NCBI GenBank assembly: GCA_964606485.1
Contig: CAZSGP010000004.1
Coordinates: 92,365 to 156,364 of the forward strand
Direction: 5' to 3'
DNA from: an uncultured Planctomycetia bacterium
GTDB lineage: Bacteria; Omnitrophota; Gorgyraeia; 2-02-FULL-51-18
DNA: 64,000 nucleotides
Part shown: positions 1 through 64,000 of the stretch, in pieces
Layout of the letters: every line of letters begins with the position of its first letter
How positions within the stretch are numbered: the stretch's first letter is position 1
Program-made: the position numbers and the translations under genes
Notes under the pieces: model-generated
Seen by the model: the letters and a program-made list of their open reading frames with translations, nothing else
Database searches by the model: none
Told to the model about the DNA's origin: nothing

Positions 1-353
1 ATGAGATTCAGTCTCCGCGCTTCGCCGATCATGAATTCCATATCAGAGCGGCGGTCAGCGACCGGGTTCGTGTTCGGCATCGGGCAAACACCGGTGAAAC
101 CGCCTTTGACTGCTGCCCGCAAACCCGTTTCAATGGTTTCTTTGTATTCGTAACCGGGTTGTCGCAAATGAACGTGAATGTCGATTAAGCCGGGTGTCAC
201 AATTTTATTTTTCACGTCGATTTCGTGATCGGCTTTATCGGTAATTTTTTTAGCAATGCTTTTTACTTTCCCGTCTTCAATCAGAAGATCGAGAATTTCA
301 TCGATTTTATTTTTTGGGTCGACTACATGACCGTTTTTAATTAGAGTTTTCAT
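1..353 (-). CDS. pyrC: Dihydroorotase, N-terminal part; the gene runs off the window start
   Basis: Reverse translation from the ATG at 353 gives [13 protein letters not shown]...[14 protein letters not shown], containing the DxHxH metal-binding motif of dihydroorotase. An AGGA ribosome-binding site lies upstream. It is the third gene of a pyrR-pyrB-pyrC operon. Confidence 0.8.
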
Positions 354-370
354 ATCATCCTATCCAAACT

Positions 371-476
371 ACCTCCCCGGCACTTCGTGTCCACCCCTCC
401 TTGGTAAGGAGGGGAAACTTCGTTTTCCTTTCCTCCCCTTACTAAGGGGAGGTGTCCACCTCAGTGGACGGAGGGG
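371..476. repeat. Family-B structured palindromic intergenic element, copy 1, with an extra inverted hairpin
   Basis: It contains the hairpins CCCCTCC..GGAGGGG, CCTCCCCTT-ACTA-AAGGGGAGG and GTCCAC-CTCA-GTGGAC followed by GGAGGGG. It fills the pyrB-pyrC gap. A near-identical ~47 nt core recurs at 25822-25868. Confidence 0.5.
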
Positions 477-1400
477 TTATCTCTCAACCATTGTCGTATG
501 AAACAGCACGGCCATCCTCACCGCCACGCCGTTTGTCACCTGATCCAAAATCACCGACTGCGGACCGTCCGCCACTTCGGCGGCGAGTTCCACGCCACGG
601 TTAATCGGACCCGGATGCATAATCATGCAATCGGGCTTAGCGCGTTTAAATCTTTCTTTTGAAATGCCATACTCAGCGGCGTATTCGCGAATCGAGGGAA
701 AGAACGCTCCCTTTTGGCGCTCGAGCTGAATGCGTAAGATATTCAGCACGTCCTGTTCGGCAATCACTTGGTCTAAATCGTAACTGACTTTCACGCCTAA
801 TTTTTCAATCTGCGGAGGAATCAAGGTCGGAGGCCCGCACACCGTCACTTTGGCGCCCAGTTTCGTGAGTCCCCAAATATTCGACCGCGCAACGCGCGAG
901 TGGAGAATATCACCCACGAGACAAACTTTAATACCTTCCAATGTTTTTCGTTTTTCGCGGATGGTGAAAATATCTAAAAGCCCTTGGGTTGGGTGTTCGT
1001 GAATCCCGTCACCCGCATTGATCACGCCCGCCTTCACGCACTTGGCCAAGTATTCGGCAGATCCGGAGGAGGAATGACGCATCACAATCGTATCGACGTG
1101 CATGGCTTCAATATTTTTCGCGGTATCTTTTAAACTCTCACCTTTAGAGGTGCTCGAGCCCGAGGATGAAAAATTGATGGTGTCCGCCGAAAGACGCTTA
1201 GCGGCAAGCTCAAAACTCGTGCGCGTGCGGGTGGAAGATTCGAAAAATAAATTGGCAATGGTTTTTCCGCGAAGGGCGGGAACTTTTTTCACGTCACGGC
1301 TCGACACTTCTTTAAAAGATTCAGCCGTGTGAAGCAGAAGCTCGATCTCTTCTTTAGAGAGCTCTTCGAGCGATAAAAGATCTTTCCGCGTCCACGTCAT
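477..1400 (-). CDS. pyrB: Aspartate carbamoyltransferase catalytic subunit
   Basis: The 307-aa product carries the STRTR carbamoyl-phosphate motif and the HPTQ and HPGP motifs. It sits in operon context with pyrR and pyrC. Confidence 0.95.
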
Positions 1401-1416
1401 ATTAGAACTTCCTTTA

Positions 1417-1496
1417 CGACGGGTCCTGCCAGCGGTTGTCCGTTCGGACTCGCTTTCAGCTCGCCAAGACGGACGCCTACCGCCGTCACCCGTCGT
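1417..1496. repeat. Family-A long imperfect palindromic element, copy 1 (REP/MITE-like)
   Basis: The arms GGGTCCTGCCAGCGGTTGTCCGTTCGGAC ... AGACGGACGCCTACCGCCGTCACCC can pair as GGGT/ACCC, GGCGG/CCGCC and GTCCGT/ACGGAC. It occupies nearly the whole pyrR-pyrB gap. Related copies lie at 5181-5268 and 32321-32412. Confidence 0.6.
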
Positions 1497-2030
1497 CTAA
1501 TGTTTCTCGCTAACAACGACTTCCTCCGATCGATCTGTTTCACTAAATTTCACGTGAACAATTTCATTTTCACTGGTTGGAATATTTTTTCCGACAAAAT
1601 CGGCGCGGATCGGGAGTTCGCGGTGTCCGCGGTCTATCAAAACGGCAAGCTCAATCCGCTTCGGCCGGCCAAAATCAATCAGCGCGTCGAGAGCCGCGCG
1701 AATCGTGCGCCCCGTGTAAAGCACATCATCCACGAGCACTACAATTCTGTCGTTTAAGTCGAAGCTGATCTCGGTTTTATGAATCACCGGTTGTTCGGCG
1801 ACTAGGGTGAGATCATCGCGGTAGAGATTAATATCTAAGATGCCTAATGGCAATGGGTTACGAGAAATAGATTCAATGGTTTTTTGAAGGCGATTGGCCA
1901 AAATAACGCCGCGGGTGTGAATACCCACCAGACATAGTTTTTCCGTACCTTTATTTTTCTCTAAGATTTCATGCGCCATGCGGACGATGGCGCGGTCGAT
2001 TGAAGGTTGGTCTAAAACAAGCTTTGGCAC
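1497..2030 (-). CDS. pyrR: Bifunctional pyrimidine operon regulator / uracil phosphoribosyltransferase PyrR (GTG start)
   Basis: The 177-aa product has a PRTase motif [12 protein letters not shown] and the C-terminal [20 protein letters not shown] region, and aligns end-to-end with PyrR. Confidence 0.9.
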
Positions 2031-2090
2031 TTTTTTCCTTTTTGGGCCTCTCAGGACCCATTTAAAAGAGACTTTTGGAAGTATACGCTT

Positions 2091-2122
2091 AAAAATTCAG
2101 CCTGTCAAATGAGAGGCTGAGC
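2091..2122 (-). terminator. Putative intrinsic terminator downstream of the large secreted-protein gene
   Basis: On the minus strand the stem CAGCCT..AGGCUG is followed by AAUUUUUA. Confidence 0.3.
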
Positions 2123-2125
2123 CCT

Positions 2126-5100
2126 TTACGCCGCTACACCCACCGCTTCTTGCATGGTTTGAAACGCAGAAAGTCTGCTTCCTACGACTTCGAGCACTGA
2201 TCGAAGCGTATAAGCCGGAGCCACTGAAAAATTTTGTCCGGTCACAAACTCAATCAGGTCTTTCGCGGACCGCGGCGAATTTTTATCCAAAGCGCAAACC
2301 GAAAGGACTTTTAAATACTGACTGTCTTCAACCGCTTTTAAGAGGTCTTCGTAACGATTACCCAGATGAATTTTTCCATCTCTCCGTACGCTTTGGCTAT
2401 TGGCGCGGAAATAATCCGTAAAGTCGTGCGCCAATCCGCCCGCCATCGCAAGGCCCGTTAAAATATTGGGAATGCTGTTTTCGCCCACTTCCACAAAAAC
2501 AGCCAGCTCATTGGGAGCTAATTTCACGTCTTTCTTCAGTTGTTCGACATTGCGAATTTCGGAGGCACTTTTAAAAAGAACTTTGGTAACCACTTCATAC
2601 CGATGACTTTTTCCGATAATTCGATAATTGTCTTGATCTTCTCTCTTGCTCGATTTTTTATTTTTATCAAAATAACTCTCAACTGCGTTGATGCTTTTTT
2701 GACGATTTGGTGGAACCGTTTCGGAAAGAACTCCCGTAAAAACAAATCTTCTGGAGCGATTCGCCTCGATATAAGTTTTAATCACCTTAACAATTTCAAA
2801 AAATTCCTCATCAGAGGCGACGAGACGGCTCAGCACGTCGAATTGGATTTCTGCTCTTCCTTCTTGTTTTCTTTTGCGCGGAGCCACTTGAATCTGTTTG
2901 GCCGTTTCACCCGATTGATCAATAATAAACGCATTCGCCCTCGCTTCCTGCTCAGCCTGAGCAGTGACAGACAAATCTTTTTTAAATAAAGTGAGCGCTG
3001 ATTGCACATCCGGAATTTCCAGCTCTTTTACTTCTTCACCGGAAAACAAAACCGTTAGCTTGTTGTCTTTAAATAGGGGCACAAACACATTTGTGTTTTT
3101 AAATTCATCTTGAATCGCCAAAGCGTATTTTGTAGTTTGGTTCAGACGGCCCGAAAAAATCATTCCTAAAAATAAATCTTTCACCGCTTTTGCATCAACC
3201 GGATCAATGGGCAGGCGTGCCCCGCGTATGTACCGACTAGTTCCATCTTTAATGGAACCTAAAACCTGAATCCAGTCGAACGTCTCGCCTCGCTTTGATT
3301 CTAATGTTTGGTACGTAGCCTTTTCTCTTCTGGGAAAATATACAAGCTTAAGACTTGGCGTAGGCTCTCCATCAAGCTTGCTTGTTTCAAATCCGTAATA
3401 GAGCGCCTTGAAAATTGTGGGTGTCGTTCGACCGCGCTCGCGGCGTGAGATGAGTAGCATCGTATCGAGTGAGATGAGTTGATCTCGAATTTGATACAAC
3501 TGATCAAACGTTAGACTACCCTTAGGCCGAGCCTCCGAAGAAACGGAGGACTCCACTTTAGGATTTTGAGGAACCGGTGTGGCGGCCTGCAAATCAAGCG
3601 GGACTGGAGTTTTTTCGGTCGGTTCGGGAAGCGAAAGACGTGCACCGGTACCAATTTCGGCGTATTCGGGAAATACCGTGAGAACGGTTCCGATGACATC
3701 GGACTTAAAGCTCTGGGGCAAGCGAGGACTTTGCTCATTATCCGCATACTGCCAAACTCTATCAAAAAATTCGTCTATCTGTTTATGGAGATCCTGGTGA
3801 GTGATCATGACATGCTCGTAACTCTTCTCCTTCAATCCGGGTTCTTCGTAAAGAAGCGCGGTCAAGTAATATCCAGACTCATACCGCTTCATGATTTCCT
3901 GGCGAATCGTTTGAAGATCCGCCTCGAGTTTGGCGTACTGCGGCAGATCTCTCCACAATTTTTTGACATATCGGTAAAAATCCCGTGTCACGTGACTCAG
4001 AGTCCAAGCGGATATTCCCAGCGCTGCAGCCATTGTGGATAGGTGTGTCAGTATTTCTGTGGTGCTCGCTAGGCGCGCTCCTAAACTTCCGCCTTTTAAA
4101 CCACCCGCATTCGGGTTTGTTGGGGGATAAATTCTTTCGATCCAGATCACCCGATCACGGCGCTTTGAATAAAGACCCATATCCCCTTCGTCCGGAGTTT
4201 TAGAATAATAGGAAATTTCATCCCTCTTTATCTCAAGGTAAACCACCTTAACGGTTTGCACCTTATTTCGGTTGCCTTGCATAAAGGTAATGTGCACAGG
4301 CTGAGGCCCCTTAAGCTTGAGATTTAAAAATTCATCAAAAGTGTAGTGATTGTCGGAGGGTCTATGAAAAATAGGTGCTGAGTCGGATGCACGAACAGCC
4401 CCTTTTTTAACTTCCGCAAGAGGTGTTTTTTCTGTCCGGTCAAAAGTGTTGCGTGCGGGAGTTTTTTCCGTGTAATCAAAATTAGCTAATCGGGCGCCTT
4501 GAGTGCGAGCGGTTAAAATTTCGGTAATTTCGTCATAAGCCGCGCGATTTTTTCTTCGCGTCACATTAAAAACAATCGGCGTAAAGTCTGCCGCGTAAGA
4601 AGGGTAAAATACGTCTAAAGATTCAAGCCCCACGTCGTGCCGGATCTTGATAAAACGCCCTGAGGCTACTCTAAATGCGTAAAAGAATAAATTCTCTCCG
4701 GACTGCTCTTTTAAAATGGCAGCGTCCGGGTTGTGGCGCAAGTCTTGGGCGAGACGGTTGGGAAAATAAGACTGTCCGGGTTCTTCCGGTTCCCCGATAA
4801 GATCATCAAATGCATAACGCTGAAGAATAAAATCAACAAACTCTTTCCAGCGAAGCCTTATCTGTGAAAGCGTCTCTGACACGTACCCCTTCCCTAAACG
4901 AGCCCCCGCCCCACTACGCTCGACCCCTAGCCGTTTTGTGAGCGGCCCAATCACGTTTGGCTCCATAGCAATGGATACCGTTCGCGACAGATTTTGCATG
5001 GGCGAAAGCACACTGCGCTCCTCAAACTTTTGACCAAGTAAAATTTTCTCGTAACGCGCTTGATTCGTCTCCTGGTAGACCTGCGGACGAATCACAAAAT

Positions 5101-6487
5101 AGGAAATGCCTTTTTGCCGAAGCAAGCTCTTAAGATTGGGTGTGTGATAACCGCCAGCAATCAAAATAGCCGAAAACCCAGAACGGGTCCTGCCGGCGGT
5201 TGTCCGTTCGGACTCGCTCGCGTTTAACCGCGGCTCGCCGAGACGGATGCCTACCGCCGTCACCCGTTTTGGGTTTTCGTAAAGCTTAGACAACATATTT
5301 TCAACAAATGCTTCATCGCGAGCGCACGTTAATTCATAAAATCGCTCCGCTTGCTCCACGCTTTCATCGAACCCTTTTTCCAAAAATAGCGCTCTCTCGT
5401 AAAATGCGTGCTGTTCTGTGATTTTTTTATTTAAGAAAGCCGTGAGTTCCGTAAGTTTCCAATTTTTGGAAAGGGCGCGGTACTCGCTGTACTCTTCGGG
5501 ACTCAGAGTCAATTGAAACAGCTTCTTATAAAGCTTCAGTTGCCGCTCGCAGATTCGCAGATCTTTTTCGTCAGCGGATTGCGCTAAAACCGAGAAAACA
5601 AGCTCCTCGAGTGCTTTTTCTTCCTTGAGAACTTGCTCGGGCCCCAGTCGTTTAGAGGCTTTGAGATAATTAAAATAAGCTTTCTCGTGTTGCGCTTTTT
5701 TTACATCAATTTTGGATTCTAATTGCCCAAGCGCCCGTAGCCGTTTTAAGTGCGTGAATTTTTCGGTAGGAATTTCTAAAAATTCAGCCTGGACGAGCAA
5801 TAATTTTACAAAATCGGTGAATGCCAGTAACCCGCTATGGTAGGCATCCGCCTTTGCCTGAAACGCCAAAAGGCGCGGACGGTAAAGACGCGGTTTTAAA
5901 ACGTCAATTGCGGTTTGAATTTGAGAAAGATAGGCCCCGAACTTTTCGCGCTCGGCGGCCACGGCGCGGTAAGATTCGATCGCTTCCTTATATAAGGCGA
6001 AGTTTTCCACGCCCCAGATTGTGAAATCGAGATTTGAGGTGAGGTCCAGATATTCTTCGCCGTGGAGCAAGCCTTGCTTCAAATACGATTGGGCAACTTG
6101 TTGTCTCAGTGCAGTACTTCCGTGCGTACGAAGCGTGGAAAGCGAAACGTTTCCGGATCCGGCTTCGACGAAAATATTCGCGGCGTTTCCATTCCCACGT
6201 ATGCGCGAATCGTTCTTGAGAATAATTTCCAAGGTCTTCGCTAGATTCATCTGTCCGGAAGTGTTGGTGTGCGCGTCTTCGAGTAAATACACTGTCATTC
6301 CCGCGGAAGCGGGAATCCAAGCATCCTCAACACTGGCTACACTCTCCGGAATTTTAAATGAAAGTTTCGCCTTCTGTTCTAAACCAAGGTCAGATGGCCG
6401 CAGCTCTCCGGCCGCAAAAGCAACTGGCTCCGCTAAAAGAGCCAAGATAAGCGCCAGTGAAATGGTTCTTAAAAAACGAAAATTCAT
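2126..6487 (-). CDS. Large secreted hypothetical protein (1453 aa) with N-terminal signal peptide
   Basis: The long ORF begins MNFRFLRTISLALILALLAEPVAFAAGE, a cleavable signal peptide. I recognised no catalytic motifs. TEKTP tripeptide-containing repeats occur. A family-A repeat is embedded in-frame at aa ~408-434. Confidence 0.6.
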   Translation of the reverse strand: MNFRFLRTISLALILALLAEPVAFAAGELRPSDLGLEQKAKLSFKIPESVASVEDAWIPASAGMTVYLLEDAHTNTSGQMNLAKTLEIILKNDSRIRGNGNAANIFVEAGSGNVSLSTLRTHGSTALRQQVAQSYLKQGLLHGEEYLDLTSNLDFTIWGVENFALYKEAIESYRAVAAEREKFGAYLSQIQTAIDVLKPRLYRPRLLAFQAKADAYHSGLLAFTDFVKLLLVQAEFLEIPTEKFTHLKRLRALGQLESKIDVKKAQHEKAYFNYLKASKRLGPEQVLKEEKALEELVFSVLAQSADEKDLRICERQLKLYKKLFQLTLSPEEYSEYRALSKNWKLTELTAFLNKKITEQHAFYERALFLEKGFDESVEQAERFYELTCARDEAFVENMLSKLYENPKRVTAVGIRLGEPRLNASESERTTAGRTRSGFSAILIAGGYHTPNLKSLLRQKGISYFVIRPQVYQETNQARYEKILLGQKFEERSVLSPMQNLSRTVSIAMEPNVIGPLTKRLGVERSGAGARLGKGYVSETLSQIRLRWKEFVDFILQRYAFDDLIGEPEEPGQSYFPNRLAQDLRHNPDAAILKEQSGENLFFYAFRVASGRFIKIRHDVGLESLDVFYPSYAADFTPIVFNVTRRKNRAAYDEITEILTARTQGARLANFDYTEKTPARNTFDRTEKTPLAEVKKGAVRASDSAPIFHRPSDNHYTFDEFLNLKLKGPQPVHITFMQGNRNKVQTVKVVYLEIKRDEISYYSKTPDEGDMGLYSKRRDRVIWIERIYPPTNPNAGGLKGGSLGARLASTTEILTHLSTMAAALGISAWTLSHVTRDFYRYVKKLWRDLPQYAKLEADLQTIRQEIMKRYESGYYLTALLYEEPGLKEKSYEHVMITHQDLHKQIDEFFDRVWQYADNEQSPRLPQSFKSDVIGTVLTVFPEYAEIGTGARLSLPEPTEKTPVPLDLQAATPVPQNPKVESSVSSEARPKGSLTFDQLYQIRDQLISLDTMLLISRRERGRTTPTIFKALYYGFETSKLDGEPTPSLKLVYFPRREKATYQTLESKRGETFDWIQVLGSIKDGTSRYIRGARLPIDPVDAKAVKDLFLGMIFSGRLNQTTKYALAIQDEFKNTNVFVPLFKDNKLTVLFSGEEVKELEIPDVQSALTLFKKDLSVTAQAEQEARANAFIIDQSGETAKQIQVAPRKRKQEGRAEIQFDVLSRLVASDEEFFEIVKVIKTYIEANRSRRFVFTGVLSETVPPNRQKSINAVESYFDKNKKSSKREDQDNYRIIGKSHRYEVVTKVLFKSASEIRNVEQLKKDVKLAPNELAVFVEVGENSIPNILTGLAMAGGLAHDFTDYFRANSQSVRRDGKIHLGNRYEDLLKAVEDSQYLKVLSVCALDKNSPRSAKDLIEFVTGQNFSVAPAYTLRSVLEVVGSRLSAFQTMQEAVGVAA
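5181..5268. repeat. Family-A palindromic element, copy 2, inserted in-frame inside the 1453-aa CDS
   Basis: GGGTCCTGCCGGCGGTTGTCCGTTCGGACTCGC...GAGACGGATGCCTACCGCCGTCACCC is translated on the minus strand as ...[24 protein letters not shown]... without a stop codon. Confidence 0.6.
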
Positions 6488-6621
6488 TCAATATCCTTTA
6501 GAGTAAGTGGGCACAAATTTCCCACGAAAAAACGATGTCAGAAGTGTACCTGAGGGGTTTGCCAAATACAAGGCGATGCAACGAATTTTATTTAATCAGA
6601 TTTAAATCTTTTTAAGCGAAA

Positions 6622-7455
6622 TTACTTCTGCGCCACGGCGTACGCCATGAACTTGGCTTCAAAGGACTTTTGGTCTACCCCATACACGCTTTGAAGTGCT
6701 TTGGAAAAAGCTGTCCCCTTGGCCGTGAGCTTCAAAAATTCAAACATTTTGGCGTTGCCGTGTTCCATAACCAGATACCGCACGAGAAGTTCGCTCTGCC
6801 GGTAAAATTCATCCACGTTAGCCGTCGGATAAGCGGTGATTTGTGTAAATTGGTTGAGCGGCACGTATTTGTCTTTGGGCAACAACTTGACCGTGTGAAT
6901 CAAATACTCATCTCCCCCAAACTGCGTGGAAATGGTGCGTAGACTCACGTACTCGGCAAAACCTTCGTTTAAATAAAGCGGCGGCACCGCGTCTAAAAAG
7001 CGAAATAAAATCAAGTGGCTCATTTCATGGGCCAAAACCTGCTGAGGAGACAACCAATACGACGGCCGGTACATAAAAAGCTCCTGGCCGTTGGTAAAGC
7101 CGCCCGCTTCAAATGAAAATTGTCTCGTTTTTGCGAGAAACTGTTTCCACAAGGCTTCATCGCTAAATACAAAAATGTGGCTTTTTTCTTTCGTTTGGTC
7201 GTTCTTAATTCCAAAGAAATTTTTGATCCATTCGTAATCATGCTCCGAATAAATCACGACGGTCTCCGCGTCTTTCGCGTTGAGGAAGTGGACAATAAAA
7301 TGCTCTGTTTCGGTTTGCTTCCAGGATTCCTTTTGAATTGAAGTTGCGTCTTGTGCGGTTTGGCTTAGCTTTGCGGCTAAAGCATTTACTGTAGAAAAAA
7401 TACTTAGAATTAAAAATAAAAATGCCGGACTAAATAATTTTTTTAACCGCATCAA
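6622..7455 (-). CDS. Secreted putative zinc metallopeptidase (HExxH...E gluzincin-like)
   Basis: Signal peptide MMRLKKLFSPAFLFLILSIFSTVNALA; the HEMSH motif is followed by NEGFAEY. Confidence 0.5.
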   Translation of the reverse strand: MMRLKKLFSPAFLFLILSIFSTVNALAAKLSQTAQDATSIQKESWKQTETEHFIVHFLNAKDAETVVIYSEHDYEWIKNFFGIKNDQTKEKSHIFVFSDEALWKQFLAKTRQFSFEAGGFTNGQELFMYRPSYWLSPQQVLAHEMSHLILFRFLDAVPPLYLNEGFAEYVSLRTISTQFGGDEYLIHTVKLLPKDKYVPLNQFTQITAYPTANVDEFYRQSELLVRYLVMEHGNAKMFEFLKLTAKGTAFSKALQSVYGVDQKSFEAKFMAYAVAQK

Positions 7456-8023
7456 TAAGCTCTTTCATTTTGTCTGAGTCATTCGCATCGTAATACCCGC
7501 GCACATTTCCCTCGCCGTCAACCAGCACAAAGCTTGCGCTATGAAACATGGGTTCGTCAACAGTGTTCATGTGAAAGGAAGTGGTGATGTGATTCAACAC
7601 GTCTCTGTCACCCGTTAAAAAAATCCATTTTGGATTTCCGGCGGAGTAAGTTTTGGAATATTCCTCGAGCACCGCAGGCTTATCAAAATCGGGGTCCACC
7701 GAAAACGAAACAAGCGTTACGCCTGGCAGCGCTTTTGCAAGTTGCGCCATTTGCTGACTCATAATCGGGCACTGGCCCTGGCAGCGCGTAAAAATAAAAT
7801 CGCCAATCCAGATTTTTCCATTGAGTTGGGACTTATTAAAAGCCTGGCCGCTTTTTTCAACGAGCGTAAACTCCGGCGCTTTTCCAAGATACGGCAAACT
7901 TTTGGCGGCCAAAAGAGGCACACCGGTTCCCGCGCGATTTGAGATTAAAAAAATATAAAACCCGATCACACCAACCGTTAGGACAGCAAAAAATAAAAGG
8001 ATATGTTTTTTAAGATTTTTCAT
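7430..8023 (-). CDS. SCO1/SenC family copper chaperone / thiol-disulfide oxidoreductase
   Basis: A TM anchor precedes a thioredoxin-like domain with a CxxxC motif (CQGQC). The ATG at 8023 (MKNLKK) is preferred over the TTG at 8035. Confidence 0.8.
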   Translation of the reverse strand: MKNLKKHILLFFAVLTVGVIGFYIFLISNRAGTGVPLLAAKSLPYLGKAPEFTLVEKSGQAFNKSQLNGKIWIGDFIFTRCQGQCPIMSQQMAQLAKALPGVTLVSFSVDPDFDKPAVLEEYSKTYSAGNPKWIFLTGDRDVLNHITTSFHMNTVDEPMFHSASFVLVDGEGNVRGYYDANDSDKMKELIDAVKKII

Positions 8024-8402
8024 AAATATTCCCAATAATTTCTATCTCTAAGTTTTGTGGGACTACTTTTAATCCATTCGCCTTAAAAACACTCTCCAAG
8101 GGATGTGCATTTTTATTTCCAAACGAGTCAGGGATGTACTCTACAGGTCCTTCGATGGTCTTTCCCTGAAATTTTATTTTTAAAATGTCCCCTTCGAAAA
8201 TTTCGGTCTGATTTTTATCGTACATGCCGGTGCTTTCTAAAAAAACGCAGTCGGCGTACTGACCTTTATTGACGGGCAAGCCCTTTCCCTCATTTTCACC
8301 CTTGTCATCGTCGCACAAGAGAACATTGAGGAATTTTTGGTACCCTCGGTAGTACATTTTCTTTTCTTTCACATGCCACACGCGGAATTTAATGTCTTTC
8401 AC
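8010..8402 (-). CDS. YopX-like phage-derived protein
   Basis: The N-terminus MKDIKFRVWHVKEKKMYY matches the hallmark M-x-IKFRAW start of YopX-family phage proteins. It is a 130-aa single gene overlapping both of its neighbours. Confidence 0.55.
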   Translation of the reverse strand: MKDIKFRVWHVKEKKMYYRGYQKFLNVLLCDDDKGENEGKGLPVNKGQYADCVFLESTGMYDKNQTEIFEGDILKIKFQGKTIEGPVEYIPDSFGNKNAHPLESVFKANGLKVVPQNLEIEIIGNIYEKS

Positions 8403-9502
8403 AAAAACGCTCCCGAAGAACCCGCAGATTTAAAGTGAGCATCTCTCCACCGGAGCAGAGGCTGCTCAATAAGCCACGCCGAGCATTTTCCCATGCCTAA
8501 GCTTCCGAGCATATACAAAATAAATTCCGCTCCCGGTGAGAGGGTTTCAAAACCCGGAATTTTTTGAATCATTAATATTCCGAACAATTTAAAAAATAGA
8601 TGCCAAATATAGATGGAGTATGAGTCCTCGCCGATTCTTGCTATCATTTGAGCGGCTTTCCCTTCCGGGCTTTTGCCGTGTACGAAAATCATTAGCAGTA
8701 TCCCAAAACCCAGATACAGCAGCGTAAGTCCAATGGTGAGCATCCAGCGGTTTTCCACCGGGAAAATGAGCGCCGGCGCAATAAGGCCGCAAGCCGCGAG
8801 GAGCCAACCCAAACGAAATGCTCTCATCCATCTTTCGAGTGTAGCGCCGTGATAATGGTAAAGGTAGGACAGAAATACTCCGAAAAAAAGCCCATCCAGG
8901 CGCATATGCGTCTGGAGCAGCGCCGGTGATGGGAGCCAGTTTTGCACGGGTGGCGGTGAAAAAAATCTAAAAATGAAGCAGGCGATGGCCAAGAACCCAA
9001 ACACAAATGGAATGCGGTTCATCTTTCCTCGGCTTCCAAACCACAAAATTAAAAGCCCAAGTCCCAGATAAAAATGTTCCTCTACCGCAAGTGACCAGGT
9101 GTGATCCCACAGACAAAACGTTGTGTAATTTTGAATAAAAAGTGCGTCCGATAAAATGTGTTTGAGCGACACTTCAAATCCAAATACCCAATAAAAAAAC
9201 GTTGAAACTCCGATCAGCGCGTAATAAGACGGGTATATCTTAAGACCTCGGCGAATAAAAAAACGAGTGAGGTTGATTTTCCCGTAGCGGATGGATTCTT
9301 TAAAAAGGAGCCCTGAGACCAAAAATCCGCTGAGAACAAAAAATAGATCAACCCCGATCCAGCCGGATTTCTGCCAGAGCGCTAAACACGAGCCTGCCCA
9401 TCCGGATGTTTTAAGAATCGCTTCGGGTAAATGACGCCCCAGCACTAAAAAAATTGCGGCGGCCCTTAAGAGATCAAGCTGCCGAACCCGCGTGTTAGGC
9501 AT
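8399..9502 (-). CDS. Acyltransferase family 3 (OafA-like) integral membrane O-acyltransferase
   Basis: MPNTRVRQLDLLRAAAIFLVLGRHL is the canonical AT3 N-terminus and the protein has multiple TM helices. The start is placed at the ATG at 9502, because the longer ORF overlaps rsmI. Confidence 0.8.
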   Translation of the reverse strand: MPNTRVRQLDLLRAAAIFLVLGRHLPEAILKTSGWAGSCLALWQKSGWIGVDLFFVLSGFLVSGLLFKESIRYGKINLTRFFIRRGLKIYPSYYALIGVSTFFYWVFGFEVSLKHILSDALFIQNYTTFCLWDHTWSLAVEEHFYLGLGLLILWFGSRGKMNRIPFVFGFLAIACFIFRFFSPPPVQNWLPSPALLQTHMRLDGLFFGVFLSYLYHYHGATLERWMRAFRLGWLLAACGLIAPALIFPVENRWMLTIGLTLLYLGFGILLMIFVHGKSPEGKAAQMIARIGEDSYSIYIWHLFFKLFGILMIQKIPGFETLSPGAEFILYMLGSLGMGKCSAWLIEQPLLRWRDAHFKSAGSSGAFL

Positions 9503-10178
9503 GAGATAGGTGGAATAAAACGACGAATTCGCCGCGTACTTTTTGCTCGGAGAAGCGCTTGAGCGCAGCACTGACTTTGCAGCGCACGACTTCTTCAAAT
9601 TTTTTGGTGAGCTCTCGCGCAACCACAATATCGATATCTCCGAGTACGGTCTGAATGTCCGCCAGTGTTTTTAAAATGCGGTGGGGAGATTCATAAAAAA
9701 CAATGGTGCGCTCTTCGTTTGCAATGGATTTTAATTTATTTTGCCGCTGGCCCGACTTGACCGGAAAGAATCCCTCAAAACAAAACCGGTCGGTCGGAAG
9801 CCCAGACAACACGAGCGCCGTGATAATAGCCGACGGCCCCGGCATGGCTTCGATGGGAATGCCTTCATTTAAAGCGCCTTGAATGAGTTTAAACCCTGGG
9901 TCGGCGATTCCAGGCGTGCCGGCGTCGGAGATGAGTGCAATATTTTGCCCATTCATGAGCTTTTGAATCATTTCCGGCACACGGCGCTTTTCATTGAAAT
10001 TAAAAAAACTCACCAAGGGTTTTTGAATGCCGTAATGATCGAGTAGAATTTTAGAGTGGCGCGTGTCTTCGCAGGCTATCAAGTCTACTTTCTTAAGCGT
10101 CTCGACCGCACGAACCGTCATGTCGCCCAGATTCCCAATGGGGGTCGCAACAATAAAAAGCTTTCCCTGATTATTCAA
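9495..10178 (-). CDS. rsmI: 16S rRNA (cytidine1402-2'-O)-methyltransferase
   Basis: Tetrapyrrole-methylase fold with LFIVATPIGNLGDMTVRAVETLKKVDLIACEDTRHS. Confidence 0.9.
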   Translation of the reverse strand: MNNQGKLFIVATPIGNLGDMTVRAVETLKKVDLIACEDTRHSKILLDHYGIQKPLVSFFNFNEKRRVPEMIQKLMNGQNIALISDAGTPGIADPGFKLIQGALNEGIPIEAMPGPSAIITALVLSGLPTDRFCFEGFFPVKSGQRQNKLKSIANEERTIVFYESPHRILKTLADIQTVLGDIDIVVARELTKKFEEVVRCKVSAALKRFSEQKVRGEFVVLFHLSHA

Positions 10179-12075
10179 CGGTGACGGACTTGGCTAAGTT
10201 GCGCGGCTGGTCAATGTCTTCGCCAAACTCCCGCGCGATACAGTAAGCGATGAGCTGAAGCGGCACGACAGTAAGAAAGGGAGAAAAAAGTTCTTCGACT
10301 TTCGGAATTTCAATCACGTAAGAGGGGCTGATCTTTTGAATTTCGGTATCCCCTTCGGTCACAATGGGGACGATAATTCCATTACGCGCCTTGATTTCTT
10401 GAATATTCGAAATCATTTTGTCGTAGGTCTTGGATTCCGGGCAAATACAGATCACCCACGGGTTTTCGTCGATGAGCGCAATCGGCCCGTGTTTCATTTC
10501 ACCCGCCGGATAACCTTCGGCTGGAATGTAGGACAATTCTTTTAATTTAAGCGCTCCTTCGAGCGCATTGGGCGTATTGATGTTGCGGCCCAAGTATAAA
10601 AAGAAACTATTCGGCGCGCGTTTTCGTTTTTCCGGTGCCAGAGAAAAATATTTCTCAAGACTCTGATGATAACGCTCGTTGAACTCCCGCGCGTTTTTAG
10701 CCCATTCGGCTTCACCGGCTTTGTAGTTGTTTAAAAATTTTTGCACAAGGCGCGGAACCCTTAAAAATTCTTTGAGCATTTTTTGAATTTCTTTGGGTGT
10801 CTGCGATTTTAAAATTCCGGCGAGATACAGTGAAAAAAGATACAAAATGGCAAGTTGCGCGGTGTAGGCTTTGGTTGAGGCAACAGCAATTTCAGGACCC
10901 GCGTGTGTGTAAATCACGCCTTGCGCTTCGCGGGCAAGCGAACTGCCGAGCACATTGCAAATCGTCATCGTGAGAGCGCCCTTGGACTTCGCTTCACGAA
11001 TACCAGCGAGCGTGTCAGCCGTCTCCCCACTCTGAGAAATGGAAATCACAAGCGTATCTTTAGAAATATTGGGACTGCGGTAGCGAAACTCGCTAGACGT
11101 ATCGACCCACACTGGAAGTGGCGTGAGTTTTTCGAGAACGTACTTGGCGGTCAACCCCGCATGAAACGACGTGCCGCAGGCAATAATGACAATTCGTTTA
11201 ATTTTTTTAAACGCCGCGTCTTTAATTTTTAATTCTTCGAACGAAACTTTCGAGCCCTTCACGCGCTCCTGGAGAATTGCGCTCAAAATATCGGGCTGCT
11301 CGAAAATTTCTTTGAGCATGAAATGCGGAAAGCCGCCCTTTTTGGCGAGTGCCGCGTCCCAATTAATTTTTGTCGTCACACAGGGAACACTTTTTCCAGC
11401 TAAGTCCGTAAGGCGCACCTCGTTTTCGGTGAGCGTAATCACCTGGGCATTTTCAATAAACACCGCATTCTTCGTGTGTTCTAAAAAAGCGGAAACGTCG
11501 CTCGCTAGAAAATTTTCATTCTTACCAAGCCCTATGACAAGCGGGCTGTCCATCTTGGCGGCCACAATTTTTCCCGGTTCCTGCGAGCAGATCACCGCAA
11601 TCGCGTAGCTTCCTTTTAAATCCTTCAGCGCGCGGCGAACGGCATTTTCGAGATTTCCTTTATAGTATTTTGAAATGAGGTGAACAATGACTTCGGTATC
11701 GGTTTGCGAACGAAACCGGATCCCTTCCTCTTCAAGCGTTTTCTTTAAATCAAAAAAGTTTTCAATGATTCCATTATGCACCACCGCAATTTGATCTTGT
11801 TTGTCCAGGTGCGGGTGCGCATTTTCAGGGGTGGGCGCGCCGTGAGTCGCCCAGCGCGTGTGACCAATAGCCACGTGGCCGGACAGCGGCCGCTTCTTTA
11901 GAAGCTCTTCAAGATTTTTAATTTTGCCATGCGTTTTTTCGATGGCAATGGCGTGATGGCCGTTCTGCACCGCGACGCCCGAGGAATCATACCCCCGATA
12001 CTCGAGTTGCTTAAGGCCTTGAATGACCAGATCCGGCGCTTTTTTAGGGCCGGTATAACCAAAAATGCCGCACAT
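10171..12075 (-). CDS. glmS: Glutamine--fructose-6-phosphate aminotransferase
   Basis: The MCGIFGY N-terminal nucleophile is followed by two SIS domains; 634 aa. Confidence 0.95.
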   Translation of the reverse strand: MCGIFGYTGPKKAPDLVIQGLKQLEYRGYDSSGVAVQNGHHAIAIEKTHGKIKNLEELLKKRPLSGHVAIGHTRWATHGAPTPENAHPHLDKQDQIAVVHNGIIENFFDLKKTLEEEGIRFRSQTDTEVIVHLISKYYKGNLENAVRRALKDLKGSYAIAVICSQEPGKIVAAKMDSPLVIGLGKNENFLASDVSAFLEHTKNAVFIENAQVITLTENEVRLTDLAGKSVPCVTTKINWDAALAKKGGFPHFMLKEIFEQPDILSAILQERVKGSKVSFEELKIKDAAFKKIKRIVIIACGTSFHAGLTAKYVLEKLTPLPVWVDTSSEFRYRSPNISKDTLVISISQSGETADTLAGIREAKSKGALTMTICNVLGSSLAREAQGVIYTHAGPEIAVASTKAYTAQLAILYLFSLYLAGILKSQTPKEIQKMLKEFLRVPRLVQKFLNNYKAGEAEWAKNAREFNERYHQSLEKYFSLAPEKRKRAPNSFFLYLGRNINTPNALEGALKLKELSYIPAEGYPAGEMKHGPIALIDENPWVICICPESKTYDKMISNIQEIKARNGIIVPIVTEGDTEIQKISPSYVIEIPKVEELFSPFLTVVPLQLIAYCIAREFGEDIDQPRNLAKSVTVE

Positions 12076-12139
12076 AGACTGGGTATTTTACCTCAAAACA
12101 AACACCGGCATCCATGGTAAACTATGCCCCAAAACTTCT

Positions 12140-13210
12140 ATGAAAAAGACGATTCTCTTAAATCCAGGCCCCGTCAATGTCACCCCCAGTGTGCGCCGCG
12201 CCCTTCTCAAGCCCGATATTTGCCACCGGGAACATGAGTTTTCCACACTTTTACAGTCTATCCGGACGCGGCTTCTCAAAATTTTCTCAGTGGAGCGCTC
12301 GCATACGGTTGCTTTTTTTTCGGGGTCCGGCACCACAGCGCTCGAAGCGATGCTCTGCGCCTCTGCCGCTGAAGGTAAAAAAGTACTGGTTCTCTCCAAT
12401 GGAGTTTATGGGGAACGCATCCAAAAAACGCTTCAAATTCACGAAATCTCGTCGATTGTACTAGATTCACCCATCGGGGAATTTCCAAATCTTCATTTGA
12501 TTGAAGAAACGCTTAAAAAAAATCCTGCCATTGAGTCGGTAGCGCTCGTGCATCACGAAACATCAAGCGGCATGCTCAACCCTCTAAAAGAAGTTTCGGC
12601 TCTTGCTAAAAAATACGGCAAGCTCGTTTTTGTAGACGCCATTAGCTCACTTGGCGCAGAAACCATCCATTTTAAAAATATCGATTACTTGGCGGGAACC
12701 TCGGGAAAATGCCTGCACGGCTTTCCAGGCGTTTCATTCGTCTTTATCGAAAAAAAGGCGCTCCCGAGACTGAAGAGCCTAAAAGTTCGCTCGCTGTCCT
12801 TCGATCTCTGGAATGCGTTAGAGCATCAATTGCAAAATGACACGCCGTTTACGCCGGTCGTTCAAATTTTTTACGCGTTCGATCAAGCACTCAAAGAACT
12901 CGAAAAGGAAACGTTGAGCCGGCGCATCCGCCGCTACGAAGAAAAAGCGACGCTTCTCGAAAAAGGTTTTGAAGAAATGGGGATTCAATTTTTAATTTCC
13001 AAAAAAAATCGCTCCCACGTGCTCACTGCTCTTTGGACACCGGCGTCCGTGTCCTACGCCACCCTGCACGATACGCTCAAGAAAAAAGGGTTTGTGATTT
13101 ACGCTGGCCAATCCTCGCTCAAAGGTAAAATTTTCCGTGTCGCGAATCTCGGTGATGTTTCTATCCAGGACTTAAGACGCTTTCTTGCTGCCTTCAAAAA
13201 AAGTTTATGA
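12140..13210 (+). CDS. Class V aminotransferase, 2-aminoethylphosphonate:pyruvate transaminase (PhnW)-like
   Basis: The ATG at 12140 gives MKKTILLNPGPVNV. The segments SNGVYGER, HHETSSGMLNP, VDAISSLGA, GKCLHGFPGVSFV and FRVANLGDV track the PhnW/AGXT-family conserved blocks. Confidence 0.65.
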   Translation: MKKTILLNPGPVNVTPSVRRALLKPDICHREHEFSTLLQSIRTRLLKIFSVERSHTVAFFSGSGTTALEAMLCASAAEGKKVLVLSNGVYGERIQKTLQIHEISSIVLDSPIGEFPNLHLIEETLKKNPAIESVALVHHETSSGMLNPLKEVSALAKKYGKLVFVDAISSLGAETIHFKNIDYLAGTSGKCLHGFPGVSFVFIEKKALPRLKSLKVRSLSFDLWNALEHQLQNDTPFTPVVQIFYAFDQALKELEKETLSRRIRRYEEKATLLEKGFEEMGIQFLISKKNRSHVLTALWTPASVSYATLHDTLKKKGFVIYAGQSSLKGKIFRVANLGDVSIQDLRRFLAAFKKSL

Positions 13211-13890
13211 GCGCACCGTCCGTCATTCCGCCGAGTGAGAGTTTTAAATTAAACCGTTTTTTGGCTGAGCCTTTTACGCGGCTTCTTCTAAAAACACCAC
13301 TAACGCCCAATCAAGTCACAATCCTGAGTCTAGCGTTTGGCGTCCTAAGCGGCTGGTTCATTTCATTTGGTAGCTTCATTGGTTTTGTCAGCGGAGCACT
13401 TGCATTTCAAATGGCAGCGGTGCTCGACAATTGCGACGGCAATATCGCCCGCGCAAAGAATATGCGGAGTGAGTTTGGCGGCTGGCTTGACGTGTTTTGT
13501 GACGTGCTCGTCGACATCGCCTTCTTTGTGGGTTTAACAGCCGGCGTCAAAGCGGCCGGGTTTCACGGTCCCATTTGGATAGCGGGATCGCTCTGCGTGG
13601 CCGGAAGTCTGATGAATTTTTGGGTGGTCGTCACCGAAAAATTAAAAGGGTTTGGTCCGGCCGTGTTCAATCAGTCTAACCCCAAGGAAGCTAAGCGCAG
13701 AAACTGGCTCTACAAAACTGCTGATGCCCTCCGCGAAGGCGATTCCTCCTGGTTTATCCTACTCTTTGCTCTTTTTTCAAAAATGGACTGGTTGTTGTGG
13801 AGCTCAGCGGTGTACATGCAGATTATTTGGCTGAGTTCTCTCATCATGAATTTCAAATACATTTTTCTTTCACCCAATGAAAATCGTTAA
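13207..13890 (+). CDS. CDP-alcohol phosphatidyltransferase family membrane protein
   Basis: The signature D-G-x2-A-R-x8-G-x3-D-x3-D is present as DNCDGNIARAKNMRSEFGGWLDVFCDVLVD. Confidence 0.75.
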   Translation: MSAPSVIPPSESFKLNRFLAEPFTRLLLKTPLTPNQVTILSLAFGVLSGWFISFGSFIGFVSGALAFQMAAVLDNCDGNIARAKNMRSEFGGWLDVFCDVLVDIAFFVGLTAGVKAAGFHGPIWIAGSLCVAGSLMNFWVVVTEKLKGFGPAVFNQSNPKEAKRRNWLYKTADALREGDSSWFILLFALFSKMDWLLWSSAVYMQIIWLSSLIMNFKYIFLSPNENR

Positions 13891-14866
13891 ATTTCTTCTC
13901 CTCGGACTCGGATTTTGGCTTCTTTATTTTACGATTCAAAAGGTCGGCTTTGGAAATATTGAAGGCTATCTGCGCCAAATGGGCTGGAGCGCACTCCCCA
14001 TTCTCATTATTTATCCGCTGATATTCTTTTTCGACACACTCGGCTGGCTTTACGCATTTCCCAAAAGCCTCCCCAAACACATTCCGTTTCTGGATCTTTA
14101 TTTTATTCGCATCATCGGTGAGACGATGAACTGCATCATCCCCTGGGCCGCGTCACTGGGAGGCGAGCCACTCAAAGTTCAGCTTTTAAAATCGCGTCAC
14201 GGCATATCCCTCGCCGAAGGCTACGCCTCGATTCTGATTGTTCACACCACGTTTTGGATTTCACTCAACTGTTTTGTGATTGGCGCCATCGTCTTTACGC
14301 TCAAATCGCTTCCGCTCACTCCCATTCTGTGGCACAGCGTCCTCATTTTTCTAGTGGTGCTGGGCGTAGTCGCAGCCCTACTCGTCGCGGGCCTTCACTG
14401 GGGAATTTTTGAAAGATTTCATTCGATCGGTGAAGCGTTTAAGTGGTGGGGGGAACATTCACACGAGAAAAAACAAAAATTTATCTCTCTCGATCGTGAC
14501 ATTAAAACATTTTACACCGAAAATAAATCGCGTTTTTTTCTTTCCAGTTTCTTTAACCTGCTGGGCTGGCTCATGGGAATGTTTGAAGTGTATTTTATTG
14601 GCCGCGCCCTCGGCCTGCCGATCGGAATTACCGAAGCGTGGCTTTTAGAAGCGCTGATTCAGGTTTTGCGCATCGTGACTTTTTTTATCCCCTCTTCGAT
14701 TGGAACCCAAGAAGGCGGAATCGTTCTTATCTTTTCTCAATTTGGATTCGCCGGGCCTGCGAGCCTTGCGTTTGCAATTGTGCGGAGAATCCGCGAAATG
14801 ATTTGGATTGGGTTTGGGCTCGTACTCTGGTCGCTTTTAAGCGATCGCTCAAAAACTACTTCGTAA
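13877..14866 (+). CDS. Flippase-like / lysylphosphatidylglycerol-synthase transmembrane-region family protein
   Basis: An ~8-TM protein of 329 aa, translationally coupled to the CDP-alcohol transferase; architecture typical of the UPF0104/TIGR00374 family. Confidence 0.55.
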   Translation: MKIVKFLLLGLGFWLLYFTIQKVGFGNIEGYLRQMGWSALPILIIYPLIFFFDTLGWLYAFPKSLPKHIPFLDLYFIRIIGETMNCIIPWAASLGGEPLKVQLLKSRHGISLAEGYASILIVHTTFWISLNCFVIGAIVFTLKSLPLTPILWHSVLIFLVVLGVVAALLVAGLHWGIFERFHSIGEAFKWWGEHSHEKKQKFISLDRDIKTFYTENKSRFFLSSFFNLLGWLMGMFEVYFIGRALGLPIGITEAWLLEALIQVLRIVTFFIPSSIGTQEGGIVLIFSQFGFAGPASLAFAIVRRIREMIWIGFGLVLWSLLSDRSKTTS

Positions 14867-16175
14867 AATCCCGCTCGTCGACTAAACGCGCGAGTTTCCG
14901 CTGGGTTCGAAGCGCGCCTCGTGCATGCGGAATAAAATCAATTTTACAAAATTTCATTTGATAAATATTCCACGCATCCGGCAATTCCTTTTTAAGACTC
15001 TTGAAAAAGGCTTCCGAAATTTGTCCGGGATCCCCCACAGCATCCGAGTGCTCCGCGTGGAATTCGATTAAATCCTTCCGGTCTTGTTGCTTGAGCACAA
15101 TTTGCCAGTCCGGTCCAAGCCCTGCGACACCGGAAAACACGGGTTCAAACATCCACGGCGCGATATTCCCAATCGCCGTCGGCACCCATTCATTCATTCG
15201 ACCCTTTAATTTTTCGATGCGGCGACCCGGAAGCCCACTCTTAGAAGGCGTATTGAGAAAGCGTGTCACGTCTCCTGAGCGGTAGCGCACAAGCGGCATC
15301 ACGCGGCGGTTTAAATTCGTGTACACAAGTTCGCCGTAACCTTGCGGATCGGGATTTAAAATTTCAAAAAAATTATGAAATTGATTGAGTTGGTAGCCAT
15401 CCTGCGCCAAATTTTCCATGCCGAGCGCGCCAAAGCCTTCGGTTTGCCCGTAACTTAAAAGAAACTGCGCTTTCCAAATTTTTTCGATGTATCGGCGCGT
15501 GGACTCTGCCATATTTTCGCCGCCGCCAATTAAAAGTTTTACCGGCCAAGCTCCATGCTTTTCGGCCACTTCGCTTAAACCTAGAATCCAGGAAGGGTCG
15601 CCAACAATCACCGTAATTTTATAATCTTTTAAGCGCTCATAAAAATCAGCCGGCGGAATACGCCCGGCTTCGACGTGAAAACAGCCCATCACTTTGCAAC
15701 TTGCTGAAAGCACGGGCCCTGAAACCCAAAACGAATAATCAAACGCACTGGCCACCCGGTCAGTGGGACGAACACCCACTCCCCAGAGACCCACCGCACC
15801 CGCCCAACCCGCCTCCTCAACTTCGTTTCGTGAAAAATAAACGCGCTTGGGCCGCTTGGACGTGGTCCCCGTCGTTTCGTAAGCAGTGTCCGCTTTGAGA
15901 CAAATAAATTCTTCCGGATTTTGACGAAGATCTTCAGCGGTCGTAAAAAAATCTTTTAGATCCTGCGGTGCTTTAACGGTAGAAGCGTCGATATTCAACT
16001 CTTTGAACCGCCTCTTATAAAACGGGGAGTGCTCCGCTACAAATTGAACCGTCTTTCTAAAATTATCTTCTTCGAGACGATGAAGTATTCCGTGGGGAAC
16101 ATTTTTATAAAGCCAAAATCCCCGCTCGGCAGGATTGCCGGCAGGGATTTTGTTAATAAGAGAAACGAGTGACAC
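14856..16175 (-). CDS. Adenylate-forming enzyme, phenylacetate-CoA ligase / coenzyme F390 synthetase-like (acyl-CoA or acyl-ACP ligase)
   Basis: An ANL P-loop variant TTGTTSKRPKRVYFS and a YGQTEGFG motif are present. It is the last gene of the FAS/PKS-like operon. Confidence 0.7.
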   Translation of the reverse strand: MSLVSLINKIPAGNPAERGFWLYKNVPHGILHRLEEDNFRKTVQFVAEHSPFYKRRFKELNIDASTVKAPQDLKDFFTTAEDLRQNPEEFICLKADTAYETTGTTSKRPKRVYFSRNEVEEAGWAGAVGLWGVGVRPTDRVASAFDYSFWVSGPVLSASCKVMGCFHVEAGRIPPADFYERLKDYKITVIVGDPSWILGLSEVAEKHGAWPVKLLIGGGENMAESTRRYIEKIWKAQFLLSYGQTEGFGALGMENLAQDGYQLNQFHNFFEILNPDPQGYGELVYTNLNRRVMPLVRYRSGDVTRFLNTPSKSGLPGRRIEKLKGRMNEWVPTAIGNIAPWMFEPVFSGVAGLGPDWQIVLKQQDRKDLIEFHAEHSDAVGDPGQISEAFFKSLKKELPDAWNIYQMKFCKIDFIPHARGALRTQRKLARLVDERDFTK

Positions 16176-17549
16176 TTATTTGGCGCACTTTTTAATCAAG
16201 AGATCAAACATCTCGCAAGCCAAATCCATCTCGGCTTCGGAGATATCAAACGCCGGCGCGATGGTGAACACGTTTTTGTAATAACCACCCACGTCGAGCA
16301 CCAAACCCATCTTGCCCTTGGAGGTTTGAATGCCTTGCATGCCCGCATGGAAAATGCGGTCTGTCATCTCGCGGTCCGGCGTGTAACCGTCCACCGGCGA
16401 GACAATTTCCATGCGAAGGGCCATGCCCATGCCATCGACATCGCCGATAATTTTCGGATGCTTCTTCTGCAAGTCTTTCAACTTACCTAAGAATATTTTC
16501 CCTTTTTTCTCAATGCCGCCTTGGAAATCGGTTTCCTCGGTCATTTTCATGAGCTCCAAACCCACGGCCGTGCCGAGTGTGTTGGACGAAAATGTCGAAT
16601 GCGTCGAACCCGCACCCCAAACTTTCGGGTTGATTAGCTCTTCCTTGGCCCAAATACCCGAAAGCGGGTTCAAACCATTGGTCAGCGCTTTGCCGAACAC
16701 GATGATGTCGGGCTTCACACCGAAATTGGCCATTGACCAAAGAGGCCCTGCGCGATGAAAGCCCATTTGGATTTCGTCATCCACCAAAAGCACTTTGTGT
16801 TTTTCGAGGATTTTCTTGATCGCTGGAAAATAATTTTTCGGCGGAATCACATACCCGCCGGTGCCTTGAATCGATTCGGCATAAAATGCGCCAAATTCCG
16901 ACTCACCCGCTTTAAAATCCCAGACACCGTTGTATTCGGTTTCAAATAATTTTTCAAACTGGTCCACGCAGTACATGCCACAATCCTCCGGCTTTTTGCC
17001 GTAGGGGCAGCGGTAGCAGTAAGGATACGGCACAAAATGCGCACGGTCCGAAAAGTGCCCAAAGCGCCTGCGGTACCGGTAGCTCGACGTAATCGCCGAA
17101 GCGCCCAGCGTTCTGCCGTGATAGCCGCCCATGAACGCGAACACTAAATTTTTCTTGGTGTGTTGGCGCACGATCTTCAGTGAGTCTTCCACTGCCTGCG
17201 CACCACCCACGTTAAAATGCACGCGGCCTTTTTCACCGAATAGTTTTTCTACCGAAAGCGCGATTTTTTCCGATAGTAGCACTTTTTCTTCGTGCAAATA
17301 CTGGCAAGCCAGCTGTGGCAATTTATCGATTTGCTTTTTTAGCGCCTCGCCTAAGCGTTTGTTGTTGTAGCCGAAGCTTGCGGCCGAATACCACATCTGA
17401 AGGTCGAGAAATTTATTGCCCTCACGATCGTAAAGATAGCTACCTTCACAGCGGTCAAAAAATTTCGGAGGTTCGAGGTAGTGCACGGTATCGCCGTACG
17501 AACAATATTTGGCTTCTTTCTCAAGAAGTTCTTTTTCAGAAAAGCTCAT
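16176..17549 (-). CDS. Class III (PLP fold type I) aminotransferase
   Basis: 457 aa, with the PLP-lysine context IVFGKALTNG and the conserved DDEIQMGF block. Confidence 0.75.
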   Translation of the reverse strand: MSFSEKELLEKEAKYCSYGDTVHYLEPPKFFDRCEGSYLYDREGNKFLDLQMWYSAASFGYNNKRLGEALKKQIDKLPQLACQYLHEEKVLLSEKIALSVEKLFGEKGRVHFNVGGAQAVEDSLKIVRQHTKKNLVFAFMGGYHGRTLGASAITSSYRYRRRFGHFSDRAHFVPYPYCYRCPYGKKPEDCGMYCVDQFEKLFETEYNGVWDFKAGESEFGAFYAESIQGTGGYVIPPKNYFPAIKKILEKHKVLLVDDEIQMGFHRAGPLWSMANFGVKPDIIVFGKALTNGLNPLSGIWAKEELINPKVWGAGSTHSTFSSNTLGTAVGLELMKMTEETDFQGGIEKKGKIFLGKLKDLQKKHPKIIGDVDGMGMALRMEIVSPVDGYTPDREMTDRIFHAGMQGIQTSKGKMGLVLDVGGYYKNVFTIAPAFDISEAEMDLACEMFDLLIKKCAK

Positions 17550-18184
17550 GAATTCTCCTTATTGGCGCTTAACCACTTTGTAATTTCTTTAAACGTTGAA
17601 TATTCTAAATGTTCGATTTTATTTTCCTGACAATACTTCAGTAGTTTCTTTTTCGCAAAAACAATATCCGCCGTGTGCGCGGCAAAGCGGTCCGAGAGTC
17701 CGTCGCCGATAAATACAGTCGTGTGCCCTGATTTTCGATGCTTCTCGATCACATCGACCTTGCAATTTGCACACCCATGTTTGCAGGGCGTCTTTTTATA
17801 AAAGGATATTTTGGGGCCTTGCGGAGTAAACAAAATGCTATTGGAGTAGATCGGCATAGTTTGGCCCATCACGCGCTGAATCACAAAATCAAGGCCGTCA
17901 CTGACAATGCTCGCCGGAATATGATGCTCTTCTATGACATTTAAAAAATCTTCAAATCCCGGATCAATCCGAACTTCCGTTAACATCTTCGCGAGCGACG
18001 CCTTATCCGCTTTCACAAGTTCAAATTGCCGCGTGAGGCATTCCCGCGAACCAATTTTCCCGCTCGCCCATTCTTCTTCGATGGTTTTCCACGAGGGGTC
18101 CGCAAATCTTTCTAAAATCATATCGATCACATCGTTTTGTGTGACCGTGCCGTCAAAGTCGATAAAAAATTGAATTTTTTCCAT
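17546..18184 (-). CDS. HAD-superfamily phosphatase, MtnX-like
   Basis: HAD motif I FIDFDGTVTQND; a Cys cluster CKHGCANCK; a C-terminal IGDGLSDRFAAHTADIVFAKKKLL block paralleling Bacillus MtnX. Confidence 0.65.
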   Translation of the reverse strand: MEKIQFFIDFDGTVTQNDVIDMILERFADPSWKTIEEEWASGKIGSRECLTRQFELVKADKASLAKMLTEVRIDPGFEDFLNVIEEHHIPASIVSDGLDFVIQRVMGQTMPIYSNSILFTPQGPKISFYKKTPCKHGCANCKVDVIEKHRKSGHTTVFIGDGLSDRFAAHTADIVFAKKKLLKYCQENKIEHLEYSTFKEITKWLSANKENS

Positions 18185-19453
18185 TTAATCCTTAAAGCGC
18201 TTCACAACCAGCGCCACGTTTTGACCGCCGAATCCAAAAGAATTACTCAAAACAGAATCGACTTTCGCTTTCCGCGCGTGATTGGGAACGTAGTCTAGAT
18301 CACAGTCCGGATCTGGGTTCTCATAATTAATCGTCGGTGGAATGATCCCTTCGCGGATCGTGAGCACGCTTGCGATGAGCTCCACCGCCCCCGCCGCGGC
18401 AATCATGTGTCCGAGCATTGATTTGATCGAGCTTACCGGAATCGACGAAGCACCCATTCCAAATACCTGCTTGATCGCCAAAGTTTCCACTTGGTCGTTG
18501 AGCTGAGTCGACGTCCCGTGTGCGTTGATATAATCCACGCCTTTTCCGGACAATTGCGCGTTTTCTAGAGCAAGCTTCATGGCGCTGATGGCGCCGCGCC
18601 CTTGCGAATGTGGATCGGTCAGCCGATACGCATCCGCCGTTGTTCCGTAACCGGCAAGTTCCGCATAAATCGTCGCCCCGCGTTTTTTAGCGTGCTCGAG
18701 CTCTTCTAAAATCAGTGCCCCCGCGCCTTCAGCAAGTACAAATCCATCCCGCGCTTTATCGAATGGTCTTGACGCTTTTTGAGGCGCATCATTTTGCGTG
18801 GAAAGAGCCGTTAAAAGATTAAAACCCGCGACTCCGAGCGGATGAATCATCGAATGCGCGCCACCCGTTAAAATCACGTCCGCTTCACCCCCGCGGATAA
18901 TTTCAGCGCTTTCCCCGATCGCTTGGCTCGACGCTGCGCACGCCGTTAGACAATTCGAAATAATTCCTTCCGCGCCGAAGTGATCCGCCAAATGCCGAAT
19001 CACCGCTTGAGGCTCTTGTTCGGCGAGAGACTGCGCATCCGCCATTTGAAGTGTGTTGCGAATATAAGACGCTGCGTCTACATGTTCGTGTCCGTTTAAA
19101 ATAGATTTTGAAATAATTGACGCGTAGCTAGGAAAATTAAACCCACCGTCTCCCGCCCCAAAATACACACCGAAGCGCTCAGGCTTAAAATGGTTTTTAA
19201 GTTTAGCGTCGTCGAATGCTTGCTGACTTGCCGCCAAAGCAAAATGACTATTGCGGCCGAGCTTCTTTTGTTTCGAAAAATCAAAATGCTTCACCTCACC
19301 GGCAATTTTGGTCGGAAACGATTTGGCGTTAAAAATGGAGATGGGCGCAATGCCGCTTTTTCCGTCAAGCAGTGCTTTCCAGGTTTCGGCCACGCTATTG
19401 CCAAGCGGTGTAACCGCTCCGATTCCAGTAATCACTACCCTTTTGAGAGACAT
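18185..19453 (-). CDS. Beta-ketoacyl-ACP synthase II-type ketosynthase (catalytically intact)
   Basis: The catalytic Cys is present in LTACAAS, and both His residues are present in NAHGTST and [11 protein letters not shown]; 422 aa. Confidence 0.9.
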
Positions 19454-19456
19454 CGA

Positions 19457-20704
19457 TTAACCCTTAAACGTTTCAATGATCACGGAAGAACTGGGTCCTC
19501 CGAGACCAAAACTTGTAACCAGCGCGCGCTGAAGCGGCACAGATACCGCATTTTGTTTCACCACTTTAAAATCAAATGGAATCGCCGCTTGTTCGAAATT
19601 TTGAATCGGTCCGATTTGTTGCGCGTTGAGTGCCTTCACGGCAATCAGAAGATCGAGCGCGCCGGATACAAAACCGGTAAATCCTGTCACAGGCTTCGAC
19701 GCGCTCACCCAAGTCTCTTTCGAATGGCTTCCAAAATTTTCAGTGAGCGCCTTCATTTCCTGCCGGTCATCGGCAGCAATGCCGATCCCCGACGCCTGAA
19801 TGTACGAAATATCTTTTGCGGTCAACCCCGACTTTTGAAACGCCGCTCGAATCGCATGCGACTGTCCGTCAGATGACGACGAACCGTATCCGGCCACTTT
19901 GGCGTAAATCGTCGCACCGCGTTTTCTGGCGTGTTCGAGTTCTTCAAAAACTAGAAAACAGGCGCCTTCACCCGGAACCAAGCCTTGTGCTTTGTGATCA
20001 AACGGCCGGTACAATTTTTTTGGATCTTTTTGGCCATTTTTTTCGGAGAGACTCTTCAAAGACGCGTACTGCGAATACCCAACCGGATTAATTTTTGATT
20101 CGGCACCACCGGCAAGCATCATGTTCGCCGTTCCGCGCTCGATAATCCGGCAAGCTTCTTCGACCGCTTGAAGGCCGCTCGACGCTCCCGTCGTGATGGT
20201 ATTGCTCGGACCTCTCAAATCAAAAAGAATTGAAATGTGACAAGCGGGCATATTGGGCAAATATTTTAAAAGCCAGAGTGGAAAAAGTGCGTGGAGCCCT
20301 TCTTCGCCAAATCGCTCTAAACTTAAATCACCCTTTTCGTCGTAGGAACTTTTAACCGATGACGCGAGTTCGTCTAGCTCGTGACTCAGGACACCGGCAC
20401 CGACCGTGATTCCCGCCTTGTCGTGATCGAGCTCTGAAAGATTAATCTTAGAGTCTTCCATCGCGAGTTTCGCAGCCCCCACGGCCATTTGAATATCGCG
20501 GGCCATGACTTTGATAGACTTGCGATTGGCAATGTAGCGCTCAGGATTAAAATCCTTGAGATACGCTCCCGTTGGATTCCAGCCGTCAAATGACAAATCT
20601 TCAATCGCAGAGCGCCCGGAAATCCACGCGTCCCAAAGCGGCGTAACCCCTTCACCAGCGGCGCTTAAAACGCCTAAGCCTGTGATCACCACTTCGCGCT
20701 TCAT
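19457..20704 (-). CDS. Ketosynthase homologue lacking the Cys-His-His triad (chain-length-factor / KS-beta-like)
   Basis: Full-length KS fold of 415 aa. The aligned positions read TITTGASSG (no Cys), IQASGIGIAADD (no His) and KPVTGFTGFVSGA (no His). Confidence 0.75.
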   Translation of the reverse strand: MKREVVITGLGVLSAAGEGVTPLWDAWISGRSAIEDLSFDGWNPTGAYLKDFNPERYIANRKSIKVMARDIQMAVGAAKLAMEDSKINLSELDHDKAGITVGAGVLSHELDELASSVKSSYDEKGDLSLERFGEEGLHALFPLWLLKYLPNMPACHISILFDLRGPSNTITTGASSGLQAVEEACRIIERGTANMMLAGGAESKINPVGYSQYASLKSLSEKNGQKDPKKLYRPFDHKAQGLVPGEGACFLVFEELEHARKRGATIYAKVAGYGSSSSDGQSHAIRAAFQKSGLTAKDISYIQASGIGIAADDRQEMKALTENFGSHSKETWVSASKPVTGFTGFVSGALDLLIAVKALNAQQIGPIQNFEQAAIPFDFKVVKQNAVSVPLQRALVTSFGLGGPSSSVIIETFKG

Positions 20705-21177
20705 CGGGCTTCACTCGCTTGGGCGACTTCCATGACTTGGTAATGCTCCATAAACCCTTCATTAAAAACAATTTTTTTGTCCTGCGACGCATCTAGCGAA
20801 TCAATGCTCATTAAAAGAATTTCGGCACTTGCCACTTTTTCGTCTTCGCACCAGACTTCGCCCCTGACCACCGCGCCGCTTTCGCTTTCTTCACGCAGTT
20901 CCACCTCGATTTCCAGTTTACAAGGAGGTGTCACCGCTTTATAAAATTTTGATTCCGAAATTTTCACCAAAATCACTTCTTTTTTAAATTCGAGCCCTAA
21001 CCCAAACAAAACGCCTCCCGTTTGCGCGATCATTTCTACAAAAAGCGGCTCGGGAACGCGTGGGTTGCCTGGAAAATGTTCAGCAAAAAAATCTTCTTGG
21101 CCCGAGTATGCTTTTAAAGCACGGGCGTAACTTCCCTTTTTTAGAACTTCAAACTTGTCGACTAAATGCCAGCGCAC
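20701..21177 (-). CDS. FabZ/FabA-like 3-hydroxyacyl-ACP dehydratase (hotdog fold)
   Basis: HFPGNPRVPEPLFVEMIAQ matches the dehydratase active-site motif HxxGxPxxPG. Confidence 0.75.
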   Translation of the reverse strand: MRWHLVDKFEVLKKGSYARALKAYSGQEDFFAEHFPGNPRVPEPLFVEMIAQTGGVLFGLGLEFKKEVILVKISESKFYKAVTPPCKLEIEVELREESESGAVVRGEVWCEDEKVASAEILLMSIDSLDASQDKKIVFNEGFMEHYQVMEVAQASEAR

Positions 21178-21479
21178 AAAGCCACCACATGGTCTTTGGA
21201 ATTGACGAAGCGGATTTTAAAATTTCTTTTACGCGAAGAAGATAGAATCTGAATATTTTTGAAGCCCTCGGTTCCCATCCAGGGTTCGTGTCCGGCTTTG
21301 AATGCCGCTTCTTTAGCGGCCAGAAGTTTGGCTAAATTTTTGTAAGGACTGCGGTGTCTTGAAATGAATCGGATTTCTTTGGAGTTAAAAAAGGATTCCA
21401 GGCGATTTTGGTGATTTTTGTAAAACTCGCGGGCTTTGCGGTATTCCACCAAATCCACGCCCAGAGAAATTTTTTCCAC
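21162..21479 (-). CDS. acpS: Holo-ACP synthase (4'-phosphopantetheinyl transferase, AcpS type)
   Basis: ISLGVDLVEY and LAAKEAAFKA match the AcpS motifs. The start is placed at the GTG at 21479, 5 nt after the ACP stop. The longer ORF reaching 21593 would overlap the ACP gene by >100 nt. Confidence 0.55.
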   Translation of the reverse strand: MEKISLGVDLVEYRKAREFYKNHQNRLESFFNSKEIRFISRHRSPYKNLAKLLAAKEAAFKAGHEPWMGTEGFKNIQILSSSRKRNFKIRFVNSKDHVVALCAGI

Positions 21480-21484
21480 TTTTT

Positions 21485-21883
21485 TTAGGACTTTGTGACG
21501 GCTAATTTCTCCGTAAGGTAATCCACAATCATACCGACCGTGAACACGTCGCCGAGATTGGCGACAACAGGATTTTTGGAAAATTCCGTCCATTTTCCAC
21601 TGGGAATTCTTTTTTTGAGTTCTTCTAGGCCTGCCGACGTCACACGCCCTTCTTTGACGAAGTTCGGATCCGTCAATAATTTCTCAGGAAAGAGCTCGCC
21701 CTTCGGAATTTTAATTTTAAATGCTTTTTCCAAACGAAAAACAATGTCCAGAAAATCAATGGACTCGGCGCCCAGATCTTTAATGAGCGAAGCTTCAAGT
21801 GTGATCTTGGCTTCCTCGGCCCGCAAGGCTTGGCCGATAATGTTTTTAACTTGTTTGATAATTTCTTGCTTATCGTTTGTCAC
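21485..21883 (-). CDS. Acyl carrier protein with ~55-aa C-terminal extension
   Basis: The phosphopantetheine attachment context DLGAESIDFLD lies in the first ~70 aa. The total length of 132 aa is unusually long for an ACP. Confidence 0.7.
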   Translation of the reverse strand: MTNDKQEIIKQVKNIIGQALRAEEAKITLEASLIKDLGAESIDFLDIVFRLEKAFKIKIPKGELFPEKLLTDPNFVKEGRVTSAGLEELKKRIPSGKWTEFSKNPVVANLGDVFTVGMIVDYLTEKLAVTKS

Positions 21884-21900
21884 GTGCTGAAAACTCCTTT

Positions 21901-22644
21901 TTATTTACGCCCCAGAAGGCTAATGCCCCCATCCACCGTAAAAATTTGTCCGGTGATGTAGCGCGCCTTTTCCGAAGCCAAAAAGCAAACCATGTCCGCT
22001 ATTTCCTGGGGCAATGCAAAACGCCCCAGCGGAATTCTTTCTTTAATCTTGTCCCCAAACGCGGAGCGCGCTGCTTCCGACATTTGCGTTTCCACCATGC
22101 CGGGCGACACCGCATTCACCGTCACGTTTTTCGAAGCCAGTTCCGACGCGAGTGATTTTGTAAACGCGTTGATCGCTCCTTTTGACGCCGCATAATTGGT
22201 CTGGCCAACTCCGCCAAGCTCTCCCACAATCGAGGAGAGATTGATAATAGCGCCTTGACGCTGAGAAACCATGGGCCGCGCTGCCACCTTACAAAACCGG
22301 TACACGCCGCCGAGATTGGTCTCCAGAACGTCCTGCCAATCTTCATCCGAGAGAGTTAAAAAAAGCCCGTCTTTGATGATGCCGGCATTATTCACCAAAA
22401 TATCGATCCGCTCTTCTTTCGATAAAATTTGATCCACACAATCGTCGACACTTTGAGCGTTTTTGACGTCACAAACGATGGCGCGGTCGAGCGGCAATTT
22501 CAATTTCTTTAAAAGAACTTCGGCGTCGGTCTTTGACTGACGCACCGTAAAATAAACTTTAGCGCCCTGCTCGACGAGGCCTTCTACAACCGCGGCGCCA
22601 ATTCCCTTCGAGCCGCCGGTCACAAGTGCCACGGCTGTACTCAC
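21901..22644 (-). CDS. fabG: 3-oxoacyl-ACP reductase (SDR)
   Basis: VALVTGGSKGIGAAV Rossmann motif, NNAG, and the YAASKGAI catalytic YxxxK. Confidence 0.9.
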   Translation of the reverse strand: MSTAVALVTGGSKGIGAAVVEGLVEQGAKVYFTVRQSKTDAEVLLKKLKLPLDRAIVCDVKNAQSVDDCVDQILSKEERIDILVNNAGIIKDGLFLTLSDEDWQDVLETNLGGVYRFCKVAARPMVSQRQGAIINLSSIVGELGGVGQTNYAASKGAINAFTKSLASELASKNVTVNAVSPGMVETQMSEAARSAFGDKIKERIPLGRFALPQEIADMVCFLASEKARYITGQIFTVDGGISLLGRK

Positions 22645-23039
22645 AGCGCTTCGAGCTCCAATGTTGCGACAAAAACCTTCGCTTTTGTCTCGGGCGCTAT
22701 CAAATCAATCCGCCCTTCAAACCGGGCTTTGGATTCCTTTTCGTCTATAAGCCGAGAAAAAATTTTAAGCGTACTGCCCGGTTTTACAAAATAACCAAAT
22801 TTCACGTCCATAGCCGACACTAAGCGAAAATGACTGTCGCTTGTCTGTTTTTTTTCGGCTAAAAATTTTGCTGAAACTTGCTTCACAGCCTCTAAAAGCA
22901 GAACGCCCGGCATCACCGGGAACGATTCAAAATGATCCTGTAAAAACTCTTCGGACCCTTTGAGTGTAAATAAAGCCGTCATCGAGTCGGCACTCGCTTG
23001 CTCGACCCGGTCCACAAACGTAAATACTTTCAAAAACAA
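22641..23039 (-). CDS. Second FabZ/FabA-like hotdog dehydratase
   Basis: DHFESFPVMPGVLLLEA dehydratase motif; 132 aa. Confidence 0.7.
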   Translation of the reverse strand: MFLKVFTFVDRVEQASADSMTALFTLKGSEEFLQDHFESFPVMPGVLLLEAVKQVSAKFLAEKKQTSDSHFRLVSAMDVKFGYFVKPGSTLKIFSRLIDEKESKARFEGRIDLIAPETKAKVFVATLELEAL

Positions 23040-23102
23040 GCCTTTTGGTTAGATTACAAACCATCAATATAGCATGGGTTAGGGGCCTTGCCAAGAGCCC
23101 GT

Positions 23103-23867
23103 TTAGGAGTCAGATTTGGACAGTTCAGCCCGTCTTTGGGCCCTTAAATCTTGAACAGGATTGCCGCCCCAGTAGCTTCGGGGGGGCACTCGCGTGCCTT
23201 TGGGCACAAAACTGCAGGGCGCAATGGTCGAACCATCCCCAATTTCCACGTCCGGCATGATCACGGAGTTGATTCCGATCGAAACGTTATTCCCAAGCTT
23301 CGTGCGAGCCAGACGAATAAAACCCCTCTCCGACGCATGGCAAATGAGGGCCGTTCCTCCACCCACAAGAACGTGATCTCCAATTTCCAGTAAGGATAGG
23401 TCCGCCAGTCCTCCGGTGTTGATATTCACGCCATTGCCGACTTTGGCGCCCATCAGACGGTAAAACAAAGTTTGGAACGGAGAGATGCGTAGAACATCTA
23501 AAAAGGCGGCATTCGCAATGAGAATCATCGAGTTGTAGCCCATCCAGCGCAAAGACTCCATAGCGTGGATCTTGTACAAACCCGGTTCGATTCTAAACCT
23601 AAAAACATTTTTGGCGAGTACACAAACAAAAATTAGCGTCGTTCCAAATAGAAAATAGCCAATCCCCAGGGACATCGAAAACGCCAAAAGCTTGACCCAA
23701 ACGCCGTAGACACCGGTCGCTTTCCACACCCAATAGAAAAAAGCGATCATGGGGAAAAAGCTAAATCCCAAGATAAGGGCTGCTAAGAGATGCAAGCCGT
23801 AAAGCCATTGCTGGAATCGCTTTTCATCGGCTTTCGCCTGCTTCATTTTTTCATCGGGGGTTGCCAT
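23103..23867 (-). CDS. Membrane-anchored left-handed beta-helix (hexapeptide-repeat) acyltransferase
   Basis: N-terminal TM helices are followed by hexapeptide repeats (VGNGVNINTGGLADLSLLEIGDHVLVGGG..., IGINSVIMPDVEIGDGSTIAP). The start is uncertain: GTG at 23885 or ATG at 23867 or 23846. Confidence 0.55.
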   Translation of the reverse strand: MATPDEKMKQAKADEKRFQQWLYGLHLLAALILGFSFFPMIAFFYWVWKATGVYGVWVKLLAFSMSLGIGYFLFGTTLIFVCVLAKNVFRFRIEPGLYKIHAMESLRWMGYNSMILIANAAFLDVLRISPFQTLFYRLMGAKVGNGVNINTGGLADLSLLEIGDHVLVGGGTALICHASERGFIRLARTKLGNNVSIGINSVIMPDVEIGDGSTIAPCSFVPKGTRVPPRSYWGGNPVQDLRAQRRAELSKSDS

Positions 23868-23912
23868 GAGTCTGGATTTTAACACATAGAGATGTTAAAT
23901 TAACGCCTGAAC

Positions 23913-24662
23913 ATGAGCTCTCACAAAAAAACAATCTTTATCAGCGGTGGCACTCGCGGAATTGGGCGCGCCATCACCCTTTCCCAGGCATCGGAAAAAA
24001 CCTGCCTTCTTTTGAATTATCTCCGCGACGAAGAGTCCGCGCTTCAAGTCAAACACGACGCCGAAAAAAAAGGCGCGGAAGTTCATTTGTACGCAGGAAA
24101 TGTCGGAGACACTGAGAATGTTAAATCCATCTTTGAACTGGTTGCGAAAGACCATCCCCGGATTGACGGCCTCATTCACAGCGCAGCACTCGGCGTCTTT
24201 AAACCGGTGCACCAATTGCGGGCCAAAGATTGGGACATTTCGATGGACGTAAACGCTCGCGCGCTTTTAACGCTGACGCAAAGCGCCCTGCCGCTCATGA
24301 AATCGCACGGCGGAAAAATTATTGCGATTTCCAGTCTCGGCGCCGGTCACTACACACCAAACTACGGCGCAATCGGTATTTCAAAAGCGGCTATGGAAAA
24401 TTTAGTGAGGTATCTGGCCGTCGAACTTTCGGTATTTAAAATTCAAGTCAATGCGGTCTCTGGCGGCCTTGTCGACACAGAGTCTCTCAAGATGTTTCCG
24501 GATTCCGAGAAAATGAAAAAAGAATACCTCCAAAAAACTCCCGGTGGACGACTTGGTCAACCCGAGGACATTGCGAGCGTCGTCTCCTTTCTTCTCAGCG
24601 AACAAAGCAACTGGATCATGGGCCAAACGTTGATCGCGGACGGTGGCTATTCTCTCTCCTAA
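23913..24662 (+). CDS. SDR-family oxidoreductase (ketoreductase or enoyl-reductase-like)
   Basis: The FISGGTRGIGRAI glycine-rich motif and the YGAIGISK YxxxK context; 249 aa. Confidence 0.8.
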   Translation: MSSHKKTIFISGGTRGIGRAITLSQASEKTCLLLNYLRDEESALQVKHDAEKKGAEVHLYAGNVGDTENVKSIFELVAKDHPRIDGLIHSAALGVFKPVHQLRAKDWDISMDVNARALLTLTQSALPLMKSHGGKIIAISSLGAGHYTPNYGAIGISKAAMENLVRYLAVELSVFKIQVNAVSGGLVDTESLKMFPDSEKMKKEYLQKTPGGRLGQPEDIASVVSFLLSEQSNWIMGQTLIADGGYSLS

Positions 24663-25818
24663 TTTGATCTGGGACGTTCTTTTAAGTCTCATTGGCCTTG
24701 AGTGGTTGAGACGTGCGGTTTGGGTTTCACTTCTTAAAAAATCTCATCCTCCCCTCGAAGCGCGGCGATTTTTAAATCCCACGGCACCGTTTGTCTCCAT
24801 CATCGTTCCGGCAAAAAACGAAGAAGCCAATATCGAAAAATGCTTAAGCTTTCTTTTTAAACAAGATTACCCTAACTTTGAAATTATCGTCGTTAATGAT
24901 CGTTCAACTGACCGCACGGGTCAGATACTGGAAAGTCTTTCTAAAAAATCTCCGGTACCCATAAAAGTATTAACGATTGAAAAATTACCTCCTGGCTGGA
25001 CAGGTAAAAATCATGGCATGTTTGCCGCGTCAAAAGCCGCGCAAGGTGAATGGATTTTATTCACAGACGCGGACACTACCCATGAGCCCCTGTCGCTTGC
25101 CACAGCTTTGGATGAAGCTCTCACCAAAAAAATAGATTTTTTAACACTGTCTCCTGAAACGGAGAGTCACTCGTTTTGGGAAAAAACGGTTCAACCTCTC
25201 GCGGCCTCAAGCCTCGCGCTGTGGTTTGACCCACACAAGGTGAATGATTCCAAAAACCCAGTCGCCTTAGCGAATGGTCAATTTATTCTCGTCAAAAAAT
25301 CGGTTTATGACGCTTCCGGCGGCAATGAAGCGGTAAAAACTGAAGTCGTGGAAGACGTCGCACTCGCGCGACGCACCCGCGCCATGGGCTACTCGGTGTA
25401 TTTCCTAAACGGATCGCGTCTATATTCGACCCGGATGTATTCGTCGCTTTCGGAAATCATCACGGGTTGGACGCGGATTTTGATTTATCTTTTTGATAAA
25501 AATATCCCAGCAATTTTACATAAAATATTTTTATTTTTATTTTTTTCGATTCTGCCTTTTGCAATCGCGCTCTTTGAAAGCATCGCATGGTTCTCCAACC
25601 GAAGCGCTTTTAACGCGCCTCTTTTTGTGGGAAGCCTGCTGGTTTGCAAACTGATTATTGCGCTCCGATTTATCGGAAATAAACTTGTGAAAACAAATCC
25701 CTGGTTTTCATTTCTGCACCCGGTCGGGTCGCTTGTGATGACGTGGATTTTACTGATTTGTATTTGGAGAATTCTTCTAAAAAAATCGTCAGTGTGGCGC
25801 GGAGATTTTTACAAGTAA
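24643..25818 (+). CDS. Family 2 glycosyltransferase with C-terminal multi-TM domain
   Basis: The GT-A features VSIIVPAKNEE, IIVVNDRSTDRT and FTDADT (DxD-like) are followed by several TM helices. Confidence 0.75.
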   Translation: MAILSPNLIWDVLLSLIGLEWLRRAVWVSLLKKSHPPLEARRFLNPTAPFVSIIVPAKNEEANIEKCLSFLFKQDYPNFEIIVVNDRSTDRTGQILESLSKKSPVPIKVLTIEKLPPGWTGKNHGMFAASKAAQGEWILFTDADTTHEPLSLATALDEALTKKIDFLTLSPETESHSFWEKTVQPLAASSLALWFDPHKVNDSKNPVALANGQFILVKKSVYDASGGNEAVKTEVVEDVALARRTRAMGYSVYFLNGSRLYSTRMYSSLSEIITGWTRILIYLFDKNIPAILHKIFLFLFFSILPFAIALFESIAWFSNRSAFNAPLFVGSLLVCKLIIALRFIGNKLVKTNPWFSFLHPVGSLVMTWILLICIWRILLKKSSVWRGDFYK

Positions 25819-25821
25819 CTT

Positions 25822-25868
25822 TCCTCCCTTTACCAAGGGGCGGTGTCCGCCTCAGCGGACGGAGGGGT
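25822..25868. repeat. Family-B structured palindromic element, copy 2
   Basis: CCTCCCTTTACCAAGGGGCGGTGTCCGCCTCAGCGGACGGAGGGG. Hairpin 2 carries compensatory changes relative to copy 1 (GTCCAC/GTGGAC becomes GTCCGC/GCGGAC). It sits between convergent stop codons. Confidence 0.5.
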
Positions 25869-25871
25869 GGT

Positions 25872-26675
25872 TTAGTCCGATGTGTTATACACTCTCATTA
25901 AATGCCGGTTAGCTACTTCTTTAAATTCCTCGTCTCTCTCTAAATCCACTCGCAACTCTCGATACGCGTAAGAACCGGTCAGCTGGTCATCCCAGTCGTA
26001 AAGCTTCATTTCCGACGGCAGTCCCGTTGTTTCCTCAAATACCGTCTCAACGCGGTAGGCAAAATAATCTTCGTCATCTGTCGTGTCCTCAAACGTCACA
26101 CGCGTCGCGGCTCCAGAGTGTTCTACTTTCAATTTATGCTGTTCGTACGCTTTTAAAACCGCCTTCGAAAAATCATAAAGAAAAGTTCCGATCCCTGCGT
26201 CTTCAATGTTATAAGAGCCGCTTCCTTCCCGAATCCACGGACTGTTCTGCTCTAAAAAAATCACCGGCGCAAACCCAAGCAATAGCCCTGGCTTGTGAAT
26301 GGCCAGTTTGTTGTCATGCTTTCCGCGCTCATAAACAACTTGCAGCCCTTTTTTGTGAGTATTCATCCAGCCCATAAAAAGTTTAAAGGGTTTTTCGAAT
26401 TTGAATAAAATTTTTTCAGTGGCTCCCATTTTTCCATCTTTGTCGAGCTCCGTTTTTTCAAAAAGCGCCTTATAATTTTGAAGTGAGTCGTAGCGCAGCA
26501 GTGCCTTCTCCAAGTTTTCTGCTAGACGGATCTCATCCGGATTCTGAGAAGATAACCTCAGCGCCGCAAGCCCTGCCGAGAGATCTTGAGAGGAAGACGC
26601 CAATACCGCCGGTACGCTCAAAAAAAGAAAGACTCCTAAAAAAATGGAAATCGTATAGGACTTTTTAGAGCTCAC
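25872..26675 (-). CDS. Secreted hypothetical protein
   Basis: Signal peptide MSSKKSYTISIFLGVFLFLSVPAVLASS; 267 aa; no recognisable motif. Confidence 0.4.
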   Translation of the reverse strand: MSSKKSYTISIFLGVFLFLSVPAVLASSSQDLSAGLAALRLSSQNPDEIRLAENLEKALLRYDSLQNYKALFEKTELDKDGKMGATEKILFKFEKPFKLFMGWMNTHKKGLQVVYERGKHDNKLAIHKPGLLLGFAPVIFLEQNSPWIREGSGSYNIEDAGIGTFLYDFSKAVLKAYEQHKLKVEHSGAATRVTFEDTTDDEDYFAYRVETVFEETTGLPSEMKLYDWDDQLTGSYAYRELRVDLERDEEFKEVANRHLMRVYNTSD

Positions 26676-27601
26676 TTTAATTTTTCCAGAAATTCGAAAA
26701 TTCTTTTTTCATACGCTTCGCGCGCCACAGCTACCGATTGATTGTGCCGCGCCTCCGGCACAAACAAGCGTTCGTACCCGGAACGCTGACCGGCAAAACG
26801 TTCGAGTAGCCGTTGATGGCTTGTCGTCACGTAGTCGTCATTTTCGCCATGAATGAGAAGAAGGGGTTTTTTTCGACGGCCTAGAAGGGACTCGGCATCC
26901 ACAAAACGGGTCTTAGATTGTTTTTGAGAGTACCAAAACCCCAGATTTGCGTACAAATTAACGACCCACTCCGGAAGTCGTTCGCCGATAAAAGCGGGTT
27001 TCACAAGCATCGGCGCCCAGCGGCGAATGTATTCTCTAAAAATTTCTTTCATCGAAAAAAGACCGTCACAGATAACACCTTTCACGCTCTCCTCCATACT
27101 CGCAGCGCCGAGTGCCATGTTCGAGCCGTTGGACACGCCAAACAAATAAATTTCCGATGACGCGCCGACCGCTTTTTTAGCCCATCGGATCGCCGTGACA
27201 AGGCGTTCGACATCGTCCTGGCAGGGCCACTGAGCGAGAGCTTGCGAAGGACTGCTGGGATCAGACGGTTTTAAATCAACGCTCAGAACATGAAATCCCC
27301 AGCCCGGAAAAAAGAAGGCGTATTTTTCCCAGGAATCTTTGGAGGCGCCTGATTCGGGACAAAAAATAAGCGCTTTCTGAGAGCCTTTATTTTCAACGAA
27401 GTGTGCCTGAATCTCATGACCTGCCGAATCCAAAATCGAAATTTTTTCGCCGCGGCTTGACGAAAAATTTTCTATTTGAGGCTCGTACACAAGCCCTAAA
27501 AAAATCCGGCTAATTAGACTCGTGTACTTAAAAAGAGAGTGGATGAAATAAATAGCCGGCACGAGGACTGCCACCGCGATTAAAATCCTAACCACGTTCA
27601 T
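26672..27601 (-). CDS. Membrane-anchored alpha/beta-hydrolase
   Basis: N-terminal TM followed by the GVSNG nucleophile elbow (GxSxG). The ATG at 27601 overlaps the tatC stop as ATGA. Confidence 0.6.
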   Translation of the reverse strand: MNVVRILIAVAVLVPAIYFIHSLFKYTSLISRIFLGLVYEPQIENFSSSRGEKISILDSAGHEIQAHFVENKGSQKALIFCPESGASKDSWEKYAFFFPGWGFHVLSVDLKPSDPSSPSQALAQWPCQDDVERLVTAIRWAKKAVGASSEIYLFGVSNGSNMALGAASMEESVKGVICDGLFSMKEIFREYIRRWAPMLVKPAFIGERLPEWVVNLYANLGFWYSQKQSKTRFVDAESLLGRRKKPLLLIHGENDDYVTTSHQRLLERFAGQRSGYERLFVPEARHNQSVAVAREAYEKRIFEFLEKLK

Positions 27602-28326
27602 GATGACCGTTTCCGCATAGACCCAGCGACCCACGATCCCGCCACGCCAATTTCATATAACACGAGAAGCGGCACCGCTAAAAGAATTTGGCTTGCAATA
27701 TCGGGGCCGGGTGTCAGAACCGCCGCCGCAATAAAAATCGCAAAAATCGCATGCTTGCGGAATTTATTCAAGACTTTCGCGTTTAAAATACCTGCCGCCG
27801 ATAGGCCGATCAGAAACACCGGAAGATTAAATGCCACCCCGAAGGCGAGCAACATTCCGAATATAAAATCGAGGTATTCGGAAAACGAAATCATGGGCTT
27901 TAAAAGTTCGTTTTGGGCGCCGATTAAAAATTGAAGCGCCGGAGGCAATACAACGTTGAAACAAAAAATTGCTCCGCCCACAAAGAGCGCTGAAATCACA
28001 CAAAGAAATGGCGCTAAAATTTTTTGTTCGTGTGGAAGTAGCGCCGGCTTGATAAAAAGCCAGCCCTGCGCGGCGATCACGGGAGAAGCCAAAAGTGTCG
28101 CCAAAAGAAGAGCGGCTTTCATCTTGATCACCAAGCCTTCGGCGGGAGAAAAGAAGTAAAATTCGCTCATGAGTGGGCGCATGGGATTCGCCAGAAAAAT
28201 GAGAATTTGATCCGAAAAGATAAAGGCCGCAACAAAAGCGGCCACAAAGAATATCGCGCACACCCATAGCCTGCGGCGGAGTTCTTCTAAATGTTCAAAA
28301 AATGTGAGATTTGAGTCTGAATTCAT
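27598..28326 (-). CDS. tatC: Twin-arginine translocase subunit TatC
   Basis: FFEHLEELRRRL N-terminal motif and 6 TM segments. The ATG at 28326 is preferred over the GTG at 28335. Confidence 0.9.
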   Translation of the reverse strand: MNSDSNLTFFEHLEELRRRLWVCAIFFVAAFVAAFIFSDQILIFLANPMRPLMSEFYFFSPAEGLVIKMKAALLLATLLASPVIAAQGWLFIKPALLPHEQKILAPFLCVISALFVGGAIFCFNVVLPPALQFLIGAQNELLKPMISFSEYLDFIFGMLLAFGVAFNLPVFLIGLSAAGILNAKVLNKFRKHAIFAIFIAAAVLTPGPDIASQILLAVPLLVLYEIGVAGSWVAGSMRKRSS

Positions 28327-28365
28327 GATAAACACGCATTATAACACCTCTGGAGGGTAAGCGCG

Positions 28366-28395
28366 TTGACGAGCGCCTAGTCGATCTGATAGCAT
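28366..28395 (+). promoter_or_regulatory. Candidate sigma70-type promoter for the 28402 gene
   Basis: TTGACG (28366-28371), an 18-nt spacer, then TAGCAT (28390-28395), just upstream of the ATG at 28402. Confidence 0.25.
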
Positions 28396-28401
28396 CCCTC
28401 T

Positions 28402-29301
28402 ATGCCAAATAACCCCTCTTCCTTTAAACCGCTTTACCCGATTCTCATTCTTCCGGCCATCGCCATTGTGGTGGCTCTCTTTATGGTGCAAACGGGGAAT
28501 CTCAAAAAGGAAAATAAGTCTCTCGTTGAAAAAATGAAATCACTCGAAAAAAACGTGGCTGTTCAAAAGGAATTTTTAGACAAGGTTGAGGGCCAAAAAA
28601 TTAAAATTATCAATTCCATGCGCAAAGTTCAGTCTGAAAACCAAGCGCTCGCCAAAGAGCTCGAGACCTTAAAAAATACGATGACCTCGACGGCGGATGA
28701 GAAAACTTATTTGGAAGACATTTTGATTCATAAAACAAAAGAAATTGAGTCGCTGTCCCGACAAGTGCAAAGCCAATCGGGAGCGACAAGCCCTGTACCG
28801 TCGAGCTCCATCCAGGAACTCGAAGCCCAGCTCAAACAAAAAAACATAGATCTAGCGCGGCTGAGCGAACAAAATCAAATCCTGTCGAAGAAAATGGAAA
28901 AATTATACAAAATGGCCAACGATAAAATTTCAGAGATCAATGTCGCAAAAATTGCGCTCGAAGATACGATTGCCAAAGCGCGTACAGGCCTTGAAAATGA
29001 ATGGTCCTCGGTGGACTTAGGATCGATTCAAACCAGTCCTAAAGAAAATGCAGCCCCTGCGGCCGCGAAAAAAGAAGGCAAGGTTCTCGCCGTCAATGAC
29101 GAACATGGATTTGTAGTGGTGGACCTCGGGAAAAATGACGGCATTAAACCCGGTGCGGTATTCACCGTCTCTCAAGACGGCGCGAGTGTTGCCACGTTAA
29201 ATATTTTAGAAGTTCGCGATGTGATGAGCGCCTGTAATGTTCAAAATCTTAGCTCCGGCCACAAGATCCGGATTGGGGACCCCGTTAAGATTGGGGGATA
29301 G
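28402..29301 (+). CDS. Membrane-anchored coiled-coil protein, function unknown
   Basis: N-terminal TM, ~180 aa of heptad-rich sequence, then a C-terminal ~70-aa beta-rich domain. Confidence 0.5.
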   Translation: MPNNPSSFKPLYPILILPAIAIVVALFMVQTGNLKKENKSLVEKMKSLEKNVAVQKEFLDKVEGQKIKIINSMRKVQSENQALAKELETLKNTMTSTADEKTYLEDILIHKTKEIESLSRQVQSQSGATSPVPSSSIQELEAQLKQKNIDLARLSEQNQILSKKMEKLYKMANDKISEINVAKIALEDTIAKARTGLENEWSSVDLGSIQTSPKENAAPAAAKKEGKVLAVNDEHGFVVVDLGKNDGIKPGAVFTVSQDGASVATLNILEVRDVMSACNVQNLSSGHKIRIGDPVKIGG

Positions 29302-31219
29302 ACGCGTTTCTTTGTAGGAGCGAGAGCGACCGCACAATTTCGCCCTTCATTTTGTCCGTTGAAAGTCCGATAGAGTCGAGCAAGTTCTCCCGTTTTCCGT
29401 GTGTCATAAAGGCGTCCGGAATGCCTAGCGTTCGAACGGTTGGTAAATTTAGACCCGTGCGGCTTGAATAATTCTGGAAAATTTCGAGAACGCCGCTTCC
29501 GAAGCCGCCGAGAAGAGCGCCTTCTTCAACCGTGACCACCAATTTTTTGCCGCGTGCTAAATTTAAAATTGTTTCTTCATCGAGCGGTTTCACAAAACGG
29601 GTATTGACGACCGTCGCCGCAATCCCTTCTTTTTCGAGTGCCTGTGCGGCTTCGTAAGCCGGATACACCATGCTTCCGAGAGCTAGGATCAGCACATCGT
29701 CTCCACCTCTTAGAATTTCGGGCTTCCCCCACACCAAGCTCGCAGGTTTAATGTTTTTAAGCTCACATGCGCTTTCCTCGGCAACCGCCCCGCGTGGGTA
29801 ACGCACGGCAATGGGCCCAGTGAGATGTTTTACCGCAAACTCCAACATAGCTTTAAGTTCACGGCCATCCCGCGGCGCCATCAGCGTCATGCCTGGGACT
29901 TTGCGCAAATAACAAATATCGAACACGCCATGATGCGTGGGTCCGTCTTCTCCGACGAGACCTGCCCGGTCGAGACAGAAAATCACCGGAAGCTCCTGAA
30001 GCGCCACGTCGTGAATCACTTGATCGTGTGCGCGTTGTAAAAAGGTGGAGTAGATCGCAGTTAAAGGACGAACACCTGCTTTCACAAGCCCTGCCGCAAA
30101 TGCCACTGCGTGTTCTTCGGCGATTCCCACGTCAAAGAAGCGATCCGGGAATTTTTGAGAGAATTCCACAAGTCCCGTTCCATCGCTCATCGCTGCCGTG
30201 ATCGCTACTACTTTTGAATTTTTTGAAGCAATCTCGGTCGCCGTTTCCCCAAATACCTGCATGTAAGACTTGGACGAAGATTTTTTCTTCAGCTCCCCCG
30301 TCTCGACACAGAATGGAGTCGAGGCATGCCACTTGGCAGGATTGGACTCCGCAATCGAGTACCCTTTACCCTTTTTCGTGATCACGTGAAGCAGCATTGG
30401 GCCTTTTAATTTTGAAACGTTCTTTAAAATTTGAGTGAGCTGTTCTAAGTTATGTCCGTCGAGTGGTCCAAAATACCGGAATCCTAATTCTTCAAAGAGC
30501 AGGCCCGGAACGAGCAGATTTTTTAACCCTTCGTCAATGCGCTTGGCCGCCGCGGCTACCGTTTTTCCGACGCGCGGCATTTTCTTTAAAAACATTTCAA
30601 TGTCGTCACGGACATGGTTATAGAAAGGGTTGGTGATAATTTTATTGAGGTGGCGGCTGAGCGCCCCAACCGTCGGAGAAATGCTCATTTCATTGTCATT
30701 TAAAATAACAATGAGATCGTCCTTCAAATGCCCGGCGTGATTCATGGCTTCGAATGCCATGCCGCTCACGAGTGACGCGTCACCGATCACGGCCACTACT
30801 TTTCGTTTGTCTTGAGCGAGAATCCGGTTGCCGGTGGCAATGCCGAGAGATGTGGAAATGGAAGTCGCCGCATGCCCCGTCGTGAAAGGATCGTGCTCGC
30901 TTTCGTCTTTATTCGAAAAACCGCTGAGTCCCCCTTCGAGGCGAAATGTTTTAAACGCGTCACGGCGGCCGGTTAAAATTTTATGCGCATGCACCTGGTG
31001 ACCCACGTCCCAGACAATCGTGTCTTTCGGGGTTTCGAAAACTGTGTGAAGCGCTAGCGTCAGATCGACCGAGCCGAGTGCAGCTCCTAGATGCCCGCCG
31101 TTTACCGAAACCACTTCCAAAATATACTCGCGCACTTCCTGAGCCAGCTGCAGAAGCTGAGAGTGGTCTAGTTTTTTGACGTCTGCCGGACTGTTAATTT
31201 TTTGAAGCAGGGGTCCCAT
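29285..31219 (-). CDS. dxs: 1-deoxy-D-xylulose-5-phosphate synthase
   Basis: 644 aa with a TPP-binding region GDASLVSGMAFEAMNHAG and transketolase-like domains. Conserved xseB-ispA-dxs context. Confidence 0.95.
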   Translation of the reverse strand: MGPLLQKINSPADVKKLDHSQLLQLAQEVREYILEVVSVNGGHLGAALGSVDLTLALHTVFETPKDTIVWDVGHQVHAHKILTGRRDAFKTFRLEGGLSGFSNKDESEHDPFTTGHAATSISTSLGIATGNRILAQDKRKVVAVIGDASLVSGMAFEAMNHAGHLKDDLIVILNDNEMSISPTVGALSRHLNKIITNPFYNHVRDDIEMFLKKMPRVGKTVAAAAKRIDEGLKNLLVPGLLFEELGFRYFGPLDGHNLEQLTQILKNVSKLKGPMLLHVITKKGKGYSIAESNPAKWHASTPFCVETGELKKKSSSKSYMQVFGETATEIASKNSKVVAITAAMSDGTGLVEFSQKFPDRFFDVGIAEEHAVAFAAGLVKAGVRPLTAIYSTFLQRAHDQVIHDVALQELPVIFCLDRAGLVGEDGPTHHGVFDICYLRKVPGMTLMAPRDGRELKAMLEFAVKHLTGPIAVRYPRGAVAEESACELKNIKPASLVWGKPEILRGGDDVLILALGSMVYPAYEAAQALEKEGIAATVVNTRFVKPLDEETILNLARGKKLVVTVEEGALLGGFGSGVLEIFQNYSSRTGLNLPTVRTLGIPDAFMTHGKRENLLDSIGLSTDKMKGEIVRSLSLLQRNASIPQS

Positions 31220-32055
31220 TAATTTTTTCTCTCGTAAACGGCGTCCGCAATTTCTAAAAGCCGATTGGCTTTGGATCCAAAAATTTTCAAGTGCTTTTTG
31301 GCATTCTTTAAATGCACTTGGGCATTTTCCCGGGTCTCGGAAGTGCCCACTATCTTAGCATACCCATCCCCGTCCAAGAGATCGTCAATGATCTGGAACA
31401 AAAGCCCTAAACTTTTACCGTATTGGAACAACGCTTCAATTTTTTGAGGACTGGCGCCCGCCAAATGCGCTCCCACGCGCGTCGATGCGGCAATTAAAGC
31501 ACCGGTTTTGTGGGTATGAATGTAATCGAGTGTTGGAAGGTCCGCCTCTTTGCCTTGGAACTCCAAATCAATCGCTTGCCCGCCGACCATTCCTGAAATT
31601 CCGGCGGAATAAGCAATAATTCCGCTCGCCTCTAGACAACGCTTGGCGTCCGTCGCCGAGTTCTTTGAAGCGTTCATGGCCAAAATTTGAAACGCGAGCG
31701 TCAAAAGCGCATCCCCCGCTAAAAGAGCCGTGGCTTCGCCGAATTTTTTGTGACAGCTAGGTTTTCCGCGGCGCTCGTCATCATTGTCCATGCAGGGCAA
31801 GTCATCGTGCACGAGCGAATAACTGTGAATGAGTTCGATCGCACAGGCGGCGCTCATCGCTTTTTTAGGATCTCCACCGGCCGCTTCGCAGGAAGCCAGT
31901 ACTAAAATGGGGCGAATGCGCTTTCCGCCGCCGAGCACGCTGTAACGCAAGGCTTCGCTGAGCGCTTTCGAGTGACCGCTCGCCTTTGGCAAACAATCCG
32001 CCAGCGCTTTTTCAATTTTCGTCGATTGTGTTTTTAAATACGAATTTAGATTCAA
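31219..32055 (-). CDS. ispA: Farnesyl diphosphate synthase / geranyltranstransferase (TTG start)
   Basis: First aspartate-rich motif LVHDDLPCMDNDDERRG and second motif IIDDLLD. Confidence 0.9.
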   Translation of the reverse strand: MNLNSYLKTQSTKIEKALADCLPKASGHSKALSEALRYSVLGGGKRIRPILVLASCEAAGGDPKKAMSAACAIELIHSYSLVHDDLPCMDNDDERRGKPSCHKKFGEATALLAGDALLTLAFQILAMNASKNSATDAKRCLEASGIIAYSAGISGMVGGQAIDLEFQGKEADLPTLDYIHTHKTGALIAASTRVGAHLAGASPQKIEALFQYGKSLGLLFQIIDDLLDGDGYAKIVGTSETRENAQVHLKNAKKHLKIFGSKANRLLEIADAVYERKN

Positions 32056-32310
32056 TTATTTTTTCTTCTTTTCCGGCTTTTCTTCAAACGCTTCCGCTTT
32101 AAACTTCCCGCCAGCTGTCTTCATGAGCACCTCCACGCGGCGCTCAGCTTCGGTGAGCTTCTTTGTGCAAATGTCGGCCAGCTTCACGCCTTCCTCGTAC
32201 TGCTTCAAAGCGTCTTCGAGCGGCATTTCGCCGTTCTCAAGCTTTTCGACAATGCCTTCTAACTTTTTCAGCGCCGCTTCAAACGGCATTTCTTTCGGGT
32301 CTTGTGCCAT
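32056..32310 (-). CDS. xseB: Exodeoxyribonuclease VII small subunit
   Basis: MAQDPKEMPFEAALKKLEGIVEKLENGEMPLEDAL is typical XseB. The start is trimmed to the ATG at 32310, because the longer ORF would read through the repeat. Confidence 0.85.
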   Translation of the reverse strand: MAQDPKEMPFEAALKKLEGIVEKLENGEMPLEDALKQYEEGVKLADICTKKLTEAERRVEVLMKTAGGKFKAEAFEEKPEKKKK

Positions 32311-32320
32311 ATTATCCTCC

Positions 32321-32412
32321 GGACCAAAGTGGGTCCTGTCGGCGGTTGTCCGTTCGAAAGCCACCTTCGGTGTTTTCGAGACGGACGCCTACCGCCGCCA
32401 CCCACTTTGTTA
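32321..32412. repeat. Family-A palindromic element, copy 3
   Basis: CAAAGTGGGTCCTGTCGGCGGTTGTCCGTTCG...GAGACGGACGCCTACCGCCGCCACCCACTTTG, with outer arms extended by AAAGTGGGT/ACCCACTTT. It fills the xseA-xseB gap. Confidence 0.6.
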
Positions 32413-32417
32413 GTGTT

Positions 32418-33632
32418 TTAATCCAATATTTCTTTTACGACTCCAAAGATTGAGCCCTTGCTCAGCCTTGTTTGAAAAATTTGTCCCGCTTTAAGAGCGC
32501 TTGCGTCTTTAATAATCTTACCGTCTGCGCTCGTCGTCATGCTAAATCCTCGTTTGAGAATTGCGAGTGGGCCGAGCGCTTCGAGTTGATGGATTAAGCC
32601 TGAAATTTTTTCTTTTTCAATTCCGATTTGGCCTTGCCACAAATGCAAAAGGTTTTTGCGGAGTTCTTCGAGTTTCTGCCCTTGAATTTCAAAAAAAGAT
32701 AACGGGTTTTTCAACGCGCGCGAATCCACAAGATGATCCAGTTCCTGACGCAGATTTTTGAGCTGAGCACTCAGCGCAACCGTAGCACGGGTTTTGAAAT
32801 CACCGATTGTCGCGAGTAGATCCTCTTTCGGAGGAAGCACGATTTCTGCTGCCGCCGAAGGCGTCGCTGCACGTAAATCCGCGACAAAATCCGCAATCGT
32901 AAAATCAACTTCATGTCCCACCGCGGAAATTATGGGAATCGTGGAATTAAAAATTGCACGTGCGACTATTTCTTCGTTAAACGCCCACAGATCCTCAAGG
33001 CTGCCTCCACCGCGGCCGACAATGATGACGTCGGCGGCACTCCAACGGTTTAAGTCTTCAATCGCTTCGGCAATCGACTCTGCCGCTCCTTTGCCTTGAA
33101 CTTGAACCGGAAGAATTTGCACATGCGCTCCGGCGTGCCGGCGTTCGATCACGTGCAAAATATCCCGAAGAGCCGCGCCGTCAATTGAAGTTACAACGGC
33201 AATGGTCTCGGGTAAAAATGGAATGGGCTTTTTATGCGCTTCGTCGAACAACCCTTCTTCGGCCAATTTTTTCTTGAGCTGCTCAAACTGAAGTTGGAGG
33301 GCTCCCACTCCCTGTGGCTCCGCCCGCTCGACGTACAACTGATACTGGCCCCTCAAGGGATAAACACTGACGCGTCCAAAGCAGAGCACTTTCATGCCTT
33401 CTTCCATACGGAAACTGAGTTTGGCGTTTTCGCCGCGAAACATCACGCACTGAATTTGGGAGAATTCATCTTTTAGAGAAAAATAATAATGCCCGGAACT
33501 ATGGGATTTGAAATTGGAAATTTCGCCTTCGATCCAAATACCCGAAAATTGTTGCTCGAGCGTGAATCGAATATTCCGCGTTAGATCGGATACGGAGAAA
33601 ACTTGGCGGTCGGCTTCTACGATGTTTTTCAT
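32418..33632 (-). CDS. xseA: Exodeoxyribonuclease VII large subunit
   Basis: OB-fold N-terminus and a long catalytic/coiled-coil region. The start is trimmed to the ATG at 33632 (MKNIVEADRQ). Confidence 0.9.
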   Translation of the reverse strand: MKNIVEADRQVFSVSDLTRNIRFTLEQQFSGIWIEGEISNFKSHSSGHYYFSLKDEFSQIQCVMFRGENAKLSFRMEEGMKVLCFGRVSVYPLRGQYQLYVERAEPQGVGALQLQFEQLKKKLAEEGLFDEAHKKPIPFLPETIAVVTSIDGAALRDILHVIERRHAGAHVQILPVQVQGKGAAESIAEAIEDLNRWSAADVIIVGRGGGSLEDLWAFNEEIVARAIFNSTIPIISAVGHEVDFTIADFVADLRAATPSAAAEIVLPPKEDLLATIGDFKTRATVALSAQLKNLRQELDHLVDSRALKNPLSFFEIQGQKLEELRKNLLHLWQGQIGIEKEKISGLIHQLEALGPLAILKRGFSMTTSADGKIIKDASALKAGQIFQTRLSKGSIFGVVKEILD

Positions 33633-33642
33633 ATTGTCGCTT

Positions 33643-33723
33643 TGCCAGCGGGTCCTGGCCTTCGGCGGGCGATTTCGCGTGCAGTTGCGCGCGAAATCAT
33701 CCCGCGCTCGGCCACCCACTGGC
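33643..33723. repeat. Variant palindromic element sharing family-A termini (GGGTCCTG...CACCCACTGG)
   Basis: CCAGCGGGTCCTGGCC ... GGCCACCCACTGG flank an internal palindrome CGATTTCGCG..CGCGAAATC, upstream of xseA. Confidence 0.4.
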
Positions 33724-33730
33724 TAATATT

Positions 33731-34522
33731 TTAATTTAATAGTTTCCGTTGTACTCTTTCAATCGCGGTCGCCCTACCGGTAATGTGATCGACGGTAATG
33801 ATCGCGCCGCACAGCTTCACGTCTCCGGTCGCCGGCTTTTTCCGCGTCGGTGTTTGAGTGAGAAATCGTTTCAAAATTTCATCTTTTTGGGCGCCGATGA
33901 TTGAGTCATACGGGCCTGTCATTCCAAGATCAGTCAAATAAGCTGTTCCGGCATCCGTCACTTTTTCATCAGCCGTTTGCACATGCGTGTGAGTCCCAAC
34001 CACAGCAGCCACGCGCCCGTCCACATACCAACCCATTCCCATTTTTTCGCTGGTGGCTTCGCAGTGCATGTCGACAATGATGATCTGCGCATCTTTTTTT
34101 TTCACATTTAAAATTTCTTCATCCACCGATAAAAAGGGAGAATTAAAGTGATAGCGCATAAACGCTTGGCCTGCGATGTGAATGACACCGATTTTAATGC
34201 CTTTGCACTCTACGACCGTCGAGCCGTAACCGGGATTGCCCTTAGGGAAATTTGCCGGGCGAACTAAGCGAGCGTCCGTTTGAAGCATGTTTTCAATATC
34301 TTTTTTTCGGTCCCAGACGTGATCCCCGCAGGTGAGCACGTCACAACCGGTTTTGAATAAATCTTTGGCGATGCTTTCCGTAATACCCGAGCCATCACTC
34401 GCATTTTCGGCATTGCAGATGACGAAATCCACTTCTCCCTTAGCTTTCATTTCAGGGATAAAGCGTTCAATGGCTTTACGGCCGGGGTCGCCGTAGGTAT
34501 CACCGATGCAAAGAATTTTCAT
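33731..34522 (-). CDS. ymdB: YmdB-type metallophosphoesterase (2',3'-cyclic-nucleotide phosphodiesterase family)
   Basis: MKILCIGDTYGDPGR, GDHVWD, NAEN and GTHTHVQTAD blocks collinear with Bacillus YmdB; it lies immediately downstream of rny as in Firmicutes. Confidence 0.8.
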   Translation of the reverse strand: MKILCIGDTYGDPGRKAIERFIPEMKAKGEVDFVICNAENASDGSGITESIAKDLFKTGCDVLTCGDHVWDRKKDIENMLQTDARLVRPANFPKGNPGYGSTVVECKGIKIGVIHIAGQAFMRYHFNSPFLSVDEEILNVKKKDAQIIIVDMHCEATSEKMGMGWYVDGRVAAVVGTHTHVQTADEKVTDAGTAYLTDLGMTGPYDSIIGAQKDEILKRFLTQTPTRKKPATGDVKLCGAIITVDHITGRATAIERVQRKLLN

Positions 34523-36090
34523 TTGGCGATATCTTCGATACGCGTTTCGCGAATTAGGATGACTTTGATCTGACCCGGATACGTTAGATTGTCTTCAATT
34601 TTTTTAGTGATTTCACGCGCCAGAGCCGGCAAGGATTCCTCCGACACGCGCTCCGGTTTCACCACCACACGGATTTCGTGGCCGCCTTGAATAGCGTAAG
34701 CCTTTTCAACGCCTGGAATTTCATCCGCCACTTTTTCGAGGGCATTTAAGCGTTTCAAATAGTTATCTAAGCTTTCACGGCGTGCTCCGGGACGCGCGGC
34801 ACTCACCGCATCAGCGGCTTGTGTGAGCATCGGCCACATCGACTGCATGGGAATATCTTCATGATGAGCTTCAATCGCATGCACGACATCCGGATGTTCT
34901 CCAAAACGCCGCGCTAGCTCTCCGCCAATCAGCGCATGCGGCCCTTCGATGTCATGCGAAACCGCTTTTCCTAAATCATGAAAAAGCCCGGCACGGCGCG
35001 CGAGCACCGGATCAATTCCCATTTCCCCAGCAATCGCGTTCATGATCCACGCGACTTCAATCGAATGATCCAACACATTTTGTCCGTAGCTTGAACGAAA
35101 TTTCATTCGTCCTAAAAGTTTTACGATTTCTGGATGAACATTTTGTAATTTTGTTTCTGCGAGTGCTCGCTCGCCTTCTTGTTTTAAAACTTCTTCCATA
35201 TTGCGCTTGGCTTTTTGAACCACGTCTTCGATGCGGGCCGGCTGAATGCGCCCATCGGTGACGAGTTCATCCATCGCCATGCGCGCAATTTCCCGCCTAA
35301 ACGCATCAAAAGACGAAAGCGTGACAACCTGAGGCGTTTCGTCGATGACGAGATCCACTCCGGTCAGCGTTTCAAACGTACGGATATTTTTTCCGTCTTT
35401 TCCGATAATGCGGCCCTTCATTTCTTCTGAGGGTAAATGCACGACGGTAACCGTGTTTTCGATGGTGTGCGCCGCTGCGAGCCGCTGCATCGCAAGACTT
35501 AAGATTTTTTTTGCTTTTTCATCCGCAATGGATTTAGATTCCGACTCTACCGACTTTAAAAGCTTTCCGGCTTCTGCGCGAGCATCTAGCTCCAAACGTC
35601 TTAAGAATTGGGTTTTTGCTTCATCGGCGTTGAGTCCTGAGATTTTTTGAAGCACTATTTTTTCTTCAGCGATCATTCTCTGAAGCGCTTTTTCCTGCTC
35701 TAAAATGTCTTTTTCTTTTAAGGCCGCTTCCTGAAGTTTGAACGCGGTTTCTTTTTCACGTTTTTCAACCAAGTCTAATTTCTGATCGATCGTTTTTTCT
35801 TTTTGTCCAAGCGACTTCTCAGAACCCTCCAGTTCGCGACGGCGGTCTCCGATTTTATCTTCGAAATCTTTTTGAACCTTCGCAAGATAGGACTTGGCTT
35901 CTTTTTCCGAGTGACGCTCGAGTTCTTCGGCTTCGCGTTTGGCAATCGTCAAAATTTCCCGCGCTTTGGATTCCGCCGTCCGGATCAAACGCTCGGCAAC
36001 GATTTTTCTCCAAAAGTACCCACCGAAAAAAAACCCGGCGCCCAGAACCAGTGCTCCGACTAAAAATGCAAGTGCTTCACCAAAATTCAT
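34519..36090 (-). CDS. rny: Ribonuclease Y
   Basis: N-terminal TM, a coiled coil, a KH domain (IGKDGKNIRTFETLTGVDLVIDETP) and an HD domain (HSIEVAWIMNAIA...FHDLGK). Confidence 0.9.
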   Translation of the reverse strand: MNFGEALAFLVGALVLGAGFFFGGYFWRKIVAERLIRTAESKAREILTIAKREAEELERHSEKEAKSYLAKVQKDFEDKIGDRRRELEGSEKSLGQKEKTIDQKLDLVEKREKETAFKLQEAALKEKDILEQEKALQRMIAEEKIVLQKISGLNADEAKTQFLRRLELDARAEAGKLLKSVESESKSIADEKAKKILSLAMQRLAAAHTIENTVTVVHLPSEEMKGRIIGKDGKNIRTFETLTGVDLVIDETPQVVTLSSFDAFRREIARMAMDELVTDGRIQPARIEDVVQKAKRNMEEVLKQEGERALAETKLQNVHPEIVKLLGRMKFRSSYGQNVLDHSIEVAWIMNAIAGEMGIDPVLARRAGLFHDLGKAVSHDIEGPHALIGGELARRFGEHPDVVHAIEAHHEDIPMQSMWPMLTQAADAVSAARPGARRESLDNYLKRLNALEKVADEIPGVEKAYAIQGGHEIRVVVKPERVSEESLPALAREITKKIEDNLTYPGQIKVILIRETRIEDIAK

Positions 36091-36647
36091 ATTTTGTCCG
36101 TTAAAATGTAGTCCAACCGAATATCATGTTTTTCGACCGGAACCTTCGGCACCATTTGCTCCGAAAACGCCAGGCCGACCTTTTTAATTTTTTTCCCAAT
36201 TTTCTTTAAAAACCGGTCATAAAACCCGGCGCCGCGGCCGAGCCTGTTACACTCGGCGTCAAACGCTACACCCGGCACCACGATTAAATCGATGTCTTTA
36301 ACATCCAGCAACTGTGTGCGCATGGGATCGGGTTCTAAAATTCCAAGCGAGCCCTTTTTTAAATCTTTCTTTAAATCGCTTATTTCGTAAAACCGCAACG
36401 CCCGTTTGCTCAAATCCGAAATAGGAACCGCCACACGCTTGCCTAAACCGAGGGCTTTTTGAATAAGTCCTCGCGTATCCACTTCCATGGGAAGCGAAAC
36501 ATAAAAGCAGACAGAGCGCGCTGTTTGGAACTCCGGAAGCGCTAAAAGCTTCCGATGAATCAGGAGGCTTTTCTGGCGTTTTAGCCGAGGGCTTTGGGAT
36601 TCTAATCTAGCGAGTACCGCCCGCCGTAGCGTAACCTTAGTGGGCAT
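36087..36647 (-). CDS. 5-formyltetrahydrofolate cyclo-ligase
   Basis: 186 aa with the C-terminal GRGAGFYDR motif. Confidence 0.8.
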   Translation of the reverse strand: MPTKVTLRRAVLARLESQSPRLKRQKSLLIHRKLLALPEFQTARSVCFYVSLPMEVDTRGLIQKALGLGKRVAVPISDLSKRALRFYEISDLKKDLKKGSLGILEPDPMRTQLLDVKDIDLIVVPGVAFDAECNRLGRGAGFYDRFLKKIGKKIKKVGLAFSEQMVPKVPVEKHDIRLDYILTDKI

Positions 36648-36671
36648 GGGAGGGAAATTATATCACAATTT

Positions 36672-37124
36672 CTAGATATGAAAGGTGATGTTTTGACTAC
36701 CTTTTGATTTGATTAACTTTCGTGTCTCATGGATCAAATCATGAAGCGTAGTGGACTGTAGACCCTCGTCCAATGAGGCTTTGAATCGCTTCCAGAATAA
36801 AAGCTCAGCCACTTGCGCCTCGCTGGGAGTATCGGTGGCTAGTGTGGGGCTAATTCCAGCAAAAGCTTTGGGAGTCAGCGTATAAAAAAGGGTTTCAAGA
36901 CTGATTTCGGACGGCTTTTTGGCAAGTACATAACCGCCTTGCGGACCGCGCAGGGTTTTAACCAGCCCCTTCTTCTTAAGCACATGCAGAATTTGCTCAA
37001 GGTAAGCCGGCGAAATATTTTCCTTTTTTGCAATTTGAGAAGCGGAAACCGAGCCCTCCGCGTAACGCCCGGCTAAAAAAAGAACGGCCTTTAAACCGTA
37101 AGTGGTGCGAGTTGAAAATTTCAC
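36672..37124 (-). CDS. Rrf2-family transcriptional regulator, cysteine-free (CymR-like rather than Fe-S IscR/NsrR-like)
   Basis: wHTH N-terminus MKFSTRTTYGLKAVLFLA...SQIAKKENISPAYLEQIL. There are no Cys residues anywhere in the 150 aa. Confidence 0.8.
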   Translation of the reverse strand: MKFSTRTTYGLKAVLFLAGRYAEGSVSASQIAKKENISPAYLEQILHVLKKKGLVKTLRGPQGGYVLAKKPSEISLETLFYTLTPKAFAGISPTLATDTPSEAQVAELLFWKRFKASLDEGLQSTTLHDLIHETRKLIKSKGSQNITFHI

Positions 37125-37312
37125 CGAGTCGATCGAATTTTAACGATGTTGATTTCTGTGCTAATCGACTCGAGCTTCTCGAGAATTTTTTCTTGGCTTG
37201 ATTCAATTTTATCAAGCCTTGAAAGAATGGCGGTGTTGTCCGCACTTTCCTCGGCGAACGTAAATGAAGCAAGCGACATTAAAGTGAGTGTTAAAAAAAT
37301 TGTTTTTTTCAT
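37121..37312 (-). CDS. Small secreted protein (63 aa)
   Basis: MKKTIFLTLTLMSLASFTFA signal peptide followed by an amphipathic helix. This is gene-caller-level evidence only. Confidence 0.35.
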   Translation of the reverse strand: MKKTIFLTLTLMSLASFTFAEESADNTAILSRLDKIESSQEKILEKLESISTEINIVKIRSTR

Positions 37313-37489
37313 TTTCGGGGTCTCCTTGTGAGAATTAAAATTCCGTAAAGAATAAAAATACTGGCCAGTGCCCATGCCAAACCAAATTTTTCAAATGGAT
37401 AGGGGATTTTTCGGATTCTAAAATACCGGTCCGTCAACCGGTACACGCCCAAAAAAAGACCGGCCGGTAAAAGACCGTACAGAAAAAAA

Positions 37490-38032
37490 TTAGTAGCTCT
37501 CGCCAGCCAGCGGTTCAACTTTGATGCCCCGCGATCTTAAGAATTTAATACCCGCTTCTAAATTTTTCTCGGTTCCTTCAAGCTCCAGCGTCATCTCCCC
37601 AATGGTTTCGGTGACACGCGCTTTACGGATATTGGGCATGATGTCGAATTTGGTCGCCATCAAAAACACAGCCGGTTCTTTGATTTGGTTTTGGGGAAAC
37701 ACGAGCGTCACTTGAGTTTTTACTTTTTTAGCTGTCTTTGATTTCGCGGGTTTTCCAGCACCACCAGCAATGGCCGGAATAATCGAAATGTCATCGCCAC
37801 TTTTAAGCGCCGTCTCTTGGCCTTGCAGAAAACGAATGTCTTCTTCATTGACGTAAACGTTTACGAAACGGCGAAGTTTTCCTTCGGCATCACAAATGCG
37901 TTCTTTGATACCTGGATAGGTTTTTTCCAGATGCGCGAGCATGGAGTTGATATCGGCCGCCTCGCAGAGCACTTCAGACTGGCCGGCGGTTAATTTTTGA
38001 AGCGGTGTAGGAATTCTTACTTTGACTGCCAT
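37490..38032 (-). CDS. MoaD/CysO-type sulfur-carrier domain (ending AIAGG) fused to a C-terminal NIL/ACT-like domain
   Basis: Residues 1-91 form a beta-grasp carrier ending ...[15 protein letters not shown] Lys-rich linker follows, then an ~70-aa domain ([12 protein letters not shown]...GIKVEP). Confidence 0.65.
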
Positions 38033-39279
38033 ACGTCCTCCTTGATCTTTTTTTCGCCTTTTAAAGCGTGTTCAAAAGATTCCAAATTTGCCTTAATCTT
38101 ATACGGCTTGCCGATGTGGTCCGTGATCGCTTCCTGGGTCTTGAGTCCATTTCCAGTAATGCAAATCACGACTGACTCATTTTTGGGAATGACCCCGTTT
38201 TCGATGAGCTTCTTCGTCACCGCGGTGGTCACACCACCCGCCGTTTCGGTAAAAATTCCCTCGGTTGAAGCCAAGAGCTTAATGCCATCAATAATTTCCT
38301 GGTCGGTCACCGTTTCGGCACAGCCGCCCGAGTCGCGCATGGCGTCCATCGCGTAAATGCCGTCAGCCGGGTTTCCAATCGCCAATGATTTGGCGATGGT
38401 CTTTGGCTTCACCGGTTTAATGATTTCGCTTTTGTCTCTCATCGCTTGTGCAACGGGAGAACAGCCCTCGGCTTGCGCGCCGTAAATTTTCGAATCGACT
38501 TCGTCAATCAAGCCGAGCTTTTTAAATTCTTTAAACGCTTTCCAAATTTTGACCAGCAGCGAACCGCTCGCGACCGGCACTACAATGTGCTTAGGGGTTT
38601 TCCATCCGAGCTGTTCCATCACTTCGTAGCCGTAGGTTTTGGAACCTTCAGCGTAATAGGGACGAATGTTAATATTTACGAACGCCCATTTGTAACGCGA
38701 AGCAATTTCCGCGCAGAGACGGTTCACGTCATCGTAATTTCCGTCGACGGCCACAAGATTCGGATTGTAAGCGAGCGCTCCGACGACTTTCCCCATTTCT
38801 AAATCAGAGGGAATAAAAATAAATCGATTGAGACCCGCCCAGGCGGCTTGAGCACTCACGGAACCGGCTAAATTTCCGGTCGAGGCGCAGGCTACGGTTT
38901 TAAAGCCAAGCTCTTTGGCTTTGGTGAGAGCGACGGCCACCACGCGGTCTTTAAAAGAAAGGGTTGGGTGACAAACGGAGTCATCTTTAATATAAAGCTC
39001 TTTAACTCCCAGCACTTTGGCGAGATTGTCCGCTTTAAAAAGCGGGGTGAAGCCTGCATGAAATCCGACCGTCGGGGCGCCATCAATCGGCAATAAGTCA
39101 CGGTAACGCCAAATCGACTGGGGGCCTTTTTCGATCGATGCGCGGCTAATCTTTTTCTTAATTTGTTCGTAGTCATAGTCGACTTCGAGGGACCCAAAGC
39201 AAAATTCGCAGACATAGGTTGCCGCAATCGGATAAATCCGCGAACATTCCCGGCACTTCAAACCTTTTACAAGACTCAT
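38017..39279 (-). CDS. Threonine synthase family PLP enzyme with N-terminal Zn-ribbon (ThrC or sulfur-carrier-dependent MetM-like)
   Basis: CxxC...CxxC ribbon (CRECSRIY...CEFCFG), the PLP lysine in PTLSFKDR, and a fold-type II Gly-rich loop. Confidence 0.8.
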
Positions 39280-39312
39280 AATCCTCTTTTCCTAATCAGA
39301 CTGACTAAGTTA

Positions 39313-40338
39313 TCACTTCTGGGGGGCTGATTCAACCTTGCCCGCGCTGAGCTCTTTGAGCAAACCGTTCTCAAAAAGTCCCGTCAAATCTGGCTCCTTT
39401 TTAAGAAAACCAGCTAGATACGCCGAATGCGCCTGCTGTTTCACCGTCTCGGCGAGGGGATCCGTCGTAAACGCCACCCGCTTCCAAGCCGAGTCGAGGA
39501 TGATCTGATCCATGGGTTTTCCGGTTTCTCGCTCGATTTCCTTTTTAAAAGCGGCCTTCGCCTCTTCGGGATGAGCGTTGATCCAAGTTGTGAGCTCCAC
39601 ATGAGTTTTTAGAAATTTTTTGACGAGTTCCGGATTTTTTTTCAGAAACTCGGTACGCACTAAGACCACCGTGGTGGCGTATTTCCCATCGGGCCAGAGA
39701 GAAGATTCCTCCAGATACACTTTTGCGCTAGCGGTTTTTTCTAAAATCGAAACCCAGGGCTCCACTGTCCAAGACGCTTCAATTTCTTTTTTAAGAAAAA
39801 GAGAAACGTGGTCGGAATTAGACACTGGCAGCACCGAGACGTCTCCCCCTTTTTCAGACAGTTTTAAATTATTTTGAGCAAGCCACGAACGAAGCGACAC
39901 GTCCTGGGTATTGCCTAGTTGAGGTGACGCGATTTTTTTTCCGTGAAAATCTTCAGGCTTTGTAATTCCAGAATCCGCTCGCACTAAAAGGGCTGCTCCA
40001 CCGGAACTCGCGCCCGCAACAATCCGCACCGCTTCCCCTTGGGATTTCACATACGCATTCACCGCGGGACTCGGTCCGATGTACGCAATATCAAGCTGTC
40101 CGGCAAATAGCGCCTCTACCGCCGAGGGTCCGGCATTGAACGTCTTCCAGTCAATCGGAGCATCCGGCGATAAGCTTTTTTCAAACCATCCCTCGCCGCG
40201 GCCGATCAGTGCTTGGGCGTGCGTGATGTTGGAAAAATGTCCAACTCGGACCGCAGTCCGTGACGGATCCGCTGACGTTCTAGTGGCGGACCCGACTCCA
40301 ATTATAAAAATAAAAAATAGCCCTAAGATTTTTTTCAT
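39313..40338 (-). CDS. ABC transporter substrate-binding protein, NitT/TauT (SsuA/TauA-like) family
   Basis: The ATG at 40338 gives MKKILGLFFIFIIGVGSATRTSA (signal peptide). The 149-aa upstream extension of the six-frame ORF overlaps the permease gene and is rejected. Confidence 0.75.
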   Translation of the reverse strand: MKKILGLFFIFIIGVGSATRTSADPSRTAVRVGHFSNITHAQALIGRGEGWFEKSLSPDAPIDWKTFNAGPSAVEALFAGQLDIAYIGPSPAVNAYVKSQGEAVRIVAGASSGGAALLVRADSGITKPEDFHGKKIASPQLGNTQDVSLRSWLAQNNLKLSEKGGDVSVLPVSNSDHVSLFLKKEIEASWTVEPWVSILEKTASAKVYLEESSLWPDGKYATTVVLVRTEFLKKNPELVKKFLKTHVELTTWINAHPEEAKAAFKKEIERETGKPMDQIILDSAWKRVAFTTDPLAETVKQQAHSAYLAGFLKKEPDLTGLFENGLLKELSAGKVESAPQK

Positions 40339-41093
40339 CGTCTTTCCAGCCCCCAAATAACCCGGACTTCTCGTTCCAAGCGTCCAAAAATAAAAATGTC
40401 CATAACCACTCCGATAACGACGATCACAATCATCACGGCAATCACCTGGCTCATATCGTTGAGCTCGCGGCCCATGTTTAAAAGATGTCCTAGTCCTAGG
40501 CTCACAAAAAGAATTTCTCCTGCCATCAGGGAACGCCAAGCAAAAGACCATCCCTGCTTGAGGCCCGCCAAAATGGACGGGAACGCGGCTGGTAGAACGA
40601 CTTCGGTGAAGAGCCGCATCCCTTTGGCGCCCATATTCACTCCGGCTCGCAAAAAAAGAGGTTGGATGGATTTGACGCCGCCGTCCGTCGCAATCGCCAC
40701 TGACAACATCGATCCCATCACCACGACGAAAATAATCGCGGACTCGTTTAATCCAAACCATAAGATAGCTAGGGGCAACCAACAAATGCTCGGCAAGGTT
40801 TGAAGGCCGACGAAAAATCCACCGAGCGTTTCATCTAAAATTTTAAATTTCCCGATCAAGAGACCTAGCAGCACTCCAAAAAAAACAGAGATGCCATATC
40901 CAATTACAAGGCGCTTCATACTGACACCGATCGCAATCAAAAACGAGCGGTCTGCGAAACCCAATTGCAGGGTTTCCAAAACCTGCCCGGGTGACGGGAA
41001 AAGATACGGAGGCCAGATCTTTAAATTATAAAAAAATTGCCAGCCGGCAATCAGCAGTCCATAGAACGCAAGTTGCCTTAAAATTTTGAGCAT
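40335..41093 (-). CDS. ABC transporter permease (SsuC/TauC-like)
   Basis: 252 aa with 6 TM segments and a binding-protein-dependent transport signature region. Confidence 0.8.
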   Translation of the reverse strand: MLKILRQLAFYGLLIAGWQFFYNLKIWPPYLFPSPGQVLETLQLGFADRSFLIAIGVSMKRLVIGYGISVFFGVLLGLLIGKFKILDETLGGFFVGLQTLPSICWLPLAILWFGLNESAIIFVVVMGSMLSVAIATDGGVKSIQPLFLRAGVNMGAKGMRLFTEVVLPAAFPSILAGLKQGWSFAWRSLMAGEILFVSLGLGHLLNMGRELNDMSQVIAVMIVIVVIGVVMDIFIFGRLEREVRVIWGLERR

Positions 41094-41102
41094 GCGTTCC
41101 TA

Positions 41103-42032
41103 TTAGATATTAAAATATGGTTCAAGACTCAAATAACGTTCGCCAGAATCTGGGAAAAGCGTCACGACGGTTTTTCCTGCGCCTAAACTCTTAGCCACCT
41201 TTAAGGCGCCTACACAGGCCGCACCACACGAAATACCGGCAAAGATTCCTTCTTCTTTCGAAAGCCTTTTGGACATCTTGTAGGCTTCTTGATCTTCGAC
41301 GGCAATAATTTCGTCTACAATCTTTCGATTCAGAACATCCGGCACGAAACCTGCGCCGATTCCTTGAATCATATGCGGACCGGGTTTACCACCGGACAAA
41401 ATTGCAGACGTTGCCGGTTCCACCGCCACGATTCGGATATTTGGAAATTGTTTCTTTAAAACTTCTCCCACACCGGTCAACGTTCCGCCAGTGCCGACTC
41501 CGGCCACGAACGCATGAATCTCACCTTCGACGTCGTGCAAAATTTCCTTAGCGGTCGTTTTTTTGTGCGCGCCCGGGTTGTCCGGGTTCATAAACTGTTG
41601 AGGCATAAAAGCACTCGGCGTTGCCGCGACAATCTCACGCGCTTTTTCGACTGCTCCGACCATGCCATCACGCGCCGGAGTCATCACTACTTGCGCGCCA
41701 AAACTTTCTAAAATTTGGATCCGCTCCTGGCTCATCGCTTCCGGCATGGTGAGAATAACCTTGTAACCCTTCACCGCTCCGACAATGGCAAGGCCGATGC
41801 CGGTGTTACCGCTTGTGGGCTCCACAATCACGCAACCCGGTTTCAGCAGTCCTTTTTTTTCAGCCTGCTCGACCATGTTGAAAGCAATACGGTCTTTGAC
41901 ACTGGCGCCCGGGTTAAACATTTCCAATTTCGCCAAAACAGTCGCCGAGTTTTTTTCCACGACTTTGTTGAGACGCACGATCGGCGTATTACCAATGAGT
42001 TCTAACGCGTTTTCGTAAACTTTGTTATTCAT
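41103..42032 (-). CDS. cysK: Cysteine synthase (O-acetylserine/O-phosphoserine sulfhydrylase)
   Basis: The PLP lysine in [21 protein letters not shown], and full-length CysK/CysM similarity. Confidence 0.9.
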
Positions 42033-42250
42033 TACGCTCCCCCACCCATATAAAAAATAAACTCCACTTTATCCCCGTTTTTAATTTCCGTCGTCTCGTA
42101 GTCGAGTTTCTGTAAAATATTTTCGTTTATTTCAACCGTCACAAGCTCCGGTTTCATTTTCCATTTCGTGAGTAGGGCTGTGACGCTTAGACCTGCCTGA
42201 ATTTCTTGGGGTTTTCCGTTCAGCGTAATCTTAATCAGTTGGTCGGCCAT
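42032..42250 (-). CDS. ThiS/CysO-like sulfur-carrier protein ending ...YMGGGA
   Basis: A 72-aa beta-grasp protein. A C-terminal Gly-Gly followed by one extra residue suggests protease maturation. It lies between the JAMM protease gene and cysK. Confidence 0.65.
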
Positions 42251-42262
42251 ATTTTCCTTTTC

Positions 42263-42664
42263 TTAATCGACGATATTAATTGTTTCTTCCGACACTTTTT
42301 CGTTTTCAATCTTAAATGAACGTAAAATGGGTTTTTGCATATCTGAGAGTGACACGATCAAATAACTGGGCTCTGGGTAAAACGCAAGGCGCACATCTTT
42401 TTGGGACGGAAATGCCTCACTCGCCACATGCGAGTGAAATATTCCCGTCAGTTCTAATTTCAAATCGCGCATTTCTTTAAAAACCTTGAGCTGTTCTTTT
42501 GGATCCATAAAGTAACTGACACTCGCCTCGTCCATGTTGCGCATGGGGAAATATTTTGAACCTTCCTTTTCCTTCGAACCCGCTAAAATGCCGCAGGCCT
42601 CGTTGGGAAATCCAGCCTTGGCGTGTGCGATCATGTCGTTGTAAACCGATTTTTTGAGTTTCAT
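42263..42664 (-). CDS. JAMM/MPN+ metalloprotease (Mec+ type sulfur-carrier C-terminal hydrolase)
   Basis: JAMM motif E..HSHVASEAFPSQKD (H-x-H-x7-S-x2-D). Confidence 0.8.
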   Translation of the reverse strand: MKLKKSVYNDMIAHAKAGFPNEACGILAGSKEKEGSKYFPMRNMDEASVSYFMDPKEQLKVFKEMRDLKLELTGIFHSHVASEAFPSQKDVRLAFYPEPSYLIVSLSDMQKPILRSFKIENEKVSEETINIVD

Positions 42665-43494
42665 TAGATATTGCTCCCCACGTTGCGCTCGGCAGCAGTC
42701 AGCGGCCGGTGCGTGGTTTCAATGTCGAGTTGTTCGCGCGCAACTTTGTCGATTTCGTCCTTCAACGAGGACATGATGCGCGCTTGTATCGTTAAAAGAT
42801 GCGGATCTTGTTCTGTGCGCGGTCGTGGCACGTGAATCGCGTACTCGCCTTTAATTGCACCAGGCCGCGCTGAAATTTCGAGCACGCGGTCGGCTAAAAA
42901 TGTCGCTTCGCGCACATTGTGCGTCACAAAAAAAATGGTTTTCTTCGTTTTCTGCCAAATATCCTGCAGTTCTTCCATCAGCATCTGGCGAGTTTGAGCG
43001 TCGAGAGCAGCAAACGGCTCATCCATGAGTAAAATTTTGGGGTCCATGACGAGCGCTCGCGCAATCGCCGCGCGCTGTTTCATGCCGCCGGAGAGTTCGT
43101 GAGGATGTGCGTTTATAAATTTCGACAGATGCACCATCTTGATCGCCTCCATCGCGCGCTCACGTCGTTCGGCTTCCGCGACACCCGCGATTTTCAAACC
43201 AAAACTCACGTTCTCTAAAACGGTGAGCCACGGAAAAAGAGCCGCTTCTTGAAAAACCACAAGCCGGTCTGGCGAGGGACCGGTCACGGCCTTGCCTTCT
43301 ACAAAAACCTCTCCAGAGTCGGGGAATTCCAATCCCGCGATCATCGAGATCAGCGTGGACTTCCCACAACCCGAAGGACCGAGCACGCAAATAAATTCTC
43401 CGTCCTCAATGCTGAAATTCACGTCCCGAAGGACCGATATTTTTTGGCCTTTTTGCTTAAAACTTTTATGAATGTGTTTTAAAGAAACTTTCAT
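42664..43494 (-). CDS. ABC transporter ATP-binding protein (SsuB/TauB-like)
   Basis: Walker A GPSGCGKST, the LSGGMKQR signature, and Walker B LLMDEPF. The ATG at 43494 overlaps the cysH stop as TAATG. Confidence 0.85.
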   Translation of the reverse strand: MKVSLKHIHKSFKQKGQKISVLRDVNFSIEDGEFICVLGPSGCGKSTLISMIAGLEFPDSGEVFVEGKAVTGPSPDRLVVFQEAALFPWLTVLENVSFGLKIAGVAEAERRERAMEAIKMVHLSKFINAHPHELSGGMKQRAAIARALVMDPKILLMDEPFAALDAQTRQMLMEELQDIWQKTKKTIFFVTHNVREATFLADRVLEISARPGAIKGEYAIHVPRPRTEQDPHLLTIQARIMSSLKDEIDKVAREQLDIETTHRPLTAAERNVGSNI

Positions 43495-44198
43495 TATTTT
43501 TTGGGCAAGTGCAATCCGCACTCTTTGTGTTCGGGGTTTTCCCACCACCAGCGACCCGCGCGCACATCTTCGCCAGACTTAACGGCCCGCGTGCAAGGCG
43601 CACAGCCAATGGACGGGTAGCCCAAATCATGCAGCCTGTTGTAAGGAACTTTATTGGCCTTGATGTAATCCCAAACTTGTTTTTCGGTCCAGTCTGCCAG
43701 AGGATTGATTTTAAAAATTCCTCCGTGCGATGCATCTGTTTCTACTTTTTGAACGTCCGCGCGCGTCACCGACTGTTCACGCCGCAAACCCGTGATCCAC
43801 GCTTCCAAACCGCTTAAAGCTCGATTGAGCGGTTCGACTTTGCGGATGCCACAGCACTCTTTACGGTTTTCGATGGACTCCTTAAACGAAAAAAATCCCT
43901 TCACACGTTCGAGCGTTTCCACTTTTACTGCGTCCGGAAAATACGACTCGATTGAAATTTTATATTTGCGTCGGATCGCGTCCATCACTTCATACGTTTC
44001 TTCGTTCAAACGGCCGGTGTCGAGCGTGAAAATGCGCGCAGACGGATCAATCTTTACTAAAAGATCAATGAGCACCACGTCTTCGGCGCCAAAGGAAGAG
44101 GCTAATGCAATCTTAGAACCGAATTGCTTGATCGCCCACCGCAAAACAGTTTGCGGATCTTGATTTTTAAATTCTGAATTTAATTTTTTAATATCCAT
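43494..44198 (-). CDS. cysH: Adenosine 5'-phosphosulfate (APS) reductase, Fe-S type CysH
   Basis: PAPS_reduct fold with the C-terminal ECGLH motif, a Cys-Cys pair (KECCGIRK) and a CxxC (CAPC), consistent with the [4Fe-4S] APS-specific subclass. Confidence 0.85.
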   Translation of the reverse strand: MDIKKLNSEFKNQDPQTVLRWAIKQFGSKIALASSFGAEDVVLIDLLVKIDPSARIFTLDTGRLNEETYEVMDAIRRKYKISIESYFPDAVKVETLERVKGFFSFKESIENRKECCGIRKVEPLNRALSGLEAWITGLRREQSVTRADVQKVETDASHGGIFKINPLADWTEKQVWDYIKANKVPYNRLHDLGYPSIGCAPCTRAVKSGEDVRAGRWWWENPEHKECGLHLPKK

Positions 44199-44202
44199 CG
44201 TG

Positions 44203-44260
44203 TAGGGGCGCGATTCATCGCGCCCTGTTTATAGCGGGCGCAATAAATTGCGCCCCTACG
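44203..44260. repeat. GC-rich nested hairpins in the cysN-cysH intergenic spacer
   Basis: GTAGGGGCGC GATTCATC GCGCCCT GTTTAT AGCGGGCGC AATAAATT GCGCCCCTAC. A 10-bp outer stem encloses two inner hairpins with alternative pairings. It is not followed by a U-tract. Confidence 0.4.
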
Positions 44261-44263
44261 TTT

Positions 44264-45544
44264 TCAAATTGCACTAAAATGTTCCGCTTTTTTTAGAATA
44301 ATCCCGCCGCCGCGCACGTCGTGCTCATGAACAATCACAAAGCGCCCGGTTTCAGGGACCACGTCAAACGTGTCGAATGCCACAGGCTTCTTCGTCGAAA
44401 AAATAATTTCCGCTACTTCATTCTTTGCGACTTCGGTGGCGTTTCTAGAAATTTCCTCGAGTGTCGAAGAGTTGATCACTTTCAAAATAGACTCCACCGT
44501 GCATTCGACTTCTTGAGTGCCCACTTTTAAAAGGTATTTGCCGGCTTTTTGGAGATGTTTATTGCCCATCCAAAATAAATTGGCGTGGAACCGATCGGAC
44601 ACATGCGGCGCCTGGGTTTTTAAAGCGCCGATTTCCCCGCGCTCCACAAAAATCTGATCTTCCATGGTAAAACCAACCGATTGACCCGCGTGGGCTTCTG
44701 ATTTAAGAGGCCCATTCCAGTTTTCGATGGTTTTAATTTTAACGTTTTTGCCTGACGGGTAGAACGCTAGCTCGTCGCCTACCTTGATGCTGCCGCTCTC
44801 TACGCGGCCGGCAATAATGCGTCGCTTGTCGAATTTGTAAACGTCCTGCACCGGGTAGCGAAATGGCGCCTTCGTGCGGTCGTCGCTCGTTGCAAAATTA
44901 TCGAGAATTTCAAGAATCGATTGACCCGTGTACCAATCCATTTTCGTGCTTTTTTGCATCACGTTTTCGCCGTGATACGCCGAAATCGGAACAAACACGC
45001 GGGGCTTCACGCCTATCGTCGACAAATACTGCGTGTACGTTTTTTTGGTGTTTTCAAATACTTCCTGAGAATAATTCACCAAATCCATTTTATTCATCAC
45101 AATCGCAATTTGTTTGATGCCGAGTAGCGACAATAAATACGCGTGTCTCCGGCTTTGTTCCTGAATCCCTTCTTCGGCGTCGATCATGAGAAACGCCACG
45201 TCCGCGTTAGACGCGCCGGAAATCATGTTCTTCAAAAATTCTTTATGGCCTGGCGCATCGATAATGACGTAATTGCGTTTTTTGGTTTTAAAATAAATTT
45301 GTGCCACGTCAATCGTAATGCCCTGATCGCGCTCTTCTTCGAGTCCATCGAGCAAAAATGCAAACTCAAAACCTTTGCCCTGGTCTTCGCAAACTTTTTT
45401 CACATGCGCAAATTTATTTTCAGAAATAAATCCCGTTTCATGCAAAATCCGTCCGACGAGTGTCGACTTTCCATGGTCGACGTGTCCGACCATGACAATT
45501 TTTAACGTTTCCCCGGTCAGCGTGTCTTCAGTGACTTTACTCAT
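44264..45544 (-). CDS. cysN: Sulfate adenylyltransferase subunit 1 (GTPase) without APS-kinase domain
   Basis: GTPase G1-G4 motifs: GHVDHGKST, DAPGH, NKMD. 426 aa. Confidence 0.9.
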   Translation of the reverse strand: MSKVTEDTLTGETLKIVMVGHVDHGKSTLVGRILHETGFISENKFAHVKKVCEDQGKGFEFAFLLDGLEEERDQGITIDVAQIYFKTKKRNYVIIDAPGHKEFLKNMISGASNADVAFLMIDAEEGIQEQSRRHAYLLSLLGIKQIAIVMNKMDLVNYSQEVFENTKKTYTQYLSTIGVKPRVFVPISAYHGENVMQKSTKMDWYTGQSILEILDNFATSDDRTKAPFRYPVQDVYKFDKRRIIAGRVESGSIKVGDELAFYPSGKNVKIKTIENWNGPLKSEAHAGQSVGFTMEDQIFVERGEIGALKTQAPHVSDRFHANLFWMGNKHLQKAGKYLLKVGTQEVECTVESILKVINSSTLEEISRNATEVAKNEVAEIIFSTKKPVAFDTFDVVPETGRFVIVHEHDVRGGGIILKKAEHFSAI

Positions 45545-46353
45545 TACATGTAACCTTTCGCTCTTAATTTCTGCATGGCGTACGTGTCTTCCTGGTCCTG
45601 CGCACGGCCCGCTCGTTCAGAGGACTTCGTCGCTTTAAGCTCTGTGATAATTTCATCGACGGTGCTCGCGTTCGAATCGATGGGAAATGTGCAAGGCGCG
45701 CATCCCAAACTCCGGTAACGCTTTCCGTTTTTGGAGTAGTACAAGTCCACAAACGGAATATTTTCGCGCTTGATGTACTCCCACACATTCACTTCGGTCC
45801 AGTGTAAAAGCGGATGAATGCGGATATGCGTATTCTCATCAAAATTGGTTTTGAACTGATCCCAGAGCTCCGGCGGCTGATCCTTAAAATCCCATTCGAA
45901 GTTTTTGTCGCGCGGCGAAAAGTAGCGCTCTTTGGCGCGAGTGGATTCTTCGTCGCGACGGATGCCTAAAATCAAACCCTTATAATCGTACTGTTCCATG
46001 ATCTGCTGGAGACCGGCGGTCTTCAACGCACTGCAGCAAACCATACGGCCCTTGGTGTGGTTCATTCCATCGGCCAAAGCCGCTTTGTTCTGACCGACAA
46101 TCAAATTAAGATTCCATTCCTTGGCGTACTTGTCGCGAAACGCGATCATCTCGGGGATTTTGTAACTCGTGTCAATGTGAACGAGCGGAATTGGCACGTG
46201 GCCATAAAACGCCTTGCGGGCGAGCCACAAAAGCACATTGGAGTCCTTGCCGATTGACCACAACATGGCCAATTTCTTAAATTTTTTGTACGCTTCGCGC
46301 AAAATGAACACCGATTGGTGCTCTAGCTTGTCTAAATGGTCTTGAGAATCCAT
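45544..46353 (-). CDS. cysD: Sulfate adenylyltransferase subunit 2
   Basis: PAPS-reductase-like ATP-PPase fold with SIGKDS in the P-loop context; 269 aa. Confidence 0.9.
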
Positions 46354-46445
46354 GGCTTCATCCTTATATGACTATTTTAGTAATGATTAGTTGTGAAATA
46401 TTAATAACATATATAACTATTACTGTCAAGTATAGAGCCCGCTGT

Positions 46446-47348
46446 CTAGACGGCTTCAACCTCGTGGATTTTATTCAGCTCGATATGCACTTTCCGGTCC
46501 GGGCGCCGGGTAATCATGTCCTTAAAACGAGCATTCCAGACAATATCTTCCGGCGTATACGAGAATCGGGCATTCACGGCTTCCCCCACCGTGTCATCAA
46601 CACCGGTCAGTGAGGCCAAAATTTCGATTTCAGCGTGCTGCATTTTCCCAGAGTCCATTCCGTAGAGAGGGCTCGATTCATCAATCGGGTGAACCGCCGT
46701 CCAGGTCAGTGCAAAAAGTGGTGAGCGGCTGCGCTCGAGTTTTAAATCATACAGGCGGCGAAATTTTTCACCCTCTTTTGTAAATTCGTTCTTAATGAGC
46801 ACCACATCCATGTGTGCTTCGACGATTTGGCTTAAACGTTTGTTGGCCACGCGAAAGATCAGCGATGCAACGCCGTCGTAAACGCCGATAATCGCCACAT
46901 TGCTAAAAATAACTCCAGCAGTGGGCTTTGAAAATCGCGCAAATAAAAGTCCGGTGATCATCGCCACGCTGAGAAGTCCGACAAACGCTTCCACGGTCAC
47001 AAGGAGATTGGGCACAAAAGCCAAGGGGCTGATGCGGCCGTACCCAATCGTCGCAAAAGTTTGGACGCTAAAGAAAAAGCAGTCCATGAAATGAAGAATG
47101 AGATTGTCGCGACGAATGCCCGAAAGCGCTGCTGGCCCACACAAAAAATAGGCAAAAGCGAAGAAGAGATTCACGGTTAAATACGTTCCGATCACAAGAC
47201 TAAAAAACTCCGTCCACGTCATCGAAAGTAAGCTGTGATACCCGTCCGTGCCGAAGCGCTTTTTATAGCCTTCGCGCGCAACGTTGAGTGTGCCGTCGCG
47301 GTTTAAAACGCGCCAGCTTTTGGGAGCGCTAGATCCGTTCGATGACAT
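46446..47348 (-). CDS. Inward-rectifier-type potassium channel (KirBac family)
   Basis: Two TM segments flank the pore helix with the selectivity filter TIGYG. A cytoplasmic Ig-like C-terminal domain follows. Confidence 0.8.
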   Translation of the reverse strand: MSSNGSSAPKSWRVLNRDGTLNVAREGYKKRFGTDGYHSLLSMTWTEFFSLVIGTYLTVNLFFAFAYFLCGPAALSGIRRDNLILHFMDCFFFSVQTFATIGYGRISPLAFVPNLLVTVEAFVGLLSVAMITGLLFARFSKPTAGVIFSNVAIIGVYDGVASLIFRVANKRLSQIVEAHMDVVLIKNEFTKEGEKFRRLYDLKLERSRSPLFALTWTAVHPIDESSPLYGMDSGKMQHAEIEILASLTGVDDTVGEAVNARFSYTPEDIVWNARFKDMITRRPDRKVHIELNKIHEVEAV

Positions 47349-47979
47349 CTTGAGCGGAATAGCGAACTTTTGGACTTGCAGCGTATTTATCAGTGGCAGA
47401 TCGATAGCCTGCCGCGCAGGACACGACCGTCGCGTACCCTTTCGAGGGCAGCCCTAAAATTTCATCGTATTGGGCCGGCACAATTCCCTCCATGGGGCAG
47501 GTGTCGACGCCGAGTAGGGCTGCGGCCGTCATAAAATTTCCAAGTGCGATGTAAACCTGCCGGGTTGCCCATTCATTCACATTGAATTGGCTCGGGTCCT
47601 TCGATAAAAATCCGAGCAGCACATTTTTGAAGCCGTCCAGTTTTTCGAGCGGCACGCCTTGAATTTTAGACATGCTCTGAATGTATTTTTCCGCGTCCTG
47701 GACGCCCGTGTTTTTTTTGATCGCAAAAACAACGTGATGCGAACAGTCTTCCGGTTGTTTTTGATTCCAAGAGGCAGCGACAAATTTCTTTTTGATGCCT
47801 GGGTCCGTCACCACAAAAAATTTCCAAGGCTGGAGACCAAACGAAGAGGGCGTTAGCACCAGCACTTCTTCGAGCGCTTTCCAAACATCCATTGGAATTT
47901 TTTTGGTGGGATCAAAAATCTTTGTGGCATAACGCCATTTCATTTGTTCGAGTAAACTTTTAGTTTCAATCACGGACAT
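47329..47979 (-). CDS. Nitroreductase-family NAD(P)H-dependent oxidoreductase
   Basis: 216 aa with the RYATKIFD and PSSFGLQPWKF blocks of the nitroreductase fold. Confidence 0.75.
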   Translation of the reverse strand: MSVIETKSLLEQMKWRYATKIFDPTKKIPMDVWKALEEVLVLTPSSFGLQPWKFFVVTDPGIKKKFVAASWNQKQPEDCSHHVVFAIKKNTGVQDAEKYIQSMSKIQGVPLEKLDGFKNVLLGFLSKDPSQFNVNEWATRQVYIALGNFMTAAALLGVDTCPMEGIVPAQYDEILGLPSKGYATVVSCAAGYRSATDKYAASPKVRYSAQDVIERI

Positions 47980-47991
47980 TGTTTTCTCCCT

Positions 47992-48864
47992 TTAATTTAA
48001 AAAAATAATTTTGATTGGGCTTGGATCGCTGCTCACTTCCAGTCGGTCTCCGTAACGAAAAGATAAGTTTTCGTGAGCGCCGTCTAAAAAAATCATCCCT
48101 TCCTGCATTTTCGAAATAAAAACAATTTTTTGACTGGGCTTAATCTGCCCTCCGGTCATTTGGTAACTCACGCCGTGCGCCGGGTAGAGTTCACGCGGGC
48201 GGTACTGCAAGAGCGCGGAATCGATGGGGTACACTTTGCCACCGGCAGATTTCGAACCGGCCGTCGAACCCGCGGCCGTGCTCACCCACACTCCGGAACT
48301 TCTCTGTTGCTCCGCTTGCCCGGCCAGTTCCACCGCGTAGTGACTCATGCCTGCGGGGCAGGCGTGAGAAACAAGAATGTCATTCAATACCGGGTGGCGG
48401 TAAACAGCGCCGTTTAATTTTAATTTCATGCGCCGCACTGCCTCAACCCGAAAACGTCCGTCTAAAAGAGACTGCAACGCCTTCTCAAAATGTTTCGAGT
48501 CGGTCGAACAAAAACGACCCACACTGTGACGCGTGTCGGAGTTCACACCCAAAATCATTTTCTTCCGGGTAAAACGCGCCGCATCTAAAAACGTGCCATC
48601 TCCTCCGAGCGAGAGCACGAGATCAAAGGCATTCTCATTAAAGGACTTTCCGCGATAGACGTGCTGAAACTGAATGCCAGATTTTTTTAAAATTTTTTCG
48701 ATCGCCACAAGCGAGTCATAGTGCGTGTCATGCGCATGACGAATGTGCAAGAGCCCGTTGTCATTTTCCTTTAACAGGCCTTTTAAATGCTTCGCTCGGT
48801 ATTTTTTAAAATACGTCTCGTAAGCACTTTTTTTATAAACAATGAGAACTTTTTTGATGTTCAT
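47992..48864 (-). CDS. nadK: NAD(+) kinase
   Basis: GGDGT motif (LSLGGDGTFL) and NE/D short motifs. Confidence 0.85.
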   Translation of the reverse strand: MNIKKVLIVYKKSAYETYFKKYRAKHLKGLLKENDNGLLHIRHAHDTHYDSLVAIEKILKKSGIQFQHVYRGKSFNENAFDLVLSLGGDGTFLDAARFTRKKMILGVNSDTRHSVGRFCSTDSKHFEKALQSLLDGRFRVEAVRRMKLKLNGAVYRHPVLNDILVSHACPAGMSHYAVELAGQAEQQRSSGVWVSTAAGSTAGSKSAGGKVYPIDSALLQYRPRELYPAHGVSYQMTGGQIKPSQKIVFISKMQEGMIFLDGAHENLSFRYGDRLEVSSDPSPIKIIFLN

Positions 48865-48893
48865 GGCGTGTTAAAGATTCTATTATACCAGCT

Positions 48894-50174
48894 ATGAAAG
48901 CGCCAAAGACAATCGAACTCACTGTCGAAAAGCTAGTGCTGGGCGGCCAGGGCTTGGCACGGCAGAACGACAAAACCTATCTGATTTGGAACGCGCTCCC
49001 GGGCGAGACCGTGAACGCGCTGATTTTATCCAAGCGCGGTGGGATTTTTGACTGCATGGCGGTTCAAGTTTTAAAACCCTCTCCGGAAAGGATCAAGGCC
49101 GCCGAGAAACACTCGCTCTCCTGCAGTCCTTGGCAAATCTTGTCGTTTGATTCTGAAATTGAGTGGAAAAAAAAGATCGCGCTCGAAGCTTACCGTCACA
49201 TCGGAAAACTCGACGTGGAGTCTCTTGAGATTTTGTCGGATCAGCATTTTTTTGGTTACCGCAATAAAATGGAATATAGCTTTGTCTCCGACAATGGCTT
49301 GTCGCTCGCTTTCTTCGAGCGCAGTTCGCATCACCGCGCACCGATTGCGCCGTGTCTTTTAGCGCGTCCTGAAATCAACGAAACCGCGGTGAAAGTGCTC
49401 GACTGGCTCAAAAAAGAAAAGTACCCCGAGCCCTGCCTTAAGAATTTGATTGTCCGTTCAGGGGAAGATAAAAAAACAGTGGCGGCTCTTCTCATTCAAG
49501 AGGATTTGGCCATCACCGCGTCTCCGGAACTCGATGAACACTTCACCGGATTTGAAATTTATTATTCGAATCCTAAAAGTCCCGCCGCAGTGCCACACAA
49601 AAAAATCTTAAGCCGCGGATCGTTGATGCTAAATTGGAAATTGCTAAGCGCCGACTTTCGCTTTGGCGCGTTTAGCTTTTTTCAGATCAATCCACCGGTT
49701 TTCCAAATGGCGCTTGAGGCGATGCTTCCTTTTACAAACCCAGAGGATGATATCGTCGATTTTTACGGAGGGGTCGGTGCCATCGGCTTGTCGCTTCACG
49801 GCCGTTACCGCTCGAGTCTCATTATTGATAGCTCTGCCGATGCCATTACCTGCGCCAAAGAAAATATCGAGTGGAATCAGTTTTCAAATTGCAAAGCCGT
49901 ACTCGCGCCCTCAGAGAAAATGATTTCAGAAATCACCAAAGACCGGCTCGTGATTCTTGACCCGCCGCGCGCGGGACTACACGAGGATGTCGTCAAAAAA
50001 ATTCTATTGGAGAAACCATCGCGCGTGATTTATTTGTCCTGCAATCCGGCGACCCATGCGCGGGATTTAAAATTGCTTACTCAAGGGTACTCACTGAAAC
50101 TTCTGAAACTGTTTAATTTCTTTCCGCGCACACCGCATATCGAAGCACTAGCGGTGCTGGATCATCTCTCGTAA
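48894..50174 (+). CDS. rlmD: 23S rRNA (uracil-5-)-methyltransferase RlmD/RumA family
   Basis: N-terminal TRAM domain, and a C-terminal SAM-MTase with DPPRAGL and the nucleophile Cys in YLSCNPAT. Confidence 0.85.
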   Translation: MKAPKTIELTVEKLVLGGQGLARQNDKTYLIWNALPGETVNALILSKRGGIFDCMAVQVLKPSPERIKAAEKHSLSCSPWQILSFDSEIEWKKKIALEAYRHIGKLDVESLEILSDQHFFGYRNKMEYSFVSDNGLSLAFFERSSHHRAPIAPCLLARPEINETAVKVLDWLKKEKYPEPCLKNLIVRSGEDKKTVAALLIQEDLAITASPELDEHFTGFEIYYSNPKSPAAVPHKKILSRGSLMLNWKLLSADFRFGAFSFFQINPPVFQMALEAMLPFTNPEDDIVDFYGGVGAIGLSLHGRYRSSLIIDSSADAITCAKENIEWNQFSNCKAVLAPSEKMISEITKDRLVILDPPRAGLHEDVVKKILLEKPSRVIYLSCNPATHARDLKLLTQGYSLKLLKLFNFFPRTPHIEALAVLDHLS

Positions 50175-51781
50175 AGCATGTCATGAACTTTGAATTTTTG
50201 CTCAAGCAAAGGATCTTCGGCTTTCGGTAGCGTGTCGATATAATCGCTCCACTCTTTTTCAATTGTCTTCGCGTCTTTTCCGAGAGCTTCCAGAAGCCAA
50301 TTGTAGTCATCGGACTGCCCAGATTTTTCGGAACTGATTCGTTTTAAATATTTTAAAAATGGAGCGTGGTAGTTTTTCATAAGAAATCCTACAAACCCCC
50401 AGCTTTGGGCGTAGCCTGAAAGCATGGCCTCACTGCAAATGCCGGGAAAACTTCCCATTTTAAAAACCGTAAGCTGAGACAGCGGCCAGAGTTCATTTTT
50501 AGCTTTAGTTTCTTTGAGCAAGTACAACCGTTCGTCGTTCGGTAGTCCCGCCGCAGTGGTTGACGCGTACTCGGCGGTTCCTTCTACAAACCAGGAGTTA
50601 CTGGCCACGATATTTTCCGCCTTTGCTTTCTGCGAACGCGCTTCTAAAAGCGACATGATGAACTGTTTCTTGTCTTCACTAGGCGCTTCGTTTTTCGCAT
50701 CAACGCTGGATTTAGAAAGATCCACCGACTGAAGTCCAAAATTATTGAACACGCCATGCGTAATTTCATGTCTCAGCGTCACGACCGCAATGTCCGAAAA
50801 AATAGAGCGGATGTAACTCAGTGCACGCTCTACTCTCTCCTTTATTTCTTGAGAGAGTCCCTGCACGCGCAGCGCATAACTAGCATTTTTGGACTTCTCC
50901 GCAGTCTGGGACATGCTGTCCGCAAATTTTTGTACGCCCGCCACGGCTTCGGTGATATAACCCGAAAACTGGTCTCCCATAAAATTCATCATAAATAGCG
51001 TTTTGGCTTGCGGATCAAAAAACCCGGGGCACATTTGCGCTGGCACACCGTGAACGGCTGCTTCCTTGGCGTACTCTTCGTATTGATCAAACGCCACGAC
51101 AAAAATTTGACCTTGGGGCGAGCGATCTTTGAAAAGTTCAAAAAATTCACTGTAAATTAACCCGCATTGATCCGTAATCATTTTTTTAATTTCCTTAAGA
51201 GACGCGCCGTCCGTGTCCGTAAACAAGGTTACAAAGCCAAGTTCCGTCGACTTCATTTTCGGGAATGCTGCGGCGATCTCTTCTTGTCGCTTTTGATCTT
51301 CAGCGGCGCGCATCACTTTAAAATCCAATTTTTCTATTTTTTTCCATGGAATGTCCTGGTAAGCAAAAGCTCCCCCGCCCAAGTCTTGCGCGATGACAAC
51401 GACATCTTTTTTGATGTCCGAAATTTTCCCGTCTATGATCTGACCGTTTTGAAGATGAACCACTGGATTATTTTTATAAATTTTAGCGGCGGCGGCTTTA
51501 TCGACAATCACCATGCCATCGCCTTCTAGTTTTTTCCCGGTGTCGATGGATTTGATTTCGCTTCGCTTGAGCGTCATCTCCATGCCTTCCCAAATCACGG
51601 TCACCGAGGTTTTGTTTTCGGATTTAATCTGGCAGCTCATGCCGTTGCCGTTTTTAAGATAAATGGTTGCCGCGGCTAGAGATTTTTTTGGAGAAGCCGC
51701 CAAGCAGACGCTTTGAAACATAAAAAGAGTGAGCATTGAAATGATTAAAAGATTCTTAGGCTTGCTCATTTGGGGGGGCAT
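50162..51781 (-). CDS. Secreted hypothetical protein with an HExxH motif (HEITH)
   Basis: Signal peptide; 539 aa; LRHEITHGVFNNF. Confidence 0.4.
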   Translation of the reverse strand: MPPQMSKPKNLLIISMLTLFMFQSVCLAASPKKSLAAATIYLKNGNGMSCQIKSENKTSVTVIWEGMEMTLKRSEIKSIDTGKKLEGDGMVIVDKAAAAKIYKNNPVVHLQNGQIIDGKISDIKKDVVVIAQDLGGGAFAYQDIPWKKIEKLDFKVMRAAEDQKRQEEIAAAFPKMKSTELGFVTLFTDTDGASLKEIKKMITDQCGLIYSEFFELFKDRSPQGQIFVVAFDQYEEYAKEAAVHGVPAQMCPGFFDPQAKTLFMMNFMGDQFSGYITEAVAGVQKFADSMSQTAEKSKNASYALRVQGLSQEIKERVERALSYIRSIFSDIAVVTLRHEITHGVFNNFGLQSVDLSKSSVDAKNEAPSEDKKQFIMSLLEARSQKAKAENIVASNSWFVEGTAEYASTTAAGLPNDERLYLLKETKAKNELWPLSQLTVFKMGSFPGICSEAMLSGYAQSWGFVGFLMKNYHAPFLKYLKRISSEKSGQSDDYNWLLEALGKDAKTIEKEWSDYIDTLPKAEDPLLEQKFKVHDMLYER

Positions 51782-51785
51782 CCTT

Positions 51786-52871
51786 TTATTTTAGACCCTT
51801 TTTTAGGTCGGCGCTTTGCGTCAAACTTCCATAATAAAATACCACTGCCGAGCGGCTGTGGGAATCTTCGGCTATTTCAAATTGTCTTTGAAAGTCCCTG
51901 GGAGCGCCTAGAAACGAATAAGCGCCGACAGCGATATTTACTTTTTTGAGATTCTTGAACTGTCGTTTCGCGTCTTGAATGTATTTTGTAAATTGTGTTT
52001 CATCCACGGAGTAACACATCAGCGTTACAAAATCGATGGTGCCGTTTCGGATCCAACTTTTCCAATCCTGAAACGCCTCGAGATTCGCCCGCGAGTACGG
52101 CATTAGCCCCGTCGTTGACACCTGAAGCTTAGGCTCGATAGCCCGCGCTTTTCGGATAAGAAGTTTTAAAAGTCCGGTGACTTGATCGCGTTTCCACTGC
52201 TGCCATATTGGGTTTTCTTTTTCAATTTTTTTGAGACGAGTTTCTTTAAGAAATCGTCCGGCGTTGGCTTCTCCGTATCCGTAATCCGGGTGCGTGTCCG
52301 GGTAACGAATATAATCAAATTGAATGCCGTCCAGCTCCGGGTAACGCGCCACGAGTTCCCCTACCACTTGGCAAAGTGCCGTTCGCACGCGCGAGTCTCC
52401 CGGCTCTAAAAAATATTGTTCATCCACGCGGTAACTTTTAAGACTGTCTTTCGGTTCTTGGTTTCGCGTGAGAATGCTGGGTCCATATTTTTTGAGAAGT
52501 GGGGCATTTTCGTTCTGGCTGAGGCTTAAGAGATTGAGCCATCCGTGTACCTGAATCCCAGAAGCATGCGCTTCTTGAATGAGCTCCGCTAGGGGGTCTT
52601 TTCCATTTCTTTGGAGGGCTTCTTGATAAAAAGAATCATCGGCAACTTTTGAAGGAAACCAGGATTGATTGGCGCGATAGACCTGAACAAAAAGCGTTCG
52701 AATCCGGGCTTCCTTCGAAAATCGGACGAGCTCTTTAATTTGATCGCTACTCGACAACACCGGAGGCTCTTCAATCATCGAAACAAAAAGTCCGCGAGGA
52801 CTCTCATTTTGCCGGGCCCAAACCGGCTGAGTCAGCGTGAGTGCGGCTAATAATAAAAGCGCCGCTTTCAT
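51786..52871 (-). CDS. Glycoside-hydrolase-like family 10 (GHL10/DUF187) putative lipoprotein
   Basis: TIM-barrel-like blocks GIQVHGWLN and DGIQFDYIRYPD. The start is taken at MKAALLLL (52871). Confidence 0.5.
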   Translation of the reverse strand: MKAALLLLAALTLTQPVWARQNESPRGLFVSMIEEPPVLSSSDQIKELVRFSKEARIRTLFVQVYRANQSWFPSKVADDSFYQEALQRNGKDPLAELIQEAHASGIQVHGWLNLLSLSQNENAPLLKKYGPSILTRNQEPKDSLKSYRVDEQYFLEPGDSRVRTALCQVVGELVARYPELDGIQFDYIRYPDTHPDYGYGEANAGRFLKETRLKKIEKENPIWQQWKRDQVTGLLKLLIRKARAIEPKLQVSTTGLMPYSRANLEAFQDWKSWIRNGTIDFVTLMCYSVDETQFTKYIQDAKRQFKNLKKVNIAVGAYSFLGAPRDFQRQFEIAEDSHSRSAVVFYYGSLTQSADLKKGLK

Positions 52872-52878
52872 CTTTTTC

Positions 52879-53490
52879 TTAATTCCCGTCCCCGCTTTCC
52901 TGCTCATCCATCATTTGCTTGAGACTATTCATATCGGGCATTTGAGGCATTTCCATTTTTTGGTATCCCGCCGGTACTTCAAACAGGGACTCTGGTTGCA
53001 GGCCATTCTGAATGTTGCGGTACTCCACGGTCCAAGACCCGTCCGTCGCGGCCGCTTTTAATATTTCGCCGTGCGAACCTGACCATTGATAAAGCGTTTG
53101 TTGATCACCCTTTTCGGTGTAGGTAATTAAAAATTTTTCTGCCTTCTGGCCATTCACCAATTCGGTTCCCACGGATTTACGTTCAATTTCTCCGCCTGTA
53201 TCTTTGGAAGTCTGCGCCATCATTTTTGGGTCAATCGGCTGCTCCATATACATATTTTGAGAAGGCATTAAAATATAGGCCACGCCCCGGTCCACTCTGG
53301 AAATAACAATGGATTCCCCGGCTTCCATTCTGGATTTTTGTGGTGCGGCGTAAAACTTCGCTTCAATGGTCTGCCCTTGAGTGCGGGTGATCATGTCGGC
53401 CGAAAATGTATCGGAGTTCCCCGCCGAGACCGGTCTTGCCACACTTAATAAAATCGTGATAAGACTCGCACAATAAAATAACCGTTTCAT
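52879..53490 (-). CDS. Secreted hypothetical protein (DUF4412-like)
   Basis: Start MKRLFYCASLITILLSVARPVSA; the ATG at 53490 overlaps the upstream stop. Confidence 0.4.
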   Translation of the reverse strand: MKRLFYCASLITILLSVARPVSAGNSDTFSADMITRTQGQTIEAKFYAAPQKSRMEAGESIVISRVDRGVAYILMPSQNMYMEQPIDPKMMAQTSKDTGGEIERKSVGTELVNGQKAEKFLITYTEKGDQQTLYQWSGSHGEILKAAATDGSWTVEYRNIQNGLQPESLFEVPAGYQKMEMPQMPDMNSLKQMMDEQESGDGN

Positions 53491-53744
53491 GAAATCTCCT
53501 TTAGATAGCGCACTTTCTGCTCGCGCGGCCATTGTTTAATTGCGGCCTCCCGCTTCAAGGCCTTGCTGCGACTTGCACATTCTTCCCGGTAAACGAGTCT
53601 CACCGGCAATCGACTGCGAACGTACTTGCTGCCCTTGCCTGATCGATGCTCTCGGACACGGCGTGCCACGTCGAGCGCTATCCCCGTGTAAAGCGATCCG
53701 TCGCGGCAGCGCAACATATAGATAAACCATCGGGGCTGAGCCAT
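53487..53744 (-). CDS. GIY-YIG domain nuclease-family small protein (UPF0213/YhbQ-like)
   Basis: 85 aa with WFIYMLRCRDGSLYTGIALDVARRVREH...KALKRE. Confidence 0.8.
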   Translation of the reverse strand: MAQPRWFIYMLRCRDGSLYTGIALDVARRVREHRSGKGSKYVRSRLPVRLVYREECASRSKALKREAAIKQWPREQKVRYLKEIS

Positions 53745-53795
53745 CGAAAAATTCTACCACTAAGGACTTCTTTGGACCTATGTGAGTTTTATGAG

Positions 53796-54332
53796 ATGAA
53801 GCGGTACAATAGCTCCATGAGAAAATTGGTGTTTATCACCTGTCTTTTAATGGGCACTTGTCTAACCGCGCACGCTGTCGATGTGGAAACACTTCGCCGC
53901 TCGATCGCGGCAAACGAAAAGCAAATTGCCCGCTTTGAAAAAGCCAAAGAAACACTTCAGGTAGAATCCGCCGAAGCCCAAAAATTAGATCAAAAAATTA
54001 AACGGCTCGAACTTGAGAATCAAACGCTTTTCCAACAACTACCCGCGGAAAATATTCCGAAAGAGGAAAAACCTTTTTCTCAATTAAAAGGATCGGACTG
54101 GCCCGCTCTTTCGTCCGAAGAGAAAGAAAGCTTTATCCGAAAGGTCAGCCAAAGTCTAGGCGAAAGGGGCATCATCGTTCTCAAACCCTTTTCGTTTTAC
54201 ATTGAGGAAATGGACCGCGTCATCCAACTAGAACCCCGGTTTGGGCCAGAGTACTTGAGCGGCATTTTTGTTTTCTGCGTGCATCGCAATGAACCCGAAC
54301 TTCGCGAAGCCCTTAAAAAAATAAGGCCCTGA
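53796..54332 (+). CDS. Secreted hypothetical coiled-coil protein
   Basis: The ATG at 53796 gives MKRYNSSMRKLVFITCLLMGTCLTAHA (signal peptide). The six-frame ORF start at 53646 is rejected. Confidence 0.45.
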   Translation: MKRYNSSMRKLVFITCLLMGTCLTAHAVDVETLRRSIAANEKQIARFEKAKETLQVESAEAQKLDQKIKRLELENQTLFQQLPAENIPKEEKPFSQLKGSDWPALSSEEKESFIRKVSQSLGERGIIVLKPFSFYIEEMDRVIQLEPRFGPEYLSGIFVFCVHRNEPELREALKKIRP

Positions 54333-54333
54333 T

Positions 54334-54996
54334 TTATTTTAGATTTCTAGGATTTTCCCAGTTGCCCCATTTCATATTTTTAGGTAAGTGGTCCTCCGGA
54401 GATTTATGCAGCGCAAGTCCTGGATTTTTCTGCCACTCATCCAACAAAAGATTGAGCTTTAAAACATTCACGCGGGTCTCCCCAAAAATTCCCCACTGAG
54501 GCTCTTCGGAAATAAAATCAATGATGCGATTTAGTTCCGTTTCCTCGATGTTTCGCACACGCGCAATCCGCGGAGCCTGATAACGCGCCGCAGCCATCGA
54601 AATGTGCGGGTCGAGGCCGCTGCCGGAAGTCGTCACAAGATCCACAGGAATCAAAGTGGTATTGGAAGGATCGGCGTCTTTCAAGGCTTTCACACGAGCC
54701 GCCGCGGCGTCTTTAAGCGCCGGATTCATCGGCCCAAGATTGGAGCCGGACGACGCGGCCGCGTTATAAGCCGGTGCCGTCGCCGAAAGCCGGCCCCAAA
54801 AATATTTGGGATCATCAAAATTTTGTCCAATGAGCTCCGAACCCACAATTTTTCCGTTTTGACGAATCAAACTTCCGTTGGCTTCATGACTAAATGCATA
54901 CTGCGCCAAGAACGTCACAACGAGCGGATACGCAACGCCGGTTAAGAGCGTCATCACAGCGAACAATAAAATAGCCGATCTTAATTCTTTAAACAT
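54334..54996 (-). CDS. kdpC: Potassium-transporting ATPase subunit C
   Basis: Single N-terminal TM with KdpC similarity; the C-terminal ~30 aa are an extension. Confidence 0.9.
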   Translation of the reverse strand: MFKELRSAILLFAVMTLLTGVAYPLVVTFLAQYAFSHEANGSLIRQNGKIVGSELIGQNFDDPKYFWGRLSATAPAYNAAASSGSNLGPMNPALKDAAAARVKALKDADPSNTTLIPVDLVTTSGSGLDPHISMAAARYQAPRIARVRNIEETELNRIIDFISEEPQWGIFGETRVNVLKLNLLLDEWQKNPGLALHKSPEDHLPKNMKWGNWENPRNLK

Positions 54997-55005
54997 GAGT
55001 CACCT

Positions 55006-57081
55006 TTAGTTTAAGTGGAATGCGACAAGCAACAAGTCGATTAGTTTTATCCCGATAAACGGTGAAACAATTCCACCGAGTCCGTAAATCAAAAGATTGT
55101 CGCGCAAGAGACGGCTCGCCTGCACGGGACGGTATTTCACGCCGCGAAGTGCGAGCGGAATTAAAAAGATAATAACGAGCGCATTAAAAATTACCGCCGA
55201 TAAAATGGCGCTTCTTGGGGTCGACAAGCCCATGATGTTGAGCTTTGAAAGCGCCGGGTACGTTCCCACAAACGCCGCGGGGATGATTGCAAAATATTTC
55301 GACACGTCGTTGGCGATGCTGAACGTGGTCAGCGACCCGCGCGTAATGAGAAGCTGTTTTCCGATTTCTACAATTTCGATGAGTTTGGTGGGGTTGGAAT
55401 CAAGATCCACCATATTTCCCGCTTCTTTGGCGGCTTGCGTTCCCGTGTTCATGGCAACGGCAACGTCTGCCTGCGCCAAAGCCGGCGCGTCGTTGGTCCC
55501 ATCACCTGTCATGGCGACAAGTCGTCCACCGGCCTGCATTTTTCGGATGTATTCTAATTTCGTCTCGGGAGTCGCTTTCGCCAAAAAATCATCCATACCC
55601 GCTTCGGCCGCGATTGCCGCAGCGGTGAGCGGATTGTCACCTGTGATCATCGTGGTTTTGATGCCCATCTGGCGAAGCTGAGCAAAACGCTCTTTGATAC
55701 CGCCCTTCACGATGTCTTTTAAGCGAATCACGCCCAACACATTTTTGCGTTCGGCGACCACGAGCGGCGTTTCCCCACTTCGCGCAATCTGATCGACTGC
55801 ATTCTTTAATTCCTCTGGAAAATAACCGCCGCTTGATTTCACATACGCTTCAATGGCGTCCGCAGCGCCTTTTCGAATATGTCTTCCGTCAGCCAAGTCG
55901 ACACCGCTCATGCGCGTCTGCGCGGTGAACGGCACGAAGGTAGCCCCCAGTTCGTGTACATTTCGTTCGCGAATTCCGTATTTTTCCTTGGCGAGCACCA
56001 CGACACTTCGACCTTCGGGTGTTTCGTCGGACAACGATGAAAGTTGCGCGGCGTCGGCCAAGAGTTCAGTTGTCGTTCCTTCCGCCGGAATAAAAGCAAC
56101 GGCTTGGCGATTCCCCAGCGTAATCGTTCCGGTTTTATCTAAAAGCAAAACATCCACGTCGCCCGCCGCTTCCACGGCTCGGCCGGAAGTCGCAATCACG
56201 TTCGCTTGAATCATACGGTCCATACCTGCAATGCCGATCGCAGGCAAAAGCCCGCCGATGGTTGTCGGGATCAGACACACGAGAAGTGCGACGAGCACCG
56301 TCACTGTGATGACCTGGCCGTGACCGGACGTCGTTACAGCGTACATTGAAAACGGCAGTAGTGTCGCAGCCGTTTTTAAGAAAACAATGGTGAAACCCGC
56401 AAGCAAGATGCTGAGAGCGATTTCATTCGGCGTTTTCTGTCGCTTAGCGCCTTCAACCATCGCGATCATACGGTCTAAAAATGTTTCTCCGGGATTAGAT
56501 GTGACGCGCACGACGAGCCAGTCCGACAGAACGCGCGTTCCTCCGGTCACCGCGTCTCGGTCTCCTCCGGCCTCTCGGATCACCGGAGCGCTTTCCCCTG
56601 TGATGGCGCTCTCATCAACAGACGCAACACCCTCGACAACTTGGCCATCCATCGGCACAAAGCTTCCCGCCTCAACAAGCATTACATCTCCTTTTTTAAG
56701 GAGCGCTGAGGAAATAATTTCAAATGCGGCTCCATATTTAGGAGCTTTAAGTTTTTTTGCCGGAGTGTCTTTGCGCGCTTTGCGTAAGTTTTGAGCTTGT
56801 GCTTTTCCACGACCTTCGGCAACGGCTTCCGAAAAATTGGCAAAGAGAAGCGTAAACCAAAGCCAGACCGTGATTGCCAAAATGAATCCGGCGGGCTCTT
56901 CAGCTTGGCCCGTCAATGCTTGAATATAAAGCCCAGTCGTCAACACCGAACCGACCCATACGACAAACATCACCGGATTTTTAATCTGGTGTCTGGGGTC
57001 GAGCTTTTTGAACGAGTCGATAATCGCCGGCCCTAAAATGGATGCGTCTAAAATAGATTTGGATTTGTGATGCGTGCTCAT
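55006..57081 (-). CDS. kdpB: Potassium-transporting ATPase subunit B (P-type ATPase)
   Basis: DKTGTIT phosphorylation motif, TGDN and [10 protein letters not shown]. Confidence 0.95.
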
Positions 57082-58814
57082 GATGCCCCCACTGTCATAT
57101 TCAAATGCTCCACGATCGGACCCAAGGCCAGCGCCGGGAAAAAAGTCAGCGCCCCCACGATGATCACGATTGAAATTAGAAAAAAGATAAAAAGCGGCGT
57201 GTGCGTCGGCAAAGTGCCTGAGCTTATTGGAACAATTTTTTTCTTAGCAAGTGACCCCGCAATTGCAAGGGCTGGAATAGCCAGCCAATATCGCGAGACA
57301 AACATACAAATCCCAAGCGCGATGTTGTAAAAGGGGTTGTTAGCGCCAAGACCCGCAAAAGCACTGCCGTTGTTGTTTGACGCCGACGAAAATGCGTACA
57401 AAACTTCACTGAATCCGTGAATGCCCGGATTATAAATCGTCGCGGTGCCTCCTTTGGTGACGACGGCGACCGCCGTGCCGACCAAAACTAAAAAGCACGG
57501 TACCAGAATCATGATCGACGCCATTTTCATTTCGTACGCTTCTATTTTTTTGCCGAGATACTCGGGTGTGCGGCCAATCATAAGCCCCGCCACAAAAACC
57601 GCCACGATCACAAAAGCCAGCATCCCATAAAGACCGGAACCGACACCGCCGTAGATGACTTCACCAAGCTGCATCATCCACATGGGAACAAGTCCGCCGA
57701 GCGGCATAAACGAATCATGCATCGAATTGACAGACCCGTTGGACGCGGCCGTCGTGGCTGTCGCCCAAATCGTCGACTGCACAATGCCAAAACGTGATTC
57801 TTTTCCCTCCATATTTCCACCGCATTGCAGTAAATTTGAAGACTGATCAACGCCCATCGACGTGAAGGCCGGGTTTCCCGCTTGCTCGGACGCTGTGCAA
57901 ACCCAAAGACAAGGAACAAAAATCAGCGTCATGGCGAGAAAGAGTGCCCAACCCTGCCGCTTGTCCTTGACCATGTCGCCGAATGTAAAACAAAGGGCCG
58001 CCGCGATGAGTAGAATCGACAACACTTCCAGAAAATTTGAAAGCGGCGTCGGATTTTCAAACGGATGCGCGGAATTGACGTTAAAAAATCCACCGCCGTT
58101 GGTGCCCAGTTGCTTGATGGCAATCTGCGATGCCGCCGGACCCACGGCCAGCGTTTGTTCGGTAATGGCATTTCCACTACCATCTTTGGTCGTTTGCAAC
58201 AACGAAGCGGTGGCGCTGGGCTTAAACGTTTGCACCACGCCCTGTGAAACCAACACGACAGATAATAAGATTGAAAGCGGAAGGAGTATATAAAGTACGC
58301 TTTTAGTCAGATCGACCCAAAAATTTCCGATCGTATTAGCCTGCTTGCGTACGAATCCGCGAATGAGCGCCACTAAAACGGCCATGCCGGTAGCGGCCGA
58401 CACAAAGTTCTGCACTCCTAAACCGAGCATCTGCGTCAGATAACTCATCGTCGATTCACCGCCGTACCCCTGCCAGTTGGTATTCGTCGCAAAACTCACG
58501 GCCGTGTTAAACGAGCTGTCGGGCGTCACGGCCGGCATTTTCATGGGATTGAACGGGAGACTTGCTTGATACCGTTGTAATAAATAAACCACCAAAAGAC
58601 CGACGATGTTAAATAGCATCATGGCCAGAGCATACGTTTTCCAGGACATTTCTTTGGTTTCGTCGATGCCGCAAATTCGGTACAGCGGTTTTTCGATCCA
58701 TTCCAAAAAACGGCTCTTGCCTTCGTAAACTTGGGCCATGTAGGCGCCTAGCGGCACCGCACACGCCGTGAGGGCGATCATGTATAGCGCGCATTGGACA
58801 AAATTGTTTGTCAT
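57078..58814 (-). CDS. kdpA: Potassium-transporting ATPase subunit A
   Basis: 578-aa polytopic protein with KdpA similarity, including the selectivity-filter-like GGG segments (TNGGGFFN). Confidence 0.95.
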
Positions 58815-58901
58815 TTAAAAAATCTCCGGTTTCAACATTGCGATGATGAGATACACCAGCAATGCAATGGCCAGACTTCCGCCGATCCAATAAATTGTCA
58901 T
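58815..58901 (-). CDS. kdpF: Potassium-transporting ATPase subunit F (28-aa TM peptide)
   Basis: MTIYWIGGSLAIALLVYLIIAMLKPEIF. Its TAA stop overlaps the kdpA ATG, and its size and ...PEIF C-terminus match KdpF. It is not in the supplied ORF track. Confidence 0.6.
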   Translation of the reverse strand: MTIYWIGGSLAIALLVYLIIAMLKPEIF

Positions 58902-58911
58902 CGCTTTCTCC

Positions 58912-58992
58912 TTACAGTTTGTCGAACAAGCCGATCAGTCCGATCGTGCCGACCGACAGAATCACTATCAAACCCAGCATCCACGCTTCCAT
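58912..58992 (-). CDS. Second tiny TM peptide (26 aa) upstream of kdpF
   Basis: MEAWMLGLIVILSVGTIGLIGLFDKL, a single hydrophobic helix. It is speculative and not in the ORF track. Confidence 0.3.
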   Translation of the reverse strand: MEAWMLGLIVILSVGTIGLIGLFDKL

Positions 58993-59081
58993 AAAACACT
59001 CCTCGGCTGTTTGTTGTTTCTATAAGAAGTTTACGCGGGGCTTGTCTAAAAGGTTAGTCAATTAGACGTCAAAATTAAGAC

Positions 59082-59783
59082 TTAAGAATCGTACTTGAGG
59101 CGATACCCGACGCCGGGTTCAGTGAGAATGTACGTCGGGCGCGTGGGGTTAGGCTCGAGCTTACTGCGAAGATTGCTGATCGTGACGCGCAAAAGATGCT
59201 CTAGCCCTTCGACATTGTCCGGGTTTTTCCCCCACACTTTCTCGAAGAGCTGGCTATGCGTGATGACTTTTCCGGCACTTAATACCAAAATTTTTAAAAC
59301 GTCGTATTCGGTGGGGGTGAGCTGAATCTCTTTATCGGCCACTTTAATTTGTCTTCGTGAAAAATCAATGGCTAGCTTTCCACTTTTAAAAAGTGGGTCA
59401 TCTTCATTGCGCGCCAGACGTCTTAGAACGGCACGCAATCGCGCTAAAAGCTCCCCCGCACTAAAAGGCTTGGTGAGGTAGTCATCGGCTCCTGCATCGA
59501 GCGCCGAAATTTTGTCGGCTTCCTGCTCTCGCACCGACAAAATGATGATCGGCGTTTGTGTTTTTTTTCGGATAAGGCGCGTCACTTCAATTCCGTCTAT
59601 GTCCGGAAGACCCAAATCCAACACCACCGCATCCGGATGAAAACTAGAAAGCTCGGCAACGGCTTCTTTTCCATTCGACGCTTCAGACACCGTAAAGCCG
59701 TTAGATGTGAGCGTTGTTTTAAGAAAGCGGCGAATCGCTTTTTCGTCGTCTACAATTAAAATTCTAGGGCCTTGAGTGCTCAT
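59082..59783 (-). CDS. kdpE: KDP operon response regulator (OmpR family)
   Basis: Receiver domain (ILIVDDEKAIRRFL) and winged-helix output domain. The ATG at 59783 overlaps the kdpD stop as ATGA. Confidence 0.9.
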   Translation of the reverse strand: MSTQGPRILIVDDEKAIRRFLKTTLTSNGFTVSEASNGKEAVAELSSFHPDAVVLDLGLPDIDGIEVTRLIRKKTQTPIIILSVREQEADKISALDAGADDYLTKPFSAGELLARLRAVLRRLARNEDDPLFKSGKLAIDFSRRQIKVADKEIQLTPTEYDVLKILVLSAGKVITHSQLFEKVWGKNPDNVEGLEHLLRVTISNLRSKLEPNPTRPTYILTEPGVGYRLKYDS

Positions 59784-62437
59784 GGTTTTGGGGCCTTCGG
59801 CGAAGGAATAGAAACAGTTACGATTGTCCCTCCGCCGGAACGATTTTCGGCCCAAATTTTTCCGTGGTGCGCTTCGACAATTCCACGGCAAATTGAAAGC
59901 CCGAGCCCCGTGCCTTCAAAATTCTGCGGGCGCTTCACGCGATAAAATTTTCCAAAGACTTGTTCCAAGTCTGCTTCGGGGATTCCCAAGCCCCGGTCTA
60001 AAACACGGATTTCTATTTGACCCTTCGTTTGCCGCGCCTCGATGTCGACGGGAAGCCCGAACGGCGCGTATTTAATGGCGTTGTCGATAAGGTTCACGAG
60101 CACTTTCATCATGAGCCCAAAATCCATCGGAACATGCGGCAGATTTTCTTCGATTGTGACCGTAACTTTGCGATCCTCCAATCTATTTTCCAGTTCCTTA
60201 ATCGCCGAGCCGATCACGTCGCGAATTTCGCAAGGGTTTGGCGTGATTTTCAGCGCCGCCGCTTCCAGGCGCGCCATGTCGAGTAAGTTTCCGACCAAAC
60301 GATTGAGCCGCCCTGCGTCTTCGTAAGCGGTTTCTAAAAGCTCTTTTCGGGAAGCCTCATCGATCGCCGTGTTCTCAAGCATGCCGCTCAATGCGCCGGT
60401 AATCGAAACAAGAGGCGTTCGCAAATCATGGGAAATCGAATTAAACAACGCGGATTGCAATTTTTCCCGCTCCTCCAAAAATCGTGTTTTCTGAAATTCC
60501 TCGGTGAGCATTATTCGCTCAAGCGCCACGGCTGTTTGGCCGGCAAAAGATTCGAGAAGCCGCCGGTCTTCAATTCTCATTTTATAATTTTTATTCCGGC
60601 TTGCCACGCCGAGCGCGCCGTAAACAGCGCGGCTTGTTTTAAAAGGCAGGTAGTAACCCAGCGCGCCTGGAAGTGTGTCGGTTTGAGAACCCGCGGGTTG
60701 GCCATTTCGCACCACCCAGTCCGCCACAGCCGTCTCATGATCACTGACCGGAAAGTGAAAACTTTTTTTGCCAAGATTCAAAGCCTCGCCTTCTTTGACA
60801 AACACCGCGGACTCAGCGTCCATGGTTTCCTCAAGATGCTTGAGAAGAGATTGGTAAACCGTCTCAGCATCCGTCGCACTCGCCAAGTCGCGACTCAGTC
60901 CGTAAAGCGATGCGGTGTGAATTTCCCGGGCTCTTGAAAATTCAGCCTGCTCTTTCAAGCGCGCAGTGAGCGTGCTGATCACAAGCCCCACGGCAAACAG
61001 CACAAAAAAAGTGAGAACGTACTGCGTGTCGGTAACAGCAAACGTAAAGTAAGGCGGAACAAACACAAAATCGAAGATCAGCACGCTGATCACCGCCGTA
61101 AAAACCGACGGTCCTCGTCCGCAAAAAATGGCGGAAGCCACAACCGCCGCCAAATAGTACATCGCGATATTCGTGGGCTCTAAAAATGAACGGGTGAACA
61201 CTCCTAAGCCGGACGCCGCGGCGACAAATACCAAGCTTTCCAAATAGCCTTTTAAATTCAAACCCGGGCGCTCATCGGAAGGCGCCTTGTAGGGGCCCTG
61301 GTCTCTCAAAGTTCGATTGATGACATACACATCGATTTCGCCGCTTAAACGAATCAGCTGGTCTACTAGGGTCCCAAAAAAAATATCCCGTACTTTTCGT
61401 TTTGCAGTTTTTCCGACTAAAATTTTACTCACCTTGCGGCGACGTGCGAAATTGACAAGCTCTTCGGCAATGCTTTGACCCGATAAAAATGCCACCGTGG
61501 CGTCCAGTTCCTCGGCGAGCTTCAGCGTCCGGGCAAGTCTGTCTTTTTCGGCGGCCGATAATTTAGTTCCCGGGGTTTCCACGGTAACCACAAACCACTC
61601 CGCATCAAGACCCGCCGCTAAAAGCCGGCCCGCGCGCACAAGTTCCGCGCTCGACGCGTACGAACTCACACAAACCAGGAGTTTTTCACCAACCGCCGCA
61701 CGGCTTGTGCCGAGGCGCGAAAATCCCTGCATTTGAAGGTCCAAACGCTTCGCCGCTCGCCGCAGCGCCAATTCTCGCAGCGCGGTGAGATTGGATTCCG
61801 TGAAAAAATTTTGCATAGCGCGTTCGGCCGCTTCCGGGAAATAAATCCGCCCTTCGCGCAGACGCTTCAGGAGCTCTCCGATCGGGAGATCCACGACTTC
61901 GATTTCCCTGGCTTCATCAAACACTCGGTCCGGTACGGTTTCTTTCATCGACACACCGGTTACTTTCGCCACCACATCGTTTAAACTTTCCAGATGCTGG
62001 ATATTCAGTGTCGTGTAGACATCAATCCCGTGCGATAGCAATTCTTCAATATCTTGATAGCGCTTGGTGTGGCGGGATCCCGGAGCGTTTGTGTGAGCCA
62101 GTTCATCGATGATTGCAATTTTAGGTTTACGCGCAATCACCGCATCGAGATCCATTTCCTCGATTTCTGTATTGCGATAAGGTTGTTTTTTTCTAGGAAG
62201 AATTTCGAGACCCTCTAGAAGCGCTTGGGTTTCCGCGCGTTTATGAGTTTCGATGAGACCAATGGCCACATCCACGCCGTCTCTTTGAAGACGCCGGGCC
62301 GCTTCGAGCATGGTATAGGTTTTTCCAACGCCTGCGCAGTAGCCTAGAAATATCTTGAGCTTGCCGTTAGATGAATAGGTCTCTTCGGTTTTAGCGATTT
62401 TTAATAAATCATCGGGATTTGGACGCACCATATCCAT
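59780..62437 (-). CDS. kdpD: Osmosensitive K+ channel sensor histidine kinase
   Basis: N-terminal KdpD domain with a P-loop (GYCAGVGKT), a Usp domain, 4 TM segments, and a GAF/HisKA/HATPase region (H-box SISHDLRTPL). Confidence 0.9.
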   Translation of the reverse strand: MDMVRPNPDDLLKIAKTEETYSSNGKLKIFLGYCAGVGKTYTMLEAARRLQRDGVDVAIGLIETHKRAETQALLEGLEILPRKKQPYRNTEIEEMDLDAVIARKPKIAIIDELAHTNAPGSRHTKRYQDIEELLSHGIDVYTTLNIQHLESLNDVVAKVTGVSMKETVPDRVFDEAREIEVVDLPIGELLKRLREGRIYFPEAAERAMQNFFTESNLTALRELALRRAAKRLDLQMQGFSRLGTSRAAVGEKLLVCVSSYASSAELVRAGRLLAAGLDAEWFVVTVETPGTKLSAAEKDRLARTLKLAEELDATVAFLSGQSIAEELVNFARRRKVSKILVGKTAKRKVRDIFFGTLVDQLIRLSGEIDVYVINRTLRDQGPYKAPSDERPGLNLKGYLESLVFVAAASGLGVFTRSFLEPTNIAMYYLAAVVASAIFCGRGPSVFTAVISVLIFDFVFVPPYFTFAVTDTQYVLTFFVLFAVGLVISTLTARLKEQAEFSRAREIHTASLYGLSRDLASATDAETVYQSLLKHLEETMDAESAVFVKEGEALNLGKKSFHFPVSDHETAVADWVVRNGQPAGSQTDTLPGALGYYLPFKTSRAVYGALGVASRNKNYKMRIEDRRLLESFAGQTAVALERIMLTEEFQKTRFLEEREKLQSALFNSISHDLRTPLVSITGALSGMLENTAIDEASRKELLETAYEDAGRLNRLVGNLLDMARLEAAALKITPNPCEIRDVIGSAIKELENRLEDRKVTVTIEENLPHVPMDFGLMMKVLVNLIDNAIKYAPFGLPVDIEARQTKGQIEIRVLDRGLGIPEADLEQVFGKFYRVKRPQNFEGTGLGLSICRGIVEAHHGKIWAENRSGGGTIVTVSIPSPKAPKP

Positions 62438-62527
62438 TAATTTACCGCTTTTGGCCCAGCGAAAATAGTCAATTAATCGTCAAATCCAGACTTGGTTTGT
62501 GACGCGTTTAAAAGCTATAATTCGAGT

Positions 62528-63472
62528 ATGTCCACAGGCTTTGCCTACGATCCGACGTATCTTGCTCACAACACCGGCCCTCATCATCCGGAAAGCGCCG
62601 AACGTCTCATCCATACGCTAGCCTATCTTGAAAAACAAGCCGTTTTTAAATCTTTAAAGAAAATAAAGCCTAGAACCGCTGAACAAAAATGGATTCAAAC
62701 GATTCACGCTGAAAAATATTTGGACCGCGCCCGCGAAGCCTGCGCGCAAAATGAGCGCATGCTTGATACTCCCGACGTTCGCATTAGCACAGAGACTTAT
62801 CGCGCCGCTCTTCTTGCGGCTGGGGCTGCCCTCGAACTCTGCGATCACGTCATGGCAAAAAAAATTAAAAATGGTTTCGCGCTCGTGCGCCCTCCGGGCC
62901 ATCACGCTGAAAAAGATTTTGCCATGGGCTTTTGCGTGTTCAACAACGCCGCGATCACGGCGCGGTACTTACAGAAAAAACATTCTCTCGAGCGGATTCT
63001 GATTCTCGACTGGGACGCCCATCACGGCAACGGCACTCAACACACATTCGAAGAAGACCCAAGCGTGCTTTATGTCAGTCTCCATCAATACCCGTTTTAC
63101 CCGGGAACTGGTTCAGCATGGGAAAGCGGCGAAGGAAAGGGCGCGGGATTGACACTCAATTGTCCCATGAAAGCCGGAGCCGTTGACTCCGACTACGAAC
63201 GCGCCTTCACCGAAAAAATTATCCCCAAGGTTTCAGAATTTAAGCCAGACGCGATTATTATTTCGGCGGGCTTCGACGCGCACACAAACGATCCGCTTGC
63301 ACAGATCAATCTTTCAAGCGACGCCTTCCGCTGGATGAGCGAGCGCACGATGGAACTTGCCGAAAAATTTTCTAGTGGGAGAATTATTTCTCTGCTAGAA
63401 GGCGGCTATGATCTATCCGCTCTCCCCGAATGCGTGACTAAACACCTGGAAGTTTTGTCCCTTAAAAAATAA
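62528..63472 (+). CDS. Histone deacetylase-family (AcuC/HDAC class) zinc deacetylase
   Basis: The PGHHAE motif and the zinc ligands in DWDAHHGNGTQ. The ATG at 62528 (MSTGFAYDP) is preferred over the TTG at 62492. Confidence 0.8.
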   Translation: MSTGFAYDPTYLAHNTGPHHPESAERLIHTLAYLEKQAVFKSLKKIKPRTAEQKWIQTIHAEKYLDRAREACAQNERMLDTPDVRISTETYRAALLAAGAALELCDHVMAKKIKNGFALVRPPGHHAEKDFAMGFCVFNNAAITARYLQKKHSLERILILDWDAHHGNGTQHTFEEDPSVLYVSLHQYPFYPGTGSAWESGEGKGAGLTLNCPMKAGAVDSDYERAFTEKIIPKVSEFKPDAIIISAGFDAHTNDPLAQINLSSDAFRWMSERTMELAEKFSSGRIISLLEGGYDLSALPECVTKHLEVLSLKK

Positions 63473-63510
63473 AAAGACGCCCTGCAATTACACAGAGCGT
63501 CTTTTTAAAT
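63473..63510. terminator. Bidirectional intrinsic terminator between the HDAC gene and tRNA-Glu
   Basis: The stem AAAGACGC..GCGTCTTT is flanked by T-runs on the plus strand (TTTTTAAATTTTT) and by A-runs read as U-runs on the minus strand. Confidence 0.5.
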
Positions 63511-63513
63511 TTT

Positions 63514-63588
63514 TGACCCCAGCGGGATTCGAACCCGCGTCATCACCGTGAAAGGGTGATGTCCTAGGCCGGGCTAGACGATGAGGTC
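63514..63588 (-). tRNA. tRNA-Glu (anticodon UUC); CCA not encoded
   Basis: Reverse complement GACCUCAUCGUCUAGCCCGGCCUAGGACAUCACCCUUUCACGGUGAUGACGCGGGUUCGAAUCCCGCUGGGGUCA. It folds as a cloverleaf with a 7-bp acceptor stem, T-loop UUCGAAU, and an anticodon loop CUUUCAC with U33 and A37. Confidence 0.9.
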
Positions 63589-63635
63589 TAAAGCAACAAA
63601 CGGGCGTATACCATAACTTGAGGGCCGGCTCAGGC

Positions 63636-64000
63636 TCAAGCTTTTTTTTCGGGCGCCTCTGCGGACTCGGCACCCTCTTCTTCAGGCTCAACTCGAGCCA
63701 TCGTTGAAACTTTGTCGTTTTCTTTCTTCATGTTAATGAGGCGCACGCCTTGAGCGACGCGGCCGGTCTCGCGAATATCCTTCACCGAGCAGCGAACCGT
63801 CATGCCTTCTTTGGTCATCAGCATGAGATCGTCTTTATCGGTGACGCATTTAAGACCCACCACTTCGCCATTTTTCTCGGTAACTTTAATGTTGGTAACA
63901 CCCTTGCCGCCGCGGCTCGTAATGCGGTACTCATCAATCTGCGAGCGCTTGCCGAAACCCTTTTCAGTGACGGATAAAAGGGTCGCGTTCTTATTCACGA
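63636..64000 (-). CDS. gyrA: DNA gyrase subunit A, C-terminal end (the gene continues beyond the window)
   Basis: C-terminal beta-pinwheel blades (SRGGKGVTNIKV, GRVAQGVRLINM) and an acidic tail EEEGAESAEAPEKKA. Confidence 0.75.
   Translation of the reverse strand, partial: VNKNATLLSVTEKGFGKRSQIDEYRITSRGGKGVTNIKVTEKNGEVVGLKCVTDKDDLMLMTKEGMTVRCSVKDIRETGRVAQGVRLINMKKENDKVSTMARVEPEEEGAESAEAPEKKA

Follow-up and report, generated by a model that had tools for sequence, protein, structure and literature searches.

A triad-less FabF-like protein as the probable chain length factor of an adjacent ketosynthase in a reducing lipid cluster from Omnitrophota

The protein considered here, KSx, is encoded on the minus strand of a 64,000-nucleotide stretch of DNA (referred to in its entirety as the window) and is, as judged from its sequence, a catalytically dead subunit with the FabF fold. 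Its most likely role is in an obligate heterodimer with KS, the active ketosynthase (KS) encoded immediately downstream, whose chain length factor (CLF) it would be; we regard this assignment as probable. The two proteins and the sites on which the proposal turns are located as follows.

19457..20704, minus strand: KSx, a FabF-fold protein of 415 amino acids, the proposed non-catalytic partner of KS
20183..20185, minus strand: codon GCG of KSx Ala174, at the position of the FabF nucleophile Cys163 (codon checked)
19790..19792, minus strand: codon TCG of KSx Ser305, at the position of FabF His303 (codon checked)
19679..19681, minus strand: codon TTT of KSx Phe342, at the position of FabF His340 (codon checked)
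20237..20284, minus strand: residues 141–156 of KSx (FPLWLLKYLPNMPACH), helix 2 of the helix-loop-helix (HLH) dimerization motif, where conservation within the KSx family is highest
18185..19453, minus strand: active KS of 422 amino acids, with Cys172, His312, Lys344 and His349 and with Asp102 at the back-gate position of FabF Ile108 (from the alignment, codons checked)

Full-length N- and C-terminal Pfam ketoacyl-synt domains are present in both KSx and KS, which share 30% sequence identity. Alignment of KSx with Escherichia coli FabF, by HMMER against chain A of PDB entry 6okg and also by MAFFT, places Ala174 at Cys163, Ser305 at His303 and Phe342 at His340; the lysine is kept, with Lys337 at FabF Lys335 in both alignments. 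The initial annotation had read the loss of the triad from the motifs TTGASSG, QASGIGI and TGFTGFVSG in KSx, set beside TACAAS, NAHGTST and LGHMIAAAG in KS. All of these motifs are present and mark the sites named above, namely Ala174/Ser305/Phe342 by HMMER and MAFFT in KSx and Cys172/His312/His349 in KS. It had also pointed to an alignment error as the weak point of this reading, and neither the HMMER nor the MAFFT alignment to FabF brings back a Cys/His/His. The complete domains and the FabF alignments therefore indicate that the fold is intact and that no shift in the alignment gives the triad back. KSx differs from canonical homodimeric FabF (KAS II) both in lacking the triad and in scoring far under the cutoff of TIGR03150 (277.6 bits, cutoff 493.75). 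Its monomer model is a complete and confidently predicted FabF fold in which the HLH is the sole low-confidence part, and it is in this HLH that KSx departs from canonical FabF by an insertion and an invariant motif of its own. The Phe400 gate position is occupied by Leu401 in the window protein, and 11 residues of gating loop 2 are deleted in close KSx relatives, including the window protein.

Both genes lie on the minus strand, so that KSx is transcribed first and KS second; the active KS, which had been described as upstream of KSx, is in fact downstream. The accompanying suggestion that the two genes are adjacent and probably translationally coupled agrees with their spacing. The junction in the window reads TAA-tcg-ATG, a spacer of 3 nt, and in all 44 KSx/KS gene pairs taken from fetched loci for the analysis of spacing and conservation an intact KS has KSx immediately 5′ of it, with −14 to +11 nt from the KSx stop to the KS start in 38 of the 44 junctions and a 4-nt overlap common. 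At its other end, the KSx start codon overlaps the stop codon of the upstream dehydratase gene DH2 (ATGA). The window KS scores 490.3 bits against TIGR03150 (cutoff 493.75) and passes the subfamily model PRK07314. Cys/His/Lys/His is kept in every one of the 44 KS family sequences, the FabF-type gating-loop residues are retained in KS, and an Asp or Glu occupies the FabF Ile108 position in 43 of the 44 (Asp102 in the window).

In dimers of the FabF type, each subunit has its substrate site covered by the HLH of its partner. When both families were aligned with E. coli FabF and scored for conservation (44 KS and 45 KSx sequences), the KS family proved most conserved in its catalytic loops (0.89–0.99, versus 0.55 for HLH helix 2), whereas the KSx family showed the reverse, with 0.90 for HLH helix 2, 0.59–0.72 for the catalytic loops and a whole-protein mean of 0.55. 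Trp144 and Tyr148 of this helix are invariant (45/45 KSx) and fall in the columns of E. coli FabF Phe133 and Thr137, where the KS family has R/K/S/A and Q/S/A/I, respectively; HLH helix 2 of the KS family is acidic and hydrophilic. By residue counts, helix 2 carries a net charge of +1.4 in KSx against −1.3 in KS, and the interacting helix one of +2.2 in KSx and +0.7 in KS. The asymmetry is modest, and by the same counts the whole HLH is net negative in both proteins. Reciprocal conservation of this kind is the pattern that would be expected of an obligate asymmetric heterodimer of the KS/CLF type.

The same helix bears on the possibility that the role of KSx, in a homodimer or heterodimer, is that of a non-catalytic scaffold or of a docking subunit for the ACP, which would stabilize KS or recruit the unusual ACP or the dehydratases and would not set chain length. 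Relevant here is the amxFabFmut/amxFabF2 heterodimer of the anammox 'Cluster I' (PDB codes 9S5H and 9S5I; Granatino et al., bioRxiv 10.64898/2026.05.19.726425), in the ternary complex of which the ACP touches both subunits, and which is active only when co-expressed as a heterodimer; since neither subunit is active alone, stabilization may be the primary role. Translational coupling moreover joins KSx not to KS alone but also to DH2, and one DH2-KSx fusion was found among the homologues (P0017). However, the most conserved element of KSx is a tunnel-facing helix with an invariant Trp and Tyr and not a surface patch, a feature of which a pure scaffold would have no need, and we consider such a role unlikely.

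Among 5.8 billion proteins searched, one is identical to KSx, and the homologues with E < 1e-120, at 50–58% identity, number more than 120; many of these come from Candidatus Omnitrophota MAGs. A scan of GTDB species genomes with two signature peptides gave at least 600 matches, with 581 confirmed relatives, in Omnitrophota and Planctomycetota, the latter including the cultured Kolteria novifilia Pan216 and Gemmata algarum. Among 56 close homologues 58 columns are invariant, covering nearly all of L140–H156 (LFPLWLLKYLPNMPACH) together with Lys337, and KSx is, on this evidence, under purifying selection. Of the triad positions in these homologues, the first holds Ala with rare Val or Pro, the second varies among S/C/A/T and the third is Phe. 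Across the 45 paired KSx homologues the residues listed at the Cys site are A/S/E/D/V/P and never Gln, and the His303 position is S/C/A/T/N in the family.

Invariance in the 56 homologues extends to Cys155, His156 and Lys337, and a different chemistry (decarboxylation, acyl transfer or cyclization) might be envisaged for KSx through Cys155, which is specific to the family and next to His156, or through Lys337. Relatives with Ser/His/Lys/His (L025, L035) or Cys/Cys/Lys/His (L052) exist, and partial reactions such as malonyl-ACP decarboxylation could persist. In the window protein, though, the triad positions are non-reactive or mismatched and gating loop 2 is deleted; ordinary FabFs, like the partner KS, also conserve His156 and Lys337, and the free variation at the His303 position is unexpected of an active site, all of which makes a new activity improbable. 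That KSx is a functionless decaying duplicate is very improbable indeed, for although KSx has lost its triad together with gating loop 2 and the gate at Phe400, the ORF is full length and intact in hundreds of species genomes, close homologues have 50–58% identity and invariant blocks, its translational coupling is conserved and its fold is confidently predicted, so that a decaying pseudogene is excluded as far as sequence allows.

With regard to origin, KSx scores 195 bits against FabF, 157 bits against the actinorhodin (act) KS, 136 bits against both anammox chains of PDB entry 9s5h and 111 bits against act CLF; Iga12 scored below the listed range. FabF is also closest to the KSx family profile (309 bits), and act CLF is absent among the best 60 matches of that profile. 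KS scores 372 bits against FabF and 307 and 236 bits against the anammox chains, where the identification of chain B as amxFabF2 and of chain C as amxFabFmut was made solely by the offset of the N-terminal tag. In a bootstrapped NJ tree of local sequences, none of them a CLF, the partner KSs form one clade (100% bootstrap) and KSx falls in a separate PVC FabF-like clade (100/100) with solitary Planctomycetota proteins. This clade includes catalytically intact Gemmataceae members (C/H/K/H) that carry the same FPLWLLKYLPNM helix, as well as further solitary Planctomycetota proteins in which the Cys is replaced by Glu or Asp. Within the clade the decay of the triad can be followed stepwise through C/H/H, C/C/H (L052), S/H/H (L025, L035) and S/N/N to the A/S/F of the window. 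Related triad-less proteins without an adjacent KS are found in some Planctomycetota, and the KSx clade can therefore exist without one; the neighbours of the solitary homologues in Gemmataceae and Thermoguttaceae showed no fatty-acid context, but exosortase and [FeFe]-hydrogenase genes instead.

The tree and scores together therefore identify KSx as an independent FabF-derived lineage, neither an actinomycete KS-β nor a recent duplicate of its partner. Membership in the KS-β clade (act CLF, AntE, Iga12) was considered and set aside, FabF giving the higher scores and the tree placing KSx in the PVC FabF-like clade. The chain-length-factor-like character originally proposed for KSx accordingly needs to be divided: the lost triad in a preserved fold, the coupled pair, the reciprocal conservation and the anammox precedent speak for it, but KSx stands outside the actinorhodin-type CLF clade. 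Orthology to the anammox pair was also sought through the bit scores against PDB entries, which revealed no special affinity of either KSx or KS for the anammox chains. Common descent with that pair is possible but unproven, because the scores are no better than those against ordinary FabFs.

KSx and KS belong to a run of minus-strand genes that extends from about 14.8 to 23.9 kb in the window. Its other members and their flanking genes are as follows.

12140..14866, plus strand: convergent trio of a PhnW/AepZ-like aminotransferase, a CDP-alcohol phosphatidyltransferase and an HpnL-like flippase-type membrane protein
14856..16175, minus strand: PaaK/DVU_1553-like AMP-forming ligase, the probable activator of the starter unit
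16176..17549, minus strand: class III PLP aminotransferase, the most conserved protein of the cluster (77–84% identity among close relatives)
17546..18184, minus strand: HAD-IB (MtnX-like) phosphatase, abutting the KS stop codon
20701..21177, minus strand: DH2, a FabZ/ApeI-like dehydratase with anammox amxFabZ as its best solved relatives
21162..21479, minus strand: 4′-phosphopantetheinyl transferase (PPTase) of the ACPS family, 105 amino acids (gene call from an identical contig)
21485..21883, minus strand: cluster ACP, 132 amino acids, its last helix preceded by an inserted segment of about 40 residues
21901..22644, minus strand: FabG-like 3-oxoacyl-ACP reductase (KR)
22641..23015, minus strand: DH1, a second FabZ/ApeI-like dehydratase
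23103..23867, minus strand: hexapeptide-repeat acyltransferase resembling the C-terminal domain of Pls/PosA
23913..24662, plus strand, divergent: FabL-like enoyl-ACP reductase (ER) of the SDR family
24643..25818, plus strand, divergent: HpnB/CruG-like GT2 glycosyltransferase

The order DH-ACP-(PPT)-DH-KSx-KS is conserved on identical and related contigs, the convergent trio is kept beside the cluster in close relatives, and a core of ER, DH1, (KR), ACP, DH2, KSx, KS and GT2 is retained in distant Omnitrophota and some Planctomycetota at 37–44% identity. Both dehydratases match Pfam PF22818, and a check on whether DH1 and DH2 might themselves be an active/dead pair found the catalytic His and Glu motifs retained in both. 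The KR, the two motif-intact dehydratases, the ER and the FabF-type gating loop of KS together imply that the line is fully reducing and FAS-like, not aromatic or polyene. By annotation, a complete set of reducing, FAS-like type II functions is present, supplemented by the AMP-ligase, aminotransferase, HAD phosphatase, acyltransferase and GT2. Some 30 further window ORFs that were scanned contained no other fab genes and have ordinary functions (DXS, RNase Y, sulfate assimilation, Kdp). Pfam and NCBIfam models for B12-radical-SAM and phytoene-desaturase-like domains gave no match in the cluster genes or in the ORFs scanned elsewhere, about half (30) of the 60 in the window that reach 150 amino acids.

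Labour within the proposed heterodimer would be split, with KS holding the Cys-His-Lys-His machinery and KSx holding the helix (LFPLWLLKYLPNMPACH) that would wall off the KS tunnel, whereas the corresponding helix of KS would be free to drift because it would cover only a dead site. The KS tunnel would then be lined by the bulky Trp and Tyr of KSx and by the KS Asp at the Ile108 back gate. In FabF, Ile108 lies near C7–C8 of the bound chain and the I108F substitution limits products to about C8; the Trp and Tyr contributed by KSx and the Asp at the back gate of KS thus suggest an acyl chain that is short or medium and possibly polar. The KSx/KS pair would serve a dedicated reducing line with its own ACP, PPTase, FabG-like KR, two dehydratases and FabL-like ER. 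The AMP-ligase would probably provide the starter unit, and conversion of the product to an amino- or glyco-lipid is the probable task of the class III aminotransferase, HAD phosphatase, hexapeptide acyltransferase and GT2. In combining an AMP-ligase, an ACP and a KS with a class III aminotransferase, the cluster is reminiscent of the way in which lipopeptide synthases form β-amino fatty acids. Our guess for the product, reasonable but no more than a guess, would be an amino-acyl lipid.

KS/CLF heterodimers have long been seen as a hallmark of type II polyketide synthases (PKSs). The window presents an analogous, FabF-derived pair in a reducing FAS-like cluster that extends across Omnitrophota, a phylum known almost only from metagenomes, into cultured Planctomycetota such as K. 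novifilia Pan216, whose locus (L043) lies around 6.25–6.27 Mb in NZ_CP036279.1. antiSMASH reportedly annotates clusters of Omnitrophota MAGs as 'ladderane', and these calls may flag the KSx/KS-type cluster. We suggest, tentatively and with some doubt, that the ACP-DH-KSx-KS module is a non-anammox counterpart or ancestor of the core of the anammox 'Cluster I'. Were this so, chain length factors of the fatty-acid type would be an invention shared across the PVC bacteria, to be found in hundreds of species of Omnitrophota and Planctomycetota, and no speciality of anammox bacteria or ladderanes, and the 'ladderane' clusters of Omnitrophota would make a short- or medium-chain amino-acyl lipid instead. 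The KSx/KS pair offers a tractable route to the study of such pairs outside anammox bacteria and opens 'ladderane' biosynthetic gene cluster calls in non-anammox genomes to re-interpretation. The KSx clade also provides a natural series of progressively inactivated KS subunits in which the evolution of a homodimer into an obligate heterodimer could be followed.

With the CLFs of type II PKSs, KSx shares a KS fold without the catalytic Cys and a gene that adjoins that of a coupled active KS. Actinorhodin-type CLFs have Gln at the Cys position, where KSx has Ala, and KSx is nearer to FabF than to act CLF by the bit scores given above. The gene order is also reversed with respect to the actinorhodin KS/CLF (PDB code 1TQY), since type II PKS clusters usually have the KS upstream and here the CLF-like gene comes first. 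Unlike the actinorhodin KS, the window KS keeps the FabF-type gating-loop residues, as would be anticipated of a KS that releases its product in each cycle, and the cluster differs from those of aromatic type II PKSs in being fully reducing, with a KR, dehydratases and an ER.

The Iga11/Iga12 pair of ishigamide biosynthesis resembles KSx/KS in that a KS-CLF serves a reducing FAS-like cycle and the KS has an acidic residue in its tunnel, Asp113 of Iga11, to be set beside Asp102 at the Ile108 position of the window KS. Asp113 is described as repelling β-ketoacyl products in this highly reducing type II PKS. Asp102 is reminiscent of it and the two may be equivalent in position; a 41-residue query of the PDB bearing on this equivalence returned antibodies only. 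ApeO/ApeC likewise combine a KS and an inactive partner with ApeI-like dehydratases, a PaaK-like ligase and a GT2, and the initial annotation had likened KSx to the partner subunit of such APE systems. ApeC is described as half-size, whereas KSx, at 415 amino acids, has both Pfam KS domains and a complete model; on account of this difference in size KSx is not ApeC-like, and this likeness was rejected. An ApeR-type second KS, an MMPL protein and a LolA-like exporter were looked for and not found among about 30 window ORFs scanned with Pfam outside the KS pair.

The anammox pair, described in the 2026 preprint as the first case of a chain length factor found in a pathway to fatty acids, departs from KSx/KS in several respects. 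KSx has Ala/Ser/Phe at the triad positions, versus Val or Thr with Asn/Glu/Cys in amxFabFmut, and the window lineage is without gating loop 2. Radical-SAM and phytoene-desaturase-like genes accompany the anammox pair and are absent from the window cluster, which has an AMP-ligase, aminotransferase, HAD phosphatase, hexapeptide acyltransferase, ER, KR and GT2. In both cases, however, a FabF-derived pair resides in a FAS-like, and not an aromatic PKS, cluster of a PVC bacterium. The anammox order is amxACP-amxFabZ-amxFabFmut-amxFabF2 (bioRxiv 10.64898/2026.05.19.726425), so that the active copy is immediately preceded by the triad-less one, which itself follows a FabZ-like gene and a dedicated ACP, to be compared with ACP-PPT-DH2-KSx-KS here, and the best solved relatives of DH2 are the amxFabZ structures (51 versus 43 bits). 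The HLH of amxFabFmut is disordered in the isolated subunit and ordered in the heterodimer (bioRxiv 10.64898/2026.05.19.726425), and the HLH is the low-confidence region of the KSx monomer model. The HLH and interacting helix of the anammox proteins are negative in the active subunit and positive in the dead one (bioRxiv 10.64898/2026.05.19.726425), and by net-charge counts the modest asymmetry between KSx and KS has the same polarity in helix 2 and the interacting helix; the HLH as a whole is negative in both. Phe135, Thr138 and Val139 of amxFabFmut line the amxFabF2 tunnel and alter its chain-length preference (bioRxiv 10.64898/2026.05.19.726425); the HLH of KSx may line the tunnel of KS in the same way, and from numbering offsets, rather than from superposition, we infer that Trp144 and Tyr148 would be the equivalents of Phe135 and Val139. 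Of characterized systems, amxFabFmut/amxFabF2 is the closest functional analogue of the KSx/KS pair.

Among the loci retrieved for relatives of KSx, the triad-less FabF-fold protein proposed to act as non-catalytic partner of the active ketosynthase KS, several carry a solitary gene, either an intact ketosynthase or a triad-less one.

L050, L057-L063, L068, L072 and L085 (example L063:9854-11281), solitary KS genes of Gemmataceae, Singulisphaera and others
L054, L055, L065 and L077-L083 (example L078:9995-11266), solitary KSx-like genes of Pirellulales and Thermoguttaceae

The solitary KS genes retain a complete Cys/His/Lys/His set, have the FPLWLLKYLPNM helix in common with KSx and form the sister group of the triad-less proteins; at L063 the gene adjoins that of an exosortase, EpsH. 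In the solitary KSx-like genes of Pirellulales and Thermoguttaceae the Cys position is occupied by Glu or Asp and the first His is often retained. These sequences fall inside the paired KSx sequences in the tree, and no KS, ACP or fab gene was found as a neighbour at any of their loci; at L078 the adjoining gene encodes an [FeFe]-hydrogenase.

Partial loss of the catalytic residues is seen among paired KSx homologues. At L025 and L035 only the nucleophile is altered (Ser/His/Lys/His), and at L052 it is retained (Cys/Cys/Lys/His), a distribution of residues that suggests a stepwise loss of activity, with residual decarboxylase activity possibly persisting in these lineages. A further homologue, P0017 (574 residues, on a 2.8 kb ENA contig), appears to join a dehydratase of the DH2 type (the FabZ/ApeI-like enzyme encoded directly 5' of KSx) and KSx in one polypeptide, either as a genuine fusion or as a sequencing or annotation artefact.

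Other genes of the window, within the KSx/KS cluster and outside it, are as follows.

21485-21883, reverse strand, cluster ACP of 132 residues
25872-26675, reverse strand, DUF1571 protein, of a family typical of Planctomycetes
12140-14866, forward strand, PhnW/AepZ-like aminotransferase, CDP-alcohol phosphatidyltransferase and HpnL-like membrane protein
2126-6487, reverse strand, 1453-residue ORF neighboured by a peptidase-MA-like gene and a SCO1/SenC gene

The ACP, 67-75% identical to its counterparts in close relatives, matches the ACP fold over residues 5-68 and 108-127 and therefore carries an insertion of about 40 residues ahead of the last helix. The DUF1571 gene is flanked by an α/β-hydrolase gene with TatC on one side and GT2 on the other, and in several relatives this layout and the cluster are kept in synteny. 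GlmS adjoins the trio at 12140-14866, and its synteny is also kept in relatives. The aminotransferase scores slightly below the cutoff for 2-aminoethylphosphonate aminotransferase (353 versus 361 bits), and no PEP mutase or phosphonopyruvate decarboxylase was detected among the window ORFs scanned. The 1453-residue ORF has no Pfam match.

The active KS itself departs from FabF at the hydrophobic back gate.

19148-19150, reverse strand, KS residue Asp102, within the KS gene (18185-19453)

Ile108 of FabF is replaced here by Asp102, and Asp or Glu occupies the position in 43 of the 44 orthologues. Asp102 may be an analogue of Asp113 of Iga11; alternatively, such a residue may reflect a polar or amine-bearing substrate.

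Follow-up and report, generated by a model that had tools for sequence, protein, structure and literature searches.

An operon of an uncultured Omnitrophota bacterium that probably makes both cysteine and homocysteine from sulfur held on ubiquitin-like carriers

Gene content and organization of the locus

The 64-kb stretch of DNA from an uncultured Omnitrophota bacterium analyzed here (the window) carries a string of 11 genes on the minus strand, at positions 37490-46353. The original prediction of a string running from cysD to a second carrier held for every gene that it listed: all 11 were confirmed at their coordinates by the list of open reading frames (ORFs) and by Pfam and NCBIfam profile searches. 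The features are listed below, with bit scores set against model cut-offs.

46354-46445, minus strand: putative promoter region upstream of cysD, with TTGACA, a 14-nt spacer and an extended -10 (TGTTATTAA)
46371-46381, upstream of cysD: near-palindrome ACTAAAATAGT, candidate operator
45544-46353, minus strand: cysD, sulfate adenylyltransferase small subunit (PF01507; NF003587, 374.6 bits, cut-off 195)
44264-45544, minus strand: cysN, sulfate adenylyltransferase GTPase subunit, 426 aa (TIGR02034, 385.5 > 336.1)
43494-44198, minus strand: assimilatory APS reductase of the CysH type, 4Fe-4S cluster (TIGR02055, 278.2 > 235.3)
42664-43494, minus strand: ABC ATPase, nitrate/sulfonate/taurine family (PF00005)
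42263-42664, minus strand: JAMM/JAB metalloprotease, Mec+/HcyD-like (Prok-JAB, PF14464, E = 2.4e-25)
42032-42250, minus strand: ThiS-type sulfur carrier, 72 aa, ending MGGG-A (TIGR01683, 66.3 > 37.45)
41103-42032, minus strand: CysK-type cysteine synthase (TIGR01139, cysK, 449 > 351)
40335-41093, minus strand: ABC permease (PF00528)
39313-40344, minus strand: SsuA-family periplasmic binding protein with signal peptide (PF13379, NMT1_2; TIGR01728, SsuA_fam, 221.6 > 163.5)
38017-39279, minus strand: ThrC-like PLP enzyme, 420 aa, with an N-terminal 4-Cys zinc ribbon (PALP domain; TIGR00260, thrC, 306 > 167)
37760-38032, minus strand: MoaD/CysO-like carrier domain, residues 1-91 of the last gene product, ending PAIAGG (PF02597)
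37712-37759, minus strand: linker behind the GG, residues 92-107, with the predicted cleavage site (pLDDT <50 at residues 88-100)
37493-37711, minus strand: NIL domain, residues 108-180 (PF09383, residues 108-173, E = 2.4e-15)
37461-37477, minus strand: weak terminator-like hairpin and T-run, 13 nt past the stop of the fusion gene, a consensus match only
36672-37124, minus strand: Rrf2-family regulator, candidate CymR-like (PF02082)

The operon genes follow one another closely, either overlapping by 1-16 nt or separated by 9-65 nt, and stop and start codons overlap as TAATG between cysH and the ABC ATPase gene (the true start of which is the ATG at 43494; its relatives are 279 aa long) and between thiS and cysK. 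The same gene order is repeated in about 17 closely related genomes, which identifies the string as a conserved operon rather than a chance arrangement; all 11 ORFs are intact and display 64-90% identity to their relatives. A TTGAC(A)/TATG.TA pattern and an ACTAA-N-TTAGT element also recur upstream of cysD in close relatives, the latter occurring only once in the window, and we infer that these elements function as promoter and operator. The best specific NCBIfam match of the Rrf2-family regulator is CymR (90.8 bits, under the cut-off of 195); its gene is translationally coupled to an ORF for a small secreted protein (37121-37312), and in 29 of 80 loci the cluster has Rrf2 genes at its flanks.

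CysN aligns only with positions 21-421 of the 632-position model of bifunctional CysNC and thus lacks the APS-kinase domain, as predicted, and the APS reductase contains CCGIRKVEPL and SIGCAPCT, matching the CCxxRKxxPL and SxGCxxCT motifs which we take to be the Fe-S cluster ligands. The ABC importer had been described as sulfonate-type, which stands at the family level but not as a statement about substrate. The best NCBIfam matches of the ATPase (SaoA, NtrCD, TauB) and the permease (SaoP, TauC, SsuC) all fall under their cut-offs. In relatives, this position is occupied by a CysP/PiT-type sulfate permease.

ThiF/MoeZ, sulfite reductase, TusA, CysE, and APS kinase are not encoded in the 64-kb window. 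For ThiF/MoeZ and sulfite reductase, which had been predicted to be missing from it, this result was obtained both by a Pfam scan of all larger ORFs of the window and by tblastn with ThiF, Sir, TusA, PHO4, and siroheme genes from related loci. E1, TusA, and sulfite reductase were likewise not found within +/-10 kb in any of the approximately 20 close relatives examined.

The carriers and their partner enzymes

Related loci were surveyed in 80 species-level genomes, mostly of Omnitrophota, with some from Margulis- and Saganbacteria, Nitrospirota, and others. In 70 of 74 loci, a MoaD-type carrier comes after the ThrC-like gene, with NIL following in 52 of 57 and CysK located upstream in 43 of 54; CysK, JAB, and MoaD occur together in 29 of 41. 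The co-occurrence of two carrier modules, originally considered unusual, is therefore a common architecture in Omnitrophota and several neighboring uncultured phyla. In the wider family, the pathway parts missing from the window are encoded inside the same cluster, typically in the order PAPS/APS reductase, CysP-type permease, JAB, siroheme genes, ThiS~CysK, Sir, TusA, ThrC-like, MoaD, ThiF, and NIL. Sir is a protein of 296 aa, or of 775 aa with fused TusA, and the E1 of these relatives is devoid of a rhodanese domain and accompanied by TusA.

The JAMM protease retains an intact HSHxxxxxxxSxxD motif and has 2kks as its closest PDB match (E = 1.3e-30). MGGG is invariant among relatives of the adjacent ThiS-type carrier, where it precedes either fused CysK or a tail of 2-27 aa; the best PDB match, 2k5p/3cwi, likewise ends in FMGGG plus tail. 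In 30 loci, ThiS and CysK are translated as one polypeptide, with ThiS joined in frame to the CysK N-terminus; in 11, the two are separate. The cysteine synthase itself passes the cysK model but fails that for cysM (TIGR01138, 296 < 394), and its best PDB matches are CysK enzymes, including CysK1 of Mycobacterium tuberculosis (2q3b), with M. tuberculosis CysM absent from the top 60; an identity as M. tuberculosis-type CysM was therefore rejected.

The ThrC-like enzyme belongs to a clade with the signature PTLSFKDR, ASTGNL, and a 15-residue segment in place of VN-SVNPxRxEGQKT, whereas four crystallized ThrCs and three co-resident ThrC paralogs have PTGSFKDR, ASTGNT, and VN-SVNPxRxEGQKT. Relative to Thermus thermophilus ThrC, the clade carries L instead of T88, N (along with a one-residue insertion) instead of S155, R instead of N157, and Y instead of R160, with T88, S155, and R160 presumably being phosphate-binding positions. 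As judged from these aligned residues, the phosphate pocket is remodeled relative to true ThrC across the whole clade. Furthermore, three Nitrospirota loci encode, beside the ThrC-like gene, a ThrC paralog with canonical residues and a HomK-type homoserine phosphotransferase (TIGR02535, 567 > 446). Two orthologs with 52% and 54% identity share the clade signature and each lie directly downstream of a SAM riboswitch (77.2 and 71.5 bits), and downstream of one of the two lies a CysO-like carrier that extends 17 aa beyond its GG; within the 64-kb window itself, a search for a SAM riboswitch returned none. The remodeled pocket, the coexistence with ThrC and HomK, and the riboswitch-linked orthologs together make a MetM-type, carrier-dependent homocysteine synthase the most likely identity of this enzyme, although its score above the NCBIfam thrC equivalog cut-off counts against this assignment.

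The product of the last gene, initially taken for a simple CysO/MoaD protein, is instead a 180-aa fusion of a MoaD domain, a linker, and a NIL domain. The MoaD domain is 47% identical to M. tuberculosis CysO (3dwg_C, E = 9e-21), and its terminal PAIAGG is invariant among about 75 homologs. The linkers of such fusions differ in length and sequence, with about 7-27 aa separating GG from the conserved (R/Q)VxLVFP that begins NIL, and in the AlphaFold model a disordered linker that includes GG connects two folded domains. Most relatives have NIL as a protein of its own, about 80 aa long. When the PDB was searched with a profile of this NIL group, only MetN C2 domains were matched; Foldseek retrieves 3tuz, 3dhx, and 2qsw, and an invariant N and A align with N295 and A299 of MetN. 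In MetN, N295 forms a hydrogen bond with L-methionine, and binding is abolished by N295A (PMC6233128). The most likely role of the NIL domain is therefore to bind methionine or homocysteine as a partner in the homocysteine branch.

Both carriers thus have invariant ends, PAIAGG and MGGG, followed by nothing, short variable tails, or whole domains: NIL, CysK, and, in one locus (L062), ThiF. Close relatives switch between fused and split forms, which fits a polypeptide that undergoes cleavage at GG either way. A thiocarboxylate needs a free C-terminus, and MoaD-NIL has to be cleaved behind GG91 to function as a carrier. Given the variable tails behind the invariant GG on the carriers of relatives, one JAMM protease probably processes both, and we propose it as the likely processing and releasing enzyme.

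Proposed pathway and alternative explanations

The gene content points, with moderate confidence on our part, to an operon leading from sulfate to sulfur amino acids with two ubiquitin-like carriers instead of, or besides, free sulfide. CysDN would convert sulfate to APS, from which the Fe-S APS reductase would yield sulfite, both assigned at the family level. Sulfite reduction and carrier activation would require sulfite reductase, TusA, and a ThiF-type E1, presumably encoded beyond the 64-kb window, their genes being part of the same cluster in relatives. The single JAMM protease would trim both carriers to a free Gly-Gly end, removing the terminal Ala from ThiS and cutting MoaD-NIL after G91 to set free both the CysO-like carrier and the NIL domain. 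Following adenylation and sulfur transfer, ThiS-COSH would give its sulfur to CysK to form cysteine, and MoaD-COSH would react with O-phosphohomoserine on the ThrC-like enzyme to form homocysteine in the MetM-type fashion; the protease probably also hydrolyses carrier-amino-acid adducts, like Mec+ in Mycobacterium. NIL, with the methionine-contacting Asn and interface Ala of MetN retained, most likely serves as the methionine- or homocysteine-binding partner, and the Rrf2/CymR-like regulator and the conserved operator-like palindrome probably control the operon. What counts against this pathway is the absence of E1, TusA, and sulfite reductase from the window and from the surroundings of the cluster in close relatives. 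The genomic context nevertheless agrees with the original proposal on two carrier/PLP-enzyme pairs and one JAMM protease within a sulfate-activation operon, and favors carrier-mediated synthesis of both amino acids, through the ThiS-CysK fusions, the MoaD genes after ThrC-like genes, the altered phosphate pocket, and the orthologs controlled by SAM riboswitches.

One alternative concerns the cysteine branch. CysK has the sequence of a standard O-acetylserine sulfhydrylase, passes the cysK equivalog model with classical CysK enzymes as nearest structures, and has no detectable CysM-type features, and in 12 loci CysK occurs without a detectable ThiS. It could thus simply use free sulfide, leaving only the homocysteine branch carrier-dependent, with ThiS and JAB in another role, such as supplying the ThrC-like enzyme with a second donor or tagging CysK for regulation or solubility. 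We consider this unlikely, given the 30 in-frame fusions with their invariant MGGG junction and the additional standalone CysK beside an Rrf2 gene in some genomes (L032, L045, L050), which suggests that the ThiS-linked copy is specialized. There is also precedent in the CysO/CysM pathway of Mycobacterium and in operon classes combining ThiS, JAB, and cysteine synthase (PMC1779556). For the homocysteine branch, the thrC model score and the lack of a visible canonical thrC in the 64-kb window would agree with a housekeeping threonine synthase, possibly also a threonine deaminase, next to a regulatory or unrelated MoaD-NIL. Indeed, a cyanobacterial member of the MetM-like lineage acted as a threonine synthase and a threonine deaminase in vitro and caused no rise of methionine in vivo, and the Microcystis member turned O-phosphohomoserine into threonine in vitro (PMC12172450). 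However, a sulfur carrier adjoins the ThrC-like gene almost throughout the census, often with ThiF, TusA, and Sir nearby, the phosphate pocket is changed clade-wide, canonical ThrC and HomK are kept beside the ThrC-like gene in three Nitrospirota genomes, and control by SAM riboswitches is not of the threonine type, all of which makes this reading improbable.

Two further explanations concern the carriers as a whole. Many Omnitrophota are thought to be host-dependent, and the operon might be a remnant in a subclade that lost ThiF, TusA, and Sir, its carriers being non-functional or fed by sulfide or sulfur amino acids from the host or the environment; the absence of these genes from the window and from the surroundings of the cluster in close relatives, and their presence in the clusters of more distant ones, are in line with such loss. 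Yet all 11 ORFs are intact, the carrier GG motifs and the catalytic motifs are invariant, CysDN and APS reductase, which make sense only with a downstream sulfite reductase, are kept, and the window covers just 64 kb of the genome, so we assign only a low probability to decay. Names such as "MoaD/ThiS family" or "molybdopterin synthase sulfur carrier subunit" in PGAP- and JGI-style annotation, and the ThiS score above the thiS equivalog cut-off, would suggest molybdopterin or thiamin synthesis, with the linkage to CysK and the ThrC-like enzyme coincidental. This is very improbable: moaE, thiG, and thiH are found neither in the window nor in the 80 loci, the fusion partners of the carriers are CysK, NIL, or ThiF but never MoaE or ThiG, and both carriers bear C-terminal extensions and are associated with a JAB protease, a family reported to be absent from thiamin and molybdenum cofactor (Moco) operons (PMC1779556).

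Comparison with known systems

The operon, read as a doubly carrier-dependent pathway, blends known pathway types; among its new features are carriers synthesized within fusion precursors and a NIL domain that resembles a methionine sensor. The MetM/MetO thiocarboxylate pathway of Streptomyces albulus, which leads from O-phosphohomoserine to homocysteine (Hasebe et al. 2024, AEM 90:e01247-24), was compared through second-hand descriptions of the arrangement (PMC12172450; bioRxiv 10.1101/2024.10.14.618325). As far as these go, both systems have a ThrC-homologous enzyme directly followed by a CysO/MoaD-type carrier, depend on a Mec-type JAMM protease and on an E1 of the ThiF/MoeZ type, and include a SAM riboswitch, upstream of metM in one case and of the 52-54% identical orthologs in the other; the ortholog with both a riboswitch and a downstream CysO-like carrier reproduces the metM-metO arrangement. 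By the same descriptions, the present system differs in that the carrier is fused to NIL, a near-constant third gene in relatives, the pair sits inside a sulfate-assimilation and cysteine operon with an Rrf2 regulator and no riboswitch, and the E1 of relatives is rhodanese-less and paired with TusA.

The predicted mirror of the Mycobacterium pathway turns out to be crossed. As in M. tuberculosis Mec+/CysO/CysM (3dwg), a JAMM protease, a small carrier, and a PLP-dependent cysteine synthase follow one another, and one of the two carriers shares 47% identity with CysO. However, this CysO-like carrier pairs with the ThrC-like enzyme rather than with cysteine synthase, the synthase-adjacent carrier is of the ThiS type and ends in MGGG plus a tail, the synthase belongs to the CysK type rather than to O-phosphoserine-specific CysM, and MoeZ is not in the window.

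Operons combining ThiS/MoaD, JAB, E1, and SirA with sulfate-assimilation genes were predicted as a class in 2006. Compared with HcyS/HcyD/HcyF/MetY of Wolinella succinogenes and the class "4e" operons (Iyer, Burroughs & Aravind 2006, PMC1779556), the shared features are a ThiS-like carrier with one or more residues past GG and a JAMM protease for their removal, surrounding genes for ATP sulfurylase, (P)APS reductase, and a transporter, and, in relatives only, sulfite reductase, SirA/TusA, and a rhodanese-less E1. In contrast, O-acetylhomoserine sulfhydrylase (MetY) is missing here, the acceptors are CysK, in many cases as a ThiS fusion, and a ThrC-like enzyme to which a second carrier belongs, and NIL is not part of that description.

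NIL shares its Pfam domain and fold, including the invariant equivalents of N295 and A299, with the C2 domain of MetN from the MetNI methionine importer, and it is again tied to methionine and homocysteine metabolism, as it is in the NIL-ferredoxin of the DUF39 homocysteine pathway (PMC6233128; PMC5764234); here, however, it is standalone or placed behind a carrier GG, with no ABC ATPase or ferredoxin attached. Finally, the ThrC-like enzyme has the fold-type II PLP core of canonical ThrC (Bacillus subtilis 6cgq, Aquifex aeolicus 2zsj, T. thermophilus 1uim, and M. tuberculosis 2d1f; E = 4e-60 to 3e-52), with the PLP lysine motif SFKDR and the ASTGN loop conserved, but is distinguished by the additional N-terminal zinc ribbon and by PTLSFKDR for PTGSFKDR, ASTGNL for ASTGNT, and the 15-residue segment for VN-SVNPxRxEGQKT.

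Gene content of the operon and its surroundings

Eleven closely spaced ORFs, identified with Pfam and NCBIfam, extend on the minus strand from position 46353 to 37490, and their families bear out the gene string that the original prediction had placed there.

Genes of the operon, listed from 46353 to 37490
45544-46353, minus strand: CysD
44264-45544, minus strand: CysN, 426 aa; CysNC model covered only up to position 421 of 632
43494-44198, minus strand: assimilatory APS reductase; TIGR02055 above cut-off, CCGIRKVEPL and SIGCAPCT in the translation
42664-43494, minus strand: ABC ATPase
42263-42664, minus strand: Prok-JAB/JAMM protease (JAB; PF14464, E = 2.4e-25), directly upstream of ThiS-CysK
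42032-42250, minus strand: ThiS, 72 aa, ending in MGGGA
41103-42032, minus strand: CysK
40335-41093, minus strand: ABC permease
39313-40344, minus strand: SsuA-family binding protein
38017-39279, minus strand: ThrC homologue (ThrC-like), 420 aa, with an N-terminal four-cysteine ribbon
37490-38032, minus strand: MoaD-family protein, 180 aa

The limited match to the CysNC model indicates a CysN without APS kinase. CysD, CysN, and the APS reductase place sulfate activation and reduction within the same operon, sulfite reductase (Sir) being encoded only in relatives. At two junctions (cysH/ATPase and ThiS/CysK), the stop codon shares bases with the next start as TAATG. The other neighbours overlap by 1-16 nt or are 9-65 nt apart, with the MoaD carrier domain overlapping the 3′ end of the ThrC-like gene by 16 nt.

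Pfam searches of all larger ORFs in the window, combined with tblastn using the ThiF, Sir, TusA, CysP-type permease, and siroheme genes of relatives, detected no E1, sulfite reductase, TusA/rhodanese, CysE, or APS kinase in the 64 kb, in agreement with the claimed absence of sulfite reductase and ThiF/MoeZ. Specifically, the window contains no MoeZ-type E1 with a rhodanese domain; the E1 of relatives is a 271-aa protein without rhodanese, accompanied by TusA, and both this rhodanese-less E1 and SirA/TusA, found in many relatives, are missing from the window by tblastn. Pfam revealed no MetY (Cys_Met_Meta_PP enzyme) anywhere in the window, the operon included, and its place is filled by CysK and the ThrC-like enzyme. 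Three candidates were rejected with NCBIfam: the hexapeptide transferase at 23103-23885 was ruled out as CysE, the TP_methylase at 9495-10178, considered as a siroheme enzyme, was assigned to RsmI, and the Aminotran_5 protein at 12065-13210, considered as a cysteine desulfurase, to a PhnW-like transaminase.

A conserved promoter lies 5′ of cysD (46354-46445) and consists of TTGACA followed by the extended -10 element TGTTATTAA. A sigma-70 scan yielded fewer promoter-like sites in the window than in shuffled sequence; the cysD promoter escaped detection, its -10 having A as the last base. About 20 nt 3′ of this promoter is the near-palindrome ACTAAAATAGT (46371-46381), of the type ACTAA-N-TTAGT, and close relatives have ACTAAATTAGT at this place. 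ACTAA-N-TTAGT occurs only once in the window, a frequency expected by chance, and the case for an operator comes from conservation upstream of cysD in relatives. The near-palindrome is a plausible candidate for an Rrf2/CymR-type operator of the Rrf2 regulator encoded downstream, the best specific NCBIfam match of which is CymR, under the cut-off. The Rrf2 gene is translationally coupled (36672-37375) to a small ORF of ~63 aa from an internal Met, with a signal peptide and a coiled coil, and close relatives maintain the synteny of the two; a further small ORF that overlaps (37309-37518) shows weak conservation. Riboswitch control of the operon in this genome was considered and rejected, as Rfam at the gathering threshold found no riboswitch in the window, only a tRNA.

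The importer had been predicted to be of sulfonate type. Judged by its binding protein, it belongs to the SsuA/Tau family, an assignment that holds at the family level only. The same split of its genes around JAB-ThiS-CysK is seen in 10-12 close relatives (the number varies with the component considered), and the importer stands where more distant relatives have a CysP-type sulfate permease.

Outside the operon, a gene for a eukaryote-type inward-rectifier (Kir-like) K+ channel (46446-47348) is located directly upstream of it, and a complete KdpABC plus KdpD/KdpE potassium uptake system occupies 54334-62437. A lipid or polyketide-like cluster (14856-23885) encodes a DVU_1553-family AMP-dependent ligase, a class-III aminotransferase, a HAD phosphatase, two ketosynthases, two FabA/Z-like dehydratases, a PPTase, a ketoreductase, and a hexapeptide acyltransferase with a Pls/PosA-type terminal domain. 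At 12065-14866, a PhnW/AepZ-like 2-aminoethylphosphonate transaminase (just under the cut-off) adjoins a CDP-alcohol phosphatidyltransferase and an LPG-synthase-TM protein, which may act in phosphonolipid or head-group modification. A 1,453-aa ORF (2126-6487) is matched by neither Pfam nor NCBIfam at the thresholds applied, and a YopX-domain (phage-associated) protein (8010-8402) is encoded amid housekeeping genes. The DUF1571 (25872-26675) and DUF1570 (50162-51781) proteins belong to families typical of Planctomycetes/PVC genomes and are therefore consistent with the Omnitrophota assignment.

Distribution of the two modules among relatives

Scanning one genome per species yielded 566 proteins related to ThrC-like, and the 80 best loci among them (68-86% identity in this protein) were analyzed by calling and clustering all ORFs and annotating the recurrent clusters. 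About 60 of the 80 belong to Candidatus Omnitrophota, some labelled "uncultured Planctomycetia", and the others to Margulisiibacteriota, Saganbacteria, WOR-1, and Nitrospirota/Thermodesulfovibrionia, with one Elusimicrobia and one "Deltaproteobacteria". The common wider gene order, with ~ denoting a translational fusion and brackets optional genes, is [Rrf2], (P)APS reductase, CysP/PiT-type sulfate permease, JAB, [siroheme genes hemA, cobA-hemD, hemB, hemL], ThiS~CysK, sulfite reductase (296 aa, or 775 aa with a C-terminal TusA), TusA, ThrC-like, MoaD, ThiF (271 aa, no rhodanese), and NIL (about 80 aa). The subclade of the window (loci L001-L016, L019, L020, and L048) has the order CysD, CysN, APS reductase, [ATPase], JAB, ThiS(/~)CysK, [permease, binding protein], ThrC-like, MoaD~NIL, small ORFs, Rrf2, 5-FTHF cyclo-ligase, RNase Y; ThiF, Sir, and TusA are all missing from the 10 kb on either side. 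The ABC genes are missing in L001, L003, and L016. Two relatives, L017 and L018, share the synteny of the subclade, but their MoaD and NIL are separate genes; L017, an intermediate relative, also carries between CysK and ThrC-like a 1,216-aa ORF (6217-9867) with no Pfam match.

Counting only loci with enough flanking DNA, MoaD is found 3′ of the ThrC-like gene in 70 of 74, NIL in 52 of 57, and ThiF in 27 of 57; upstream of it, CysK is present in 43 of 54 and JAB in 32 of 44 loci. CysK, JAB, and MoaD occur together in 29 of 41. Having both modules in one operon, which the original prediction regarded as unusual, is thus the rule in this family.

Sulfite reductases of ~775 aa, with two NIR_SIR modules and a C-terminal TusA, are encoded at L061 (548-2875) and in one ORF cluster (cluster 22) spanning 11 loci; elsewhere, TusA is separate and Sir is a 296-aa protein bearing ferredoxin motifs. 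The fusion suggests that reduced sulfur is handed directly to the carrier system.

Synthases, proposed carrier precursors, and the NIL domain

From residue 56 onward, the ThrC-like protein aligns with ThrC of Bacillus subtilis, Aquifex aeolicus, Thermus thermophilus, and Mycobacterium tuberculosis (E = 4e-60 to 3e-52). We compared the signatures of the 80 clade members with those of these four crystallized ThrCs and three co-resident ThrC paralogues.

Signatures of the ThrC-like clade and of canonical ThrC
PLP-lysine motif: ThrC-like clade PT[L/F/W]SFKDR; canonical ThrC PTGSFKDR
ASTGN loop: ThrC-like clade ASTGNL; canonical ThrC ASTGNT
Phosphate loop: ThrC-like clade VN(I/V)N(I/L)RP(Y/F)YAEGSK; canonical ThrC VN-S(V/I)NPxR(L/I)EGQK
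N-terminus: ThrC-like clade four-Cys zinc ribbon; none in the four compared ThrCs

Numbered as in T. thermophilus ThrC, the clade has L for T88, N plus one inserted residue for S155, R for N157, and Y for R160, all invariant in the 80 members. In the T. thermophilus enzyme, T88, N154, S155, and R160 presumably hold the substrate/product phosphate and so steer the reaction to threonine. The ThrC-like protein passes the thrC equivalog model (TIGR00260, 306.4 against a cut-off of 167.1). The phosphate pocket of canonical ThrC (T88, S155, R160) is not kept in its clade. Cysteate synthase was rejected as an identity (TIGR03844, 80 bits against a cut-off of 325).

In three Nitrospirota loci (L070, L072, and L075), a second ThrC paralogue, with 36-37% identity to ThrC-like and a fully canonical signature, comes right after ThrC-like-MoaD-NIL, and the next gene encodes a HomK-type homoserine phosphotransferase (TIGR02535, 567 against 446; HomK is described in bioRxiv 10.1101/2024.10.14.618325). 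O-phosphohomoserine supply, a true ThrC, and the ThrC-like enzyme therefore stand side by side. The order MetM-like, MoaD, NIL, canonical ThrC, HomK-type (2884-7250 in L070) is a compact O-phosphohomoserine branch point.

An exhaustive search of 1.8 billion representatives found the ThrC-like signature kept down to about 40% identity, other branches having the canonical or a third signature. Riboswitch context was checked in two signature-bearing orthologues. In a Micromonosporaceae MAG (52% identity), a SAM riboswitch (RF00162, 77.2 bits) ends 10 nt before the start codon; in a metagenome (54%), one is located upstream (71.5 bits) and a CysO-like carrier ending in ...SIAGG plus 17 residues downstream. 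This layout matches that reported for Streptomyces albulus metM-metO, where the accounts in PMC12172450 and the GapMind 2026 preprint describe a ThrC-like homocysteine synthase and a sulfur carrier with a SAM riboswitch upstream and the helpers Mec and MoeZ. On this basis, the ThrC-like enzyme is best read as MetM-type, the S. albulus system being compared by description. Two points speak against this reading: the protein scores above the cut-off of the thrC equivalog model, and a Microcystis member of the lineage showed threonine synthase and deaminase activity in vitro (PMC12172450).

The CysK of the window scores 449 with TIGR01139 (cut-off 351) and 296 with the cysM model (cut-off 394), and its nearest structures are CysK enzymes, including M. 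tuberculosis CysK1, with M. tuberculosis CysM absent from the best 60 PDB matches. By sequence, it is a standard CysK. The carrier adjoining or fused to it is ThiS-type (TIGR01683; best PDB match 2k5p/3cwi, likewise with FMGGG plus a tail), and the CysO-like carrier is located with the ThrC-like gene, not with the cysteine synthase. Accordingly, the proposed mirror of the mycobacterial Mec+/CysO/CysM arrangement survives in the JAMM gene next to carrier and synthase, that is, in logic and gene order, not in orthology: the carrier is ThiS-type, the synthase CysK-type, and the window has no MoeZ. Use of sulfide by CysK in the ordinary way is compatible with the sequence alone. However, the frequent ThiS~CysK fusion and the additional standalone, Rrf2-linked CysK of some relative genomes argue for the CysK of the module taking its sulfur from ThiS thiocarboxylate (ThiS-COSH).

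The second carrier had been predicted to be a CysO/MoaD-like protein. Its MoaD domain is 47% identical to M. tuberculosis CysO (3dwg_C), but rather than a plain carrier it is a fusion of a MoaD/ThiS domain ending in PAIAGG (residues 1-91), a Lys/Ala-rich linker (92-107), and a NIL domain (108-173; PF09383, E = 2.4e-15). An AlphaFold model built with 39 homologues shows two well-folded domains and a disordered linker (pLDDT < 50 over residues 88-100), the inter-domain geometry not being fixed (pTM 0.46). At least 120 near-full-length MoaD-NIL fusions were found in public data among 1,904 matches.

The PAIAGG end is invariant in about 75 MoaD-type carriers; after it, the chain stops, goes on for 1-20 unconserved residues, or runs into NIL (in the subclade of the window, whose protein has the GG internal, then linker and NIL) or ThiF (L062). 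In the MoaD~NIL fusions, a variable segment of about 7-27 aa separates GG from the conserved NIL start. Similarly, MGGG is invariant in about 40 ThiS carriers, which continue either in frame into CysK (30 loci) or into a 2-27 aa tail; in the window the end reads GGG-A-stop. Fused and split forms alternate between very close relatives. Because a thiocarboxylate requires a free C-terminal carboxylate, these proteins must be cut at GG if they act as carriers, and the single JAB of the cluster, the best solved match of which is 2kks (E = 1.3e-30), is the obvious candidate for the trimming protease. Precedents are the removal of Ala from HcyS by HcyD in Wolinella and Mec+ in Mycobacterium. For JAB and carrier trimming precedents, we refer to PMC1779556.

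Two proteins, one at L062 (13750-14874) and P0397, are MoaD~ThiF, with the E1 directly after the carrier GG, and represent a third kind of carrier precursor within the same family. A two-domain carrier precursor has been solved as PDB 1v8c, the T. thermophilus "MoaD related protein" (165-168 aa). It aligns with the MoaD-NIL model across the two domains and contains ...PPVAGGG in the middle of its chain, although its C-domain is not picked up by the NIL profile.

A profile of 21 cluster NIL sequences matched in the PDB only the C2 domains of the methionine importer MetN (3dhx, E = 1e-5). The NIL model resembles them in its ferredoxin-like fold (beta-alpha-beta-beta-alpha-beta), and its PNIRRA motif has an invariant Asn and Ala at the positions of N295 and A299 in the methionine site of E. 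coli MetN. Most likely, NIL serves the homocysteine branch as a partner that binds methionine or homocysteine. A NIL-ferredoxin protein is genetically required for the unrelated DUF39 homocysteine pathway, where its role is unexplained (PMC5764234), and our literature search found no paper tying NIL to a thiocarboxylate system.

A more speculative reading, which we consider possible but rather doubtful, is that both carriers are ubiquitin-style precursors (ThiS~CysK, MoaD~NIL, and in some cases MoaD~ThiF) cut at Gly-Gly by the one JAMM, and that the freed NIL is an obligatory methionine/homocysteine-binding third subunit gating the MetM-type synthase or the E1. Such processing would be akin to that of eukaryotic ubiquitin-fusion genes. 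If true, it would give NIL its first mechanistic role outside MetN and a link to the NIL-ferredoxin requirement of the DUF39 pathway.

If the carrier-mediated reading of the operon is correct, large uncultured phyla (mainly Omnitrophota, plus Margulis- and Saganbacteria and some Nitrospirota) assimilate sulfur into cysteine and homocysteine via protein thiocarboxylates encoded in one supra-operon, and the 2024 MetM/MetO route extends far past actinomycetes. The signature ASTGNL / RP[YF]YxEG[SA]K separates MetM-like enzymes from true threonine synthases, both labelled "threonine synthase" by present pipelines. The finding would also improve auxotrophy and host-dependence predictions for Omnitrophota genomes. 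Furthermore, the natural fusion precursors are usable substrates for tests of bacterial JAMM proteases, and the operon offers a tractable setting for the role of NIL in homocysteine synthesis.

Comparison with known systems

The likeness to MetM/MetO put forward originally holds for a ThrC homologue apart from the housekeeping ThrC and an adjacent MoaD/CysO-type GG carrier. The SAM riboswitch upstream of S. albulus metM, which we counted as a supporting rather than strictly defining feature, is not found in the window by Rfam but is present in the 52% and 54% orthologues; the sequence comparison covered these Micromonosporaceae (actinobacterial) and metagenomic orthologues, the S. albulus proteins being compared by description. 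MetM/MetO needs Mec and MoeZ, whereas the window encodes JAB without an E1, and homocysteine formation here is predicted. The Mycobacterium system shares a JAMM (Mec+) gene beside carrier and synthase but differs in its CysO-synthase pairing, CysM-type synthase, and MoeZ. Class 4e, HcyS/HcyD/HcyF (PMC1779556), is similar in a ThiS with residue(s) past GG, an adjacent JAB, and sulfate activation and reduction genes in the operon, and differs in having E1 and SirA/TusA in the operon and MetY as the acceptor; ThrC is not mentioned in that catalogue (Iyer et al.).

Collectively, the system appears to work like a merger of the class-4e/Wolinella HcyS-HcyD-HcyF route, the Mycobacterium cysteine route, and Streptomyces MetM/MetO. 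It departs from them in defining features, having no MetY, no CysM or synthase-paired CysO, and, in the window, no riboswitch and no E1. Conversely, the ThiS~CysK and MoaD~NIL (or MoaD~ThiF) precursor fusions, the near-constant NIL partner, the Sir-TusA fusion in relatives, and the clear active-site signature are not described for any of the three. It would represent a widespread and hitherto undescribed way in which uncultured phyla make sulfur amino acids by means of carrier proteins.

Follow-up and report, generated by a model that had tools for sequence, protein, structure and literature searches.

Does a gene that scores as a threonine synthase (ThrC) and lies in an operon for sulfur assimilation encode a threonine synthase at all? 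This question is raised by an open reading frame in a 64,000-nucleotide stretch of DNA from a member of Candidatus Omnitrophota (the whole stretch that was analysed is called the window below). A sequence-only reading of the window had drawn attention to the sulfur-carrier neighbourhood of this gene and suggested that its product acts like MetM, a ThrC paralogue that uses a protein thiocarboxylate to convert O-phosphohomoserine into homocysteine. Such paralogues had indeed been described already (10.1101/2024.10.14.618325; PMC12172450). On the evidence presented here, the product is quite probably a MetM-family enzyme, which would form homocysteine from O-phosphohomoserine and the thiocarboxylate of the carrier encoded by the overlapping gene.

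The gene, its operon and its fold

The gene, which starts with ATG and encodes 420 amino acids, is the tenth in an 11-gene sulfur-assimilation operon (Table 1). It follows an SsuA-family gene after a gap of 33 nt and overlaps the carrier gene on its other side by 16 nt. These are the two neighbours that the sequence-only reading had named, and its remark that the gene does not lie with thrA/thrB also held, as hom and thrB were absent from the 64-kb window. In a Pfam scan of every window ORF of at least 150 aa not nested in a longer one, no ThiF/MoeB E1, sulfite reductase, hom, thrB, metX, metY, metE or metH was found. The 64-kb window contained no second thrC, and a search of all of it against Rfam gave no riboswitch and only one tRNA.

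The operon is headed by genes for sulfate activation and reduction, and upstream of the MetM-like gene it carries a second, ThiS-type carrier beside a JAMM peptidase and CysK, which the earlier reading had passed over. In the JAMM peptidase the motif H77-x-H79-x7-S87-x2-D90 was intact as read from the sequence, and the score against the NCBIfam desampylase model was 79 bits, under the cut-off. The operon probably ends at a terminator-like hairpin recognized by its match to the consensus. Downstream of the operon lies a gene for an Rrf2-type regulator, which scored 91 bits (under the cut-off) against the CymR model; an Rrf2 gene also adjoins the module in four related loci.

Table 1. Features of the sulfur-assimilation operon and its surroundings, in window coordinates
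Feature	Position	Strand	Basis
CysD; sulfate activation, operon head	45544..46353	-	translation and tblastn matches in related loci
CysN; sulfate activation, operon head	44264..45544	-	translation and tblastn matches in related loci
APS/PAPS reductase CysH; sulfate reduction, operon head	43494..44198	-	domain and family models
ABC ATPase, nitrate/sulfonate/taurine type; probable start MKVSLK	42664..43494	-	family models and translation
JAMM/MPN+ (Mec-like) metallopeptidase	42263..42664	-	Pfam Prok-JAB, E 2.4e-25
ThiS-type carrier, 72 aa, ends GGGA, overlaps CysK start	42032..42250	-	TIGR01683 thiS, 66 bits
CysK-type cysteine synthase	41103..42032	-	TIGR01139, 449 bits (cut-off 351)
ABC permease, nitrate/sulfonate/taurine type	40335..41093	-	family and domain models
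SsuA-family ABC substrate-binding protein; probable start MKKILG	39313..40338	-	TIGR01728, 221 bits
MetM-like ThrC-fold PLP enzyme, candidate homocysteine synthase (O-phosphohomoserine + carrier thiocarboxylate)	38017..39279	-	fold, family models, tree, clade signature
N-terminal zinc-ribbon motif C9xxC12-x11-C24xxC27	39199..39255	-	sequence and 14-sequence alignment
Codon of PLP-binding Lys110 (SFKDR)	38950..38952	-	alignment with K61 of T. thermophilus ThrC
MetO-like sulfur-carrier precursor, 180 aa, CysO-type beta-grasp + NIL	37490..38032	-	Pfam ThiS (residues 5-91), NIL (108-173)
Carrier domain, residues 1-91, ends in invariant IIPAIAGG	37760..38032	-	match to 3dwg_C
Variable low-complexity linker after Gly-Gly, proposed JAMM cleavage region	37712..37759	-	homologue length variation, AF2 pLDDT
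NIL domain, residues 108-173	37514..37711	-	Pfam PF09383
Terminator-like hairpin + T-run, 13 nt past carrier stop codon	37451..37477	-	consensus match only
Rrf2/CymR-like regulator, downstream of operon	36672..37124	-	TIGR00738, 105 bits

The ThrC fold and the PLP lysine that had been read from the sequence were both upheld. The protein matched Pfam PALP over residues 74-376 (E 1.4e-66) and NCBIfam TIGR00260 'thrC' with 306 bits against a cut-off of 167, scored slightly below the cut-off of NF006050 (296.8 against 303) and matched the cysteate synthase model TIGR03844 weakly (80 bits, cut-off 325). The catalytic lysine K110, in S108-F-K-D-R112, was paired with K61 of Thermus thermophilus ThrC in the alignment, and lysine occupied this column in 99 of the 102 clade members having a residue there. 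Since TIGR00260 was also passed by an orthologue under SAM-riboswitch control (241 bits) and by canonical thrC paralogues (328 bits), this model cannot separate MetM-like proteins from canonical ThrC.

The N-terminal CxxC...CxxC ribbon was likewise found as claimed, with cysteines 9, 12, 24 and 27, of which C9, C24 and C27 were invariant in an alignment of 14 sequences from multiple phyla. The alignment with solved ThrCs begins only at residue ~51-56 of the window protein, so that, compared with them, the ribbon is an extra N-terminal element. As a marker of MetM it was rejected, since many ThrC-like proteins beyond the core clade have it too.

Separation from canonical threonine synthases

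Against the four ThrCs of known structure, from B. subtilis, A. aeolicus, T. thermophilus and M. tuberculosis, the identity of the window protein was 36-38%. It was 52% with the actinobacterial orthologues under riboswitch control, 59% with an orthologue from Microcystis and 57-83% with the best-scoring 80 relatives, which came from many phyla. In a neighbour-joining tree with 100 bootstrap replicates, the canonical clade, which holds four solved bacterial ThrCs, was recovered in 91 replicates and the window protein fell outside it. The most recent common ancestor of the MetM-like core left out canonical ThrC in 100/100 replicates, so that the possibility of clustering within bona fide threonine synthases, which the sequence-only reading had named, together with this being the only thrC of the genome, as the outcome that would overturn it, was found to be false. 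The outer edge of the MetM-like clade toward neighbouring zinc-ribbon ThrC-like proteins was poorly resolved (27/100).

This separation was accompanied by a change of active-site residues. G58, G64, T88, S155, N157, R160, Q164, G187-N-A-G-N191 and S248 (T. thermophilus numbering) were present in all nine canonical sequences, and R242 in eight of the nine. Across the 109 members of the clade, these positions, with R242 taken before S248, are occupied almost invariably by L, V, L, I/V, R, Y, S, A-S/G-G-S-L, A and D. The window protein carries this signature as L137, R206, Y209, S213, A237-S-G-S-L241, A300 and D306; L137, I203, Y209 and S238 stand in place of T88, S155, R160 and N188, and the arginine in place of N157 is found throughout the clade. 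T88, S155, R160 and N188 make up what we take to be the substrate-phosphate-binding site of ThrC; our search of the open literature found no source on the roles of Thr88, Arg160 and Asn188. The clade-wide loss of the canonical site residues suggests that addition of water at C-beta is no longer favoured.

Canonical ThrC (PDB 6CGQ, 2ZSJ, 1UIM and 2D1F) resembles the window protein in fold, in SFKDR and in the STGN and TGxGLK motifs, and the two probably share their substrate, but canonical ThrC lacks the N-terminal zinc ribbon, has the replaced residues in their original form, and its genes are linked to hom/thrB, whereas the window gene is coupled to that of a sulfur carrier. Furthermore, a separate canonical thrC, 57-66% identical to the solved ThrCs, was found within 10 kb in five related genomes (three of Nitrospirota/Thermodesulfovibrio and two of Nostoc), and three of these thrC copies formed part of the same gene string.

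Carrier synteny and regulation in related loci

The neighbourhood was compared across the best-scoring 80 related loci from a scan of a genome collection, a sample containing no Streptomyces. In 74 of these 80 loci, drawn from many phyla, the next gene downstream, in the same orientation, was a homologous CysO-type carrier gene, and this carrier was the only partner kept across phyla. When homologues were searched with an actinobacterial representative, the best 120 matches all came from Micromonosporaceae. A SAM-I riboswitch (RF00162, gathering score 44.4) was located directly upstream of the orthologue in Micromonospora coriariae (69.2 bits) and Actinoplanes derwentensis (72.7 bits), and the metM gene of Streptomyces albulus is likewise reported to have a SAM riboswitch upstream (PMC12172450). 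The Microcystis orthologue has none (PMC12172450). Because the riboswitch is present in the actinobacterial orthologues and absent in the window and in Microcystis, it is a lineage-specific trait and not a defining one. Control by SAM would be more expected of a methionine gene than of a threonine gene. Adjacency to a carrier is not universal either, since no carrier gene was found within 6 kb in the Micromonospora and Actinoplanes loci.

The relation of the window protein to S. albulus MetM is indirect and runs via the Microcystis orthologue, with which it shares 59% identity. That orthologue is reported to be 51.6% identical to MetM, and the product of the gene next to it in Microcystis 47% identical to MetO (PMC12172450). 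The Microcystis protein showed weak threonine-synthase and threonine-deaminase activity, and its induction gave no rise in methionine (PMC12172450).

The context had been thought to fit a MetM-like role, and this opinion is now supported by the tree, the carrier synteny, the riboswitches of orthologues, the thrC paralogues and the active-site replacements.

A carrier precursor fused to a NIL domain

Compared with the MetM-like enzyme, the less ordinary part of the locus is the carrier, whose C-terminal NIL fusion was absent from the earlier reading. The best solved relative of its carrier domain was M. tuberculosis CysO (3dwg_C, E 1.4e-21), matched end to end through Gly-Gly, and G90 and G91 were invariant in the homologue alignment. 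However, this Gly-Gly is internal and followed by 89 residues. The linker behind it varies in length by ~18 residues among homologues (proteins of 171-189 aa) and is not conserved in sequence; AF2 pLDDT was <50 at residues 88-100, and the linker was predicted to be disordered. The NIL domain matched Pfam PF09383 (E 2.4e-15; 56.6 bits against a gathering score of 24) and, weakly, the C-terminal domains of MetN, and in the AF2 model it forms a folded domain of its own, its elements in the order beta-alpha-beta-beta-alpha-beta. Because the Gly-Gly lies ahead of the linker and NIL, the precursor would need cleavage, probably by the JAMM peptidase of the operon.

About 1,900 homologues of the carrier were found, and both domains were present in 120/120 among the matches listed. 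In about 24 related loci, on the other hand, NIL was encoded by a separate ORF directly after MetO. Free-standing carrier orthologues had a C-terminus of exactly ...AGG or 1-6 residues more, and in one locus the carrier was fused to a ThiF-type E1 instead. These arrangements raise the idea, which we put forward tentatively and rate at somewhat below even chances, that MetM, a CysO-type carrier and a NIL protein form a three-part module in many non-cyanobacterial phyla. In Omnitrophota and some Thermodesulfobacteriota, carrier and NIL would be made as one polypeptide, joined at Gly-Gly and cut by JAMM much like eukaryotic ubiquitin-fusion precursors, and the freed NIL would be an undescribed component. 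By analogy with the NIL domain of MetN in feedback control, the released domain might sense methionine or homocysteine, or it might receive the product. To our knowledge, NIL domains have been tied to methionine metabolism for years but have no defined function. Iyer et al. 2006 (PMC1779556) mention neither threonine synthase nor NIL in connection with ThiS/MoaD. The recurrence of NIL, carrier-fused here and as a separate ORF in other phyla, offers a concrete and testable lead.

Proposed route to homocysteine and alternatives

In the proposed route, sulfate reduction would begin with CysDN and CysH, and a sulfite reductase whose gene lies beyond the window would carry it on to sulfide. The JAMM peptidase would cut the 180-aa precursor after Gly91, giving a CysO-like carrier that ends in Gly-Gly and a separate NIL domain, and an E1-like adenylyltransferase-sulfurtransferase of the MoeZ/ThiF type, also encoded outside the window, would adenylate and thiocarboxylate the carrier. 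The MetM-like enzyme would strip phosphate from O-phospho-L-homoserine to leave a PLP-bound vinylglycine intermediate and link the carrier sulfur, as nucleophile, to its C-gamma, whereas ThrC adds water at C-beta. Finally, the JAMM peptidase would resolve the carrier-homocysteine adduct, as Mec does with CysO-cysteine in M. tuberculosis; it is thus proposed both to mature the two carriers and to free the amino acid from carrier adducts. The upstream trio of JAMM, ThiS-type carrier and CysK would provide a parallel route to cysteine.

Threonine and homocysteine formation share one PLP-vinylglycine intermediate, and a bifunctional or promiscuous enzyme could exploit this by making homocysteine when a thiocarboxylated carrier is at hand and threonine or 2-oxobutyrate otherwise, one gene serving both branches in a small genome. 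Both activities of the Microcystis orthologue (PMC12172450) and the lack of a visible second thrC in the window agree with such an enzyme, which we nevertheless regard as unlikely, because the clade-wide site replacements suggest that C-beta water addition is disfavoured, and related genomes with enough visible sequence retain a separate canonical thrC.

Slightly less probable again is that the protein is a genuine, perhaps the sole, threonine synthase of a divergent zinc-ribbon subtype, whose position in a sulfur operon would be incidental or regulatory. Its scores against TIGR00260 and NF006050 would be expected of such an enzyme, its relatives are named 'threonine synthase' in every source that gives a name, no other thrC accompanies it in the window, and some threonine-synthase activity of the Microcystis orthologue was seen in vitro (PMC12172450). 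The model scores, however, do not discriminate, as canonical paralogues and the riboswitch-controlled orthologue pass TIGR00260 alike, and the tree puts the protein outside the canonical clade, with T88, S155, N157, R160 and N188 all replaced. The prevalent carrier synteny, the separate canonical thrC genes of related genomes and the SAM control of orthologues also speak against a threonine synthase.

A third alternative is that the substrate is another phosphorylated or activated amino acid. The enzyme would then, for instance, make cysteine from O-phosphoserine and the CysO-type carrier, or run a cysteate-synthase-like reaction, with the CysK/ThiS-type carrier pair serving elsewhere. This reading draws on the kinship of the carrier to CysO of cysteine synthesis, the cysteine and sulfate assimilation genes in the rest of the operon and the weak TIGR03844 match, but is very improbable given that this score is far under its cut-off, that the operon already has a dedicated CysK translationally coupled to its own carrier, that the riboswitches of the actinobacterial orthologues indicate methionine and not cysteine, and that the family is assigned to homocysteine synthesis (10.1101/2024.10.14.618325; PMC12172450).

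A MetM-type homocysteine synthase therefore remains the preferred reading, and the window enzyme most likely belongs to a pathway first described in 2024. In that pathway, MetM, MetO, Mec and MoeZ lead from O-phosphohomoserine to homocysteine, and MetM is said to be 'often misannotated' as threonine synthase (10.1101/2024.10.14.618325). Our analysis would correct a systematic misannotation of this kind for relatives in Omnitrophota, Nitrospirota, Thermodesulfobacteriota, Verrucomicrobiota, Cyanobacteria, Chloroflexota, Planctomycetota and Actinomycetota. As the NCBI thrC model fails to tell the two families apart, reconstructions of metabolism in such largely uncultured lineages would miss a homocysteine route and could predict methionine auxotrophy in error. 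A model specific to MetM could be started from the residue signature STGNL, N-[IV]-N-x-R-P-[YF]-Y-x-E-G-S-K-T and P-x-A-[SG]-G-S-L; the signature of canonical thrC reads STGNT, VN-SVNP-x-R-x-EGQKT and PVGNAGN.

Comparison with known sulfur-carrier systems

The M. tuberculosis CysM-CysO-Mec+ system (PDB 3DWG, CysM-CysO complex) has a homologous carrier and follows the logic proposed for the window, in which a PLP enzyme joins an O-phospho amino acid to the thiocarboxylate of a carrier and a JAMM hydrolase takes part. In the window, by contrast, the PLP enzyme has the ThrC fold and not the CysK/CysM fold, the presumed conversion is of O-phosphohomoserine to homocysteine, and the carrier is a fusion precursor. 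Homocysteine is reportedly also made from a protein thiocarboxylate by HcyS/HcyD/HcyF/MetY of Wolinella succinogenes, which Krishnamoorthy and Begley are said to have described in 2011; there a MetY-type (fold type I) enzyme reportedly acts on O-acetylhomoserine, and a JAMM peptidase trims a C-terminal extension of the carrier that consists of a single alanine. The window would share with it the protein-thiocarboxylate route and the extended carrier trimmed by a JAMM peptidase, but the extension in the window is a folded domain.

The closest parallel is the MetM/MetO thiocarboxylate pathway described for S. albulus (Hasebe et al. 2024, Appl Environ Microbiol 90:e01247-24), which likewise combines a ThrC-homologous PLP enzyme, a small carrier gene and a JAMM/Mec-type peptidase, and whose MetM family is, as here, routinely annotated 'threonine synthase'. 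The riboswitch reported for its metM is shared with the actinobacterial orthologues of the window protein and not with the window itself. Unlike in S. albulus, the window genes belong to a Candidatus Omnitrophota host and lie inside a cysDN-cysH-ABC-JAMM-thiS-cysK operon by an Rrf2 regulator, with no E1 nearby, and the carrier has a NIL domain after Gly-Gly. The cyanobacterial MetO homologues, too, are proteins of ~91 aa that end at Gly-Gly (47% identical to MetO; PMC12172450), whereas the window carrier is a NIL fusion.

Fusions activated by cleavage are known from MoaD-MoaE proteins, namely M. tuberculosis MoaX (PMC4326299) and D. radiodurans DR2607, which is cut by DRJAMM (PMC8832034). In these, an N-terminal MoaD-type carrier is cut after Gly-Gly, by a JAMM protein in D. 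radiodurans, as is predicted for the window carrier; they fuse the carrier to its partner enzyme, whereas the partner here is a NIL domain. NIL itself is tied to homocysteine and methionine metabolism in the C-terminal domain of MetN and in the NIL/ferredoxin protein MA1822/DvMF_0262, which belongs to the DUF39 homocysteine pathway (PMC5764234). Unlike in those proteins, the NIL domain here is fused to, or in related loci encoded after, a sulfur carrier and is accompanied by neither a ferredoxin nor an ABC ATPase domain.

Phylogenetic placement and active site of the window protein

Pfam and NCBIfam profiles assigned the window protein to the threonine-synthase family of fold-type II PLP enzymes (PALP at residues 74–376, E = 1.4e-66; TIGR00260 'thrC', 306 bits, cut-off 167), and K110 of its S108-F-K110-D-R motif was aligned with K61, which binds PLP in Thermus thermophilus ThrC, confirming the ThrC fold and PLP lysine noticed in the sequence-only reading. 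The N-terminal ribbon noticed there was also present as CxxC-x11-CxxC (Cys 9, 12, 24 and 27). Since the four solved bacterial ThrCs could be aligned only from residue ~51–56 on, compared with them the ribbon is an added N-terminal element; it does not identify the function, because many ThrC-like proteins beyond the core clade share it.

Relatives were collected by searching 1.8 billion representative proteins and scanning GTDB species genomes. The nearest homologues bear source names that point to Candidatus Omnitrophota. The best 80 related loci, from Omnitrophota, Nitrospirota, Thermodesulfobacteriota, Verrucomicrobiota, Cyanobacteria (including Microcystis), Chloroflexota, Planctomycetota, Nitrospinota and others, encode proteins 57–83% identical to the window protein. 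In one alignment, identity was 59% for the Microcystis protein and 52% for those of Micromonospora and Actinoplanes, versus 36–38% for the solved ThrCs (B. subtilis, A. aeolicus, T. thermophilus and M. tuberculosis). A neighbour-joining tree placed the solved ThrCs in one clade with five second paralogues from related loci; the other group held the window protein together with the actinobacterial proteins and all 80 relatives. Upon bootstrapping (100 replicates, 61 taxa), the canonical clade was recovered in 91/100 replicates, and canonical sequences never fell inside the most recent common ancestor of the MetM-like core (excluded in 100/100), indicating that the window protein does not lie within the bona fide ThrCs. 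The outer limit of this core against neighbouring zinc-ribbon ThrC-like proteins was weak (27/100).

When nine canonical sequences were aligned with the 109-member MetM-like clade, positions identical in all nine (R242: 8/9) were found to be replaced by other, near-invariant residues in the clade (T. thermophilus/window protein: G58/L107, G64-M65/V113-V114, T88/L137, S155/I203 with a one-residue insertion beside it, N157/R206, R160/Y209, Q164/S213, G187-N-A-G-N191/A237-S-G-S-L241, R242/A300 and S248/D306). In T. thermophilus, T88, S155, R160 and N188 presumably hold the substrate or product phosphate, steering water to C-beta. If these roles are right, the pattern fits an enzyme that would still perform ThrC's first half-reaction but would have lost the addition of water.

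Genomic context and regulation

The sulfur genes form one tight minus-strand string with overlaps or gaps of ≤65 nt, followed by a terminator-like hairpin 13 nt past the carrier stop codon. As the sequence-only reading had it, the ThrC-like gene lies between an SsuA-family (sulfonate-type) binding protein upstream and a CysO-like carrier downstream, away from thrA/thrB; in the 64-kb window no hom, thrB, second thrC, ThiF/MoeB-type E1, sulfite reductase or other methionine gene was found. The JAMM peptidase, 72-aa ThiS-type carrier and CysK would make up a cysteine module of the CysO/HcyS kind within this operon; this carrier would need trimming, because it ends in GGGA, not GG. The SsuA/TauABC-type transporter genes (39313–41093 and 42664–43494, −) are split, the ATPase being separated from permease and binding protein by JAMM, ThiS and CysK, and their best NCBIfam matches were 'Sao' models, all below cut-off.

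Features of the window and of related loci
Feature	Position	Strand	Remark
Kdp K+-ATPase system (KdpC, KdpB, KdpA, KdpD)	54334–62437	−	few kb beyond KirBac-type gene
KirBac-type inward-rectifier K+ channel	46446–47348	−	directly upstream of sulfur operon
CysD	46353–45544	−	first in transcription order
CysN	45544–44264	−	second
CysH, APS/PAPS reductase	44198–43494	−	third
ABC ATPase	about 43494–42664	−	fourth
JAMM/MPN+ peptidase	42664–42263	−	intact H77-x-H79-x7-S87-x2-D90 motif
ThiS-type carrier	42250–42032	−	72 aa, C-terminal GGGA
CysK	42032–41103	−	translationally coupled to ThiS-type carrier
ABC permease	41093–40335	−	after CysK
SsuA-family binding protein	about 40338–39313	−	directly before ThrC-like gene
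ThrC-like gene	38017–39279	−	ATG start, 420-aa ORF
Carrier–NIL gene	38032–37490	−	180 aa; last in string; 16-nt overlap with ThrC-like gene
Small overlapping ORFs	37121–37375, 37309–37518	−	84 and 69 aa
Rrf2 regulator, CymR-like	37124–36672	−	downstream of operon
ORF, 1453 aa	2126–6487	−	
ORF, 539 aa	50162–51781	−	
ORF, 228 aa	53646–54332	+	
ORF, 299 aa	28402–29301	+	
Putative biosynthetic cluster	14856–24662		
SAM-I riboswitch, Micromonospora locus (L081)	5855–5990		upstream of gene annotated 'threonine synthase'
SAM-I riboswitch, Actinoplanes locus (L082)	5852–5991		upstream of gene annotated 'threonine synthase'
Canonical thrC, related locus L004	2168–3268		after module
Canonical thrC, related locus L006	1974–3101		after module
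Canonical thrC, related locus L007	11856–12947		after module
Carrier–E1 fusion, related locus L014	11235–12302		355 aa
NIL protein, related locus L014	12309–12551		80 aa

A carrier-domain homologue was encoded directly downstream on the same strand in 74 of the 80 best loci, and clustering of all neighbouring ORFs showed the carrier to be the only partner kept across phyla. The orthologues of Micromonospora coriariae and Actinoplanes derwentensis, which have no carrier gene within 6 kb, are each immediately preceded by a SAM-I riboswitch (69.2 and 72.7 bits, respectively, versus a gathering score of 44.4); being under SAM control, they belong to the methionine regulon. An upstream SAM riboswitch is reported for Streptomyces albulus metM too (PMC12172450). 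In the 64-kb window no SAM riboswitch was detected, and the Rrf2/CymR-like protein may regulate the operon instead; Rrf2 genes likewise flank the MetM module in four related loci (L001, L008, L016 and L080). The two ORFs between the carrier and Rrf2 genes are hydrophobic or signal-peptide-like, and on a metagenome contig encoding an identical carrier a single 63-aa gene was called in this interval.

The carrier and its NIL domain

The 180-aa protein consists of ThiS/MoaD (residues 5–91) and NIL (residues 108–173) domains, both of which occurred in 120/120 listed homologues of ~1,900 found. Residues 1–91 matched M. tuberculosis CysO (3dwg_C) end to end (E = 1.4e-21) up to its C-terminal Gly-Gly. 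In 14/14 Omnitrophota homologues IIPAIAGG was invariant, followed by a non-conserved low-complexity linker with a length range of ~18 residues and then a highly conserved NIL domain. An AlphaFold2 model (pTM 0.44) gave two folded domains with pLDDT <50 at residues 88–100, which indicates a predicted flexible tether leaving the domains in no fixed mutual arrangement.

Among the related loci, the carrier was free-standing, ~91 aa and ending exactly in ...AGG (all cyanobacterial carriers except one, L026, and many others); free-standing with 1–6 extra residues past Gly-Gly; accompanied by a NIL domain encoded right after it as an ORF of its own, ~80–93 aa long (~24/80 loci; Nitrospirota, Verrucomicrobiota and others); fused to NIL (9/80 loci; Omnitrophota and some Thermodesulfobacteriota); or, in L014, fused past Gly-Gly to a ThiF-type E1 and followed by a separate NIL ORF, in an operon further holding sulfite reductase, CysH, TauE, JAMM, ThiS, CysK and siroheme synthase. 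Because carriers react through a Gly-Gly carboxylate that has to be free, fused ones must be cut; we infer such cleavage for the carrier–NIL protein, with the operon-encoded JAMM peptidase as a candidate. The MoaD–MoaE fusion DR2607 of D. radiodurans is cut JAMM-dependently (PMC8832034), and M. tuberculosis MoaX is active only once cleaved (PMC4326299). MetN likewise carries a NIL domain, as does the NIL/ferredoxin protein of the DUF39 homocysteine pathway (PMC5764234); here the domain may be a methionine/homocysteine sensing or hand-off component, the most speculative step of our scheme.

Proposed function and its alternatives

A thiocarboxylate pathway from O-phosphohomoserine to homocysteine, found in S. 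albulus (Hasebe et al. 2024), comprises the carrier MetO, hydrolase Mec, ligase MoeZ and synthase MetM (10.1101/2024.10.14.618325). For the Microcystis 'ThrC', 51.6% identity to S. albulus MetM has been reported, and for its neighbour 47% identity to MetO (PMC12172450). NCBIfam release 20 contains no MetM model. TIGR00260 passes for both kinds (riboswitch-controlled orthologue 241, Microcystis 354, window protein 306 and canonical paralogue 328 bits), so the label 'threonine synthase' carries no discriminating information. NF006050 (PRK08197), a profile covering the zinc ribbon, gave MetM-like proteins 284–297 bits, just under its cut-off of 303, and the model itself may derive from a related zinc-ribbon group of uncertain function.

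The tree, carrier synteny, orthologue riboswitches, thrC paralogy and active-site signature all point the same way, and the window protein probably has a MetM-type function, as first suggested from its neighbourhood. A bifunctional enzyme is unlikely, although the Microcystis protein showed threonine-synthase and deaminase activities in vitro and its induction did not increase methionine (PMC12172450). Still less probable is a true ThrC: five of the 80 best loci hold a second, canonical ThrC gene. In L004, L006 and L007 (Nitrospirota/Thermodesulfovibrio) it comes right behind the MetM-like gene, the carrier and NIL, so that two presumed O-phosphohomoserine users are neighbours there; in L059 and L067 (Nostoc) it is ~7 kb off. 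These paralogues are 57–66% identical to solved ThrCs (66% for L004 with Aquifex ThrC) and only 33–38% to MetM-like proteins, and a separate canonical ThrC2 is reported in Microcystis (PMC12172450), so the clade is not simply the threonine synthase of its hosts. Action on some other substrate is very improbable.

For the MetM-type function, a scheme can be drawn whose steps all derive from family knowledge. CysDN and CysH, together with a sulfite reductase whose gene lies elsewhere, would activate and reduce sulfate, and an E1, likewise encoded elsewhere, would thiocarboxylate the matured carriers. CysK would make cysteine with the ThiS-type carrier, whereas the MetM-like enzyme would convert O-phosphohomoserine with the CysO-type carrier into a carrier–homocysteine adduct, to be resolved by the JAMM peptidase. 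As a probable new member of an enzyme family that was described in 2024, the protein would not surprise a specialist. Points of moderate interest are how widely MetM-like proteins are spread across phyla, the residues that mark them, the inability of present annotation models to tell them from ThrC, and the NIL component, which recurs among the loci and is joined here to the carrier at its Gly-Gly.

Elsewhere in the window, the 1453-aa ORF gave no Pfam match at E 1e-5, nor was any found for the 539-, 228- and 299-aa ORFs. The cluster at 14856–24662 encodes an AMP-binding enzyme, class-III aminotransferase, HAD hydrolase, two ketoacyl synthases, FabA-like dehydratase, two SDRs and hexapeptide transferase, and its product may be an unusual lipid or amino-lipid.
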